A DNA stretch of 64,000 nucleotides from Eledone cirrhosa. Taxonomy: Eukaryota. The translations under genes were made by a program, and so were the position numbers. The stretch is from the NCBI GenBank assembly GCA_964016885.1, contig OZ024741.1, positions 76,322,001 through 76,386,000 of the forward strand, in the 5' to 3' direction. Below are positions 1-64,000 of the stretch, in pieces (positions within the stretch are counted from its first letter, which is position 1; every line of letters starts with the position of its first letter). The notes beneath the pieces are model-generated. The model was not told where the DNA came from, did no database searches, and saw only the letters and a program-made list of their open reading frames with translations.

Positions 1-226
1 ATCTACCTACATATCTACCTACACATCTACCTACATATCTACCTACACACCTACCTACACACCTACCTACACATCTACCTACACATCTACCTACATATCT
101 ACCTACACATCTACCTACATATCTACCTACTTATCTACCTACACACCTACCTACATATCTACCTACACACTTACCTACATATCTACCGACACACCTACCT
201 ACATATCTACCTACACACCTACCTAC
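1..226. repeat. 12-bp minisatellite (ACATATCTACCT/ACACACCTACCT)n
   Basis: Tandem 12-mer variants visible directly; runs off the window start. Confidence 0.95.
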
Positions 227-2796
227 CCGGTCTTTGCGAGACCTGGATGGACGAGCGATTCTTGAGCCTAAGCAGATGTGTGAGGCCTTTCAAAGGCACT
301 TTGACCGACTGTTCGGGAGGGGCGGGGAGCCGGTTGGGAACGTGGACTTCGGTCCATACCTCGACGGCCTGCCGCGCCTCTCGGACAGGGAGGCGAAGTC
401 CTGCGAGGAGCCGATTTCGGCCGCTGAGATAGAGGACGTGCTGAGCCAATGCGGCAAACGCAAATCCCCGGGTCTCGATGGTCTTCCTTACGAATTATAT
501 CTAGCTATGCCGGACTTGTTCCCCGATCTCCTCGAGGTGGTCTACTGCAACTGGCAACAGAACGGGAGAATTCCCTGTACTGTGACCAAGGGCGTAGTCA
601 CGCTAGTGAGGAAGGACGAGAACAAGGGGGACGAAATAAGTAACTTCAGGCCCATAACACTGCTAAATACAGAGTTACAGATTTTGGCCAAGGTGCTAGC
701 AAAGAGGTTGGTGCTTGTCGTGGGCAACCTGGTGGGAGATGCGCAGACATGCGCTATCCCGTCCAGGTCCATCCATGACAACCTCCACCTCATGCGATAC
801 ATCATAGAGAGGGTTGGGAACGAACCCGGCTTTGGTGGGGCTCTGATCAACTTGGATCAATCTAAGGCGTTCGATAGGGTCGACCATGGTTACCTGGATG
901 CGGTGCTAGCGGCGGCAGGCTTCGGACCCGTTTTCAGGGGCTGGATCACTGCTATGCACAGCAGCCGCATCTGCTCTAGGGTCAAGGTGAACGGCTACCT
1001 CTCGGAGCCGTTCAAAATCGCGCGGTCCATCCGACAAGGGTGCCCTCTCTCCTCCCTTCTGTATGTGTTGACTCTAGAGCCACTACTGCGGAAGTTGGAG
1101 TTGTTGCAGGGCATCCCTTTGGAACCGGGATTGCGGAAAGCGGTGTCGGCCTACGCCGATGACGTGACAGTAATGGTGTCGACGGCCTCCGAAATCGAGG
1201 CGGTCGGCACCTTACTGGAGGAGTACGAAAAGTTCACAGGGGCTAAGCTGAACCGGGACAAGTCGATCGGTTTGCAACTCGGCACGTGGAGGGGCAGACC
1301 GATGCCCTCCGATGGCGTCGTCGGACGCTGGACGGAGGGCCCGGTGAAGTTGCTCGGGGTCTGGTTCGGACCGGACCTCCAGGTGGAGAAAAACTGGGCG
1401 GAGGTTACGAACAGGGTGTTTGCACTGACCCAGAAGTGGGCCAGTTGCAAACTATCCCTGAAAGGTCGGGCGGAGGTGGCGAACACCTACATAGCGTCCG
1501 TCATCTACTACCGCCTGACCGTAGTGCCCTGCCCAAGGGAAACCCTCACCAAGATGGAGCGCGCGCTCTTCCAATTCCTTTGGAAGAGGCGGGCTCCTAT
1601 GGTGAGGAGATCCATCTGCTGTCAACACCCTTCGAAAGGAGGGCTGGGGATGCCGTGGCTAATGATGCGTAAACACGCATTAAGGCTACGGCACCTCTAC
1701 GTATTCCTCACCGGACAACCGGTGTGGGCCTCGTTTGTAAGACGAACCTTTCCCAGACTCGTCTCACTCACCGAGCTGCAATCCTGGGTCAAGCAAAGAC
1801 CGAGAAAACTGGGCGCCTGGCACACTGAGTGTGCCCAGGCGCTCACCGCCCTCTGGCAGGCGGATCCGGTTATCAGTGGAGACTCCACCGCAACATTCTA
1901 TAGAGGGCTGGTACGCAGCAGGTGCGACGACGCCCTCGGAGAAGCCCTAGACATGGAGGAGGACGAACTGGCCAGCCTGTTCGGTAGGACATTCAGCCCG
2001 GGACCTATGGACAACTTCCAGAAGTCCCTGGCCTGGCAGTGCTACCGAGGGGCTTTACCCGTTCGAGAAAGGCTCTACAGACACGGGCGCCCGGGTAGGG
2101 ACCCCGCCAAAAAGAACTGTCCCAGATGCGTGTGCGACGAGGAAACCGTTGCACACGCATTGGTACACTGCTCGGGCGTAGCCGATCTGTGGGGCTATGT
2201 CGAACAACTGCTGTCAAGGGTGGGACCGATCCGGTTGACCACCGAGTCTATTGTAATGATCAAGCCGCCTCCCCCCTTCAAAGATGAAGCAGAGGCGGTG
2301 TTTCTGTGCGTAATAGCCATGGCGAAAGAGGTTGTATGGTGGACGCGTCTGAAAGGACTGAGGTCAGGCACCTTTCTCTCTGGCCAACAACTGGTCCGTT
2401 TCTTCCGATATCATTTCGGAAGAAGGATCAGGATGGAGAGAGAGGTGCTGCACCCCAGCCGTTTCTATGAAAGATGGGTGAAAGTGGCGAGAATGGCCCG
2501 TGTGAATGGGCCTTCACTCTACATCAGACTATAGGTGAGGAAGATGAAAGACCAAGGGAGCACCCCTTCTCTGTGCTCCTGAGGAGAAGGGTTGCACACT
2601 TTTTTCGGGGGTGTGTGCGACCCCCCAAGGCGCCTCCTCTCTATTGAGGATTTTGTTAAAAATTTTATTTTTTGTTATATCTTATTTTATTTTTATATTT
2701 TGTTATTGCCTCCTCCTTATTGAGGACGCCTTTTTGTGTAAACTCCCCCCTTTGTACTTGTCCCACTTTTGATGCCCTAGTGGCAAATAAAAGAAA
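227..2796 (+). mobile_element. 5'-truncated L1/Tx1-clade non-LTR retrotransposon (RT + C-terminal zinc knuckle + 3'UTR)
   Basis: Uninterrupted 766-aa frame 234-2534 with KSPGLDG, NFRPITLLN, LDQSKAFDRV, IRQGCPLS, YADD and CPRC-x8-H-x4-C; open to the minisatellite junction with no real ATG; 3'UTR ends AATAAAAGAAA at 2796. Confidence 0.92.
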
Positions 2797-3898
2797 CATA
2801 TCTACCTAAATATCTACCTACATATCTACCTACACACCTACCTACATATCTACCTACATATCTACCTACCTACATATCTACCTACACATCTACCTACACA
2901 CCTACCTACACATCTACCTACATATCTACCTACTTATCTACCTACACATCTACCTACACACCTACCTACACACCTACCTACACATCTACCTACACACCTA
3001 CCTACATATCTACCTACATATCTACCTACACATCTACCTACACACCTACCTACACACCTACCTACACATCTACCTACACACCTACCTACATATCTACCTA
3101 CATATCTACCTACACACCTACCTACACATCTACCTACTTATCTACCTACACACCTACCTACATATCTACCTACACACTTACCTACATATCTACCTACACA
3201 CCTACCTACATATCTACCTACATATCTACCTACACATCTACCTACATATCTACCTACTCATCTACCTACACATCTACCTACATATCTACCTACACATCTA
3301 CCTACACACCTACCTACATATCTACCTACATATCTACCTACATATCTACCTACATATCTACCTACACACCTACCTACATATCTACCTACATATCTACCTA
3401 CACATCTACCTACATATCTACCTACACATCTACCTACATATCTACCTACTTATCTACCTACACATCTACCTACACACCTACCTACACATCTACCTACATA
3501 TCTACCTACATATCTACCTACATATCTACCTACACACCTACCTACACACCTACCTACATATCTACCTACACACCTACCTACATATCTACCTACATATCTA
3601 CCTACTTATCTACCTACATATCTACCTACATATCTACCTACATATCTACCTACACACCTACCTACATATCTACCTACATATCTACCTACATATCTACCTA
3701 CATATCTACCTACACACCTACCTACATATCTACCTACATATCTACCTACATATCTACCTACATATCTACCTACACACCTACCTACATATCTACCTACATA
3801 TCTACCTACATATCTCCCTACATATCTACCTACACACCTACCTACATATCTACCTACATATCTACCTACACACCTACCTACATATCTACCTACATATC
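2797..3898. repeat. 12-bp minisatellite array (~1.1 kb)
   Basis: Same 12-mer unit as 1-226. Confidence 0.95.
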
Positions 3899-6190
3899 TG
3901 GTTTTCAGGACAATCTCAAATGCATAAAAAAAACCAGCTCAACTATCTCAGAGTGAGAATGAGCTAGTATTAAGGAACCACATGGATAACATTTTATTTA
4001 TTCAGAAAGCCAAACTTTTCGGCAGCATCTCGGTGCTAATGAAAAACAACATAACAGCACAAAAATATTCCATCGCGTCCATTGTGTCCACCCATTTGAC
4101 ATTTTTCCTTACATACATGGGAAAAAGAACGCAAAAAATAAAAATTACATGTATAAGACTCAAAGTAGATATTTGGTGGATACTTTATGGCCTAATTGAC
4201 TTTGAACAAGACACTTTGATCTCAGTAGGAAAATCCTCCAGAGATATATTTAGTGGGACTAGCGTCGAAATTCTGGTGCAGATGAGCCCAGAACGTATAA
4301 TGAAAATCCCACAGAGAGTACCTCTGGATGGACAGACCTACATAAACATTTCGGTTGAGGGTAGGCGGTCCGCATGTTACCACTGCGCAAGCAGAGGTCA
4401 CCTAAGGGCTGCCTGTCCTCAATTGACAAAATAAAAACCACTTTTACCAACACCACAAATAACAACACAACCACCACCACTACCACCACGACAAGAAAAA
4501 ACAACAGAGAACACTATCCCACCCAACCCCTCCCCACCCAAAACAAATACAAAAACACACACAGACACTACAGAACCCCAAAACATACTCCTACCCATCA
4601 ACACGGATGAGGAACCCCTATCGACGGCACCCAGCGGCGATGAGGAGGAACCCTTCCAACCCGTGAAAAGAATAAAAAGAAAGAACCGCATGAACAAAAA
4701 CGAAACAAACACACAAACACCAGCACAAACAGCACAAAAATCACAAACAAAAGTTCCCCCTCCCGAAAACAAAACACCCACAACAAAGAGAAAACACACG
4801 CAGGAACCACAGACAAAAACAAACACAACAGGAAAAGTACACATACACTTACATAAATGAAGAAAATAGAACACTGATGGAGACCATCAGAAACAACCCT
4901 TTGGTCAAAACCGAAGAGAAAACTTTGGATAGCTCCAACAAAAACAAAAAAAGGAACCTAAAACTGATCAGGGTCCCTATAGGAACTTATAGATCCCTAA
5001 AAGAAACATTTGTAGAGGACGTGGGGAATTCCTGCGTGAAACCAATCAACCGCGTCCTCTACAAAGGCCTCCCCACCACAGGCACCCCCACCCAAGTCAT
5101 CCCCACCCCACCAGACACCCCTTCCCCACCAAACACCTCCGTCCCCACCCCGCCAGAAACCACCATCCCACCCAACAACCCATCCCCCACCCTCATGGAA
5201 ATTGTGCAGCCCGATACCCGGGACGCAGAGAGGTAAGTGCCTTTTCTCTAAACCACCAACATGGCTATGCTAAGAGTAAGCTGTCTAAATGCGCGTGGCC
5301 TGGGCTCAACTTGGAAGCAAGCAATGCTTCTAAATGACCTCAGATCACAACGTATAGATGTGATGGTTATTTGCGAGGCCCGGATCAGCAACGTGTGACA
5401 GCTGGCCCCCGCCTTTGATGACTTTGAGATGCACGCATCTCTCTGTCAGCCCGGTGGTGGGGGTGGGGTTGTCGTTCTGCTGCAAAAACATCTGGGTCTC
5501 GCAACACAGACGGTACATTTGGACCCGGAGGGTCGACTAGTGGTTCTGGACCTTGGCAGTGGTGAAGGCGGAGCGTTTAGGTTGGTAGCCGCCTACGGCC
5601 CTTTCGGGTCAATGCGGCCGGACTTTTTCCATCGTCTGGAGACTTTTCTAGGGACGTCCCGCTCCTTGCTATTAGTGGGGGACTGGAATGGTATCCTAGA
5701 TGCACGCTGGGACTACGTAGGGGCCTGTCTCGATAGAGAGGGGTGTAATAGCCTCAAAGGGTTAATCGGTTGATTTGACCTGGCCGATAGATATCGACTA
5801 AATTTTCCGACTGCGCCAACCTGGACTTGGGCAAATCGCAGCGGATCATCTAGGTCGTACCTAGATAGGTTCTTAGTTAGAAATAAGATAAGGACTTTTT
5901 AAGTGTCCAAAAATGCGCATGGTTGGCTATTCAGACCACAAGTTAGTGAGCTGCATGGTCAACCTTGACAGAACGCATAGACAGGAACCCAGTTACTGGA
6001 AGCTCAACTTGTCCTTACCGGCAAGTAAGGCTTACAGGGACCGGATTAGCACTTTAGTTAAGGAGTGGTTGACGGGCGCCATCGTCAACAGCAGGTGGTG
6101 GGGATCTCTCAAAAGAGAGATTAGAGTAGTCTCTATAGAATTTAGTAAGGAGTTAGCCTCAAATAGAAATAGGAAGAAAAGGGAGTTGGT
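3899..6190 (+). mobile_element. Decayed 5' half of an L1/Tx1-like LINE: ORF1 (gag-type knuckle) + APE endonuclease part of ORF2
   Basis: CYHCASRGHLRAAC (CX2CX4HX4C) in 3982-4434; ORF2 starts at ATG 5261 (MAMLRVSCLNARGL) with GDWN, YLDRFLV, SDHK and YWKLN motifs, broken by stops and a frameshift; ends abruptly in the minisatellite at ~6190. Confidence 0.85.
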
Positions 6191-6300
6191 ATCTACATAT
6201 CTACCTACACACCTACCTACATATCTACCCACTTACCTACATATCCTCCTTTATACATACTTATCTATCTACCCACCTACCTACACATACACACATACTT
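6191..6300. repeat. Degenerate tail of the 12-bp minisatellite
   Basis: ATCTACATATCTACCTACACACCTACC... resumes right after the endonuclease fragment. Confidence 0.85.
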
Positions 6301-6833
6301 ATCAGCATTATCCTTTTTATGTTTGTTTTTCTGTGCCTGTATGAGTTGAATGGGTCTTTTACAGCACAGCCTCCATCTGTTGCATTTCTTCTTCATTATC
6401 TACCCTGTCAGGTTCAGCATCTTGAGATCTATTCGGACCCCTATCATCTCTACTCGGACCCTTATCATCTTCCTCTACTACCATAATGATCATCATGCAT
6501 ACACTCCATTCTATCTCTTCCCTTGCACACTACACTTGATTCCGCTTATACCAAGTTTTTCTCTCAGGTCATTCATGCTTTGCCATTCATGCACACTAAT
6601 ATCGCATATCTATTGAAGAATGCTTGCTTCATTTCTCTCATGCCTTCACATATTCTCTGCATTTACTGCCCATGTTTCACTCCCATGCAACATGACACTT
6701 TGCACACAGGCATCATACAGCAGGCTTTTTATTCATAGAAGGAAACCTTACTTCATTACATCTGTTGTATAAAGATCACTACCTACACACATACACACCT
6801 ACTTATTTACATCATTACATATCTCTATTGTAG

Positions 6834-6880
6834 AAAGTCCTCAAGATCTAATGGTAAATAACCAATCAGATCGAGATGGG
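6834..6880 (+). CDS. EPS8: EPS8-family exon (xSPQDLMVNNQSDRDG)
   Basis: TAG acceptor, GTGAGT donor, 47 nt ending in phase 0; the DRD motif precedes QLLNH as in EPS8 (DRDVQILNH). Confidence 0.7.
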
Positions 6881-8690
6881 GTGAGTTTTTCTTTTCTTGA
6901 TTTATTTTTTATTATTTATTTTTTTTCGTGGTTTCTGTGAGTTTGATGAGAGGATGAGTGACATCGATATGGATATTAACAATCAACATTTTTGTCGTCG
7001 TCATCATTTTACATCCACTTTCTGTACTGGCTTGGGTTGGATGGGTTGCATGTTGCAGCGACCTCATCCTGCTCCTATGTTCCATATTTAGATTAGTTTC
7101 TATGGTTGGATGCCCTTCCTAATGCCAACTATTTAGTGTGTACTGGGTGCTTTTTTTTCATGATACTATCACCTTATAGAGTGCACTGAATGTGGTTTTA
7201 CATGGCACTAGCACTTTACAGGGTGTACTACATGTATTATATTGTGGCACCTGCACTAGAGAGGTTGTCACGCTCCCTCGTCAAGACAGAAGCATGGGGG
7301 CTTAATTAACAGCCAGAAATTGATAGTTCAGGGGATTTTAGTGGATGGTTACCCCTGCAAGAAATCTGAACTTTACAATTTGTCCAAATAAGCAATTTCC
7401 AACCTAGAGTCTGCAGATACTCTGGGGTCCATAAGATAAGTTCAAAATTTTAAGTACTTTGTAAACAAAATTGGCAGACTTACAAGGCATTGGGAAATCT
7501 GAAATTTGAAAATATAGTCGACACAATGCAGATAGCTATAATAATAGTTGATAACTATTATTATAGTTATCTGCATTGTGGTGAACCACAGGTCAAGATG
7601 TTCATTAATATGCAATTGAGGTAATTAACGTAATTAGTTAAACTTTAACTGGTTTTATTACTTGCTGTCTGTTGCTCTATTTGCAAGTTTTACAAAGATC
7701 TGTTTATACCACCTCTTAGTGATAGTTATTCAATGTTATTTGAGTCATATTTTTTTCTGTTGATTTTAACAATTAACCCTGTAGCATTTTGCATTATTCA
7801 GTCAAAAAGGACATAGTGCTAAAAGGGTTATGATGGTTCATACATTAAAAAAAAGGAAAGAAACTATGTTCTACAATATAATACTGTTTGATTTAGATTG
7901 TTTATATTTATTTAAAACCTTCCATCATAATTTTATGTTATACCTTTGTTGTTGTGTTCCAAATATCAGCTTAATAATGAGATATATTACTAAATCCTTT
8001 TAATTCTTTCATGACTGTACATCTAAGGAAATACATTCTATTTCAATTAATTAATGAAGAAATTTGAGGGATTTACTAAAATAAATTATTTCATTATTAA
8101 AATAGTAACTTAACATGGTTCTTATATAAAATTATGTTGGAAGATTTTGATTTAAATAGGAATCTTTAAAATGGGTGGTTTTGTTTCACTTATCAGGGCC
8201 AGTATTGGTTAGGTTGATATCAAAAGTGTTAAATTCTTGATTATTGACAAAATTATTTAAAAACCATAGGCATTGTATTTTGTTATAAATATAGTCATGA
8301 AATAGTCTAACATTTGATATTAACTCTTTCATTACCGTATTTCTAATAAAAGACACTGGTTTTCAAATCATTTTGAAAATAATCAAGAATCTAGAAGAAT
8401 TTCCCATTATTAAGCTGTTGTTTGGACACAATGTAATTAGACATTGCCATTATAGACTCAGCTTTTCATTTTAGTCAAGAATACTTATCCTCATCTTCAT
8501 TAGCAAAATGACGTTTGGAACATAACTTAACAAACGTTCTTACAATAAAATTATGAAGGAAGTTTTGTAGATGAATATAAACACTTTAAAACAAGCAGTT
8601 TTGCTTCGTGAAAACCAGGGGCAATTTCAGGCTGTTTGGTATCAAAAGGGTCACAAATATTTACTGTAATTTTTGGTCAACATTTTCCAG

Positions 8691-8826
8691 CAATTGTTGA
8701 ATCACTGCTTTGATGATATTGAGAAATTTGTGGCAAGATTACAGAAGGCGGCAGAATCCTTCAAGGAACTGGAACGGATGAAAAAAGATAAAGGATCGAA
8801 AGACAAAAAAGGACGACAAGAATTAG
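8691..8826 (+). CDS. EPS8: EPS8-family exon ([45 protein letters not shown])
   Basis: CAG/GTGAGT boundaries; matches the EPS8 QILNHILDDIE..LQKAAEAF motif. Confidence 0.92.
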
Positions 8827-9150
8827 GTGAGTCATTTTAATGCAGGGTTTTTTTTAGCCGGGAATCCTGACATTAAGAAAAAATCTACAAAAATAAACAA
8901 GTCAAGATAACAATCTTGGTATGTTTGGTTGAAATACATGCAGCTCTTACTGTGGGTCACAGTATAAGAAAGGTTTGAAAAATACTTTGTGCATGTGTGT
9001 GTGTGTGTGCAGTTGTGTGCCTGTGTGTTTATGTGCATGTGCGTTTATATGTCTGTGTATATGTGTTTATATCTTTGTGTTAAGTGTCTTTGTGTGTGTT
9101 ATGTCTATGTTTATGATGTCATATTCTCAAACTCTTTCATCCTATTACAG

Positions 9151-9239
9151 AAGAGAGACTGTACATGAGTTCTCTACCACCCAAATCGCAGGATTTTAGG
9201 GATATATTTCAGAAATTCAAACTGTCCTTCAACTTATTG
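9151..9239 (+). CDS. EPS8: EPS8-family exon (EERLYMSSLPPKSQDFRDIFQKFKLSFNLL)
   Basis: CAG/GTAAG boundaries, phase-compatible; FQKFK..FNLL motif of the EGFR-binding region. Confidence 0.92.
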
Positions 9240-10228
9240 GTAAGACATTTTTTTTTTCCTTATATAGGGTGTTTGCTTATTTTCATTTTCAAATTTTTAA
9301 AGATTTTTTTTATTTCCTTCTCATAATAAAGTACCAATCATATATTAAAGATCAATATAACCAGTTACCTCCAACTTCATGTCTTATATTCATGTTAGAA
9401 CTTACTACTACTACTCCAGTGGATTGGCAGAATGGTTAGAGCGTCAGACAAATTTTTATGGTATTTGTTCTGGTTCTTTATATTCGGAGTTCAAATTCTG
9501 CCAAGATCAATTTAATCGACTTACACCTTTCCCCAAATTTCTAGCATTATGCTTAAATTATTATTATTATTTTGTTTCATTCTTTTGTTGAAATGTATTA
9601 CAGATGTCTCTCGTAAGTTTGTTGTTATTCCATTGTTAGCCAACATTTTGTTTGAACATTTAATATTGTTTTAGAGTTAAACTAACCTGTATCTTGAGCT
9701 GGTTAATTTTTCTCTACCTGTAGCCCTTAGTGGCTAAACCTGTGTTTGTTTTCCATACACAGCCCTCAATGTTTAGTCAAAATAAGATGGTACACAACAA
9801 AATTTCTTTTGCTGAATTCAACAGCAAGCTGTCTGCAAGACAGAACAGCCAGCTCTCCACCAACATCACCACTACCACTTCAGACAGTAGCAACAAAAAC
9901 AATACTAACACAAACACTGCCACCATCACTACAACTACCAACACCGTGGCCACCACTTCAACAACAAAAAATATTACTGAAACAAAAAACACTATATTAA
10001 AGTCTAATTAAAGTCTTTACTCCAATATTGCACTGTGGTCTGTTCATAAAGACGATATAAACATTTGTATTAACAAAACTTTTCTTTTAGATATTTTCTG
10101 TAAACTTATTGTAGGATGTTAAGAGTTAATTTTTCCTCCCTACAAAATTGCTAGCCTTGTGTCTAAATTATAAGCCATTATTTCTTATTTACTCATGTCT
10201 AAAATAATATTTTGCTTCATTGTTTCAG

Positions 10229-10467
10229 GCCAAGCTAAAAGGTCACATACATGATCCAAATGCCCCAGAACTTGTACATTTTATCTTTACACCTCTCAGT
10301 CTGATCTATGAGGCAAGCCGAGATAAAACACATGGTGACTACAATATAGCTGCTAATGTATATTCTCCAATGCTCACAGCAGAAGCAAAAGAACTTCTTC
10401 TTAACTGCTTGACATCTAAAGAAGTAGATTTATGGATGTCTTTTGGTGCTGCATGGACTACAAGTCG
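10229..10467 (+). CDS. EPS8: EPS8-family exon (AKLKGHIHDPNAPELVHFIFTPL...LWMSFGAAWTTSR)
   Basis: CAG/GTAAG boundaries; strong match to EPS8 [23 protein letters not shown]...LWMSLGGTW. Confidence 0.95.
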
Positions 10468-11599
10468 GTAAGGTTTATTTTCTTTACTACAAAAGTCACT
10501 ACAGTGTATATTAACTATGATATAGTTGAATAATATTAGGGATGTAACCCATTGAGATGGAAAAAATGAAGAGAATCACCTGTGGTAACACGGCCTGCCA
10601 GCATATGGAGTGTTTTGGTTCATTTCCTATAGGCAATTCTGTTCACTTTTTCCATCTTAAGCGGTTATATCCCCAATTTTATTCAACCATGTTGTAGTTA
10701 GTATGTGTTGTTGTAGCCTATGCATCAAGCAAAATACTCTTAAATTTCAATCTTACTACATGCTCCTCAAGCCTTGCATTCTTTACATACACACATAATC
10801 AACATCATTATTTCACATCTGCTTTTCCAGCACAGAATCCCTCCACTCATTGCCTTCTTTCATCTTCTCTGTCAGCTTCAGCGATTTGAGATCAGATCTT
10901 ACAACTTCCACCCAGGTCTTCCTTGGTCTTTATCTTCTGCTGCTTCCTTCTATTGCAGAGATAGAGACAGATAAATATATATATATATATAGAGAGAGAG
11001 AGAAATAACATATAGAAAGAGACAGGCGACACCATTTATGGAGTATGCTCATTCTTTTATGAATGAAAGCATTTTAGAACATTAATCACCCATTCTCTTT
11101 TTTTTTTGTCTTACATTTGAGTTTCATGAATTCTGAATAAAATTTTGAGAATGTTTTGATAAATTATACTGTTCATACCATAGTTTGTGAAGTTATTATC
11201 TAGATTAAAAACAAATTCATTCAGACAAGTAACCACAACATCCCTCAAACCCTTCTCCTTCTCTGTTCTACCTGTCACCCTTTCCATGCACATTCAATAC
11301 TTCTCTTCATTCTGAATCTCAACCACTTACTCTTTGACTTCCTTACCTCCACCAAACTCCTTAAGCTTAATTTTCACCTTCATTCCATCATCACAGTGTC
11401 CACCACCCTACCAGCACACTCTCATGCACTTCAACACCAACACTCAACTTCCTATTTTTCCTTTCACATTTTTCAGCTTCCACTCACACCAGCAGCACAC
11501 CTCCCTCCCACTTCTAACTCTATGTGGCTGTCTTATCGTCTCCACATGCAATTGTCCAATAGAACTGGTTTTGACTTTCCTGGACTCCATTTTTTAACC

Positions 11600-12935
11600 T
11601 CTGGTAGCCTCCCTGCAATCCCACATCTCTGACACCATGCCCTCTGTCTCTTTGCTGTCTTCATTTTTCAATCTGGCTTAGAACCCTACTCTTCACCCTC
11701 GATGTTAAGTCCCTATATACTGTCATCCCACACACCGAGGGCCTTTTCACCCACCACCATTTCCTTGACCTTTATCAATTGCCTCAACCATTCACCTGGC
11801 TGAGCTGGTCCTCATTCTCAACTGTTTCTTTCTTTGGTGAAATATACCAACAGACGACAAGAGTGGCCATGGGCACAAGAATGGGCCCCTGCTACACCAA
11901 CTTATTCATCGGCTATGTTGAGGCCCCCATCTTTTCCCAATAAACCAGCCCCACATCCGAGCTATACAGACATTACATTCACAGCTTCATTGACACCACA
12001 TCACTCATCTGAGTACAGCATGACTCCTTCTGTTTCTTCCACCCCTCCCTTGATTTCACCACCTCTATCTCCACCATTTCTGTCCACTTCCTGCATATCT
12101 CTGTTTCCATTGACCATTCCAATCACTCACTCATCACAACTACCTCAACTTTACCCCCTCACATCCCACCCACACCAAACACTCCATCCCCTACTCCCAA
12201 TTCCTTTGTCTCTGCCGTCTGCAGTTGAGGCTCTGGCTTATTACATGGCTAAATTCTTCACCCAGCTAGGATATCCCTCTACCCTGATACAAGCTGCCCT
12301 CATTCGTGCCCATGGAGTCGACTGCACTCTTCTCTTACACCATGCTACCCCACCATCATCTAGATACCATTTTTCTTTACCTACCACCCTTCCACCTTGT
12401 CCCTTCAGAGGACAATCCTCCACTTCTTCCGCGGCCTCCAGTTGGATCCCTCCACCTCTCCCATTTTCCCCTTCCCACCCCTCCTCTCTTTTAAATATGC
12501 ACACAACATTAAGAACCTTCTCGTTTGCAATTTCATCCCTCCTTCCAACTCCTCTCCTTGATCCCTTCCCTACTCCCAACTATGCTGCCACACATGCAGC
12601 TTCATTATCCCCACCACCACCCACATCAGACCTAATGGCCATCTTTTCATGTTAGGGACTCTTTTTGTTGCACTTCAACTAGCCTTGTCTATGGGCTCTG
12701 GTACACACTATGTGGTGCCAATTAAATTAGTCACACTGGCCAACAGATTTGCTGAACATCTGCCAGACATCTGGATTGGCAACTCATCCTTAGTGGCCCA
12801 ACATTTCTGTTCTTCCAGTCATTCCATGTGTCAGCTCATTGTGTTCAGGCTTGCACTACCAGTGTGAACAAGGGTATAATTTTATTCTTAATACCTCTAC
12901 CCCCATTGCCATAATGCACCTCCCCTCTTCCTGAT
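11600..12935 (+). mobile_element. Decayed Penelope-like retroelement
   Basis: Frameshifted pieces LFTLDVKSLYTVIPH (~11685), GVAMGTRMGPCYTNLFIGYVE (~11860), FFTQLGYPSTLI, and LANRFAEH from the GIY-YIG region; boundaries approximate. Confidence 0.8.
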
Positions 12936-13551
12936 ATCTGCTCTTCACACCCCATCCAGTACCATCCCTCATCCATGCACCCACACTGAAATACTCACAC
13001 ACACATAGATACCATACACATACAACAAAATAGCTCTAATATACTAATTAATAAACCTACACATAGAAACACACACACATCAGCACATATACACGTTGTA
13101 TTTTGTTGCCTTGACAACTGTAACTGACTTTCATTTCAAAATTAGCTAGTCCACCTAAGTTACATGTCATTTTAACAATACTTTTTGTAACAAATTTTCT
13201 TTTATATATTATATACACCAACAAATCACACTCATACACAGTGCTTATACAGCCAGGCACACTTAGACACCTTCACAAACTATGTATAGAACTTCCCACC
13301 TATATATGCAGTGATACACACAAAAAATGTATAACAATTACACACGCTCAACCCTTTTTCTAATTTTTATATTTTTTCCCTTAAAAAATGTTGTTCTTTC
13401 CACTGTACTCTCCTGACAAAGCGCAAAAATCCAATAAATTGAATGCCTTTTTCTCTCTTTCATCTAAGCGTGAACTTAATAACATTAATTCTTTTGTATC
13501 TCTGTTTGCCTTTTAAAATATATATACATATATATATGATATTTATTACAG

Positions 13552-13684
13552 GGAAGATTTCAAATCATATGTGGAGCCATACACACCTCGTTTCTATAAT
13601 GGCTGGCACCCAACAACAATGCTAGATGACTATAAACCACCACAACCACAACCACATGGAATACCTAAAAACCAACCATCAATG
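13552..13684 (+). CDS. EPS8: EPS8-family exon (EDFKSYVEPYTPRFYNGWHPTTMLDDYKPPQPQPHGIPKNQPSM)
   Basis: CAG/GTACGT boundaries, phase 2 to 0; PYxPRFxNGW motif of EPS8. Confidence 0.92.
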
Positions 13685-14903
13685 GTACGTTTATAGCCTT
13701 CAGTTAATCATTCATTTATCATCGTTGTAATATCATACAATACACAGAAAGTTATTTTATTAAATCCCTCCAAAGTTTTGATTATTTTCAAAATGATTTG
13801 TAAATTATAAGCACTATCTTTCATTAGAAATATGATAATTAAAGTATATAAATCTATATACAAAAATATATTATTTTAAGTAAATGTGGGTCTGTGTAAA
13901 ACAAAAAGCTAGAATAATACACCAAGTATTAACCCTTTCATTACTATATTTCTGATTAATGACAATGTGGATAGTTTTCAAATAATTTTGAAAATAATCA
14001 AAAGTTTGGATGAGTTTAGTAATCTAACTAACTTATTATTAATCTGGTGTTTTGAGCATAACATTAAACTATGAAGCAAATATTTTGGATTTAAATACTT
14101 TAAATCAAATTGTTTTTTATCATTGACCCAGGAGTGGTGTCAGGTGGCATGGTGTCAAATGAGTTAACATATATGTCGTTGGGATCGCAAATATTCAAAT
14201 AATGATAACTGGGATAATTGGCTGTTGATTGATTAGTGTTTTGGGGGATTAATAGGGAATTTATCTGTGATGCAGCCATACCAGGACTCCTCCCAGGATG
14301 GCATAAATGATGAGGTTGACAGTTGAAAGCTATCTGATTCTTGCATATATGATGTCTGCTGTAAGATTCATCACTGGCTGACAATATCAGTTTTGGCCAT
14401 CTGTGATTGCCATGCATGCATGGCTTCTGTTCGCCGGTGAAATTGATTAGCTGACAATATCTGTGTTGGACGTCTGTGATCGCCGTGTATGGGTGTCTTT
14501 TCACCATTAAAGCTGTAATTGGCTGACAATATCTGTGATCCTCATGTGTGGATGGCCTCTATCTATAATGCTGTAGATGCACTGGTTAGAAGCAGCTCAA
14601 TCTATCCCAAATGAACACTGACACAAGTAAAAATGCAAGAAAAATATATACAGAAGCTTCTATCATCATTGTGATAATTGTTTTAACATTCACTTTTACC
14701 ATGTAGGCATGGGTTGAATGAGACATTTTGGGGTAGTTTTTCGATGGTTCCTGATGGTTCTTTTACACTATATTTTTAAGTATAGTATATACCACTGAAG
14801 TGATGCTCCACTCATTTCCATTCTTTCTAGCCTTACACCAAATCTAAATAAATGAATATTAACTGCATTATATAAAGATATTTTTATTTTTATTTTTAAC
14901 CAG

Positions 14904-14944
14904 ATGGGAGCCAACAGACCAATCCAACATCATGATTCTTATAT
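14904..14944 (+). CDS. EPS8: EPS8-family small exon (MGANRPIQHHDSY)
   Basis: Strong polypyrimidine tract + CAG, GTAAGT donor; its 41 nt supply the phase 0 to 2 link between flanking exons. Confidence 0.8.
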
Positions 14945-15013
14945 GTAAGTTTGTACCTCAATTTTGTCATCATTTTACATCTGCTTTCCATGTTATATTT
15001 TTTCCATGTTATA

Positions 15014-15104
15014 TACCATTGATAGTTGGTTTTTAGGTATTCCATGTGGTTGTGGTGGTTTATAGTCATCTAGCATTGTTGTTGGGTGCCAGCCATTATA
15101 GAAA
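15014..15104 (-). other. Inverted copy of EPS8 exon sequence 13591-13687
   Basis: Reverse complement matches 13591-13687 apart from a 6-nt deletion and one substitution. Confidence 0.93.
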
Positions 15105-15289
15105 GGATTGGATGGGTTGTTACAGACCAAGACTAGACTAGTCAGGAAACCATATCCTGTTCATTATACATAGCATATTTTGGCATAGTTTCTATAGCTA
15201 GATGCTCTTCTTACAGCCAACTGTTCTGCAGGGTACACCAGGTGCTTATATACTGACAGTAGCATTTATTGACATGTGCAGCCTGGTTG

Positions 15290-16125
15290 GAGGTGGTATC
15301 ATGACTGGCCAGTGTAAAATCAGTTGGCTGGAATTTGTAGACAACATAGTGTTATTTAATTTGACAAGATGATCTTCAACTTGCACTTGATAGGTTTGAT
15401 GCCAAGTGTCACATGGTTGTAATGAAAATCAGTGCTGTGAAAACTGAGATACTTGTCCTCTCAAGGAAGCCTGTGCAGTGCACTCTACCTGTGAATGGAG
15501 TTTTACTGAAGCAGGTAGAGAAGTTCAAGTGTCTCAGGGCTATGTGCATGAGTGATGGAATGCAGGAGGCTGAATTAAGTGCAAGAAATGCAAAAGCTGA
15601 TGCACTAATGTGCCAGCTTACGCATTCCATAATCAGAAGCAGGGAGGTAGGCATAAAAGCCAAACTCACTGTCTTCAATTCGGTTTTCGTGCCAACCCTT
15701 ACCTATGGTCATGAATCTTGGGTAATGACCGAAAGAATACGATTATGAATACAAGTGGCTAAAATGGGATTTCTCCGAAGGGGCTTTGGAGTAACATTAC
15801 TTGATAAAGTACGTAGCTCGGAGAGTCATTCTGGGTAGTCCCCCCACATTCTCCGAATTGAGAGATCACAGATCCAATACTATAGATATATAGTTAGAAT
15901 GTCTTAGGAAAGAATCGCTGGACAGATTTTATAGGCAAAATCAACCGGCAGGAGACCCAGGGGTAGACCCTGAGCAAGATGGCTGTATAACATCCATGAG
16001 CTTGGCTGATCACACTTGGGGATCCAGCCACATCAGCTGGAATTGGTTGCTTCTAACAGGATTCACTGGAAGGAGTGTTTGTGGACTCTGCCCCCATGAC
16101 TCTCTCAGGAATGGGCAAAGAAGAA
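15290..16125 (+). mobile_element. 3' fragment of a second RTE-type LINE family, decayed
   Basis: KISAVKTEILVL..LKQVEKFKCL..LTYGHESWVMTER and a downstream RPRGRP motif; stops present. Confidence 0.8.
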
Positions 16126-16384
16126 GTAGCAACATTTAGTTAACCTCTTTTACATTGTGAAATCAGATCCCAATGCAGTCAATTTTGTACTTCATCTTTC
16201 AACTTTAGAATGGGGCTGGTGCAATTTATTTAGTTATATATCTTGCTCTAAATTTGTGGTTTTATGCTTGGTAAGTATTTGTTTTCTATCTCTGTGCTCT
16301 GAGTTCAAATTAATTGACTTTCATCTTTTGGAGAGTGTTGATAAAATACATTACCAAAAAAAATCTCTTCTGCAGATATTGTGA

Positions 16385-17035
16385 TAATGATAATATTGTG
16401 TACAGTGCTCAGGTGCACTACAACTCATCAAAGTGTATGTATAGTACATAGAGTAATGTACAAACGTCAGGAAAATGAACAGTGCATGAGTCATGATATA
16501 CAGGTGTGCATGTGTATGGAAGGGGGACATCAGGTGTAGTTTTGGCGAATTTCGGGAAGCATGAGGGTTTTAAAGGATGCAGTGTCCCAGCACCTAACAA
16601 CTGACGCAGGCAGTTTGTTCCATGCTTCAGCAACTTAAGCGTTAAAAAATGTTTCCAAAAGTCATGGGAGCTGTGCTGTTTTCTGACTTTGTAGGCATGT
16701 CCACGTGTGTTAGACACATGGTGATCAAAAAGGGGCTCAGGGTTGTTGTTGGCGAGATGGTTAATAACTTTGTGGGTGTTTACCAAGTCCATTGCCAGAC
16801 GTCAGAGCTTCAATGAATCCATGTCCAGGGAAGCAAGGCATTCAGAGTATGGGAGGTGTCTGATGGAGGGTATGCGCTTGGTTGCACGTCTGTGAATAGT
16901 TTCCAGGAGGTCAATGTTCTGTACAAGATAGGGGTTCCAGACTGATGATGCGAATTCCAAGTGTGGTCGTACCATAGCTGTATACAGCTTAAAATAGAAA
17001 TCACTATTAACTTTTAACATCTTGTACTGCATCAC
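16385..17035 (-). mobile_element. CR1/L2-like LINE 3' fragment
   Basis: KLYTAMVRPHLEFASSVWNPY..RRATKRIP and NTRGHAYKV motifs typical of the CR1-group RT C-terminus. Confidence 0.82.
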
Positions 17036-17218
17036 ACTGTTTTAGCAAGATGGAAAGTAAAAAAATCATCACTATGAATAAATCATATTAAAAATTGAAG
17101 TCTTTAATATGCTACAAATATTCTCAACAATCTGTTTAAGATAATTTAAACTTTTGAATTAACAAACCCATTTTTAGATATCTTTTGTTAAATCATTACT
17201 AGTGATATGGCAGACATA

Positions 17219-17260
<42 letters not shown>

Positions 17261-17286
17261 TAGGTGTATATATATATATATATATA

Positions 17287-17672
17287 TCATCATCATCTTC
17301 CACGCTTGCATGGGTTTGGACGGGAATTTTCCCACTTGAGGCAAGATTGGTTGTCTTGCTCATATAGGACTGTCTGGCGGGTTTTCTACGGCTGGATGCC
17401 CTTCCTAACACCAACCACGTTTACAGTGTGGACTGGGAGGTTTTTACCGTGTTACCTACACGGCCACATTACAGTGTGGACTGTGTGTTTTTTTGTCGTG
17501 ACACCTACACGACCTCATTTATTTCGGACTGGATGTTGTGGTACCAACATAACTTTACATCGAAAGGGGTGGTGTGGACGGGGGTGTATTTTTGTTAGAG
17601 GTGCCTACTGATTGTAGGTTATGCTTTGTACTTAGGCAAGGCGGGTCTTCTGTATTACTGTGTCGCGCCAAA
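17287..17672 (-). mobile_element. RTE 3'-end fragment (antisense)
   Basis: Reverse complement of the ORF end/3'UTR of the 23283-26887 family, including the (GAT)n tail; flanked by (TA)n. Confidence 0.88.
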
Positions 17673-17688
17673 GATATATATATATATT

Positions 17689-18013
17689 GAGGCACATGGC
17701 TTAGTGGTTAGAGCATTGGCCTTGCAATTGAAAGGTTGTGAGTTCAATTCTCAGACCAGGCGATGTGTTGTTTCCTTGAGCAAGACACTTTATTTCACAT
17801 TGCTCCAGTTTACTCAGCTGTAGAAATGAGATGACCCCAGTCCCTATCATACCAAAGTGATCGTGGAGGTGCCACGGCAAAAAAGCACCCAGCACTCACT
17901 GTAAATGAGGTTGGTGTTAGGAAGGGTATCCAGCTGTAGAAATCAAGCCAGAATCAATTCCCGTCCCACCCTTGCAAGCAAGGAAAAAAAGCGGACGTAA
18001 AATGAAATGATGA

Positions 18014-18017
<4 letters not shown>
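17689..18017 (+). mobile_element. tRNA-derived SINE family 1 with RTE-derived tail
   Basis: A box TGGCTTAGTGG, B box GAGTTCAATTC, central CCTTGAGCAAGACACTT (CORE-like), tail similar to the RTE 3'UTR ending (GAT)n; near-identical copies at 27103 and 51904. Confidence 0.88.
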
Positions 18018-18044
<27 letters not shown>

Positions 18045-18046
<2 letters not shown>

Positions 18047-19175
18047 AATAGATACAAATTCCATTTTATGTCCCAAATGCAAACTATGAGTACATAAAAT
18101 ATGTAGCAGGATCACAGGCAAGCTATCTAAAAACGTAGATTTTATATGCGACCGATGCTCAGGTGCAGTAAGTAGCAAGTACCCACAGGATACTAGCTCC
18201 TTCTATTGCCCAGATGGTTCTATAGAAATAATGGACACTTTCCTTTACCTGGGTGACAAAATCAGCAGTGGTGGGGGGTGGTCTGAAAGTACAGTAGCCA
18301 GAGTTAGAACGGGATGGAAAAAGTTCAGAGAGATATACCGCTGTTGACCACAAAAGGTTTCTCTCTAAAAATGAAAGGCAGATTGTATGATGCTTATATA
18401 CGAACAGCAATGTTACATGGCAGTGAGACATGGGCATTGTGTGCAGAGGACTTGCGCAGACTGGAAAGGAACGAAGCATGCATGCTCCGTTGGATGTGTA
18501 ATAGTAATATACACAAACGGCTAAACATAAACGAACTAAATGAGAAATTAGGAATAAGAGGGATCAGATGCTGTTTACTCGAGAGAAGATTGTGCGCAGG
18601 AAAGACGACAGCTGTATTAAAAACTGCAGGGCGATCAAAATTGATGGAAGTTACGGAGTAGGTAGACCCAGAAAAACCTGGGATGACTTGATAAATTCCG
18701 ACCTTGCACATTTACACCTCTCTAAGACAATGTCACTGGATCGAGATCTTTGGTGCCACGCAGTAATACAGAAGACCAGCGTTCCCTACGTGCAAAGTTA
18801 ACCTACAGTCAGTAGGCCCCTCCAAACCCACTACTCCTACTCCACCCTTCCACTCCTGCCAACACCACCATTTCTCTATAAAGTTATGTTTGTACCACAA
18901 CATCCAGTCCAAACTAATGTGGAGAAAAAAAAAGAGTGTGGGGGGGGGGAACACAGTCCACGCTGTAATGTGGTTGTGTAGGTAACATGGTAAAAAGCTC
19001 CCAGCCCACACTGTAAATGTGGTTGGTGTTAGGAAGGCCATCCAACCTTAGAAAACCTGCCAGATAGTCCTATACGAGCGAGATATGGTCACCCAACCAA
19101 TCTTACCTCAAATGGGACAATTCCCACCTAACCTATGCTAGCGTGGAAGATAGACGTTAAATGTTGATGATGATA
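18045..19175 (+). mobile_element. 5'-truncated decayed RTE copy
   Basis: Colinear with ~25760-26887 (GRLYDAYIRTAMLHGSETW...), with frameshifts and a (GAT)n tail; flanked by (TA)n. Confidence 0.9.
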
Positions 19176-19316
19176 TGTATATATATATTCATATATATAT
19201 TTATATATATATGTGTGTGTGTGTGTTTTATGGGAACATGTATCATCAGAAAACTATTTAATTTCAAATTGTCTATTTAATTTGTTAATTTATTATCTAT
19301 TCTTCTTCTGAACCAG

Positions 19317-19427
19317 GCAAGATAAAATGGGACCACCAAACCAAAGATTTTCCAATGTGCCTCTTCCCTCTGTACCAGATAACAGTAATGAATCTTTCCT
19401 CCGGGCTCTGAGAGAAAGAGGAACTAA
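19317..19427 (+). CDS. EPS8: EPS8-family exon (QDKMGPPNQRFSNVPLPSVPDNSNESFLRALRERGTK)
   Basis: CAG/GTAAGT boundaries, 111 nt, phase 2-2; joins in frame to the SH3 exon. Confidence 0.85.
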
Positions 19428-20598
19428 GTAAGTATCAATTAGAAAACATTTGACTACAAGGTAAAGGTACTTGGCCTAGCGATTTGAGTATTAGACTCAT
19501 GTTCACAAGATGATGGGTTCAAATTCTTGACTAGGCAATATGTTGTGTTCTTGAGCAAGACACTTCTTTTCAGATTGCTTTTTATGATTGACTAGAGCTC
19601 ATGTCATGAAAACACCCATGAAACTTTTTATGAGATACAATCTCATAACAGGCCAACTAAACCTGCATTGGTGTGAGCTATAAATTTCATGTTTTAGCAT
19701 AGCATATAGTAGAAATATAGATAAATAGACAGAAAATTTATTTATACTTATTGGGAGCAAAGTTATCAATGATATACATGCTCTTGGTGTCTTTTGGCAA
19801 TGTTTTCATTCTTAGTTTAGTTCTTTCTCACTTTGACAGTTACCTATGTACTTTATTATGAATTTCAAATTACATTTTTCACACTTTGAAATAGAATCTT
19901 GTTCTTTTGTGCTGTACCTAATTACGTCTCGCAGCACAGACTGAGTTGACTGGTGATGTGCCATAATACAAGCACTGTCCGCCAGTACAAGCACTGTGAC
20001 ACTAAAAGTAAATATGGTGAGAGACAGTATAGGATGTGAGAGCATGTAATAACCTCTGCAGTGCCGATGCCACCATGAAATGCACACTGCTGCTGTTTCG
20101 AAAGAATGCACTCAGTACACTCTATAAGGTGGGTGGCATTAGGAAAAGCATCCAGCCATGCCAAATATGGAAGTTATGAGCAAGATTAGGTCACTCCAAC
20201 TCATGAGGTCTTGGGTCGTGACAACTCGCCCAACCCATGCCAACATGGAATGTAGTCATAAAATGATGATGATGACAGTTTGGCAACCATTGATATACAT
20301 CCTTAAGTTATGTCCATATTGACTTATGTCCAGTTGGTTGGAATGGAACTTGGTTGTAAGTTGGGATGTACATGTATTCATTTTTGATTATTCCTTTATT
20401 CTTTAACTGATTTCAGTCATTTAGTGCAAGCATGGCTAGGCAATTAAGGAATTGGTTTTGCAACCACAGGGCTTTGGGTTCACTGCATGAAACCTTGGGC
20501 AAATGTCCTCTACTATTATATGCAGCTTCAGATTAAACAATTCCTTTGTGAGTGAAATTCGATAGATAGAAACTATGTAGATGTAGAAGCCTGTTATT

Positions 20599-20600
<2 letters not shown>

Positions 20601-20656
<56 letters not shown>

Positions 20657-20724
20657 TATATATATTATATATTATATATATTATATATATTATATATATA
20701 TATATTATATATATTATATATTAT
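20601..20724. repeat. (TA)n microsatellite, left flank of the RTE insertion
   Basis: Pure then TT-interrupted TA repeat. Confidence 0.9.
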
Positions 20725-22166
20725 TACTTCTTATAATTTACTTTAAATATATATATCATGCTACCTCGAAAGTCAAAAATCCCGCTCATACACCCTTCAC
20801 CCACCATTTTCTTCACGAGGGGTTGCGGTCAGCCACTCTCTCTCTCTCTCTCTCCCCCTTCCCACTCTCTCTCTCTCTCTCTTAGCTACACACACACACA
20901 CACACATATATATATAAGATAAATTCCCGTTCATGTTTATTCACTTTCGCCAAACAATTGCTGCTTCAACTACCCCTACTACGGTGTAACCATGTAATCG
21001 TAACGTTCACGTTTTTCCTATCTCCTCCACACACCACAATTTCGTACAAACATCCAATCCCGCAAAATCCGAAATCTGTATTTTTTGTTATTTATTAAGG
21101 TTTAAATACGGTGTTTTTGTCGTATTGAACAGAACAAATCTTGCAGTTTTGCTTTTTGTTACTCGCTGGTAAACATTCATAACCTTCCAGCTAGCTAATT
21201 CTATCGTATTCTCCAATTCCTTAAATTCCTTAATTCCATCGTATTCCCAAACAAAAAAAAAACAAAATCCTTCCCATTCTTAATTCTATCGTATCCTCCA
21301 ATTCCCTAATTCTATCGTATTCTCAAACAAAAAAACAAAAAACAACAAAATCCTTTCCATTCTACTTCTTATAATTTACTTTAAATATATATATCATGCT
21401 ACCTCGAAAGTCAAAAATCCCGCTCATACACCCTTCACCCACCATTTTCTTCACGAGGGGTTGCGGTCAGCCACTCTCTCTCTCTCTCTCTCCCCCTTCC
21501 CACTCTCTCTCTCTCTCTCTTAGCTACACACACACACACACACATATATATATAAGATAAATTCCCGTTCATGTTTATTCACTTTCGCCAAACAATTGCT
21601 GCTTCAACTACCCCTACTACGGTGTAACCATGTAATCGTAACGTTCACGTTTTTCCTATCTCCTCCACACACCACAATTTCGTACAAACATCCAATCCCG
21701 CAAAATCCGAAATCTGTATTTTTTGTTATTTATTAAGGTTTAAATACGGTGTTTTTGTCGTATTGAACAGAACAAATCTTGCAGTTTTGCTTTTTGTTAC
21801 TCGCTGGTAAACATTCATAACCTTCCAGCTAGCTAATTCTATCGTATTCTCCAATTCCTTAAATTCCTTAATTCCATCGTATTCCCAAACAAAAAAAAAC
21901 AAAATCCTTCCCATTCTTAATTCTATCGTATCCTCCAATTCCATAATTCTATCGTATTCTCAAACAAAAAAACAAAAAACAACAAAATCCTTTCCATTCT
22001 ACTTCTTATAATTTACTTTAAATATATATATCATGCTACCTCGAAAGTCAAAAATCCCGCTCATACACCCTTCACCCACCATTTTCTTCACGAGGGGTTG
22101 CGGTCAGCCACTCTCTCTCACTCTCTCTCTCTCCCCCTTCCCACTCTCTCTCTCTCTCTCTTAGCT

Positions 22167-22197
<31 letters not shown>

Positions 22198-23115
22198 AGA
22201 TAAATTCCCGTTCATGTTTATTCACTTTCGCCAAACAATTGCTGCTTCAACTACCCCTACTACGGTGTAACCATGTAATCGTAACGTTCACGTTTTTCCT
22301 ATCTCCTCCACACACCACAATTTCGTACAAACATCCAATCCCGCAAAATCCGAAATCTGTATTTTTTGTTATTTATTAAGGTTTAAATACGGTGTTTTTG
22401 TCGTATTGAACAGAACAAATCTTGCAGTTTTGCTTTTTGTTACTCGCTGGTAAACATTCATAACCTTCCAGCTAGCTAATTCTATCGTATTCTCCAATTC
22501 CTTAAATTCCTTAATTCCATCGTATTCCCAAACAAAAAAAAACAAAATCCTTCCCATTCTTAATTCTATCGTATCCTCCAATTCCCTAATTCTATCGTAT
22601 TCTCAAACAAAAAAACAAAAAACAACAAAATCCTTTCCATTCTACTTCTTATAATTTACTTTAAATATATATATCATGCTACCTCGAAAGTCAAAAATCC
22701 CGCTCATACACCCTTCACCCACCATTTTCTTCACGAGGGGTTGCGGTCAGCCACTCTCTCTCTCTCTCTCTCCCCCTTCCCACTCTCTCTCTCTCTCTCT
22801 TAGCTACACACACACACACACACATATATATATAAGATAAATTCCCGTTCATGTTTATTCACTTTCGCCAAACAATTGCTGCTTCAACTACCCCTACTAC
22901 GGTGTAACCATGTAATCGTAACGTTCACGTTTTTCCTATCTCCTCCACACACCACAATTTCGTACAAACATCCAATCCCGCAAAATCCGAAATCTGTATT
23001 TTTTGTTATTTATTAAGGTTTAAATACGGTGTTTTTGTCGTATTGAACAGAACAAATCTTGCAGTTTTGCTTTTTGTTACTCGCTGGTAAACATTCATAA
23101 CCTTCCAGCTAGCTA
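20725..23115 (+). repeat. Tandem ~640-bp monomers (one 5'-partial + three full copies) at the 5' end of the RTE
   Basis: Unit ends CCAGCTAGCTA at 21197, 21835, 22478 and 23115 (periods 638, 643, 637); copies near-identical. Confidence 0.95.
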
Positions 23116-23282
23116 CCCCACATCCCTCCCACCCGCCCCCACACACCACCATTCTTAATACGTGGACCAATCATAAGCCAGAGACCCCCCCCACACGCAT
23201 CACCATTATTATTATTACGCGGACCAATCATAAGCCAGAGGCCTATACTATCGCTTGCACGGTTGCCTTCGATATATGATGG

Positions 23283-26200
23283 ATGGATGGATGGACGGAC
23301 TGCGGAATCCTGGAGAGTGGAGGGGAGAGAAAAATCTGGACGCTCAGAGCGAAAATGCCAATGCTAAAGTCAAATTCACCTCGTGGACGAGAATGCGGGC
23401 ACTCTTCTTTGTTTCGCCCGCGGATGGCTAACATAACCCCATCTCCCCCCGCCCCACACCACCCCCACCCTCCAAACGCGATCCAAAACTTCAGAGTTGG
23501 TACCATAAATGTAGGCACCCTAAAGGGGCGCGCTAACGAGGTTGTAGAAATGCTTGAACGTAAGGAGGTCGATGTTTGTTGTATTCAAGAGACCAGGTGG
23601 AGGGGTGGGTCTGCTAGATTCATTGAGGGTAAAAAACGATGTTATAAGCTTTTCTGGGTGGGAAACGACGATGGGCTGGGTGGAGTAGGAATCATGGTAG
23701 CAGAAAAGTGGGCGGATAAGATAATAGACGTAAATAGAGTGAACGACAGAATAATTAAAATACGACTTGTCCTCAATAGAACTACGGTGACAGTAATATC
23801 TGCGTATGCACCCCAATCCGGACTGCCCGGCACTATAAAAGACAGATTCTATGAGACACTGATGCTCACTACCTCCCAAATATCTGACAGTGACTATATA
23901 ATTATTGCAGGCGACCTAAATGGTCACGTTGGGCAACATTGTGACGGCTACGACGAAATCCATGGAGGCTATGGGTTTGGTACTAGAAATGAGGAAGGCT
24001 CCAGAATCCTGGAATTCTGTGATGCAAATAACCTAACTATCTGTAACACTAACTTCAAAAAACGTGACAATCACCTGATCACCTATAGATCCGGGGAACA
24101 CACAAGCCAGGTAGATTATATCCTTACCAGAAGACGTGACAGAGTGTCTGTTGTAAACACTAAATCCCTCCCCCATGAAGAATGCACCTCCCAACATAGA
24201 CTGATAATTAGCGACCTCATAGTCAGGTCGAGACGTACTCGACAGCAGAAGAGGACTATCCTCAGGAGAAAAATATGGAAGCTAAAGGACCCCACAGCCA
24301 AAAATAAATTTCAAAACATATTACTTGATGCTTTCGACAGTAAGGAAGAACACTTAGAGTCGGACAATATAGAGGGACAGTGGGAATTTCTGAAAGCAAA
24401 CCTGCTGTTGGCCACAGACGAAGTCTGTGGCTGGAGCAGGCCTGTAGGCAGGAGGAGAGTAACATGGTGGTGGAACAGTAAGGTGGAGGAGTCAATTAAG
24501 GCCAAAAAGCAGGCTTGGAAAGTATGGCGGGATGGGGGAAGTAGAGTAGACTATCAAGTGGCCAGGAGGGAAGCTAGGAGAGAAGTGTACTTAGCAAGAA
24601 GGGAAGCTGAGGAAAGAAAGTTCAAGCATGTCCTACAACGCGATGACCAAAAACGTGAGGTGTTCAGGATTGCTAGGCAATGCGTCAAGGAAAACCGTGA
24701 TATTGTCGGGGAGAAGTGTGTACTTAACGATGATGGCATACTTGCCATCACCGACACTGATAAGAAGGCAGCTTGGAAGTGTCACTATGAAAGGCTACTA
24801 AATGAGGAGAATAAATGGGAGAAAGACAGTCTCCCCCATGTCGACCCAATAGAGGGACCAGCAGTGTTAGTCGAGGGGAGTATAATAAGTAAGGCAATCA
24901 AGGATATGAAGACAGGTAAGGCGGCTGGGCCTTCGGAAATAGTTGCTGAGATGCTGAAGGCATCTGGCACGGTGGGACACACCATGGTCACCCGCATAGT
25001 TAACCAAGTCGTACAGAATGGGGTTGTTCCGAAGGACTGGCATAGCAGCATCATCGTTAACTGTTATAAGGGTAAAGGAGACGCCCTAGATAGGAGTAAC
25101 TATAGAGGCATTAAATTAATCGACCAGGTCATGAAGGTCACAGAAAAAGTAATAGCGCAACTAATCAGAGAGAGAATTGACCTAGATGAAATGCAGTTCG
25201 GGTTTGTGTCAGGCAAAAGTACCACAGACGCTCTTTTCATAGTACGACAACTACAGGAGAAGTACCTAGCTAAAGGTAAACCCCTCTACTTAGCTTTTGT
25301 CGACTTGGAGAAAGCCTTCGACAGAGTCCCCCGCTCCATTATCTGGTGGGCTCTTAGAAAACTAGGCGTTGACGAATGGCTTGTGAGGGCTATACAAGCC
25401 ATGTATAAAGAAACAGTCAGCAAGGTTAGAATTAACAACGAATATAGTGAAGAGTTTAGCGTAAAAGTTGGCGTCCATCAGGGCTCTGTTCTCAGCCCCC
25501 TACTATTTATTATTGCCCTTCAGGCTATAACAGAGGAGTTCAAGACAGGCTGCCCATGGGAACTCCTATACGCAGACGACCTGACACTCATAGCGGAATC
25601 AATGGCCGAGCTAGAGAAGAAATTCCAAACATGGAAGCACGGCCTAGAGTCAAAAGGACTTAAAATTAACCTGGCTAAGACCAAAGTTCTAGTTTGTAGG
25701 AAAGAAAACAAGGCGGCGGTCCCTTCTGGGAAATGGTCGTGCTCGGTGTGTAGGAAAGGCGTAGGTAGAAACTCCATTTTGTGTCCTAAATGCAAAGTAT
25801 GGGTGCATAAAAGATGTAGTGGGATCACAGGTAAGCTAACTAAGAACATAGATTTTACATGTGGCCGGTGTTCTGGTGCAATAAGTAGCAGCAAGTGCCC
25901 ACACAATACTAGCTCTTTCAATTGCGCAGAGGGTTCTATAGAAATAGTGGACAGCTTCCGTTACCTGGGCGATAAAATCAGCAGTGGGGGAGGGTGCTCT
26001 GAAAGTACTGTAGCTAGAGTCAGAACTGGTTGGAAAAAGTTCAGAGAGCTTATACCACTATTAGCTGCTAAAGGGTTCTCCCTAAAAATGAAAGGCAGGT
26101 TGTACGATGCCTGCATACGAACAGCAATGTTGCATGGCAGTGAGACCTGGGCATTGTGTGCAGAGGATATACGCAGACTAGAGAGGAACGAAGCTTGCAT

Positions 26201-26537
26201 GCTCCGCTGGATGTGTAACAGTAATATACGTGAACGGCAAAGCATAAACGAACTAAGGAAAAAATTAGAGATAAGAGGGATCAGATGTTGTTTACTCGAG
26301 AGAAGGCTACGTTGGTATGGACACGTGATGCGCATGAAAGTCGATAGCTGTATAACAAAGTGCAGGGCAATAAAGATAGACGGTAGCCACGGAATAGGCA
26401 GACCTAGAAAAACCTGGGACGAGCTGATAAACTCCGACCTCACACACTTACACCTCTCCAAGACAATGTCACTGGACCGAGACCTTTGGCGGTACTCAGT
26501 AACAGAGAAGACCCGCCTTGCCAGTAGGCATCTCTAA
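23283..26537 (+). CDS. Intact RTE-clade LINE ORF: APE endonuclease, reverse transcriptase, PHD-type zinc finger
   Basis: 1084 aa without stops; GTINVGTL, CIQETRW, SAYAPQ, GDLNGH, VDYIL, SQHR (APE); FVDLEKAFDRV, VHQGSVLSP, YADD (RT); LHGSETW, RRLRWYGHVMR, GRPRKTW (RTE C-terminus). Confidence 0.95.
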   Translation: MDGWTDCGILESGGERKIWTLRAKMPMLKSNSPRGRECGHSSLFRPRMANITPSPPAPHHPHPPNAIQNFRVGTINVGTLKGRANEVVEMLERKEVDVCCIQETRWRGGSARFIEGKKRCYKLFWVGNDDGLGGVGIMVAEKWADKIIDVNRVNDRIIKIRLVLNRTTVTVISAYAPQSGLPGTIKDRFYETLMLTTSQISDSDYIIIAGDLNGHVGQHCDGYDEIHGGYGFGTRNEEGSRILEFCDANNLTICNTNFKKRDNHLITYRSGEHTSQVDYILTRRRDRVSVVNTKSLPHEECTSQHRLIISDLIVRSRRTRQQKRTILRRKIWKLKDPTAKNKFQNILLDAFDSKEEHLESDNIEGQWEFLKANLLLATDEVCGWSRPVGRRRVTWWWNSKVEESIKAKKQAWKVWRDGGSRVDYQVARREARREVYLARREAEERKFKHVLQRDDQKREVFRIARQCVKENRDIVGEKCVLNDDGILAITDTDKKAAWKCHYERLLNEENKWEKDSLPHVDPIEGPAVLVEGSIISKAIKDMKTGKAAGPSEIVAEMLKASGTVGHTMVTRIVNQVVQNGVVPKDWHSSIIVNCYKGKGDALDRSNYRGIKLIDQVMKVTEKVIAQLIRERIDLDEMQFGFVSGKSTTDALFIVRQLQEKYLAKGKPLYLAFVDLEKAFDRVPRSIIWWALRKLGVDEWLVRAIQAMYKETVSKVRINNEYSEEFSVKVGVHQGSVLSPLLFIIALQAITEEFKTGCPWELLYADDLTLIAESMAELEKKFQTWKHGLESKGLKINLAKTKVLVCRKENKAAVPSGKWSCSVCRKGVGRNSILCPKCKVWVHKRCSGITGKLTKNIDFTCGRCSGAISSSKCPHNTSSFNCAEGSIEIVDSFRYLGDKISSGGGCSESTVARVRTGWKKFRELIPLLAAKGFSLKMKGRLYDACIRTAMLHGSETWALCAEDIRRLERNEACMLRWMCNSNIRERQSINELRKKLEIRGIRCCLLERRLRWYGHVMRMKVDSCITKCRAIKIDGSHGIGRPRKTWDELINSDLTHLHLSKTMSLDRDLWRYSVTEKTRLASRHL

Positions 26538-26887
26538 CAAAATACACCCCGTCCCACCACCACCACCCCCACCCCATCCACACCACCCCGTCCTATGTAA
26601 AGTTATGTTGGTGCCGCGCCATCCGGGCCGAAACAAATGAGATCGTGTAGGTGTCACGACAAAAAAACACACAGTCCACGCTGTAATGTGGCCGTGTAGG
26701 CAACACGGTAAAAACCTCCCAGACCCACACTGTAAATGTGGTTGGTGTTAGGAAGGGCATCCAACTGTAGAAAACCTGCCAGACAGTCCTATGCGAGCAA
26801 GACAATCACTCTTGCCTCAAGTGGGACTACCCCCGTCCAAACCCATGCAAGCGTGGAACACGGACGTTAAACGTTGATGATGATGAT

Positions 26888-27432
<545 letters not shown>

Positions 27433-28099
27433 ATATATTATACTTAAACATGTCTTATGTGCTTTCATATACACCACTATTAGGAATCATGGTATATTAG
27501 TGCTACTACTAGTTAATTCTAACTAATCAAGCTTGCACTATATGAAAATGAGCATCTACAGTAGATGTTTCATATGCAAAATGTATATAAGCTATAGCTT
27601 ATTCTTGTCTCACTACTGAGTAAAGTCACTGATGGATAAAAATCATCTAACACTAGCATCTGGTGTTCTTACAGGGCTACTGAGATAACTATAACATGAT
27701 CACTGCTTCAAATATTTGTTGTGAGACTTATTTATTATGCATAAACAAATAGTATAAGCTTTCTTATACACCTCTATAATGTGTGTGTGTGTGTATATAC
27801 TTTTCCCGAAAATGGCTTACTGAATACACATGCTTTAACATTTTTTTTTCCAATCTTTCCTTTTCTCACTCTCTATCATTCTATTTCATCTTTTAATGTT
27901 TATTTTTCCATGTTTATATATATATTTGTTTATATATATATTTGACCGGTAGATAGTATTAGCAATTGGAAAGACCAATGGAAAAATTGTTTCCTTGGTC
28001 CGATTTGACGAGGTCTGGGATCTTGTCGATCGACTGTCGATATATATATATATATGTATATGTATGTAAAAGGTAAATAACAACACAATCGGTACAGTA

Positions 28100-29420
28100 T
28101 ATGGAAGGAATATATTAAGTTAACGCTTGAAATAGCAGGAAGAGGGTCTTAACGTTTTGGATGCTAGTCCTTCATCAGAAGAAAGAATGAGAAATAAGAT
28201 AGATTGAAGGGACGGGCGGGATGGAATTGGAAAAAATGTCTTTAGATAAAAATAACAGGTCGATTCATGTTGACATCTCTTGGAAAACTGTTGGTGCTGG
28301 CGTTTTGTGTATGATTTATTTTTTCAGAAAAGTGGATGATGGAGTGCATCTACCTGAAATGGTAAAAAAAAAATGTTTTATAAAAAGAGCTATACTTGTG
28401 CACGTGCGTAAGTGTGTTATTATACGCCCGTACGAAGCTAAGAAGAAATGTGTGAGTAAAAGAGTGTGTGTGCATGTAAGTACGAAGCTATGAGCAAAAG
28501 TATGTTAATATAAGGGTGTGTATGTGTGTATACAGAGCAATGAAGGGAAAAGTGGAATGAGCATATATAGTCGGCATGTATTAGTTGCAAGAAATATGTT
28601 TCTGACCATAAGAGAGCCATAGAAATCTAGGGGTGAATGTACAAGCGCATGTGTGATAAAGGACAGGGTATTAAAGAAATTGGGGGAGGGGGTGAGTTGA
28701 ATCCATGAGGGAAATAGGACCCTAGGCGGTAAATCAGACTGTTCAGTCCTGGTGCGCCAGGCCTGTGATCCGTGATGTAAAAGGACACCCAGGACTCAGA
28801 CATGTAGGGAAGAGTGACCAGGAGAGCGGAAATGACAGGTGACGGGAGTATCCAAACCGAGTCATATGTCCCTCAAATACTCAGCAAAACGGTCCGCCAT
28901 ACGGCGTCCCGTTTGTTCAATGTATAAAGACCCGCAAAGAGAACACCGGAGGGCATAGACAATGTGGGTGGATGTGCAGGTGAAGGAGTGGCGGGCTTGT
29001 GAGGGTGGAAATGAAGGGACAAGTGTTGCAGTGGGGACGAGAACAAGGATGAGAGCCAGGTGGAGTCATAAGAGAGCACAAGAAGGAACTGCGTACCAGG
29101 AGATCGCGGAGGTTACGGGCACACTTACATGTGGTAATGGGTGGGTTTGGAAAAAAGCGAGAAGTGATGGAGTCAGAAGAGAGGGTGTGGAAGGAACGGA
29201 GGATATATCACCAGGGTGGTAGGTGAGAGGGAAAGAAAGACGGGTGTTGGGAGGGCGCTGGTGAGGTGAGAGGGCTGTGGTATGGTCGGTTTCACGGGCA
29301 CGGGTGAGAGCATCTTGGACCAGGGTGGGGGGATATCCACGCTGGATGAAGCGGGAAGCCATGTGAAGGGAATAGGTTTCAAAATCGTTGTCCTGACTAC
29401 AGAGCCAAAGAAGACGGAGG
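28100..29420 (-). mobile_element. Penelope-like element 3' part (GIY-YIG region + terminal repeat with hammerhead relic)
   Basis: Minus strand reads MASRFIQRGYP and IVYALRCSLCGSLYIEQTGRRMADRFAEY; CTGATGAAGGA..TCCAAAACGTT near 28150-28178. Confidence 0.85.
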
Positions 29421-29451
29421 AATAGGGTATGGAGAGTTGCAGCTTGTTAAG

Positions 29452-29612
29452 AAACTTTATTGCATATTACAACTGCTTTGATATTGATCGGCTCAGGTTT
29501 GATCATGTGATCAGATCCAGATTCTGAATCGACACCTCTTCAGATATGTGAGTTTACATGGGTGGTCCCATGCCAATCGATATCGAAGCAGTTGTAATAT
29601 GCAATAAAGTTT
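29452..29612 (-). ncRNA. Type I hammerhead-ribozyme-like element inside a ~41-bp inverted repeat
   Basis: Minus strand: CATAT-CTGAAGA-stem II-(A/G)AAG-CAGTTG-TA-ATATG then AATAAA; stem I is 5 bp perfect; core variants present. Confidence 0.6.
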
Positions 29613-29789
29613 AATTTTTTTTTTTTTTTTTTTTTAATAATATGCCTCATTCTGTTGGACCCTTCTGTTTTAAACTTCTATTTAAGCCAGTCTAGAATTC
29701 TAATTCTCTCTTTTTCTCTCGGTTTTCCATTAATATTTTACATGTTTTTAATAATATGCCTCATTCTGTTGGACCCTTCCTAAAAACTA

Positions 29790-32700
29790 ACCTTCTCCTA
29801 AAGTTACCCATTTCCTGCCCTCCCACCCCCGCTCACCACCATTGCTTTATGGTCCAATCATAACTCAGCGGTTTATAGTAAGTTCTCTTACAAATTAGTA
29901 TAGCAAAGCTACCACCTCGGTTATTACTCCTTAAGTTTAGGCCTAGTTGATTTTCGGTTTGCTAGGTGGACTGCGGAATTTGGAAAGTCTGAACACTCAA
30001 TGACAATGACACAGATAAAGATAAATTCACCTCCTGCTGCAGGACGAGAATGCAAGGACCCCTCTTTATTTCAGACACAGATGACCCCTCTAACCCATCA
30101 ATCCCACCCTCCCAACTTCAGAATTGGTACCATGAACGTAGGCACATTGAAAGGTCGCTCAAATGAGGTTGTAGAGATGCTTGAACATAAAGAAGTTGAT
30201 GTTTGTTGTGTTCAAGAGACTAGGTGGAGAGGTGGATCTGCTAGATTCATCGTGGGTAAAAAATGATGCTATTAACTTTTCTGGGTGGGAAATGATAACG
30301 GACTGGGTGGTGTAGGAATTATGTTAGCTGAAAAATGGGTAGATAAGGTAATTGATGTAAATAGAGTGAATGACAGAATAATTAAAATAAGACTAGTTCT
30401 AAATAGAACTACTGTGACAATAATATCCGCTTATGCACCCCAATCTGGTCTGCCTGACGTTAGAAAGGACAGGTTCTATGAGTCGCTGATGCACACTACC
30501 TCTCAAATAACCGACAGCGACTACTTAATTATTGCTGGTGACCTAAACGGTCACGTTGGACAACATAGTGATGGCTATGATGGAATCCATGGAGGCTATG
30601 GGTTTGGAAATAGAAATGAGGAAGGTTTCAGAATCCTAGAATTCTGTGACACAAATAACCTAACTATCTGTAACTCAAACTTCAAAAAACAAGAAAACCA
30701 CTTGATCACCTATAGATCAGGGGAACACGCCAGTCAGATAGATTATATCCTTACTAGAAAACGTGACAAAGTGTCTGTTGTAAACACTAAATCCTCCCCG
30801 TGAAGAAGGCACCTCCCAACATAGCCTAGTAGCTAGTGACCTCATAGTCAGGAATAGACGTACTCGACAACAGAGGAGGACTACCTTGGTTGAAGGACCC
30901 CATAGCCAGTGACAAATTTAAAAGCTTATTACTTGATGCCTTTGACAATAAGGAAGAGCAATTAGAGACGTGCAATATAGAGGAACAGTGGGAATTCTTG
31001 AAAGTGAACCTGCTGAAAGCAACGGATGAAATCTGTGGCTGGAGCAGACCTATTGGCAGGAGGAGAGTAACTTGGTGGTGGGGACAATGAAGGCCATAAA
31101 GCAGGCTTGGAAAGTATGGCAAGAGGGAGAAGTAGAGAACACTATCAAGTGGCCAGGAGAGAAGCTAGGAGACAAGTGTACCTTGCAAAAAGGGAAGCAG
31201 AGGATAGAAAGTTCAAGCATGTTCTACAACGTGAGGTGTTCAGGATTGCTATACAATGTGTCATGGGAAACCGTGATATTGTCAGGGAGAAGTGTGTCCG
31301 TGATGATAATGGTGTACTTGCCCTCACAGATACTGATGAGAAGGTAGCTTGGAAGTGTCACTACAAGAGATTATTAATTGAGGAGAATAAATGGCAAAAA
31401 GATAGTCTGCCCCAAATCGATCCAATAGAAGGACCAGCGGTGCAAGTTAAAGGTAGTAAGTAAGGTAATCAAAGATATGAAGACAGGCAAGGCAGCTGGG
31501 CCTTTGGAGATAGTTGCTGAGATGTTGAAGGCATCTGGAATGGTGGGACATACTATGGTCACCCGTATAGTAAACCAAGTAATACAGAATGGGGTCATAC
31601 CAAAAGACTGGCGTAGCAGCATCATCATTAACTGCTACAAGGGTAAAGGGGATGCTCTAGATAGGGGAAACTATAGAGGCATTAAGTTAGTTGACCAGGT
31701 CATGAAGGTCACAGAAAGAGTTATAGCGCAACTAGTCAGAGAGCAAATTGATCTAGATGAAATGCAGTTTGGGTTTGTGTCTGGTAAAAGTACCACTGAC
31801 GCTATTTTCCTTGTATGACAACTACAGGAGAAGTACCTAGCTAAAAGTAAACCCCTCTACTTAGCTTTTGTAGACCTGGAGAAAGCCTTTGACAGAGTGC
31901 CCCACTCCATTATCTCGTGGGCTCTTAGAAAACTAGGTGTAGATGAATGGCTTGTGAGAGCTATATAAGCCATGTATAAAGAAACAATCAGTAAGGTTAG
32001 AATTAACAATGAATATAGTGAAGAATTTATTTTAAAAGTTGGTGTTCATCAACACTCTGTCCTTAGCCCCCTTTTATTTATTATTGCCCTTCAGGCTATA
32101 ACAGAGAAGTTTAAGACCAGCTGCCCATGGGAACTCCTATATGCAGATGATCTAACTCTCATAGCTGAATCTATGGCTGAACTAGAGAAGAAATTCCAAA
32201 CATGGAAGCATGGCCTAAAATCAAAAGGCCTTAAAGTTAACTTGTCTAAGACTAAAGTTCTAGTTTGTAGAAAGGAAAATAGGGCACAGGAAATGGCCAT
32301 GCTCAGTGTGTAGGAAAGGAGTAGGTAGAAATTCCATTTTATGTCCCAAATGCAAACTATGGGTACATAAAAGATGTAGTGGGACCACAGGTAAACTATC
32401 TGAGAACGTAGATTTTATATGTGGCCGATGCTCAGGTGCAATAAGTAGCAAGTGCCCACAGAATAACAGCTCCTTCTATTGCCCAGATGGTTCTATAGAA
32501 ATAGTGGACACTTTCCGTTACCTGGGTGACAAAATCAGCAGTGGTGGAGGGTGCTCTGAAAGTACAGTAGCCAGAGTCAGAACGGGATGGAAAAAGTTCA
32601 GAGAGCTTATACCGCTGTTGGCTGCAAAAGGTTTCTCTCTAAAATTGAAAAGCAGATTGTATGATGCATGTATACAAACAACAATGCTACATGGCAGTGA

Positions 32701-33416
32701 GACATGGGCATTGTGTGCAGAGGACCTGCACAGACTGGAAAGGGATGAAGCATGCATGCTCTGTTGGATGTGTAATAATAATATACGTGAACGGCAAAGC
32801 ATAAATGAACTGAGAAATTAGGAATAAGAGGGATCAGATGCTGTTTACTTGAGAGATGTATGGTCACGTGATGCGCATGAAAGATGACAGCTGTATAAAA
32901 AAGTGCAGGGCGATCAAAATTGATAGAAGTTACGGAGTAGGTAGACCCAGAAAAACTTGGGACGATTTGATAAATTCCGACCTTACACAATTGCACCTCT
33001 CTAAGACAATGTCACTGGACTGAGATCTTTGGCGCTACGCAGTAATACAGAATACCCACCTTGCCTATGTACAAAGCGAAGCCTACAGTCAGTAGGCACC
33101 TCTTAACCAAATATACACCCCAATCCACTACCCCTACTCTATCCTCCCACCAACACCACCCTCTCTCTGTAAAGTTGGTACCACAACATTCAGTCCAAAT
33201 AAATGAGATAATGAGATTGAGATTGTGTATGTGTCACGACAAAAAAACACACAGTCCATGCTGTAATGCGGCCGTGTAGGTAACACGGTAAAAAATTCCC
33301 AGTCCACACTGTAAATGTGGTTGGTGTTAGGAAGGGCATCCAGCCGTAGAAAACTTGCCAGATAATCTTATATGAGCAAGACACAGTCACCCGACCAACC
33401 TTGCCTCAAGTGGGAC
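29790..33416 (+). mobile_element. Near full-length decayed RTE copy (same family as 23283-26537)
   Basis: ORF pieces 30000-32821 are colinear with the intact ORF, with stops and frameshifts; PHD finger retained. Confidence 0.93.
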
Positions 33417-33583
33417 TTATATTGATTATATGTAGTCTAGTAGTTGTCTTGTTTTTGTTTTATTCACCCTCCCCCATCTGCACCCTCCAATGGAACAAGG
33501 GAAAAATTGGTTTCTACATACACACATATCGAACAATGAAACTTAAATTTTTTTTTAATGACATGTTAATTTGTTCCTTGTAG

Positions 33584-33659
33584 AATTTGTGAAGTAACAC
33601 ATTCACGAGATAAGAAAAATGCCAAGGAACTAACTGTAGTAAAAGGAGAAATTCTTGAA
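33584..33659 (+). CDS. EPS8: EPS8-family exon, SH3 N-half (ICEVTHSRDKKNAKELTVVKGEILE)
   Basis: TAG/GTAAGT boundaries; ELTVxKGEILE SH3 motif. Confidence 0.9.
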
Positions 33660-33780
33660 GTAAGTATTAATATAGATCTGTTTGTATATCTGGTTAATTA
33701 ACCCTTTTGTGACCATATTTCCAATGAAATGCAGTCTATTTCAATTAATTAATGAAAAATTTTGTGAGATTTACTAACAT

Positions 33781-33958
33781 GGATTGGCAGTATCGGTAGA
33801 GGGTCGGACGCCATGCTTTGACGCATAGTTACGGCCCTTTCCAATCTGAGTTCAAATCCCGACAAGGTTAACTTTGCCTTTCATCCTTACGGGGTCGATA
33901 AAATAAAGTACCAGTAATGCACTGAGTAATTGCTGGCCTTGTGCCAAAAGTAGAAACA
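33781..33958 (+). mobile_element. tRNA-derived SINE family 2 copy
   Basis: Matches 39289-39466 and 43816-44003. Confidence 0.85.
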
Positions 33959-34766
33959 ATTATTATAACCAGCTTATTATATGAAATCACCCATTTTAAA
34001 GGGTTCCTATTTAAATTAAAACCTTCCAACAACAGAACCTTTTGTTATACACCATTATAATTATGAAATAATTAGTAATTTTAGTAAATCTCCTCAAATT
34101 TTTAATTAATCTTTTTAATACCAACTCATCTGAGACCACATTGTTTTATAATATACAACCGCTCATTTTGAAATGATCATACCTATATTAAAATCATCCA
34201 TCATAATTTTATTTAAGAAAGTTTTGTTATCTAATGTTTCAAACATCATTTTACTAATGAAAAGGTTAGTTACCTCATTAAATTTTCCAAGTTTTTTAAA
34301 ACTAGTTAATGCACATGTTAAATAGTAACCCTTTAAAATAGGTAGTTTTGTTTTATATAATCATTTGGTTTCGGCCTAGTTAGTATCAAATTGGTAAACT
34401 GTTAATTAGGTTTCATAAGGAATAATCATCATCATCATCATTTTTATATCTGTTTTTCCATTCTTGCATGGATTAGATGAGTCTTCTCTAGTACAGCATC
34501 TAGAATTTCTTCTCTGAGTCTTTTATAAATTTTGCTATCCGGTCTAGGTTATCAGCATACAAGAGTTTCCATGGACAACTCATCTTAAATGGCTTTGTTA
34601 TAGCCTGACTTGCTAACAACACACATTTTAACACCATTTTCCCTACTAAAGTGGAAGTTATCTTGTAGAGCTCATATCATGGAAGAGTATTTAAAGAATG
34701 TTGTGCTAGCAAAGGGAATATTACATGCTAAAACAGTTAAAATATTGCATTTCTTCTTTATATTAG

Positions 34767-34880
34767 ATTTTAGATGACAACCGAAACTGGTGGAAACTGA
34801 AGAACTGCAAAGGACAAACTGGACATGCTCCATATACCATTTTAAAGCAACATTCATCACTGAACACCATTGATAATGGA
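34767..34880 (+). CDS. EPS8: EPS8-family exon, SH3 C-half (ILDDNRNWWKLKNCKGQTGHAPYTILKQHSSLNTIDNG)
   Basis: TAG/GTGAGT boundaries; ILDD..WWK..N..G.G..P..IL is characteristic of the EPS8 SH3. Confidence 0.93.
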
Positions 34881-35981
34881 GTGAGTGCCTTCAATTACTA
34901 AATTCTTGCAGATTATTGCTTGTCTTCTGTAGCATTTGCAAAATTATCAAAATTATTACAATTATTTGTATTATAATTTTTTCTTATATATATATTTTTA
35001 AATATCTTCCATATATATATATGAAATATAATGTAAATGATTTTATATATATATAATATAAATTATATTATTTTTATTATTATTTCTATATTTTCTATAT
35101 TTTCCTTGTTATTCCACCCTCATAGACATTTGGCAGAATCAGTGAATTGTTGAGCAAAATATGCCTTGCATTATTTCATCACAGCTTATCTTTTAATGTT
35201 CTTTTCAGAGTCAACTTTACTTTTCATCCTTTAACTTTTTTGTTACTATATTTTGAGTGAAAGACACTGCCTATGATTTTCAAATAGTTTTGAAAATAAA
35301 TAACAATTTGGAGGGATTTAGTAATATAACTCTCATTATTAAGCTGGTATGAGGAGCATAACTTAAAGATTTTTACATCAAATTATGATGGAAAGTTTTT
35401 AGATAAATATAAACTTTAAAATAAACATCTTCGTAAACAAAATTGGATAACTTACAAAGCATTAAGAAATTTGAATTTTGGAAGACATAGTTGTCACAAT
35501 GCAGATAACTATAATAATATTTGAATAAAACTCTATCCACTTTTTCCATCTCCAAAGGTACTTTACCTGATTTATTCAACTATTATTATAGTTATCTGCA
35601 TTGTGACAACTATATTTTCAAAACATCCTTGTATTGTAGAACCAAAGGCAGTTTGTTATCAAAAGGGTTAAGGGTTGATACATTATATACCATTCATATG
35701 CTTGATTGATATAATTGCCTTTGCCCATTCTTAAGATGGTTGGCATTGGGGCCAGTATTAGAAATTATTCTTTTACATGTTAAAGATATGGACCAATGGA
35801 ATACTGAATTGAATGTGTTTTTTCCTTGTCCTATATGCAAACAGATCTGTGTGGTTAAGGAGTTCTTTTCAGAAATACATGGTTTCAGGTTCAATTCCAC
35901 TGTGCCTTGGGTCGACCAATCCCTTGTGAGTGAAATTTGACAGAAGTAAATTGTACAGAAGCCTGTCATATATATATATAT

Positions 35982-36541
35982 ATATCAACTAGAAATTGAT
36001 TGACATATATATATATTTAAAATAAACACATGAAACAATCACAGGGGATAATTTGTAAAGAGTAATCACACATAGCTAGGTATTTAATTTAATTTATTTC
36101 GGATATATAAACGGCTTCTTAATTGTAGAGCTAATTTGGTTGAAAGGACTCGGCTGCTATTTATAGCTGTCGACCACCCTATTCGTGCCAATGGGAGGAC
36201 GCTAGCATGGTGTTAGTAGTTTTAGAATTGCAACACGTGCGACGGGTCACTCACAGATTTGTATTTGATGTGTAAACACAGATAGTTATTTCTTCCCCCT
36301 TGCTGAAGATCCAAGATTTAACTACTGTGACTTTACGGATAATTGGTGAAATATATTTCTTTAATGAAATATATACAAGGAGGATTAATCGTTTTTTAAA
36401 AGGTAATATTTGAAGCTCTAGTTAAACTTTAATTAGTTACTACCTAGCTATGTGTGATTACACACTTTACAAATTATCCCTTGTGATTGTTTCATGTGTT
36501 TATTTTAAATATATATATGTCAATCAATTTCTAGTTGATAT
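35982..36541. repeat. Long inverted repeat (~100-bp arms 35982-36082 / 36441-36541)
   Basis: Arms are near-perfect reverse complements, flanked by (TA)n. Confidence 0.88.
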
Positions 36542-39288
36542 AAAATGCTCAGATCTATTCATTGGAATCTTTGAGCTTATTCTACAGTGGATATGGTGCA
36601 TGTCTCGGACATGACTCCCTTAATTTAATTTAATTAAATTTATTTCGGATATATATATATATATATATAGTGTGTGTCTATTTATATCCTGTAACATTAT
36701 CATTTCTACAAACAGAGATCGATAAAATATGCATCATACTTTTCAAAAAATAAGTACAGGGATTGACTAAACAAGCAGACAAATAACATTTATCCAGATT
36801 TGTACAGAGTTTGCTAGTTTTTCTAGTAACAATGTGGTGATGTTCCTGCCATTAAATCTCTTTGTATGACATTGGGGCTTGTCTGGATTAGCCCCAAGAG
36901 TCTTATCTCTTGCCATGAGTGAGCAATAGGATGTGAAATTTGAACTCAAAATTCAAGTAACTGGAAGAGATATTGCAAGGCATCTCGCCCTGATGGTCTA
37001 ATGATTTTGCCAGTCAACCACTCTTGACTTGTACTTTATTTATTTATCAGCTTCCAGAAGAATAAAATGCAAAGTTGACCTTGAAGGGATTTCAACTCTG
37101 AGAACTGGAACAAATACTTCCAGGCATTCTAACCATTAATTCTGCCTTAGTGTGCTGAACAGTATTTTGTTTCATTTTAATTTTTTTTTATACCAACCTG
37201 TCCAAAATTGCTTCTGGTTCTATGAAAACAATCCACCCATTTTAATCTTCAGCACACTAGAAATGTTTATGATTGCTTCCCTTGACACTGCATTATGTAT
37301 TAAGGGGCCGATTACTCTATCGGCGACTTAATGCACCTGAAGGTTAAATGATTTCCTTCTTAATGTCTTCCAATATAATTTGACACAAGAACCTTTTAAG
37401 TTATATCACAAATACCATCTTGATAACAAAATCATTTATTATTTTAGTAATTTCCATCCAAATTCTTCATTACTTAATTAAAATACAGTAATTTCAATAA
37501 AAGTATCATCACAAAAAGTCAAGTTCAAGGCCTTCCTGGGTTGACTGTCTCTTTGATTTCTCCAAGGGTTTAATAAAAAAAAATTAATAAATAAATAAAT
37601 ACGACATGAACTGGGGTTGATTCAACTGAACTTCTTTGAAACCTTTGCCCTAGGAAAATGTCTGGCTTAAAACCTGTCTATGAGAGAATCATTATTTTCA
37701 TTTTTCTTTGTTTGGTTTTTGCTGTTGTTGTTGTTTTTTTTTTTTGTTTTTATTGTTTTTTTTTGTTTTTTTTATAATTTGTATTTTGGCAATTTTAGTT
37801 TTATAGAAGACAAAATAAATAAAAATTACAACTGCAAAATATTTTCAGTTGTATATTTTGTATCTATTTTTTTTTTTTTTCTTCTTATATGCCCTGAATG
37901 ATAGAGTATATATAAAATTTGATACCCCTGAGTTGCTATATTTATGAATAATCTTATATGCCCTAGTGGATGAGTAGTTAAGAAGTTCATTTCACAACCA
38001 TAAGATCCCAGGTTTGATCCAATTGCATGGCAACTTGAGTACAATTTTTAAAATAGTAAGCAATTGTACCCATACTTGTATATAAAAAAGTCCATTAACT
38101 CTTAACTTCCTGTACCTCATGAAACCACATTAGCAAGCCATTCTTAAGTACAAAACAGCACTATGATTGCATCACATATACAATTAAAGTATTTGCTCTA
38201 ATACTACAAATTTTCACAATGATTTGTTCACCAGTAAAAATACTGTAATCATTTGAGTCAATAGACCCATTGAAAAAAATATTATCTGTTAAATCTTTAC
38301 AGGATATTAAGAGTTAATTGATAATGCTACCTCCTCATGCACTTTACAAAACACCAGATGAATGTTGCCTCGTGATTCCAGCAGACAAAATTATAAGGGC
38401 ATAACCCCAGAGAATAATGGAGATACTCTGAAAGAGCCATCAGGCTCATTTTGATGGATTACCTGCCATCTCTGTCTCAATTGCTGTATATAGGGAAGTG
38501 GTTAGAGGACCCAGTACACCAAATGGTTCCACTGTTTTCAGTTCAATAATAAACTTATCAGAGAGCAGCCAGTAATTTCACTGTTTGAAATCTTCAGCTT
38601 ATCAGGCAATTGAGCTTGACCCTGAAGCTGAATTTACTAGGGCTAAACCTTCCTTGTGAGTAAAATTGGGTAGATGGAAATTGTGTAGAAGCCCATCAGA
38701 TGGACTGTAGCTGTTAATCAAAGGTCCAGCCTTGTCATATACTCGCTTACATCATGATACAATAAGTGGGTAGTTCTGTTGATCAAACAACTGGAATACA
38801 CATTGTTGTTATTGATGTAGGATCCATTTATATATCCTAGAGATTAATTCTAATTAAGTATATTTTACATAAATGTACAGCATTTAGAATGCCTGAAATA
38901 TTCTAAACATGTCTAATATTTATAAATAGCTGTGTGGTTATGGAGCAGGCTTCACAACCATACAATTTCAAGTTCAATCCCATTGCATGGCAAGTGTCTT
39001 CTACTATAGCCTCAGGTTGACCAATACTTTGTGAGTAAAATTTGGTAAAAGGAAACTGTGCAGAAGCCTGTTGTGTGTGAGTGTTTATGTCCCATAACTT
39101 ATCAGTTTGACAAAAGGTGTACCAGTTTTTTAAAAATAAATATTAAAGTTGATATCTTTGACTGAATATCTTTATTGTTGTGCCTTAGCATGGCTTCAGT
39201 CAAATGACTTAAACCAGTAAAACAATATAAGAATATACATATATGAGAGTTTCTGTACATTTGTATTTTGTGAGTATTATTTCTGTTT

Positions 39289-39466
39289 GGATTGGCAGTA
39301 TCGGTAGAGGGTGGGACGCCATGCTTTCCAGCATAGTTACGTCCCTTTACGATCTGAGTTCAAATCCCGCTGAGGTTGACTTTGCCTTTCATCCTTACGG
39401 GGTCGATAAAATAAAGTACCAGTAATGCACTGGGTAATTGCTGGCCTTGTGCCTAAAGTAGAAACA
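39289..39466 (+). mobile_element. SINE family 2 copy with 13-bp TSD
   Basis: TSD ATTATTTCTGTTT at 39276-39288 and 39467-39479; B box GAGTTCAAATCC; central GCCTTTCATCCTTACGGGGTCGATAAAAT. Confidence 0.9.
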
Positions 39467-40109
39467 ATTATTTCTGTTTATATCTATCATTATATAATCT
39501 CCATTTTCCTTGCTGTGAAAGCATAATGATCAGTTTGTGTGTGCTCACTTTATTCGTATGTTTTGTATATGTGGTATCCTTATGCATGTTTATCTGCACA
39601 TCTGTAGGTATATATGTACCATCATCATCACGATCTTTACATTCACCTTCCCATGCTCTTATCACTTCTGTACAGGTTTTCTTCAGCCTATTTCTATCAC
39701 ATCTAACACATCTTCACCTAATAATCAGATGTCTGTACAAATGCAATCTTCTCTCTTGCACACTACATCTGATTCTTCTATTTCTAATAATTATTCCCTT
39801 TATTGTTTGTCCTTGTTCTATGATGTTAGTTTTTTCATTGCACTAATGTATTAATGTGACACTCTCTTGTATATTAACCTCATTTCAAGTTCTTTTTGCT
39901 CATTGTTATTCTTTCTCTGAATGTGGCTATGACAGTCATTAGAATGGTGGATAGAATGATTTGTTGTTTTGTTCCAGCTCTGTGTATTTTGAGTTCAAAT
40001 CCTGGTTAACTTTGCATTTTGTACTTTAGAGGTTGATAAAGTACCAGTTCAGTACTGTGGTTGATTATTCTATATCTCTTTCTCACTTCTCTTTCTTTCC
40101 ATTTTCAAG

Positions 40110-40255
40110 CTATATCAGCTAGGTCCTTGATAAACTAATTTACTTCATGACTTATCAGTTAGGTCTTTGATAAATCACTTTACTTCACCACATATCAGTT
40201 AGGTCCTCAATAAATCACTTTACTTCTCGACATATCAGCTAGGTCTTTGATAAAC
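40110..40255. repeat. ~40-bp tandem repeat (about 3.5 copies)
   Basis: ATATCAG(C/T)TAGGTC(C/T)TTGATAAATCACTTTACTTC... repeated. Confidence 0.8.
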
Positions 40256-40945
40256 CTATTGAGTAGGAATTGTTGGAGGGAATTGATATGGCAGTAATGA
40301 CAATTTTCAGCATTTGACACAAAATCCAACATATAAATATGGAAGATTTGGCAAAGTCACTTAATGGTAAAAGCTTCCTGCTTGCATAAAACCATCACTC
40401 ATTAACCATATCTTGCAGCCATAAATAAAAATAGTGTGAGTGAATGTTTGATAGCTGCAGATTTTTGTGAATAGCTAGATATGCTTTATTTCACATTGCT
40501 TTTCATGATAGGATTGAGTCTCCTATCATTAAAACACTCAAGAAACCTCCTTTGAGATAAAAATATCATTGGAGGCCAGCTAAACCTACATAGGTGTGAG
40601 CTTTATATTTAATTTTTCATTACAGTGGATATAAACTTAAACCCATTAACTTGGATATATGTATCTATACATCTTCATATACAGATATATGTATTCAATA
40701 TATTTATGTAAATATGTGTGTATATAAAGTAGGTATCTATGTATCATACTCACAAAAATACATTCTCACTACACACACACATATATACATATATATACAT
40801 GTGTGTGTATGTGTGTAAATATATAGTCAAAGATATTTCATGTGCCAATGTGAAAGACACTCAACATGAAGAATATATATAGGGATTGTAACATCCAGTT
40901 ACTATAGGTTCACCAGAGTGAGCACTCGATGCTCCTGTAAGTATA

Positions 40946-41042
40946 GAGGTCTGACGAGCTTTTGATTCCAGAGTCTGGCTAGATCGATACAGATCGAACT
41001 TTGAGCTAATCGATAGTGAAATGCGCATCACTACTCAATAAA
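40946..41042 (+). ncRNA. Hammerhead-ribozyme-like element
   Basis: CTGACGA-GCTTTTGATT...AATCGATAGT-GAAA-TGCGCA-TC followed by AATAAA; core intact, stem I weak. Confidence 0.55.
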
Positions 41043-41306
41043 CATAACGAAGTCACAATAAATCATCCTTCTTATTATTTTATATATATATATATATATA
41101 TACACACACATACATACATACATACATACACATAAGTTTAAGTACAAACAAAAGAAAAGCACAATCAACACAATATGGAAGTTGTAAATATTTATATAAA
41201 CAGTTTGATTTTTGTTTTTTTGGCATCACCAAAGAGTTTTGTGGTGTAAATAAGAGCAACTCTTTCAGTAGCAATAAAAGAAAAATATTGTCAAATTGTT
41301 TATATA

Positions 41307-41345
<39 letters not shown>

Positions 41346-41584
41346 TGGCTGCCAACTCGTTTTCGAGTACGGCCACTACTTTATATCCATGTAGGAGAAC
41401 CCCTACCGATGCGCTGAACGAGTGTGACTTTTTAGTCCAGCCAATTATTGACACATAAAAACAAAACCTGTCAAAGGGCAAAGGAGCTCTTAAGAGTCAA
41501 TGGCCATCCAAAATCACTGGGAGAGATGACCTCTTAGCCTTTGTCAAGGCAGAATTCTAGGAGAAGGAAAACTCTGATAGATAT

Positions 41585-41635
<51 letters not shown>

Positions 41636-42531
41636 TACATTTAATAATAGAATGCTTGTTCAATCATTGCTTTTATTAGTTTCCAAAACCCTAAAACTGG
41701 TTGAGTACTCAGTCAGACACCGACTGACACCACATCACGTGCCCTTTTTCAACAAAGATCTCTTGAAATCAAAAGTAAACGTGATTGAAGAGGATGAGTA
41801 TGTGTCGTGTGGAGAGCTTGTAGGCATTGCTGGGTGGTTAAGATGTTTGCTTTGCTATCTCATGATTCTCTGTTCATTCCCATATGCGTCTTCTATTACA
41901 TAGTATATATATACCACAGCTGTCATTTGCAATCGAGTATGACTTGGCAGTATGAACCATGCTTTTGCTAAGGGTAATGGGTGCTTGTGTAGTTGTGTGC
42001 AGACACCTCATGACTTTCCCTTACTTCATCCAGTGGAACATCCAGGATGTGACAGCTGAAGAGAGAGAAGGCTGCATCAGTAATGGGCTGGTACTTCCTT
42101 TATCAACTATGAAAGGATGAAAGACAAAATGTAGGATTTGAACTCAGAAGGCAAAGAGCTAGAAAAAAATCCAACACTCTAATGACTCTACCAAATCAGC
42201 TAACCATATGTATGCGTGTGCATGTGTGATTATGTATTAATACAACATTGCTAGTTGAAACAAAACTGGTTTTGAGTTCAAAATAGTAACGTAATCGTGA
42301 CTAATCCTTAATGTCAGTATCCCATCATGACTGTAGTTAGATAAGAAAGCACACTATGTATATACACACATATTCATCCATACATGTATATATGTATATA
42401 CACACATATTCATCCATACATGTATATATGTGTCATCATTTTATATCCACCTTCCAGGCTAGCCTGAATTGTGAAGGTCCAAGACCAGATAGTTCAAGGG
42501 GATCTGTCTTTTGTATATAAATGTGTGTGTG

Positions 42532-42897
42532 TTAGAAAATATAGGAATCCCAAATAAAAAAATAACTAACAACAGCCGATTGCTATAAACAATAGCTGGC
42601 AAAATAACCCTAAAGAGATAAAAAGAGTGGTTAGCTGGTTACGGAGAATCGAACTCCATATCCCTCGAGTTCTGGCTGTGTGCCATACCATTATACTTAA
42701 AGAGCTGCTGACATTTAGCTTAATGGTAAAGCACTTGGCTAGAATTTGAGGGATACAGAGTTTTATTCTTCATAACAGTGGCTGGCTACCCTTTTTCCAT
42801 CTCTTGGGGTATTACATCCAATTTCCTAAGTTATTATTTATAGCAATCAACTGTTGTTAAAGTTATTTCCTGCATTTGGGATTCCTACATTCTCTAA
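42532..42897. repeat. Foldback element made of two divergent tRNA-like heads
   Basis: Imperfect inverted arms; inner parts carry A/B-box-like sequences pointing outward. Confidence 0.7.
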
Positions 42898-42981
42898 AAT
42901 TTTAAGTCACCCAGCATTTTGATTGTTTGTAAAAAAAGTTTGCACAGTCATATATATATGTGTGTGTGTTTTGTTGAATTG

Positions 42982-43086
42982 CCAGTCTGATGAGCAGATT
43001 GATACTGGAGTCGGGTCCATAACTTCTGTGGGTGACCTTGAGCCAATCCTCTGCAAAACGTGCTTAACAGATTGATACGCAATAAA
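42982..43086 (+). ncRNA. Degenerate hammerhead-ribozyme-like element
   Basis: CTGATGA-GCAGA...TCTGC-AAAAC (GAAA mutated), then AATAAA. Confidence 0.45.
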
Positions 43087-43129
43087 AACCTAAATGCATG
43101 TAAACGAAACTACATTGCTTTTCTTTATA

Positions 43130-43279
43130 CAAGGAGATGCTGAAAGGTTTCTGGCTTTGAGTAAAAGAAAATACAGGAGGATCAGTTAATTATGATTTTA
43201 TTCAACATATTCCCCTCTCAGATTCACACACTTACTGCAGCGATCCTTCAGTTTTTCAATCCAGGAACTTTTCAGCACC

Positions 43280-43284
<5 letters not shown>
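43130..43284. mobile_element. Tc1/mariner-like MITE
   Basis: TIRs CAAGGAGATGCTGAAAGGTTTCTGG / CCAGGAACTTTTCAGCACCCCTTA with flanking TA. Confidence 0.7.
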
Positions 43285-43333
<49 letters not shown>

Positions 43334-43815
43334 CTTAAAAATATTAATAAATATAGACATTCATGTGATCAAATATATTTTATTATACATAATTCAGAGG
43401 TACTGAGCTATTTCATCAGTATGTCCTCATCAGATAAAATAAATTGATGTCTGACATACCTTGACTGTGCTGATGGTTCAAATCCAGTCTTGGATATATA
43501 TATATTTAATATTTATACTCTGCTATATATTTAGTTCCTTACTTACTGAGGTTACCCCCGATTGAACTCGGGATACACGCATACACTCAAACATTTTGTT
43601 TACTACCCCTCTTTTATTGTTGGCAAATGTACTTTATAACATCATCACAAGACTTTGTATTGGCTTTGTTTTGGGAATTTGAGTTTTGATTTATATGTTA
43701 TCAGTTATATGTTTATTTTGTTTATGACATGTGTATATTGTGTGTGTTTATCTTAGCATTGTATCAGGATATGAATGTTGCTAACACTCTATCAGAGGCT
43801 CATTATGTATTTACA

Positions 43816-44003
43816 TGAGGGCGGTGAATTGGCAGTATCGGTAGAGGGTCGGACGCCATGCTTTCCAGCATAGTTACGTCCCTTTATGATCTGAGTTCAA
43901 ATCCCGCCGAGGTTGACTTTGCCTTTCATCCTTACGGGGTCGATAAAATAAAGTACCAGTAATGCACTGGATAATTGCTGGCCTTGTGCCTAAAGTAGAA
44001 ACA
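43816..44003 (+). mobile_element. Full-length SINE family 2 copy with 14-bp TSD
   Basis: TSD ATTATGTATTTACA at 43802-43815 and 44004-44017. Confidence 0.92.
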
Positions 44004-44897
44004 ATTATGTATTTACAATAAGAGCAACACACCACAAATCACAAAACAAAGCTGTATATGAAAATACTAATGGTCAATAAATCTATATTATACAGAATTC
44101 CCAACAAAAATAGCTGATTAATTATGAAAGTTGTACTCCTATCGTAATACAATAAGTTAAACACACACCAGCAGTATATACACATCATAAACAAAATATA
44201 CATGTAACTCATGTATAAGTGTAAATTTGAAATTCTACTAATAAGACCAACACAGATTCTAGCAATGAATATTGTGTGTGTTTATCTTAGCATATATAAA
44301 TACACAGAACTCTGAAATTAATATATCATCATCATCATTTAATGTTTGTTTTTCTTGCTAGCAAGGGTTAGAGAGAATGTCCTAGGTTAATAGCTTCAAT
44401 TAAGTACTGACTTGATCTGAGATGACTTGTCCAACCCTTGCTAGCAGGAAAATAGACATTAAATGATGATGATGATTGATATATTAGTTTCAGAGTTGTA
44501 CTTGTCTGGAAAATGACTTAATATAAGACCATGTGTTGAAATTATAATATGGAAGAGTTAATTTAACCATTTAAAAACACAAAAACTGTTAACTTTACTT
44601 TATATTTATTGTTTATTTCTTATTGTCAAAATGTTCATCATATTGTCTGCCACTTGCAATGGAAGTGTATCAGCAACCAGGTTGCAAACAATGCAACAAA
44701 AATTTTGACACCAAGAAATAAATTATAAATATGAAGAAAAGTTAAGTTTTTGTGTTTTATAAATAGCTAAAATGATTCTTTTATGCTGTAATTACTACAT
44801 ATAGTTTGTTTATAGCTTTAAGAAAATGTTTATGTAGTTCTTTTCAGCATGTCATGTTTTGTTACCTTTTTTTCTTTATTTCCCCTTGATCTTGCAG

Positions 44898-44915
44898 TAT
44901 ACATCAAATGAACAA
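44898..44915 (+). CDS. EPS8: Candidate 18-nt EPS8 microexon (YTSNEQ)
   Basis: Long polypyrimidine tract + TTGCAG acceptor, GTCAGT donor, phase 0-0; no homology evidence. Confidence 0.45.
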
Positions 44916-45190
44916 GTCAGTTCATTTTGACTTCCCTGACATCTTTGGGGGGTACTGAATTCGACAGAGATCCTGCAGGTTGGAACTTCTGCATTTGTTC
45001 ACTGTTTTGCTGTTGCTATCGCTGCTACTGTTCTTATTCTTGTTATTCATGTTGTTGTTGCTAGTAATTAGCATGTGCAATTTAAGAGTTACCAGTCAGT
45101 GTTTGATGTATATTAAGGAAACAAACAAAACGCAAAGGTTGTTTTTAGTATTTTTGTGTGTGTCCTTGCATGTATGTGTACATTTTGTAT

Positions 45191-45449
45191 TTAACTCTTT
45201 TGATACCAAAACACATGAAACCAACTCTGGTTCTACGATACAAAATTGCATTAACATGCTTATATTTATCTAAAAACTTTGATCATAATTTTATGTAACA
45301 ACATTTGTTGAGTTGTGTTCCAAACACCAGTTTAATAATGAGGGAGTTAGTTACATCACAAAATCCCTAAAATTTTTTTATTATTTTCAAAATTATTTCA
45401 AAATCATTGGCAGTATCTGTCATTAGAAATATGGTATCAAAAGGGTTAA
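45191..45449. mobile_element. piggyBac-like MITE (TTAA-flanked); decayed relatives near 8321-8650, 13929-14165, 35232-35670, 54749-54987
   Basis: TTAA-CTCTTTTGATACC ... GGTATCAAAAGGG-TTAA termini; internal sequence shared among copies. Confidence 0.7.
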
Positions 45450-46386
45450 AATACACATCTAATTGAAAATATACAGCATACATATGTGTATGTTGTATTA
45501 AAAATATAACAAATAATAAAGCAAAATGTTAATATCAATTGAAATACTGAATGGATATAATCATATTTTAACCATTTATCTCTTATTTAAAAAGTAATAA
45601 TTAACAAATATTAATTAGTGGTCTTTTTTATTCTTTCTGATAAACTATATTTTATTTTACTTTTGCAATTAACAAACAAATTAAGAAAACAATGTCGGGG
45701 AGAAAAAGTCATGAAGTTACATATAGTGTCACAAATACTGTAATCTGGAATTTTAGTACTAAACGTTATATATAACAAAATAAAAGCAATTTACGATATC
45801 ACAACTACAAGACTAAGTTTATTGTGATTATATGTATCATATATACTTGTGCATAAGTTACACCAGGAGATGAGGCATACCTACATTTTATATACAATTT
45901 ATTCACAATGTACCATATATTTTCTGTAGGTCCAGTAAATCAGTTCCATGTGGGTTTTCCATGTATTTTTGTGGAAAACTCCAACTTATGCATAAGAATA
46001 TATGGTAGTTACATCTGTTTTGTTATTCTGTGATAATCTTGTATACATATTTTGGTAAACAATTTTAATGTATCGAGAAGTGTGTGTGTGTGCATGTATA
46101 TATATGTATATGCCTATACATACACACACATGAAGTTATATATAAATATATATATATCAGAATGGATGCAGTAAAAAGCTGTTGACCATTACTCACCAGA
46201 GTACTCAATATTTAGGGTAGTAGAGTGGGTAATATGAAGGATTCGGACCTAGCTGTTGAAACGGCAGGAGCTCAACCATTGGGTTCCCAAATCCTTCACA
46301 TATATATATATATTTCGTTTCTGAATTTGTTTAGCAAGATTCTTTATCTGAAATCGTGTGTTGGCAACATGACCCTCCCAAAGTAT

Positions 46387-46445
<59 letters not shown>

Positions 46446-47321
46446 GAAATGTCTGTGAACTTAGTGTTAAACTCCAGGCTACAAGTCCTACAAATCTTAT
46501 GCCAACTATTGTTAAACAACACAGTTTATTTTGTTTACTCCAGTTTGTCTGCCACACCCCAATCCCCTCTCCCCGAGTTCCAGGCTTGCCTCATTGAGGT
46601 GTTGTTGGTAATAAGAGCACTTTGCTGTTAAAACAATTGCCCCAATAAAACAAAAACGTCCCAGCCATGCAAGATTGGATAAATGGAGGTAAAACAAAGA
46701 CATACACACACACACTCTGTAAAGTGGTAGTACTAGTGCAGTAATAAAATGCACCCAGTACACCCTGTAAAGTGGTGGTACTAGTGTCATGATAAAATGT
46801 TCCCAGTACAGCTGTGGTCACAATAAAATGCACCCACTGTACCCTGCTAAGTCTTAGCACTGGTACACTTCTGTAAAGTGATAGCACTGGTGCTTTAATA
46901 AAATGCACCCAGTACACACTGTAAAGTGGTAGTACTGGTACCACAATGAAAGGGTATCCAGCAATAGAAACCATGCCAAAATATGGAATGGATGAATAAC
47001 ACATGGTCTCCTGACCTGTCTAATCTCAGAGCATGTCAAGCCCATGCCAACATGGAAAATGGATGTAAAATGACGATGATGATGATGACATTTACTTATT
47101 CATTATCTTTTCATTTAATTGGGTGAATGTATGTGTGTGTGATATACACCAACCAAACAGAATTTTTTCTTCACTTATGTTGCTAACCAGGTTATATACT
47201 ACGCCTGAGTCATGAGAATAATGATGATGATATATTTAATGTTGCTTCACGCTGTATATGTCATGTGCTTCTCTTTCTGAATGACATATGTATGTCTGTA
47301 TTTATCTGTCTACTGTGTGTG

Positions 47322-47400
47322 TAGGGTGTCTTAAAAGTCACTATCTGTTGTAAATAGCAATATGTATACCAAAATGGAATATGACTTTTGAGACACTCTG
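47322..47400. mobile_element. Tiny Tc1/mariner-like MITE
   Basis: TAGGGTGTCTTAAAAGTCA ... TGACTTTTGAGACACTCTG inverted termini. Confidence 0.6.
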
Positions 47401-47723
47401 GAGGTATACGAGAGACTTGAGTGCACTCTTCAAACCAGTTTTCAAGTGTGCACGTAAGTATGAAACTCCTGACCCTGAGTCACTGGTATACCTTCATAGC
47501 TTTAATAAGACACACATCACTCTACCTATGTATTACGTTTTATTCTGCCCATTGTGTGTGAAGTTATATCTGTATATATATAGAGAGAGAGAATAGAGGT
47601 AACCGAAACTCATAAATGTGTATATAAATTTACACATTTTTAGTTTATAGACATGTAAATATACATATTTCCCTGTAAATTGAAAAAGGATAAACACTGT
47701 TAATCAATTTTCAGACCTAGCTT

Positions 47724-47765
<42 letters not shown>

Positions 47766-47839
47766 GATTTAGACATATATCTTTGTTTCAGTGTTGGATT
47801 TAAGCTGTTAATACATATATTAATGAGTGTGTGTGTGTG

Positions 47840-47880
<41 letters not shown>

Positions 47881-48554
47881 GTGTGCACCTATGAAGCACT
47901 GTGATCGCAATATCAATATTATTTTAACCAAATATAAAAACAGCATAGTGACCATAGAGGAGAAGGTCATGTTACTATGTCTCAGTCTATGTAGGTGAAA
48001 AACAAAGCAACTATTATACGCACACTGATTTTATCTTACATTCGATAATACTGGAAAGAGTTATTCACTTTTAAATGTGTTTACATCAAATAATCATACT
48101 GGCATAGGTTAGACAGGTTGTCATATTTTGAGATTTGACAAATCCTATGACCACATTCCATTCCTACACAGAATGTCACACATGTGAAACAAAATGTGTA
48201 ATATTGCAATATAATGGATGTGTGCTTAAGGAGTTTGCTTCACAACCATATGGTCTTAGATTCCGTCCCATTTTGTGTTACCTTGAGCAAGTGTTTTCTA
48301 CTATATAAGCTTCAGGTTGAACAATGCCTTGTAAGTGAAATTTACAAAAGCTCATTATATATATGTGCACACATATATATGTCCTGTAAGCTAGCAATTC
48401 AACAAAAAGAGATCGATAAGTACCAGACTTGAAAACTATAAAAAAAGCACTGAAGGTTGATCTGATTTATTAATTCTCTTTAAAATGGTGCCCCAGCATG
48501 GCCTCAGTTTAATGAGTGAAACTAAAAAAATAAGAAGTATATATATATATATAC

Positions 48555-48630
<76 letters not shown>

Positions 48631-48965
48631 TTCTGAATATAAGTTAACTTATATTCAAAACCAAAGTACTTCTATAAAACACCTAAAACCCAATAAAGTT
48701 AACTCTCTGCTTTATTTTCCTTGTTCTTTTAATATATGATTGATATATTTAATCCTAGAAATAAAGTAAGTTATGATAGATCAGCATGGAAAGCCAGGCA
48801 GACCCCACCATGATAAAATGCACCCAGTATACTCTGTAATGTGCATAAATATATGTGAGATTTGGCTCCCAGCCCATCTGAGAAGTCAGCACCAATTCAA
48901 TACACACGTGGTATGTGACAATCCATCTAACTCTAGCAGGGAGAACAGATGTTAAATGACGGTAA

Positions 48966-49016
<51 letters not shown>

Positions 49017-50027
49017 TATGTGGATTAGTGGTTAAGATGTTGGTCTTACAATCATTAGGTCATGAGTTTGATTTCCAGACCAGGATTAGATGGGTTGTCA
49101 TTTTCTGAAACTAGACAGGTCAGATAATGGTGTCTCACTCATGCATTCCATTCTGCCATCGTTTCTATTGCTAGATGCTATTTCAAATGCCAACCACTTC
49201 ATGACATGTATCAGGTGCATTTTATTGTTGAACCAACAGTACCACCTGACAGGTTGGACTTAGTGCTTTTTATCATGGCACTACCACCACTACTTCAGAG
49301 ACTGGGCTCAGTGCACTCTATCGTAGCATCAGCGCCCACTTCAGTGTGGGCTGAGTGCATCCTATTGTGGCATCAGTTCTATCATCCAATTGTCTGGGCT
49401 ATGTGCATTTTACAGTGGCACCATATATGTATATATATATTAAGAAAATCCTGTTATGACATTTCAAAGGTACAGAAAAGTTATTATTCAATGTATTGAA
49501 TAATTGTTGAATAACAACCATTCTGTACCTTTGAAATTTGCATAACAGGATGATGTAATGGAATAAAACAATTTTGAATATGTGATACCATCTCTCTTCT
49601 TTTTCTTAATATTGATACACCGCCTGGTGCCATACATATAATACCTTGTGGCATCCATGACATCGAGTGCTTCCACTTGATTACAACATTGTTGGTCAAA
49701 TAATTGGATCAGCCAACACTGATTATCATAATATATATATATATATGTTTTGACAAATATTGTATTGAATTTAAAATCAACTGAAAATAAATAAAATTAA
49801 AATTAAATTAAATTAAAAAATAAAACCAAGAATCATATTAGATGGAATGGTTTTGTTGTGTATAACATCCTAAAAGATTTTTAACCTTTTTTCTTCCACT
49901 TACAATTACACTATTAACATTTCTCTTTTTTTCTTAAAAAATCGTATTTTATGTGTAAATTTGAAAAATAAAATAAATTCTAAAATTTGCTGAAATTTTG
50001 TTAACACTTTTTGAAAAATATAAAACT

Positions 50028-50281
50028 ATGTATGTATGTATGTATGTATGTATGTATGTATGTATGTATGTATGTATGTATGTATGTATGTATGTATGTA
50101 TGTATGTATGTATGTATGTATGTATGTATGTATGTATGTATGTATGTATGTATGTATGTATGTATGTATGTATGTATGTATGTATGTATGTATGTATGTA
50201 TGTATGTATGTATGTATGTATGTATGTATGTATGTATGTATGTATGTATGTATGTATGTATGTATGTATGTATGTATGTAT
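50028..50281. repeat. (ATGT)n microsatellite
   Basis: Pure tetranucleotide array. Confidence 0.97.
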
Positions 50282-50347
50282 AAAGGTTAAACATGGTTCA
50301 ATGAATAAATCAAAGAATAAAGTTTTACAATAGTCCGGAGTTATTAA

Positions 50348-50615
50348 TATTAATTCAAAATATTAACAAAAATAGACATTCGTGTGATCAAGTATATTTT
50401 ATTATACATATTTCAGAGGTACTGAGCTATCTTCAACAATACATCCTCATCAGATAAAATAAGATGATATCTACTTAGTCAGGGTATGTCATGCATCATC
50501 TTATTTTATCTGATGAGGACGTACTGTTGAAGATAGCTCAGTACCTCTGAAATATGTATAATAAAATATACTTGATCACACGAATGTCTATTTTTGTTAA
50601 TATTTTGAATTAATA
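50348..50615. repeat. Near-perfect palindrome (~121-bp arms, 26-nt spacer)
   Basis: 50348-50468 is the reverse complement of 50495-50615; a single-arm relative lies at ~43335-43445. Confidence 0.92.
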
Positions 50616-51903
50616 TATATATATATATTTATTTCATGTAGTTATTATATATCCTTTTCTGTTGAAAATTAAAGGAAAAAGAAAAAAAAGCACCCACCAG
50701 GGTTGATTTTGATTTTTTCTGTCACCCCTCTGGAAGTTATAAGACAAATATGCTCTGGTGGACTGGTTTAATAAACTCTGTTTCCTTTCATGACACTAAA
50801 TGTTTTTAGCCTTTGTTTCAATGCTAGAAGTAAATATGTTGCCATTCAGTTGTGAGTCTGTTGGACTTTTGTCAGTTTTGATGGCAAGTGTTCTAGTTGT
50901 TCAAACAAATCAACAGCCTGCTTATGAAAATAATGTGCAAGTGGTCAAGAATTCCACAAATATGTGCACCTTTGAGCAACATGAAATAAATGGCCTTTCT
51001 TGCTCAAAGACACATTTCACCAGGAATCAAACCCATGACCTTGAAATTGTGAGCCAAACATCCTAACCACTAAGCCATATGCCTTCACTCTTCAATTGTG
51101 AATATTTAGATGAATATAAAGTATAACCATCAGTATTATATCTGCTTATCCATCCTGGCATGGTTTGAATGAACATTTTTGAGGCATTCTTCTATGGCCA
51201 AATGTTCTTCCTGGTGCCAACCCATACTTCATAGCTAATTATGGTATATACCACTGACATTGGTTTATGTGGAATATAAACAAATGTGACCACTGCTTTA
51301 AACAGTCTTTATATGATCACACAAACATCTATCTATATATATATATATATATAATGTATAGATGTGTGTCGATCGACTTTTGTCAAATCAGACCAAGGAA
51401 ACAATGTTTCCATGGTCTTTCTAATTGCTAATACTATCTATCGAGCACAACTCCAGGTAGAAGGAACATAATGCATTACCTAGTCCGGAAATCAAACTCA
51501 CAATCTCACGATTGGAAATTCAATTCTCTAACCACTCAGCCATGTGCCTTCAAATATATATATATATATATAGATCTAAATATCTAAATATATATATATA
51601 TATAGAGATATAAAGCCTCCAAAACTATAATGATCCCCAGAAAGAAAGCCGATGAGCAGGAATTGTCCATGTGCTTGTTTGTCTCTTCCATGTTTTCTAT
51701 TTCTTCCTATATTTCTCCCACATGATTTTTTTTTAATGATATATACATATATATATATATATATGTATATACAGGATATAAAAGAAAATTTCTTGTAACA
51801 AAAAATTCTTTATATTGAGATCGACCTAACACTTTGACCGTGTGGCTGGGGATTGAAAAAAATTTTGTTATACTGAAAAATTTATTAACAGAATTTTACG
51901 CGT

Positions 51904-52259
51904 ATCATTTCATTTCATTTCACGTCCGCTTTTCCCTGCTTGCAAGGGTGGGACGGGAACTGATGCTGGCTTGATTTCTACAGCTGGATGCCATGATTTC
52001 TACAGCTGGATGCCATTCCTAACACCAACCTCATTTACAGTGAGTGCTGGGTGCTTTTTTGCCGTGGCACCTCCACGACCACTTTGCAGTGGAATGATAG
52101 GGATCCCAGTCCATATCATCTTTCTACAGCTGAGTAAACTGGAGCAATATGAAATAAAGTGTCTTGCTCAAGGAAACAACACATCACCCGGTCTGAGAAT
52201 TGAACTCATAACCTTTCAATTGCAAGGCCAATGCTCTAACCAGTAAGCCATGTGCCTCC
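51904..52259 (-). mobile_element. SINE family 1 copy (antisense)
   Basis: Reverse complement of 27103-27432 with a short internal duplication. Confidence 0.88.
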
Positions 52260-52263
52260 ATAT

Positions 52264-52297
<34 letters not shown>

Positions 52298-52403
52298 ATA
52301 CACACGTGTTTATATATATATATATACACACGTGTTTATATATATATATATACACGTGTTTATATATATATATATACACACGTGTTTATATATATACATA
52401 CAC

Positions 52404-52442
<39 letters not shown>

Positions 52443-52764
52443 CTATGAACCTTTTGGTATCAAATCTAATTCATTCCAGAACCTTATTCATTACCACCAA
52501 AATTTGTTATCACATCAATTAAAATATATGTATTTAGGGACAATTCATTCCCTAACCTCTTCCAATACCAAAAGTCTACACCCAAAGCACCTCATTAAAA
52601 AATTAAAACAAATTGTAGACGAAAATAACCATATATAATAAAAACAATGTAATACGTGTACAGTAAATAAATATAATGAATAAACAGAAAAAAAAACTTA
52701 GCTTTGAATCTATTGTTTTGTTTTTACTTTATACATATTAACAGAACATTTTGAACTTATTTAA

Positions 52765-53340
52765 CAGTCTTCTTCCACTTCCTGGAAGGGTTGTGGAGAC
52801 AGTCCTCAGACACACCTTCCAGAGTGTCCTATTAAAAGCAGCCATTACCAAATGATCTGGCTAGATCCCTACCAAGCTCATAAATGTTATCTAACTATCT
52901 TGCTCGTGGTCTACTTCTGAGTCCCCTGCCAGTTGGCTTTATTTGTAAAATTTGTCCTGTGATTCTTTCCTTAGACATTCTAACTATATGTAGATTGTTC
53001 TCGAGCTCTGTTCTCTCAACACAGAGAAGTAGCTGTTCTACATGTAATGACTCCCTGATCTATGAGCTATGCACTCTATCTCTACAGGGGAACCCCATTT
53101 CAGTCGCTTATATCGGCAAATGTATTGTTTTGATTTTTACCAAAGATTCATGACCATAGGTAAGGGTTGATACGAACACTGAATTGAAGATAGTGAGTTT
53201 GACATTTACACCCTTCTGATGACCAAGTGCTGAAACTGGCGTATTAATACCCAGCTCCAATAATTCTTGTGTATAGTTCAGCTTTCTACTTTTGACAACT
53301 TGTGAAAATGGTCCCAAGATACTTGAACTTCTCCATCAGC
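52765..53340 (-). mobile_element. Decayed RTE-type fragment (same family as 15290-16125)
   Basis: KLTIFNSVFVSTLTYGHESLV matches KLTVFNSVFVPTLTYGHESWV. Confidence 0.75.
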
Positions 53341-55239
53341 AGCAATGACCAAATTAAAAAAAGAGCTTAAAATGAATGCTTACAGGTCAAAAAAGTATCA
53401 CCTGTAAAAGGAAGTGAATATAAAAGCTAGCCCACACCCACACACAATTTGTGTGAGTAACCCCAAGTGACCTTTTATAACCTTAGATTTTAATTAGTTA
53501 TTTGTATGGAAATTGTTCACTGACAAGATTTTTGTTATCACCAGCATTCATTAGCAAAGGGTCCAATATATATATATATATATATATAAGGGTTTAGATA
53601 GATATCCAGTGATTTTGATCTTGTTTACAATTTGCTCAACAAATTCTTTTGGAGCACATGCATAGGATTAATTGTTATACAACATCCCAGCTAGAAGCCT
53701 AAGCCATGAAAAAATGTGTAACTATTGTATCATATGAAAATGTTAAAGTACTCACAATTTCATCAATTGAAACATCCTGTATCCCGCCAGTTTAGCAAAC
53801 AAAAATGTGTGTGTGTGTATATATATATACATACATTGGTATCTACCTATCTATGATGGTAGGGTCAATAATAACTCCAAGATCAGGTGATGAGAGTTCT
53901 TGTTTTTGCAGTAGGCTTACATCCTACTGGATGCAAATTGAGCATTCAAATGAGCTACAGAATCATATATATATATTTAAGTGTCTCTAACATAGTATGG
54001 TTCATCATAGGGGTCTAAATGAAAGCATATACAATACACCTGTATGATGAACCATGGTATGTTAGCGCCACTTCTAATTATCTCCCTTCCATTAGTCAAG
54101 TTTGCACTATATACAAATGAACATCCTCAACCAATGTTTCATGCACAAAACCATATAGGTTTTAGCCAATTTTGTCTCAGTAGCCAGTGAGTAAATGTCA
54201 CTGATGATGGATAAAAATCCAGAAATAGCTATCTGGCATCTCACTACTACTGAGATATCTGTGACATGATCTCAGCTTTTTAGAGAATTCATAGCGAGAC
54301 TTGTATGTTCATTATACATAAACATATTGTATATACTTTTGAATACACCCTTATATATGTATGTATATATAGCTGACCTGCAACTAAACAACAACAGAAT
54401 AGCCACATGTTGCAGCTAATGCAATGTGTACTAGCAATTCTAGACAAACAAAATAAATTGCAATGGCATCTATTGATTATAAGTTTTGCAATTAACACAA
54501 CTAAATATATTTCATTGCATGGATTAAAAGGACAAACAAGCTTGTCAATGAATAAGAGAGTCAACAAAAGTACTAGACACTATAAAACATTAAGAAGAAA
54601 ATGGATGTGGCATGAACAAAGTGATGTACAGAAAAGAGACTAAGGGAGACAGGTTTATATAGTTGAGGAAAGCAGGATGAGCTGGAAAGATGAAATTGAT
54701 AAGCTTATATGGATAATAATGTTGGTATGAATATAGATTTGAAAGGATTAATCCTTTTATTATCATATTTCTAAAAGACACTACCTATGATTTTCAAAAC
54801 ATTTTGAAAACAATGAAGTTGAAATGATTTAGTAATATAAATACTAATTTTTTCATCATCAAGCTCGTGTTTGGAACATAACTTAGTTTCTTACATAAAA
54901 TTTTGGTGAAATATTTTTAGATAAATATGAACACTTCAAAATAAACAGCTGGTGGTGGTTTTAAGTGATTTGGTACCAAAAGGGTTTATCATACAGCACA
55001 TAATTTATATAATATGTATTGTGAAAATATTTCTAAGTTATAAATTGTATGAAAATCACAATAAATAAATAAATGGTAAATCTTGGCAAAATATTGATTT
55101 TTATTTTCACCCTGTTTAGTCAAGGAGAGATAGACAGTGACCTTGACTCTTTTCAGGGCTTCCAGGATTGGTGGTAGCAAAGGAGGGAGGAAGGTATCTT
55201 CAAACTTGAGACCTGGCCCAAATCCTTACAACAGAGTGT

Positions 55240-56495
55240 ACTATGCTAAACACACCCAAGTAGTGGTGTTAAATTGGGTAGCAGATTAAATCTACCAATT
55301 ATCAAACTCTTCAATCTTTTTCTCTCTACAGAGATATATCCTAACCTTTGGAAACATGCTACAGCATTTCCAATTCCTATGAAGGGCAACTTCTCTGTCA
55401 ACTATTGTCCTAGTATACTCACAGTCAATATCTCAAAGATGATATAGACAGCCATTTACTATGATGTTCTTCAATACCTTGAACTCTACCCACTCTTCAA
55501 GAAACACCACTACAACTTTCTTAAAGTTAGATCTATTGAAGACCTACTGTTCTATGTTATTCACCAATGGCCTTTCACACAAGAGAAATATGAGGATAGT
55601 AGTGTTTTTGCTCTCCACCTTAACAAAACTTTTGACCATGTCTGGCATGCAAATCTGTTAAAACTGCCCACATATGGACTGTATCAATCTCTCATCTCTT
55701 GTGTCAGTAACTTCCTGTCAGATCACACTATTGTGGCCTGTGTTGATAGAGCTCTCTATCATTCACAACTTTGTCTACCTCAAGGTTTAGTTCTGTCTCT
55801 CACACTCTTCCTCTTATACATGAAATACCTATTTACCATCACCTCCAGCACATGTGCCCAACCCACCAGTCCCTACAGTAAAAACTATGACCAGTCCTAC
55901 CTGTGCAGAATTGTCACCCTTCTGCAATTCTCTCCCTGCTTGTGTCTGTCCTACAGGCATTGATTTGTGATAATGTAAACAAACCATCAATGGAGTTGAT
56001 TTCTTTGATTTCTCTGAAGGCTTGTGAAGGCCATATGCACAACTCCTTCCTGAATAGCTAAAAGAAAAAAAAAAGGGAAATACAGTGACAAACTTGTTAA
56101 ACTTGAAATTCAATAGATACAAGCATTTGTAGTCTAGTTTCCAGTTTATTTGTTTTTGATGATGATGATGATGTTGATCTGGATGAAGGGGCTATGTCCA
56201 GGGCCTTCACGGGTTCTCCAAGATTGTTGAGAATTATGTGATTGATGCTGTTTCTTTTGAACGACATCAAGTTGATGGCTACAGGATAAATCTGTATAGG
56301 AAGGGAATTCCAAAGGAATGACTTGGCTTAGTAGTTAATGTACATTATGGGATGGGGAGGGAGGACATAATATTGGTGACAAAAGAAGGAGAGATGAGTG
56401 AGTAGGGAGTGTCTGAGTGTAGGTGGCATGAGAACAGCCAGTGCTGAGGAGAAGAGGTCACTGTAGTAGCGATAGAGATGGGGCAAGATGTTGGA
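55240..56495. mobile_element. Highly decayed CR1/Jockey-group LINE fragments
   Basis: RT-like remnants on + (LPQGLVLSLTLFLLYM) and an LWNSLP-type 3' end on the minus strand near 56300. Confidence 0.5.
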
Positions 56496-58987
56496 GTGTT
56501 TGTGACTTCATGCTATTCAGTTGAATGACTTTGGGAAAGAAAGAAACTGATACAGCTTGGCACCACTGACAATCTCAGAATACAAGGGGCTGAAATAGAT
56601 TCTGCAAGGCATCGTGTTCAATGTTCTAACAATTCTTCTAATGTACTTACCTGGATTCATACTTTACTTATTGACCCCAAAAGGATGAAAGGCAAAAGTT
56701 ATCTTGGTGGAATTTGAACTCTGAGCACAGAGAGGTGGAACAAATAATGTGAGACATTTAATTTGATGCTCAAATGATTGCTAATTCACTGCCTTGTTTA
56801 GTCATAATCATACATATATACATCCTAGTTTAACCTATGTTTACACTGGTCTAGTAGACCTAAAATCAAAGAAGACTACATTATATAATGTGTCCTTTCT
56901 TTACTTGATAGCTTGACCTGCTAGAAATGGTAGCCCAATCTTTTAAATCACATTTTACTGTTTTAAACATAGAAGGGATTCCCAATATGATATAGTCCCG
57001 GTGCCCTTCATTATTAAAAGTTAGTCTTTCTCAAGAGCAGAGACTTATCTGGCTGAAACTTAGCCTGGTTTCATGAGTTGTTAAATGATTGGGAGTAGAA
57101 GATCAACCCCTGAATGGGATGCCAACTCATCACAGGTTACTCCCCAGCTACTGAGCTGGCACTACTGTAATCAGTTGAGTGGACTAGAGCAAAATGAAAT
57201 GAAGTACATTGCTCAAGGACAATAAGCCACTTGGTTTGGGAATCAAACCCATGATCTGACAGTTGATCCCAACAGCACCCTAACCACAAAGCTATGTGCC
57301 TTTTTAGACTTCTCTTTAATTAGGACTCAACAACAAGATAGGTTTCACTATCACTTCACAGTTGAGTGCTTAGTAGACTGAAAGACATCCAGCTGTAAAA
57401 CCAATTGTACCAACAAAAATCAATCAGCCATGCACTCTTACACAAAAGAAAAAAAGTGAAAAAAAAAAAAAAGAAATAGCTACAAAAAGCAGAAACTACA
57501 AATCAGAACAACAGAAAAAATACATTTCCTTTACTTTTACACAGTCCATCTATTTCTTTATTCAAACAAATTCCCCATTAACACTTTTATATACTGAAAA
57601 AGTTGATAACTAACTACTAGTTTAAAACAACTAACAGTCATACTTCTCTTTGTTTCTCACAAAACTCACAAAATCTTTTATGAATATTGTTTAAGCTAGA
57701 TAATTATTTTTTGAAACTAAATGGTTAAGAAGTTCAGTTTGCAATCATGAGATTCCAAGTTCAGATCCATTACATGGCCTCTTGAGTCTTTTACTATAGT
57801 TAATCCAAGATTTGTAAGGAAAATCAGATAGATGAAAATAGTTTGGAAACACATCAAATAGACTCTACCTGCAATTCAAAGGACCAGCCATGTCATGTAT
57901 TGTCTCATGTTGAGTCCTGAGAATTTAATCACTATTAAAGGTACATGTGACTGTGGAATACTCAGCTACTTCCATGTTAATTTAATGAGTAGGATGTTCC
58001 ATTGGCTGATTAACTGGGACACAGTTATTATGATTTATTTCCCACAATCCTTGGTGCAGGCACAGCTGTGTGCTTATGAAGTTTGTTTTGTAACCATGTA
58101 GTATCAGGTTCTGACTCACTGTGTAACACCTTGAGCAAGTGTCTTTACTATAGCTTTAAGTTAACCAATGTCTTGTGAGTGAAATTTGGTAGGCAGAAAT
58201 TGTAGAAATATGCATGTCCAAGTTTGTTTATGTCCCATAAATTAATAATTTGAACAAAAATCGATAAAATAAATACCAGACCTTTAAAAATATGTACTGG
58301 TGTCAATATGATTCACTAACTCCCTCCAAGGTAGTGCTCCAGCATGGCCACAGTCGTTTGACTAAAACCAGTAAAAGAATAGTCTTTGTTGATTGGTTTC
58401 TATACATACACTTTAATTATTTCTTGCTATAATTCTAGAGTGTTCTCTCTACTGAATTGAAATTTATGTAGTTGTTTCTTACAATTTCCGACTCTCACAT
58501 GTGCATAGCCACAGCTTTACAATTTATTTTCTCACAGTTCTCTGTTTTATTGTATTAAACTAAAACTACAGGAGTGGTTTCACATAATCTTGTCTGTGCT
58601 ATTGTATTTTTCCACAATCTTTTCTGCTTTATGCACCTGAGGCTAAAATACGAAAACAATAATAATAACCACCATTCGTTTTCTTTGAATTTCAGTTTTA
58701 AATTTCTTTCCCGCAATCCTTTGCTTTATAGCACTCTGTAATCTTAACTTAATAACCAGTATCCTTTATCTTTGCACTATATATGACGATGTCGTCTTAT
58801 TCAGTACCATCACCCTTCATTGTATGTCACTTCAGCAGAAGTTCAGAGATATCATCATCACCGTTTAACGTCTGGTTTTTTTCAAGCTTGCATGGGTTAA
58901 ATGAGTCATCCACATTGTGAGACAAGTCTAGCCAGTAGGCCACATTGTACCTTGCTCAAACGGAATTGTGTTTTAGATATTATATAT

Positions 58988-59018
<31 letters not shown>

Positions 59019-60599
59019 TATTCATTATTGCTAGCACAGGCAGTTATATTTGTTAACGGGCTGCATAGACAACACTTCCACTGCTGAGTGGTTAGATGCA
59101 CAAAAATTTGTACATCATTTAAAAGAATAAAAGAAAAACAGGTGAGGGTTAGTGTCAGAAATTGCATCAAGCCATAGAATTCTGTGTCAAAAGTCTCATC
59201 TGACCAATGATAGTATAAAATAAATAAATAAATAAAAACAGATATAAAACTGATGGTGATAATTATATAGTATTGAGTGTCAAAGATTTTCATCATTCAT
59301 CTAAAAACTAGTCACTCACTAATGACTGACTGTAGCTTTCAACCAGAGGTCGTCAGGTGGTGTTCAACTTTCCTGTGCCTTTCAGCCTTCAACCACAGCA
59401 TTTATCCTCCAGTAGGTGGGTCAGTAGTAATGGCCACTCATTGACCACCTTCTCCTGGCTTCCAGATCAACTCTTCTCAAATGTTTTAGAGCAAGCAAGA
59501 GGCTTTTTTCTGCTACTTTTTCCACCTTGCAAACAGCTTTCTTCCTCCCCTACCCTCTTCTATTCTTAGAGTTGTAAATGTTTTCTATTGCATTGTATAT
59601 GCATTGGAATAATATAAAGCAAAAATGAATACATGTGTGTTTTAATATCATCATTATCATCATTTAATGTCCTTTTTCTGCTATGAGGGGCTGGATAGGT
59701 TGTTACATACCAAGTCAGAACCCAGTCACTGACCTCCCAGACAGGTTGGTGGCTACATCATGCTTACATATATTCCTGTACTGGTTGTGTTTTATCATGG
59801 CACCAATGCTAGAAAAGTTGTCATGCCCTTGACCCAACTGAAAAGTTCTTTCCATTTTTCTTTCTTTTGGCTTCATAATCATCAACATTTTATGCCTGTT
59901 TTTCAATACTTGCATGGGTTGGACGTTTTTTTTTTTCAAATACAGTTCCCCTCCAAATATTGCATTCTTTTTTTATATGTATATATAATGTACACTTTAG
60001 TCATGCATGATGCCACTATAAAATGCACCCAGTACACTCTTTAAAGTAGCTGATCGAATAGAGACAATATAATGGCATCGTGATGCTTTAGTCCTGCCGA
60101 GAACTGAACCTCTCTAATGATGGTGTCAAGATAAAATACACCCTGTACACTCAGTTAAGTTGTTGGTGTTAGGAAAGACATCCAATTATAGAAAACGTGT
60201 AAAAAAAAAAAGAAGAAAAAAGGATTGCACAAGTAAGATATAGTCCTCCAACCTATCTAGGAAAGTGGTAACTCCAAATATAAACTGGCTTAGACTGTGG
60301 TGACCTGTCCAACCAATACCAGCATGGGAAGCAGGCATGAAATGATGATGATAATGGTATGAACTTGACTGGTATTTTATTTATCGACTCCAAAGAAATG
60401 AAAAGTAAAGTTGATCTCAGTGGGATTTGAACCCAGAGGGCAGAGTGCCAGAACTAATACCACAAGGTATTTTTTTCAGATACTCTAATAACCCTGCCAA
60501 TTCACTGCCATATAATAGATTTATCAGATTCTGTAGAGAAAAATAAAACAGTACATCTCTTATGTCTTATCTAATGCCTATTCTTTCATTTCGTTGCAG

Positions 60600-60680
60600 G
60601 TAAATCAGAATGCCTACAGGAATAATGGACTGAATACAGCTATAGGTTCTTCAACGAAAGGTGATATGCGATATTTCTAA
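60600..60680 (+). CDS. EPS8: Probable terminal EPS8 exon (VNQNAYRNNGLNTAIGSSTKGDMRYF*)
   Basis: CTAAT branch-like site, polypyrimidine tract, TTGCAG acceptor, phase 0; the ending resembles the G(E/D)xRYF C-terminus I recall for invertebrate EPS8/arouser. Confidence 0.7.
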   Translation, partial: VNQNAYRNNGLNTAIGSSTKGDMRYF

Positions 60681-61864
60681 AAAAAAAAACAAAAAAAAAC
60701 AATCACACCAAAAAGAACATCCACTTGTTAATTAAAACCTAATAATGTACCCATTTACAAAACCCATCACTTGAGAATTTTTAGGCTTTCCAAACTTTTC
60801 CTCTCCCAACCTCAGTTTCTTTCACCTTATTATAATTGAAGTTTTCTTTTCTTTGCATTTTATTGGGTTTTATTTCTTAAAATTTACTATTTATCCCTTC
60901 CTCATTTTCCTTTCTCTATCTATCTCTGTCTTTTCCTTTCCTTCTCTCCCTACAAAATTACATCAGCTACACAGATTCATTATGCAATAAACATAAGACA
61001 AAAAAGTCAGATACATTCCACACAACTATATCCAATCCCTTCACCCATATATAAACACTCAATCAGTGTTGCAAATCTTCACAACTGAAATAAAAATGCC
61101 CCCATCCTGTTCTAAAAGAATCCTCACCCACTAAAAAACAAAATGTCCCCCCCCCCCCCTCTATGTTCTATAAACAATCCTCACCCCAAAAAACAATTTT
61201 TCTCTTTTAAAAACTGATATTTTCATTTCTTTGTATCTTCTACAATGATATATATATATTCAATATACACACATCCGTGTGTGTATGTGTAGACAAATAT
61301 GTAAATAGCTGAATTGAATTCAAAAATATTTCCAAAAATGAAGAAAAATGCTAAATGAATACAAAAACAAGAGCATACAAGTATCTCATACTGTTGGATA
61401 TATTGTACTATAAGATGCATCATAGTTTAAGATATATCATACAAAATACATTTTACTATAGGATATATCATACTACAAGATATGTCACACTGTAAGATAT
61501 ATCATAATGTACAATATTTCATAGTCCAAGATATATTATAAGAAATATTATTTGATAAAATATATCATACTATAATATACATAATATATATTACATAATC
61601 CTATACAGTGTCCTTAAATTACAAGTTATATAATAACACAAGATATGTAATACTTCTAGATATATCAAACTTCAAGATATATGATTAATACATTATAAAA
61701 AATATACATCAGCTAATTGTATAATTTTGTTAGAAATAAATATACAAAATAAATATAAATAATACAGGAAATAATAAATATATAAAAAATAAAACATTTC
61801 AAGTGAAGTATTTTATAAATAAACAACAAACTACAACCACTAGTTGAGGTTAAATGACTAACAT

Positions 61865-62170
61865 GGTGAGGTTAACAACAGGTTAACAATGACATACTGT
61901 GGTTAACAACCACATACTGATGTTAACAACCACATACTTTGGTTAACAACCATAAACTGTGGTTAAAAAACCACATACTGTGGTTAACAACCACATACTG
62001 TGGTTAACAACAACATACTGAGGTTAACAACTGAAAACTGAGGCTAACAACTACATAACGAGGTTAACAACTGAATACTGAGGTTAATAACAGAATACTG
62101 AGGTTAACAACAACATGCTGAAGTTTACAACCACATACTGAGGTTAACAACAGAATACTGAGGTTAACAA
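61865..62170. repeat. 20-bp minisatellite (ACTGAGGTTAACAACCACAT)n
   Basis: About 15 tandem variant copies. Confidence 0.9.
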
Positions 62171-64000
62171 CATACTAGCATTAACAATATAAAGAGATTA
62201 GCAACATTGTCAGGTCAACAACCAATAAATTGAAGTAATTGTCTCATAACTACACATCATATACATACAGATTAGATATTTACAGACCAGACTGCCAACT
62301 TCACAACTACTGGTTGTGTGTCTATGTAGACTGAGCATTGGGATCCCAGACTGTCAACCTCACAACTACAAATCATATACATACACATGAAGTTAAATGA
62401 CGACCAGTTGTTAGACATCTATGAGCTCTTTAAGAGTTATAAACTCCAAAATTATTTAAAAGTAAGGCTTCATATGTATTCTTACATAGAATCAATGCAT
62501 TCATAAGCTCTGTGATGTGTTTGATATTAATTTCTTGGATTTCAAGAGATTTATGGAGGGTATTGTCATTATGAGACAAAAACCTTCCATCAAGGTACTT
62601 TAAATTAACACACCACATTCAGAGCAATGCTTAAAATATATTCTTATATATTTCCCTTCAAATTACACTCTGGAGCAGAAAGAAGAGAGATGATACAGGT
62701 TGTATAGGATTAGTGTTTCACAAATATTAGAAAAGGATTCCAATCTTTTCAGTTAAGGAATATTATAACTAACATTGGAAAACTGGAGAAGCCTCACAAC
62801 TGTGAACTTGACCTTCGTGTGACCTTATTTCTAATAAGCATATACTGTCTTTGTGTTTTACTTATCAAAAGAGTCCATGGTAGTAAGCCCCTCATCTTCG
62901 CAGTGACATGCAGTGACATTTTCTCCAGCAGCATCTTGGTGAATTCAGCAACTGACCCATGTTTTGTTACCCGACAAGCTGAAGATTGCAAGTTGTTGAA
63001 GTATTGACCACTTTCTAATAGAATTGGCATTCAACCTATAGTGATGATGGCTTCTGGTGTTTTGAGTCTCTGAGACACTTTCCTACTCACTGTTATCAGG
63101 ATGGAGTTGGCCACCTACACAAATGAGCTTTGCAAATTGGAATAACTCTTTCAATGTGACTTCCTCACTATTTTCCAGGGTGATGTTTTTGCTATTCTGT
63201 TTGCTGTGACCATGAGGCTGCATTTGCCTGGAGAGGCAGAGCAGACAAGCAGAGGGGCATGACAATCTTGCATCAACTGGTTTGTGCTGTTACTGTTGGC
63301 CACTACATACACACACATGCATACACAAAATACTTATAAGGAATAGACATTTATTGTTTCCCATTTACTTCCAATCCAATCCAGGGCATTCTCACTCCTG
63401 TTGGAGGGAACCCTACCCAAGTGGGCCTCCACCACTTTCTCTTTGGTCTTGGTCATGTCTTCAGGAGTGTAGCCATACTCATCACACTTGGCCAATTGCA
63501 AATTGGTGAGCCTATTTAACCCTTAGTTGGGGTGGATGGACATTGACTCTGAGAAGTTCATCCGCCCTTTTAACAGTACTTATTTTTTGTGCTGCTAGGG
63601 TTCCACTTACCCTCCTCACAAAATCATGGTCTACTGGGGGAGCTGGTTTAGTCACCGAGCACTCAACCATTGACTTAAAACTTCTAAAGTTCTACAAATA
63701 TTTAACTACTGGAAATCTAATATCTACCATGTAATATTGAGATTTCAATTGAAGGTTTGAATTTAAATTGGAATACTTCAATATCTTCGGTGTTGACTGA
63801 GCTGTTGTTAAAAGGGGTTAAATTTTAAAGCATGAGTTACAAATTCCAACTCTTCTCTAGCCTTATTATATCGAGTGCCGGAGATAAGGAACATAACTCT
63901 GCCAGTCTTAGTTTGTCACATTCATTGACATCAGATTCTACTATAACATCCCAATTGAGTGGTTTGCTGTAGAAAAAGCATCTAGCTGTAAAAACAATAA

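What the first reader, a model, noticed from the sequence alone, without database searches (positions are those of the whole stretch)
13591..15104. Antisense copy of an EPS8 coding exon and its splice donor in a downstream intron: candidate dsRNA editing/splicing switch
Seen: 15014-15104 is the reverse complement of 13591-13687 (the 3' ~70% of the exon plus the GTA of its donor), differing by one substitution and a 6-nt deletion. It sits 70 nt after the 41-nt exon, inserted in a repeat tail next to a duplicated TTTCCATGTTATAT. The pre-mRNA could form a ~90-bp duplex that covers the donor and loops out the 41-nt exon. Skipping both exons removes 133+41=174 nt and keeps frame (phase 2 to phase 2). 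Known: ADARs edit exon/intron duplexes (editing complementary sequences), and coleoid cephalopods recode extensively. Inference: this is a locally templated, de novo editing-complementary sequence or an exon-skipping switch.
Basis: partly seen in the sequence, partly recalled or inferred. Interest (0 to 1): 0.8.

Follow-up and report, generated by a model that had tools for sequence, protein, structure and literature searches.

The report
Backwards EPS8 exon copy in intron
An octopus-type EPS8 gene carries a young, backwards 91-base copy of one of its own exons wedged into an old repeat in a later intron; it is most likely a tolerated DNA-repair scar, and although it is predicted to pair with the exon in the RNA, the one transcript assembly available shows normal splicing and no editing.

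Summary
15014-15104 is the reverse complement of 13591-13687 (one substitution, one 6-nt repeat unit missing). It is the only second copy found in the 3.0-Gb genome, and DNA contigs tile it. It interrupts an old SINE-like repeat: about 5 nt of the repeat are lost, a 14-nt piece of the left flank is re-copied, and both junctions have only 1-4 nt of micro-homology. That is the anatomy of a multi-step templated insertion. It is young: 1 of 91 bases differs from the template, while the host repeat is 16% from its family majority. A near-perfect duplex is predicted. The one spliced RNA contig includes both exons with no A-to-G change, but contigs hide minority events and the tissue is unknown. Against 'ordinary': no other unique-sequence inverted copy was confirmed in 1.26 Mb. 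The scan noted the same class in other genomes (8 notes). Verdict: likely tolerated repair scar with probable low-level bystander editing; a functional editing or skipping switch is unshown.

The parts
10229..10467 (+). EPS8 upstream exon (end of the PF22975 spectrin-like domain)
   Evidence: RNA contig covers 10228-10466
13552..13684 (+). EPS8 133-nt coding exon holding the conserved PYTPRFYNGWHP motif
   Evidence: RNA contig
13591..13687 (+). Template of the insert: 94 exon bases plus donor +1..+3
13739..14040 (.). High-copy element with inverted ends (106-nt arms, 75% complementary) 55 nt after the donor; a predicted local hairpin
   Evidence: I20; very high repeat depth
14904..14944 (+). 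EPS8 41-nt coding exon
   Evidence: loose end behind 13684 in the RNA contig reads into it
14966..14994 (-). 3' tail of the host SINE-like repeat, left of the insertion
   Evidence: alignment with 11 genomic copies
14995..15013 (+). Filler: includes a second copy (15001-15014) of the left-flank 14-mer at 14985-14998
15014..15104 (-). Inverted copy of the exon end and GTA (antisense in the pre-mRNA)
15105..15267 (-). Body of the same SINE-like repeat, resuming after the insertion; 23 of 140 columns differ from the majority of 11 copies
15268..16129 (+). 5'-truncated, decayed non-LTR retrotransposon, a separate insertion; 93 of 842 columns differ from the majority of 14 copies
19317..19427 (+). 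EPS8 downstream exon (acceptor of the proposed skip)

Best explanation
The insert is most likely a young, tolerated scar of template-switch DNA repair that happened to copy an EPS8 exon backwards into an old intronic repeat, and it likely causes at most low-level, unselected editing. Shown: the copy interrupts a SINE-like repeat, about 5 nt of the repeat are missing, a piece of the left flank is duplicated, and the junctions share only 1-4 nt with the template. Inferred: a break or stalled fork in the repeat; the free end re-copied its own flank, then primed 1.3 kb upstream at donor +3 (helped by a TATA match at 13692-13695), copied about 91 nt in the inverted sense and rejoined (alt-EJ or MMBIR type; the enzyme cannot be told). 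Inferred for the RNA: the donor of the 133-nt exon is transcribed 1.3 kb before the antisense arm and is normally committed first, so both exons are included; the duplex can still form in some molecules while the 4.4-kb next intron is transcribed, giving scattered minority A-to-I editing.
For: Empty-site comparison with 11 repeat copies; the automated empty-site test flagged only this arm among 12 rows. Flank duplication and junction views. Age: 1 of 91 differences (95% interval 0.03-6%) against 16.4% for the host repeat and 11% for the neighbouring LINE. The copy matches this species' own version of the exon (61% identical to Octopus sinensis), so it arose after that split. RNA contig shows inclusion with 0 changes. 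The template motif is unchanged in 13 of 16 cephalopod proteins, the other 3 lacking the region, and 23 of 39 exon adenosines in the duplex would recode, including Tyr, Asn and His of that motif, which argues against a selected, promiscuous editing stem (inference). Inverted, micro-homology-flanked, multi-template insertions are described as germline variants (PMC8421209 passages; PMC7407515 passages). In squid 94% of recoding sites in non-neural samples are edited below 1% (PMC9068888 passages).
Against: Such copies are not common nearby: in 1.264 Mb no other unique-sequence inverted copy was confirmed (12 rows; 6 of the other 11 searched, all repeat families; 5 not searched), so my attempt to show a high neutral background failed. 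The template distance (1.3 kb) exceeds the 100 bp that the MMB-TI search used and the ~30 bp of SD-MMEJ. The insert looks homozygous in sample S1 (unbroken contig over the left junction, doubled depth on the shared part; inference), which fits drift or selection. After removal of intron 13685-14903 the arms are only 110 nt apart and 92% paired on average in silico. The RNA evidence is one assembly of unknown tissue and genotype.
Confidence: 0.75

Rival explanations
1. The insert acts as a new editing-complementary sequence: once intron 13685-14903 is spliced, exon and copy form a hairpin with a 110-nt loop, and ADAR recodes the exon robustly, most likely in nervous tissue.
For: Predicted duplex -163.5 kcal/mol, pairing probability near 1 outside the repeat bulge; intermediate -183 against -84.5 kcal/mol without the insert. 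Exon-plus-downstream-intron is the usual geometry (abstract start of PMC1920255). 91% of robust squid recoding sites are neural type, so a non-neural sample would miss it.
Against: No A-to-G difference in the RNA contig. Perfect long stems are edited non-selectively (recalled), and here they would hit a conserved motif. No sign of age or conservation.
Confidence: 0.15
2. The duplex masks the donor and loops out the 41-nt exon, giving an in-frame 58-residue deletion isoform.
For: 174 nt keeps the frame. The duplex pairs exon -3..-1 and intron +1..+3. Long-range stems can alter splicing (PMC2724269 passages). In mussel gene models the homologous exon is swapped for an unrelated one in 10 of 18 sequences listed with the anchor, so isoforms without the motif exist in a mollusc.
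Against: The RNA contig runs unbroken through both exons; no 10467-19317 joint or loose end is listed (19 loose ends were not shown). No cephalopod protein with the flanking domain lacks the exon. The antisense arm is made 1.3 kb after the donor, while co-transcriptional folding is said to favour a ~60-nt window (as cited in PMC2724269). The acceptor at 13552 is outside the duplex.
Confidence: 0.05
3. Same neutral outcome but an RNA template: a reverse transcriptase (LINE or polymerase theta) primed the broken end on the nascent EPS8 pre-mRNA.
For: The copy is antisense to the transcript, as expected if the + strand end was extended on sense RNA; a truncated LINE starts 163 nt further on; the one unique-sequence copy confirmed in 1.26 Mb is a transcribed exon.
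Against: The same polarity results from fold-back on the sense DNA strand. The copy begins at intron +3, not at a natural RNA end, and two intron-derived bases (15015-15016) argue against spliced mRNA. The LINE has its own short flanking repeat and is older.
Confidence: 0.1
4. The copy is an assembly artefact.
For: The supporting runs may be the assembly's own data; the right junction is bridged by 30 nt only.
Against: Contigs tile the insert with 0 differences at normal depth, and the copy carries its own substitution and indel.
Confidence: 0.02

Closest known systems
MMBIR-type templated insertions (MMB-TI), complex class (Osia et al. 2021, PMC8421209; passages read)
   Same: Inverted copy of a nearby template, micro-homology or micro-homeology at junctions, more than one template in one event, found as germline variants.
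   Different: Template 1.3 kb away (that study searched within 100 bp); template is a coding exon; mechanism here is read from sequence only.
SD-MMEJ / polymerase theta-mediated end joining (Hanscom and McVey 2020, PMC7407515; passages read)
   Same: Small deletion plus an insertion templated from the flank, leaving a direct-repeat motif; AT-rich junction.
   Different: The 91-nt segment is longer and far more distant than the repeats (within ~30 bp) that SD-MMEJ uses.
Four-point template-switch mutations (Loytynoja and Goldman 2017, PMC5453318; passages read)
   Same: One switch-and-return event creates a new inverted repeat able to form RNA structure, without selection.
   Different: That model covers short-range single events and excludes long-range or repeated switches, as seen here.
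Editing-complementary sequences of ADAR substrates such as GluA2 Q/R (listing and abstract starts; details recalled)
   Same: Exon paired with a downstream intronic complement.
   Different: Known ones are old, conserved, imperfect stems with shown site-selective editing; this is young, near-perfect, with no editing shown.
Inverted-repeat loop-out exon skipping (bioRxiv 10.1101/2025.03.07.642063; listing and abstract start)
   Same: Inverted repeats enclose an exon in a loop.
   Different: There both arms are intronic mobile elements; here one arm is the exon itself and skipping is not seen.

Membership tests
Templated insertion (MMB-TI / alt-EJ) | Inserted segment is a copy of nearby unique sequence in inverted orientation | tested here: met
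Templated insertion (MMB-TI / alt-EJ) | An empty site can be inferred, with little or no loss of sequence | tested here: met
   11 repeat copies run straight across the site; about 5 nt missing here
Templated insertion (MMB-TI / alt-EJ) | Micro-homology or micro-homeology at junctions | tested here: inconclusive
   1 nt exact (or TATA with a 4-nt slip) on the left, 2 of 3 nt on the right; near chance level in AT-rich DNA
Templated insertion (MMB-TI / alt-EJ) | Template within about 100 bp (MMB-TI search definition) or about 30 bp (SD-MMEJ) | tested here: not met
   Met by the 14-nt flank copy, not by the 91-nt segment (1326 nt between arms); so filed as a longer-range template switch, not as classical SD-MMEJ
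Templated insertion (MMB-TI / alt-EJ) | Dependence on polymerase theta or BIR proteins | not testable with these tools
   needs genetics
Editing-complementary sequence | Can base-pair with the exon in pre-mRNA | tested here: met
   prediction only
Editing-complementary sequence | A-to-I editing in the paired exon | tested here: inconclusive
   0 other letters in one RNA contig; minority editing invisible; tissue unknown
Editing-complementary sequence | Conservation or compensatory change across species | not testable with these tools
   no related genomes held; RAD runs of other samples do not reach the insert
Editing-complementary sequence | Editing lost when the element is deleted | not testable with these tools
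   needs a minigene
RNA-structure exon-skipping switch | Skipped isoform exists | tested here: inconclusive
   major isoform includes both exons; no skip joint listed; minor isoforms may be dropped
Terminal inverted repeat of a DNA transposon | Arm sequence is multi-copy in the genome | tested here: not met
   2 matches only, unlike the 8 other pairs searched, with 332-2009 candidates each

The most novel reading that the evidence does not exclude
One template-switch mutation created, in a single step, a full-length editing-complementary sequence over a conserved coding motif in an octopod, and the exon is now robustly recoded in nervous tissue: a caught-in-the-act example of how new cephalopod recoding clusters are born.
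Probability: 0.15. Interest if true: 0.65.

Novelty: new member of a known kind. Interest (0 to 1): 0.27.

Why it matters
As it stands it is one more templated insertion that a gene tolerates. Its value is as a natural experiment: cephalopods recode heavily, and here the age, the exact duplex and the unedited control (exon bases 13552-13590, outside the stem) are all defined, so raw neural RNA reads would show directly whether a newly made perfect exon-intron stem is enough to start recoding. A negative result would show that splicing kinetics shield exons from even a 90-bp complement. My searches listed no paper on this locus or on templated insertions as a source of editing complements; subscription journals are mostly not covered and no supplements were read.

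Tried and rejected
No RNA holder was listed by the run search; X4 proved to be spliced RNA only by its contig. In one search repeat reads swamped the tables (101 variant rows, 61 joints not shown). Joints 14992-15106 and 14992-15108 in X1 and X4 were rejected as an empty allele: only 26-27 letters on the short side, and the locus contig is not broken there, so they are read as other repeat copies (inference). A background estimate from 464 kb first gave 7 inverted pairs, but 5 of the other 6 proved to be repeat families (the 1.7-kb pair untested); the wider 1.264-Mb scan also gave no second confirmed case, and it cannot see copies whose template is a repeat. The idea that the insert is the 5' end of the LINE was rejected: the LINE starts at 15268. 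Rfam found nothing at its gathering score in 13300-19500. Whether the 6-nt difference is loss in the copy or gain in the exon could not be polarised. A small-RNA (hairpin siRNA) role was considered but not tested. A Pfam scan of the LINE frames was not obtained, so its class is named from translation and recall only.

Full report
Observation. The alignment of 13540-13740 with the reverse strand of 14960-15160 shows a block from 13591 to 13687 with one substitution and one 6-nt gap in the Pro-Gln repeat (sequence). The score is 171 against at most 43 in 200 shuffles. A search of the 3.0-Gb genome with the exon gave 2 matches, the exon and this copy. Contigs of DNA run X1 tile 14033-15341 with no differences; the stretch shared by exon and copy has about twice the depth (21.5 against 11-13), and the contig over the left junction is unbroken, which suggests both chromosomes carry the insert (inference).

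Gene. The exons translate to EPS8: PF22975 on the two upstream exons, 92% identity to Octopus sinensis and 88% to Argonauta over 78 residues, one locus in the genome. The organism is therefore an octopod (inference). The 133-nt and 41-nt exons sum to 174 nt and their loss would keep the frame. The motif PYTPRFYNGWHP, most of which lies inside the paired part, is unchanged in 13 of 16 cephalopod proteins; the other 3 lack the region altogether. Of all 133 proteins held, 106 matched the motif pattern, 22 did not, 1 was truncated and 4 had no anchor; 10 of the 22 are mussel-type models in which an unrelated exon takes its place.

Origin. The DNA right of the insert is a repeat with 323 candidate copies. 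Aligned with 11 copies, its tail lies left of the insert and its body right of it, so the insert splits one element. A related copy in the window has a tRNA-like head (Rfam tRNA 24.7 bits, below the gathering score; alignment weak), hence 'SINE-like'; the family name was not determined. About 5 nt of the repeat are missing, and between the left flank and the exon copy lies a second copy of a 14-nt piece of that flank. The junctions share 1 nt (or TATA with a 4-nt slip) on the left and 2 of 3 nt on the right with the template. Two bases (15015-15016) come from the intron, so the template was genomic DNA or unspliced RNA rather than mRNA (inference; chance about 1 in 16). A decayed non-LTR retrotransposon begins at 15268 and is a separate event. 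The copy differs from its template at 1 of 91 bases, the host repeat at 23 of 140 and the retrotransposon at 93 of 842 columns from their family majorities, so the insertion is much younger than its host. Proline is conserved at the substituted codon in Octopus, so the change is probably in the copy. This is the pattern of complex templated insertions (PMC8421209, passages; PMC7407515, passages; PMC5453318, passages), except that the 1.3-kb reach is longer than those definitions.

How common. I tried to show that such copies are frequent here and could not. In 464 kb, 7 locally two-copy inverted pairs were found; 5 of the other 6 are repeat families and a 1.7-kb pair was not tested. In 1.264 Mb, 110 inverted pairs (25-600 nt, 90% or more, within 5 kb) fell to 102 after a low-complexity filter and to 12 rows with only two local copies; only the EPS8 arm had an empty-site signal. 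Of the other 11 rows, 6 were searched and all are repeat families; 5 were not searched. If those are repeats too, the rule of three gives at most about 2.4 events per Mb (hand calculation). The test is blind to copies templated from repeats, and this window was chosen because an exon is involved, so it neither proves nor excludes neutrality. The scan's notes list 8 findings of this class in other genomes, all read as repair or copying scars (unchecked AI notes, not evidence).

RNA. The arms are predicted to pair at -163.5 kcal/mol, and the pairing survives in a fold of 13500-15200 with probability near 1 outside the repeat bulge; of the donor only +1..+3 and +8..+11 are paired. If intron 13685-14903 is removed first, the arms are 110 nt apart and the exon arm is 92% paired on average, -183 against -84.5 kcal/mol without the insert: a credible ADAR substrate. 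It holds 39 exon adenosines, 23 of which would recode. The only expression evidence is run X4 (another sample of the same study, library not on record): one 1582-nt contig at depth 148 covers 10228-10466, continues at 13551-13684 and reads on into the 41-nt exon, with 0 other letters, and the table of other letters is empty at a 1% setting. No joint or loose end towards 19317 is listed (19 loose ends not shown). This excludes majority skipping or majority editing in that sample only; contigs drop rare variants, and tissue and genotype are unknown. In squid, robust recoding is 91% neural and most non-neural recoding is under 1% (PMC9068888, passages), so a neural effect remains open. Co-transcriptional folding is said to favour a window of about 60 nt, though long-range stems do alter splicing in flies (PMC2724269, passages).

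Verdict. Best reading (0.75): a young templated-insertion scar, tolerated, with at most minority editing. Rivals: robust new editing complement (0.15), skipping switch (0.05), artefact (0.02); an RNA-templated origin (0.1) concerns origin only and overlaps the first. It works like a templated insertion and could work like an editing-complementary sequence, but no defining functional feature of the latter was met. Literature searches (listings and abstract starts; passages also of PMC5850729) found nothing on this locus; no supplements were read. New member of a known kind; interest 0.27.

Noticed in passing
proteins P0014, P0016, P0029-P0058 (Mytilus EPS8 models): Mussel EPS8 models carry either the exon with the PRFYNGW motif or an unrelated exon at the same place, like a mutually exclusive pair (10 against 8 of the 18 listed with the anchor).
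   Followed up: partly
window:13739-14040: A very high-copy element with inverted ends sits 55 nt after the donor; its predicted hairpin would shorten the distance between exon and copy and could draw ADAR to the region.
   Followed up: no
window:15030-15041: The sense strand of the insert holds a cryptic acceptor-like site (15030-15036) and an overlapping donor-like site (15035-15041); no use seen in the RNA contig.
   Followed up: partly
window:35981-36542: Near-perfect inverted ends (104 nt, 94%) of a TA-flanked element with 875 candidate copies, inside a later EPS8 intron.
   Followed up: yes
window:50342-50621: 127-nt arms, 97% complementary, 26 nt apart: a long perfect hairpin inside the last EPS8 intron region.
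   Followed up: no
G000:C2:76408994-76413629: A 1.7-kb inverted duplication, 98% identical, 1.2 kb apart, not tested for copy number.
   Followed up: no
window:11200-13000: C-rich decayed stretch in the intron before the 133-nt exon that looks like a fragment of a reverse-transcriptase element (by eye).
   Followed up: no
window:10232-10465 and 13553-13684: This EPS8 departs from Octopus and Argonauta at several positions those two share, hinting at faster protein change in this lineage.
   Followed up: no

What the first reader, a model, noticed from the sequence alone, without database searches (positions are those of the whole stretch)
29452..43086. Three dispersed hammerhead-like mini-elements share a conserved extended stem II domain
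Seen: elements at 29548-29456 (-), 40946-41042 (+) and 42982-43086 (+) all read CTGANGA-[stem II]-(G/A)AA-[short palindromic stem III]-UH...AATAAA. Their stem II sequences differ but each pairs (GGTGTCGATT/AATCGATATC when rebuilt from the right arm, GCTTTTGATT/AATCGATAGT, GCAGA/TCTGC). All enclose a similar asymmetric loop: CAGAATCTGG / CCAGAGTCTGG / CTGGAGTCGGG on the 5' side and ACCTGAGCC / ACTTTGAGCT / ACCTTGAGCC on the 3' side, around a variable inner hairpin. Known: Penelope-like elements and retrozymes carry minimal type I hammerheads with palindromic stem III that work as dimers, usually with short stem II loops. Inference: a family of non-autonomous ribozyme-bearing retroelements with an extra conserved RNA module (tertiary contact or protein-binding site) that I do not recognise as described.
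Basis: partly seen in the sequence, partly recalled or inferred. Interest (0 to 1): 0.72.

Follow-up and report, generated by a model that had tools for sequence, protein, structure and literature searches.

The report
Long-armed hammerheads keep invariant RNA loop
These three repeats are worn-down tail ends of related jumping genes whose self-cutting-RNA fold carries an unusually long arm with one small, unchanging internal loop, likely a protein-binding site, and that loop has been kept even in lineages whose cutting centre has mutated in ways predicted to slow or stop cutting.

Summary
Confirmed, but reinterpreted. The three elements belong to three different high-copy families (815, 2,844 and 2,478 first-look candidates). 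Longer copies run upstream through a 1-2 kb UTR into Hydra-clade Penelope-like (PLE) RT/GIY-YIG genes, so these are 5'-truncated ends of autonomous PLEs, not a shown non-autonomous family. Each ends in a type I hammerhead fold with palindromic stem III and a 57-62 nt stem II (published Hydra hammerheads: at most about 26 nt). The shared module is real: 5'-GAGUC/GAGC-3' forms a G-C pair, an AG/G 2x1 loop and U-A, C-G pairs, 12 bp from the core, with covarying flanks; it is invariant while the endonucleases are about 45% identical. New here: 1,746 of 3,573 module-bearing matches have a changed core (U4C, or U4C+A6U), including full-length copies. The module probably binds protein; cleavage is untested. 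The scan has noted long-armed Hydra hammerheads in this genome before, with other loops.

The parts
29433..29576 (-). Family A copy: 5'-truncated 3' end (pLTR part) of a Hydra-clade PLE
   Evidence: BLAST to long copies L175 and L181 covers -32 to +114 around the core; long copies reach a Hydra-type GIY-YIG
29462..29549 (-). A hammerhead fold: stem I 29549-29544 with 29467-29462, core 29543-29537, stem II 29536-29480, damaged GAAA 29479-29476, predicted cut after 29468
   Evidence: (72 bits, but the copy was in the training set)
29491..29525 (-). A module: 5' strand 29525-29517 (decayed), 3' strand 29497-29491
29572..29612 (+). Inverted partial copy of the family A 3' half at the 5' junction, the usual PLE inversion
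   Evidence: (reverse self-hit)
40881..40933 (-). Inverted piece of the family B 3' tail, joined in front of the B copy
   Evidence: matches the tail of a long relative at 89% over 35 nt, 40931-40897; opposite-strand hits of query 1-71
40945..41075 (+). Family B copy with hammerhead fold: stem I 40945-40950 with 41030-41035, core 40951-40957, stem II 40958-41017, GAAA 41018-41021, predicted cut after 41029
40970..41006 (+). B module: 5' strand 40970-40978, 3' strand 41000-41006
42969..43129 (+). Family C copy with hammerhead fold: core 42987-42993, stem II 42994-43054, damaged GAAA 43055-43058, predicted cut after 43066
   Evidence: C ends lie 1.3-2.3 kb behind Hydra-type endonucleases in L231, L233, L238
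43007..43043 (+). C module: 5' strand 43007-43015, 3' strand 43037-43043; the only window copy predicted to form it
   Evidence: pair probabilities 0.61-0.90

Best explanation
The three elements are decayed, 5'-truncated 3' ends of three related Hydra-clade Penelope-like retrotransposons, and their hammerhead fold carries a long stem II with an invariant AG/G internal loop that likely serves as a protein-binding handle on the element's RNA rather than as part of the cutting centre. Shown: family membership, linkage to RT/GIY-YIG genes, the paired structure by covariation, invariance of the nine module bases, and core changes in two lineages. Inferred: reverse transcription starts about 50 or 160 nt downstream of the cut site on uncut RNA and usually stops early, which leaves short copies; lineages with a canonical core would cut slowly as dimers through the palindromic stem III; the module is held by a protein, most likely the element's own RT-endonuclease, which selects or folds this RNA end; lineages with U4C or U4C+A6U would cut poorly or not at all yet still spread.
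For: Linkage: A runs into a GIY-YIG in L175, with the UTR shared by L178 and L179; the B lineage ends full-length pLTR-ORF-pLTR units L124 and L129; C follows Hydra-type endonucleases on the same strand in 3 of 17 loci fetched and stands as inverted 5' copy in 3 of 17 (5 of 17 hold C in all). Structure: 85.7% of 741 cells paired against 76.0% shuffled and 29-37% when slid; the two pairs below the loop covary (C-G 11/U-A 7; A-U 19/G-C 6), the pair above varies G-U 13/A-U 9/G-C 4, while G-C (28 of 29) and U-A (29 of 29) around the loop do not vary; RNAalifold finds the same register unprompted. Selection: module columns agree in 107 of 108 lineage cells; A, B and C are 100% identical there, 15-44% in the inner hairpin; endonucleases are 44-45% (A to B lineage) and 29-46% (A to C) identical and the UTRs share only an embedded repeat and microsatellite stretches. 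The 3' strand spacing from module to GAAA is 11 nt in all 29 rows. Core drift: 1,018 CCGU and 728 CCGA among 3,573 matches. In a tested hammerhead, changes in the CUGA region other than the C3-G8 swap gave low activity (PMC9901934, passages); A6C gave low activity (PMC3088659 section 8). In a Poseidon PLE, cutting needed the protein and was not needed for insertion (PMC11167929 section 3). Copies end at +119 to +130 or +217 to +236 from the core, beyond the cut site, which requires uncut template.
Against: No binding, cleavage or expression data. Invariant pairs give no covariation signal. The count of pairs changed on both sides is not far above the shuffle (14 against 11.2, 17 of 500). The U4C+A6U lineage has also broken one flanking pair, and the module register is predicted in only 9 of 11 non-window copies folded, not in that lineage (G-C pair 0.12) or lineage I. 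In the Poseidon PLE the minimal template starts past most of stem II, so there the protein site is not stem II. Other Hydra families in this genome and in print lack the module, so it is not needed by the clade as a whole.
Confidence: 0.58

Rival explanations
1. The module is a long-range tertiary contact that docks on stem I or its 3' flank and speeds or rescues cutting, perhaps making up for the changed core.
For: Natural hammerheads use stem I-stem II contacts (PMC3088659 passages). The loop sits at a fixed distance from the core. AAUAAA or AAUUAAA follows stem I in every lineage and could be a partner.
Against: Stem I varies freely in sequence and length across lineages (mean 7-8 of 12) while the module does not; AAUAAA lies 0-6 nt from the sixth pair of stem I depending on family and reads as a poly(A) signal. 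The loop is 12 bp from the core, farther than the loop 2 of a 4-bp canonical stem II. An eLife scan found no second-site rescue inside the CUGA region.
Confidence: 0.2
2. The conserved bases act as DNA, as part of the internal promoter of the pLTR, and the hairpin is incidental.
For: In full-length L129 the upstream pLTR puts the core 278 nt before the start codon; PLE pLTRs hold promoters (PMC6765202 passages). Conservation is at the sequence level. A and B hold a Pol III B-box-like 9-mer next to the 3' strand (consensus recalled).
Against: Compensatory changes flank the loop on both sides, which DNA recognition does not explain; the B-box-like word is absent from C, F, H and I.
Confidence: 0.1
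3. The short copies come from separate non-autonomous masters (SINE- or retrozyme-like) derived from the PLE ends.
For: 5' ends cluster just upstream of stem I: 22 of 29 A copies end at -27 to -38 and 20 of 34 C matches at -18 to -34. Non-LTR retrozymes are described as non-autonomous PLE derivatives (bioRxiv 10.64898/2026.07.22.740005, abstract to methods).
Against: The ends are spread over 10-15 nt, not fixed; a continuum of longer copies exists (11 of 33 pattern hits reach -148 to -1502); copies are single or inverted, I saw no head-to-tail arrays of short units in the loci read; the sets were selected by similarity to the short window copies.
Confidence: 0.12
4. The module is shared only by descent and has no function.
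For: A, the B lineage and C form one clade apart from 4 other Hydra rows (UFBoot 99, midpoint root, 24 partial rows); selection of lineages was biased.
Against: Nine of nine bases are unchanged while adjacent hairpin, stems I and III and the UTR have turned over and the protein is about 45% identical.
Confidence: 0.07

Closest known systems
Hydra clade of C-terminal EN+ Penelope-like elements and their hammerheads (Craig et al. 2021, PMC8557442; section 11, passages, File S1 rows, File S2 table, part of File S7 read)
   Same: RW(K/R) and DKT motifs, CxCX5C linker, CxxC and CxH around the endonuclease E and N, (TA)n targets, inverted 5' copies, tail, 3' type I hammerhead with short palindromic stem III
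   Different: Stem II spans 57-62 nt with internal loops against 3-7 bp plus a 3-10 nt loop in the 26 Hydra rows of File S2; 3' UTR of 0.9-2.3 kb and a unit near 4.9 kb against 'generally under 3 kb'; cores CCGACGA and CCGUCGA are not in File S2
Minimal PLE hammerheads (Cervera and de la Pena 2014, PMC4209133; parts 1-2 of 4 read)
   Same: Type I, in pLTRs, mostly as single truncated motifs, palindromic helix III, predicted dimers, many sequence families per genome, G10.1-C11.1
   Different: Helix II there is 6-8 bp; no internal loop module; no extra unpaired base after A9 in these families; the core variant reported there is U3-A8
Poseidon PLE of Anolis, protein-assisted hammerhead (Frangieh et al. 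2024, PMC11167929; section 3 read)
   Same: Two 3' end points separated by a tail, downstream of the cut site; insertion from uncut RNA
   Different: Short stem II overlapping the start codon; different clade; protein site mapped downstream of stem II
Bulged-G (sarcin-ricin, loop E) motif, 5'-AGUA/GAA-3' (recalled; one paper search found nothing)
   Same: A, G, U on one strand facing A and a purine on the other; an asymmetric purine loop next to a U-A pair
   Different: Here AGUC/GAG: a Watson-Crick C-G stands where the sheared A-G would be; resemblance only, not tested
Non-LTR retrozymes
   Same: Small, high-copy, type I hammerhead, PLE-related
   Different: Retrozymes are tandem, protein-free units; these are dispersed or inverted ends of coding elements

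Membership tests
Hydra-clade PLE | Single ORF with RT and C-terminal GIY-YIG | tested here: met
   L121, L124, L129; GIY-YIG weak Pfam hit E 0.0056, below cut-off; for A and C only the thumb, linker and endonuclease parts were found
Hydra-clade PLE | RWK and DKT motifs in RT | tested here: met
   RWR and DKT in L124; B lineage only, not seen for A or C
Hydra-clade PLE | CxCX5C linker, no CCHH, CxxC and CxH around E and N | tested here: met
   A (L175), B lineage (L129), C (L233, L238) translations
Hydra-clade PLE | Insertion into (TA)n, inverted 5' copies, tail | tested here: met
Hydra-clade PLE | Length generally under 3 kb | tested here: not met
   L129 unit 2223-7165; described as a tendency, the excess is UTR
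Hydra-clade PLE | Placement in an RT tree with published Hydra proteins | not tested
   Compared by eye with the published Hydra-1_Obim protein; tree holds only this genome's rows
Type I hammerhead ribozyme | Three stems around the core, open stem I | tested here: met
   Stem I 79.8% paired with 5 of 6 pairs changed on both sides; stem III 83.9%
Type I hammerhead ribozyme | Core CUGANGA / GAAA / NUH | tested here: inconclusive
   Met at family level in A, C, F, G; not met in B (U4C) and its sister lineage (U4C+A6U); G12 lost in window copies A and C
Type I hammerhead ribozyme | Self-cleavage | not testable with these tools
   No assay; no raw RNA reads
Dimeric PLE hammerhead | Short palindromic stem III | tested here: met
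   Three different 8-nt palindromes in A/F, G and B/C rows; dimer formation itself not tested
Non-LTR retrozyme / non-autonomous element | No coding part; tandem units with fixed ends | tested here: not met
   Continuous with coding PLEs; variable 5' ends
Kink-turn | C-stem, 3-nt bulge, tandem G-A/A-G, paired NC stem | tested here: not met
   In that register only two C-stem pairs hold (24 and 26 of 29), the third 5 of 29, and the NC pairs 2 of 29 and 0 of 22; definition recalled
Retained spliceosomal intron of PLEs | GT-AG ends with precisely spliced copies | tested here: inconclusive
   Invariant GU and AG would bound 33-35 nt; 0 of 7 arm-less matches have the spliced junction; PLE introns are usually retained, so not decisive

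The most novel reading that the evidence does not exclude
In this Hydra subclade the hammerhead has turned from a ribozyme into a protein-binding scaffold: an invariant AG/G loop on a long stem II is the recognition site of the telomerase-like RT-endonuclease, and the best-preserved lineage sampled transposed over a thousand times with a catalytically dead core.
Probability: 0.3. Interest if true: 0.72.

Novelty: new variant of a known kind. Interest (0 to 1): 0.47.

Why it matters
The role of hammerheads in PLEs is stated as unclear (PMC8557442). Here one clade offers a natural series, canonical, U4C and U4C+A6U cores on the same scaffold, all amplified in the genome, plus a nine-base motif that outlasted the core. 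That makes two questions directly testable: whether cutting matters for transposition in vivo, and what RNA feature a telomerase-related RT recognises. It also shows that Rfam models and short-loop descriptors miss thousands of such folds.

Tried and rejected
Rfam: no hammerhead match. Naiad origin: considered because of (TA)n targets and the 'half core' note in PMC8557442; rejected, the linked ORFs have a C-terminal Hydra-type endonuclease. The PLE fragment next to A (29446-28100, minus) is not A's parent: it has a CCHH-type endonuclease and its own short hammerhead at 28178. ORFs near B in L047 and near C in L083 are separate insertions. K-turn register rejected. Micro-intron: 43 copies with shortened arms show scattered deletions (a pattern that could not match the spliced form); the corrected pattern gave 0 of 7 spliced junctions. 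tRNA D-arm or Pol III box origin: order and spacing do not fit (consensus recalled). Outside this genome: 0 matches in viral contigs; 57 in metagenomes, none with both flanking stems like these families, highest 7 of 9 base pairs, so the range across animals is unknown. Six module words searched in the Craig supplement (held text is cut) gave no hammerhead-context hit among the places shown. Sequencing runs: no RNA holder listed. Protein search with the RT gave 2 unnamed hits. The covariance model could be run only on the window and on 29 fetched loci, not on the whole genome. Lunse et al. 2017 on PLE hammerhead variants could not be read; it, and the supplements of PMC4209133, may hold long-stem or core variants that bear on novelty. 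Searches for a description of the module; none listed one, and PMC13282606 has no mention of hammerhead or ribozyme in its main text.
Full report
Observation. The three elements are present as described. The window lies in a 3.0 Gb animal genome, G000; its AT-rich, (TA)n-laden make-up looks like a cephalopod's (my inference, untested). In the window alone the evidence is thin: the loose core pattern gives 41 matches against 25.9 expected, and only C folds better than shuffles. DNA searches of the genome gave 815, 2,844 and 2,478 first-look candidates for A, B and C, 40 scored each. A pattern of the two module strands plus CGAAAC has 2,476 exact matches and 0 in the reversed control. The window copies are relics. 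A and C have lost G12 at a CpG, A also A15.1; B has lost the 15.2-16.2 pair. Copies differ from their family majority by 6-9% outside CpG sites.

What the elements are. Inverted pairs among the pattern hits led to long copies. In L121, L124 and L129 a sister lineage of B (called E here) follows an RT-GIY-YIG ORF after about 2.1 kb of UTR. L129 and L124 are full units: pLTR with hammerhead and tail, start codon 278 nt behind the core, ORF, UTR, hammerhead; they align over 5,068 nt at 91%. Walking upstream from A reached a GIY-YIG in L175, about 0.9 kb before the hammerhead, with the UTR shared by L178 and L179. For C, of 17 loci fetched around a linker-like query, 3 have a C hammerhead 1.3-2.3 kb behind the endonuclease on the same strand and 3 have an inverted C copy on the 5' side; 5 of 17 hold C in all and 12 hold none within the stretch fetched. 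The proteins show the Hydra marks listed in PMC8557442 section 11: RWR, DKT, CxCX5C, CxxC, CxH. An earlier scan note had named the Hydra clade for another long-armed family before I found these ORFs. The first 53 nt of window element B are an inverted piece of the family's tail, and A carries an inverted 3' half; both are standard PLE junctions. So the 'mini-elements' are truncated ends. Their 5' ends do cluster just upstream of stem I (22 of 29 A copies at -27 to -38), which I cannot explain; a short non-autonomous master is possible but not shown.

Structure. From 180 distinct copies extracted from the loci held then I aligned 26 representatives of 12 lineages (plus one intermediate row) and the 3 window copies, 29 rows. 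Fold: stem I of 6 bp or more; core; about 9 bp (IIa) ending in GAU/AUC; a 1-3 nt bulge on the 5' side; 3 bp (IIb) closed by G-C; the AG/G loop; U-A and C-G; usually a one-pyrimidine bulge; RGG/CCY; a free inner hairpin; GAAA; an 8-nt palindrome as stem III; NUH; AAUAAA. In this register 85.7% of 741 cells pair (shuffled 76.0%, slid 29-37%); 14 of 26 pairs change on both sides, which 17 of 500 shuffles reach. The two IIb pairs below the loop switch between C-G/U-A and A-U/G-C. RNAalifold returned the same stem II register, with near-zero total energy and no stem I or III. A k-turn register fails. Folding stem II alone, 9 of 11 non-window copies form the module with pair probabilities of 0.6 or more; E and I do not; of the window copies only C does. 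Stem II spans 57-62 nt; the 26 Hydra rows of Craig's File S2 have 3-7 bp and 3-10 nt loops.

Selection on the module. The nine module columns agree in 107 of 108 lineage cells, against 10 of 12 at core positions 4 and 6 and 7-8 of 12 in stems I and III (each lineage rests on 1-3 copies). Between A, B and C the module is 100% identical and the inner hairpin 15-44%. The endonucleases are 44-45% (A-E) and 29-46% (A-C) identical, and the UTRs share only an embedded repeat and microsatellites. A tree of 24 partial linker-endonuclease rows separates A, E and C from four other Hydra rows (UFBoot 99, midpoint root; rows under 40% coverage and identical rows dropped), so the module looks like a trait of one subclade. 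Caveat: 8 of the 12 lineages came from patterns that required the module.

Core drift. Of 3,573 matches with a relaxed core, 1,018 read CCGU and 728 CCGA; exact patterns favour young copies. Family B has C at position 4 in 25 of 34 copies and T in 8, like its other CpG sites, so the window's CUGA is probably deamination. E, with U4C and A6U, has the least CpG decay (7% against 13-22%) and includes the full-length units; five E copies are 87-95% identical over their last 440 nt, so it is not brand new. G8, G12 and the palindrome are kept. Published mutagenesis predicts low activity for changes in the CUGA region, though not measured on this scaffold.

Mechanism. Copies end about 50 or 160 nt past the cut site, so the template was uncut or tandem RNA, as found in vitro for a Poseidon PLE whose hammerhead cut only with protein and was dispensable for insertion. 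A motif that stays fixed while the core erodes, at a fixed helical distance from it, is best read as a protein site; I put the element's RT-endonuclease first and a host RNA-binding protein second. A tertiary contact, a DNA promoter and mere descent are weaker. The loop resembles a bulged-G motif with a C-G in place of the sheared pair (recalled, untested).

Novelty. The parent elements and PLE hammerheads are known. I found no description of this arm or loop in seven paper searches, but could not read Lunse et al. 2017. The scan has reported long-armed Hydra hammerheads in this genome several times; this loop and the core drift were not in the notes I saw. Verdict: a real feature, new variant of a known kind, interest 0.47.

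Noticed in passing
window 43364-43445 (-), 50383-50465 (-), 50498-50580 (+): A fourth hammerhead family with canonical core, a stem II of about 30 nt, palindromic stem III and no GAGUC/GAGC module; the two copies at 50.4-50.6 kb form an inverted pair.
   Followed up: partly
window 28100-29446 (-): Decayed, 5'-truncated PLE of another clade (CxxCxxxxCxxC-type linker, CCHH-type GIY-YIG) with a short-stem hammerhead at 28178; family A copy is joined directly to its 5' end.
   Followed up: partly
window 23280-26537 (+); 29904-33076 (+): An RTE-like LINE with an open frame of 1,085 aa (APE endonuclease and RT by eye) and a decayed second copy 6.5 kb downstream.
   Followed up: no
window 20609-23105: Four near-identical tandem units of about 640 nt just upstream of the intact LINE.
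   Followed up: no
families A and C, 5' ends: Truncation hot zone 20-38 nt upstream of the core; in A a 5-bp hairpin lies at this point. Could be an RT stop or a transcription start within the pLTR.
   Followed up: partly
L175:4850-4960, L181:4457-4634, L180:4006-4184, L176:4770-4962: The same SINE-like segment is embedded in the 3' UTRs of long A and long C copies, and a Tx1-like LINE tail precedes it in L177 and L180; the UTRs appear to have grown by capturing other repeats.
   Followed up: partly
L251, L262, L268 (metagenome contigs): A GC-rich, probably prokaryotic hammerhead-like family whose long stem II can form the same G-C, AG/G, UC/GA arrangement; found by a pattern that demanded those letters, so no evidence by itself.
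   Followed up: no
window 61865-62205 and 61375-61685: Tandem arrays with 20-nt and 17-nt units.
   Followed up: no
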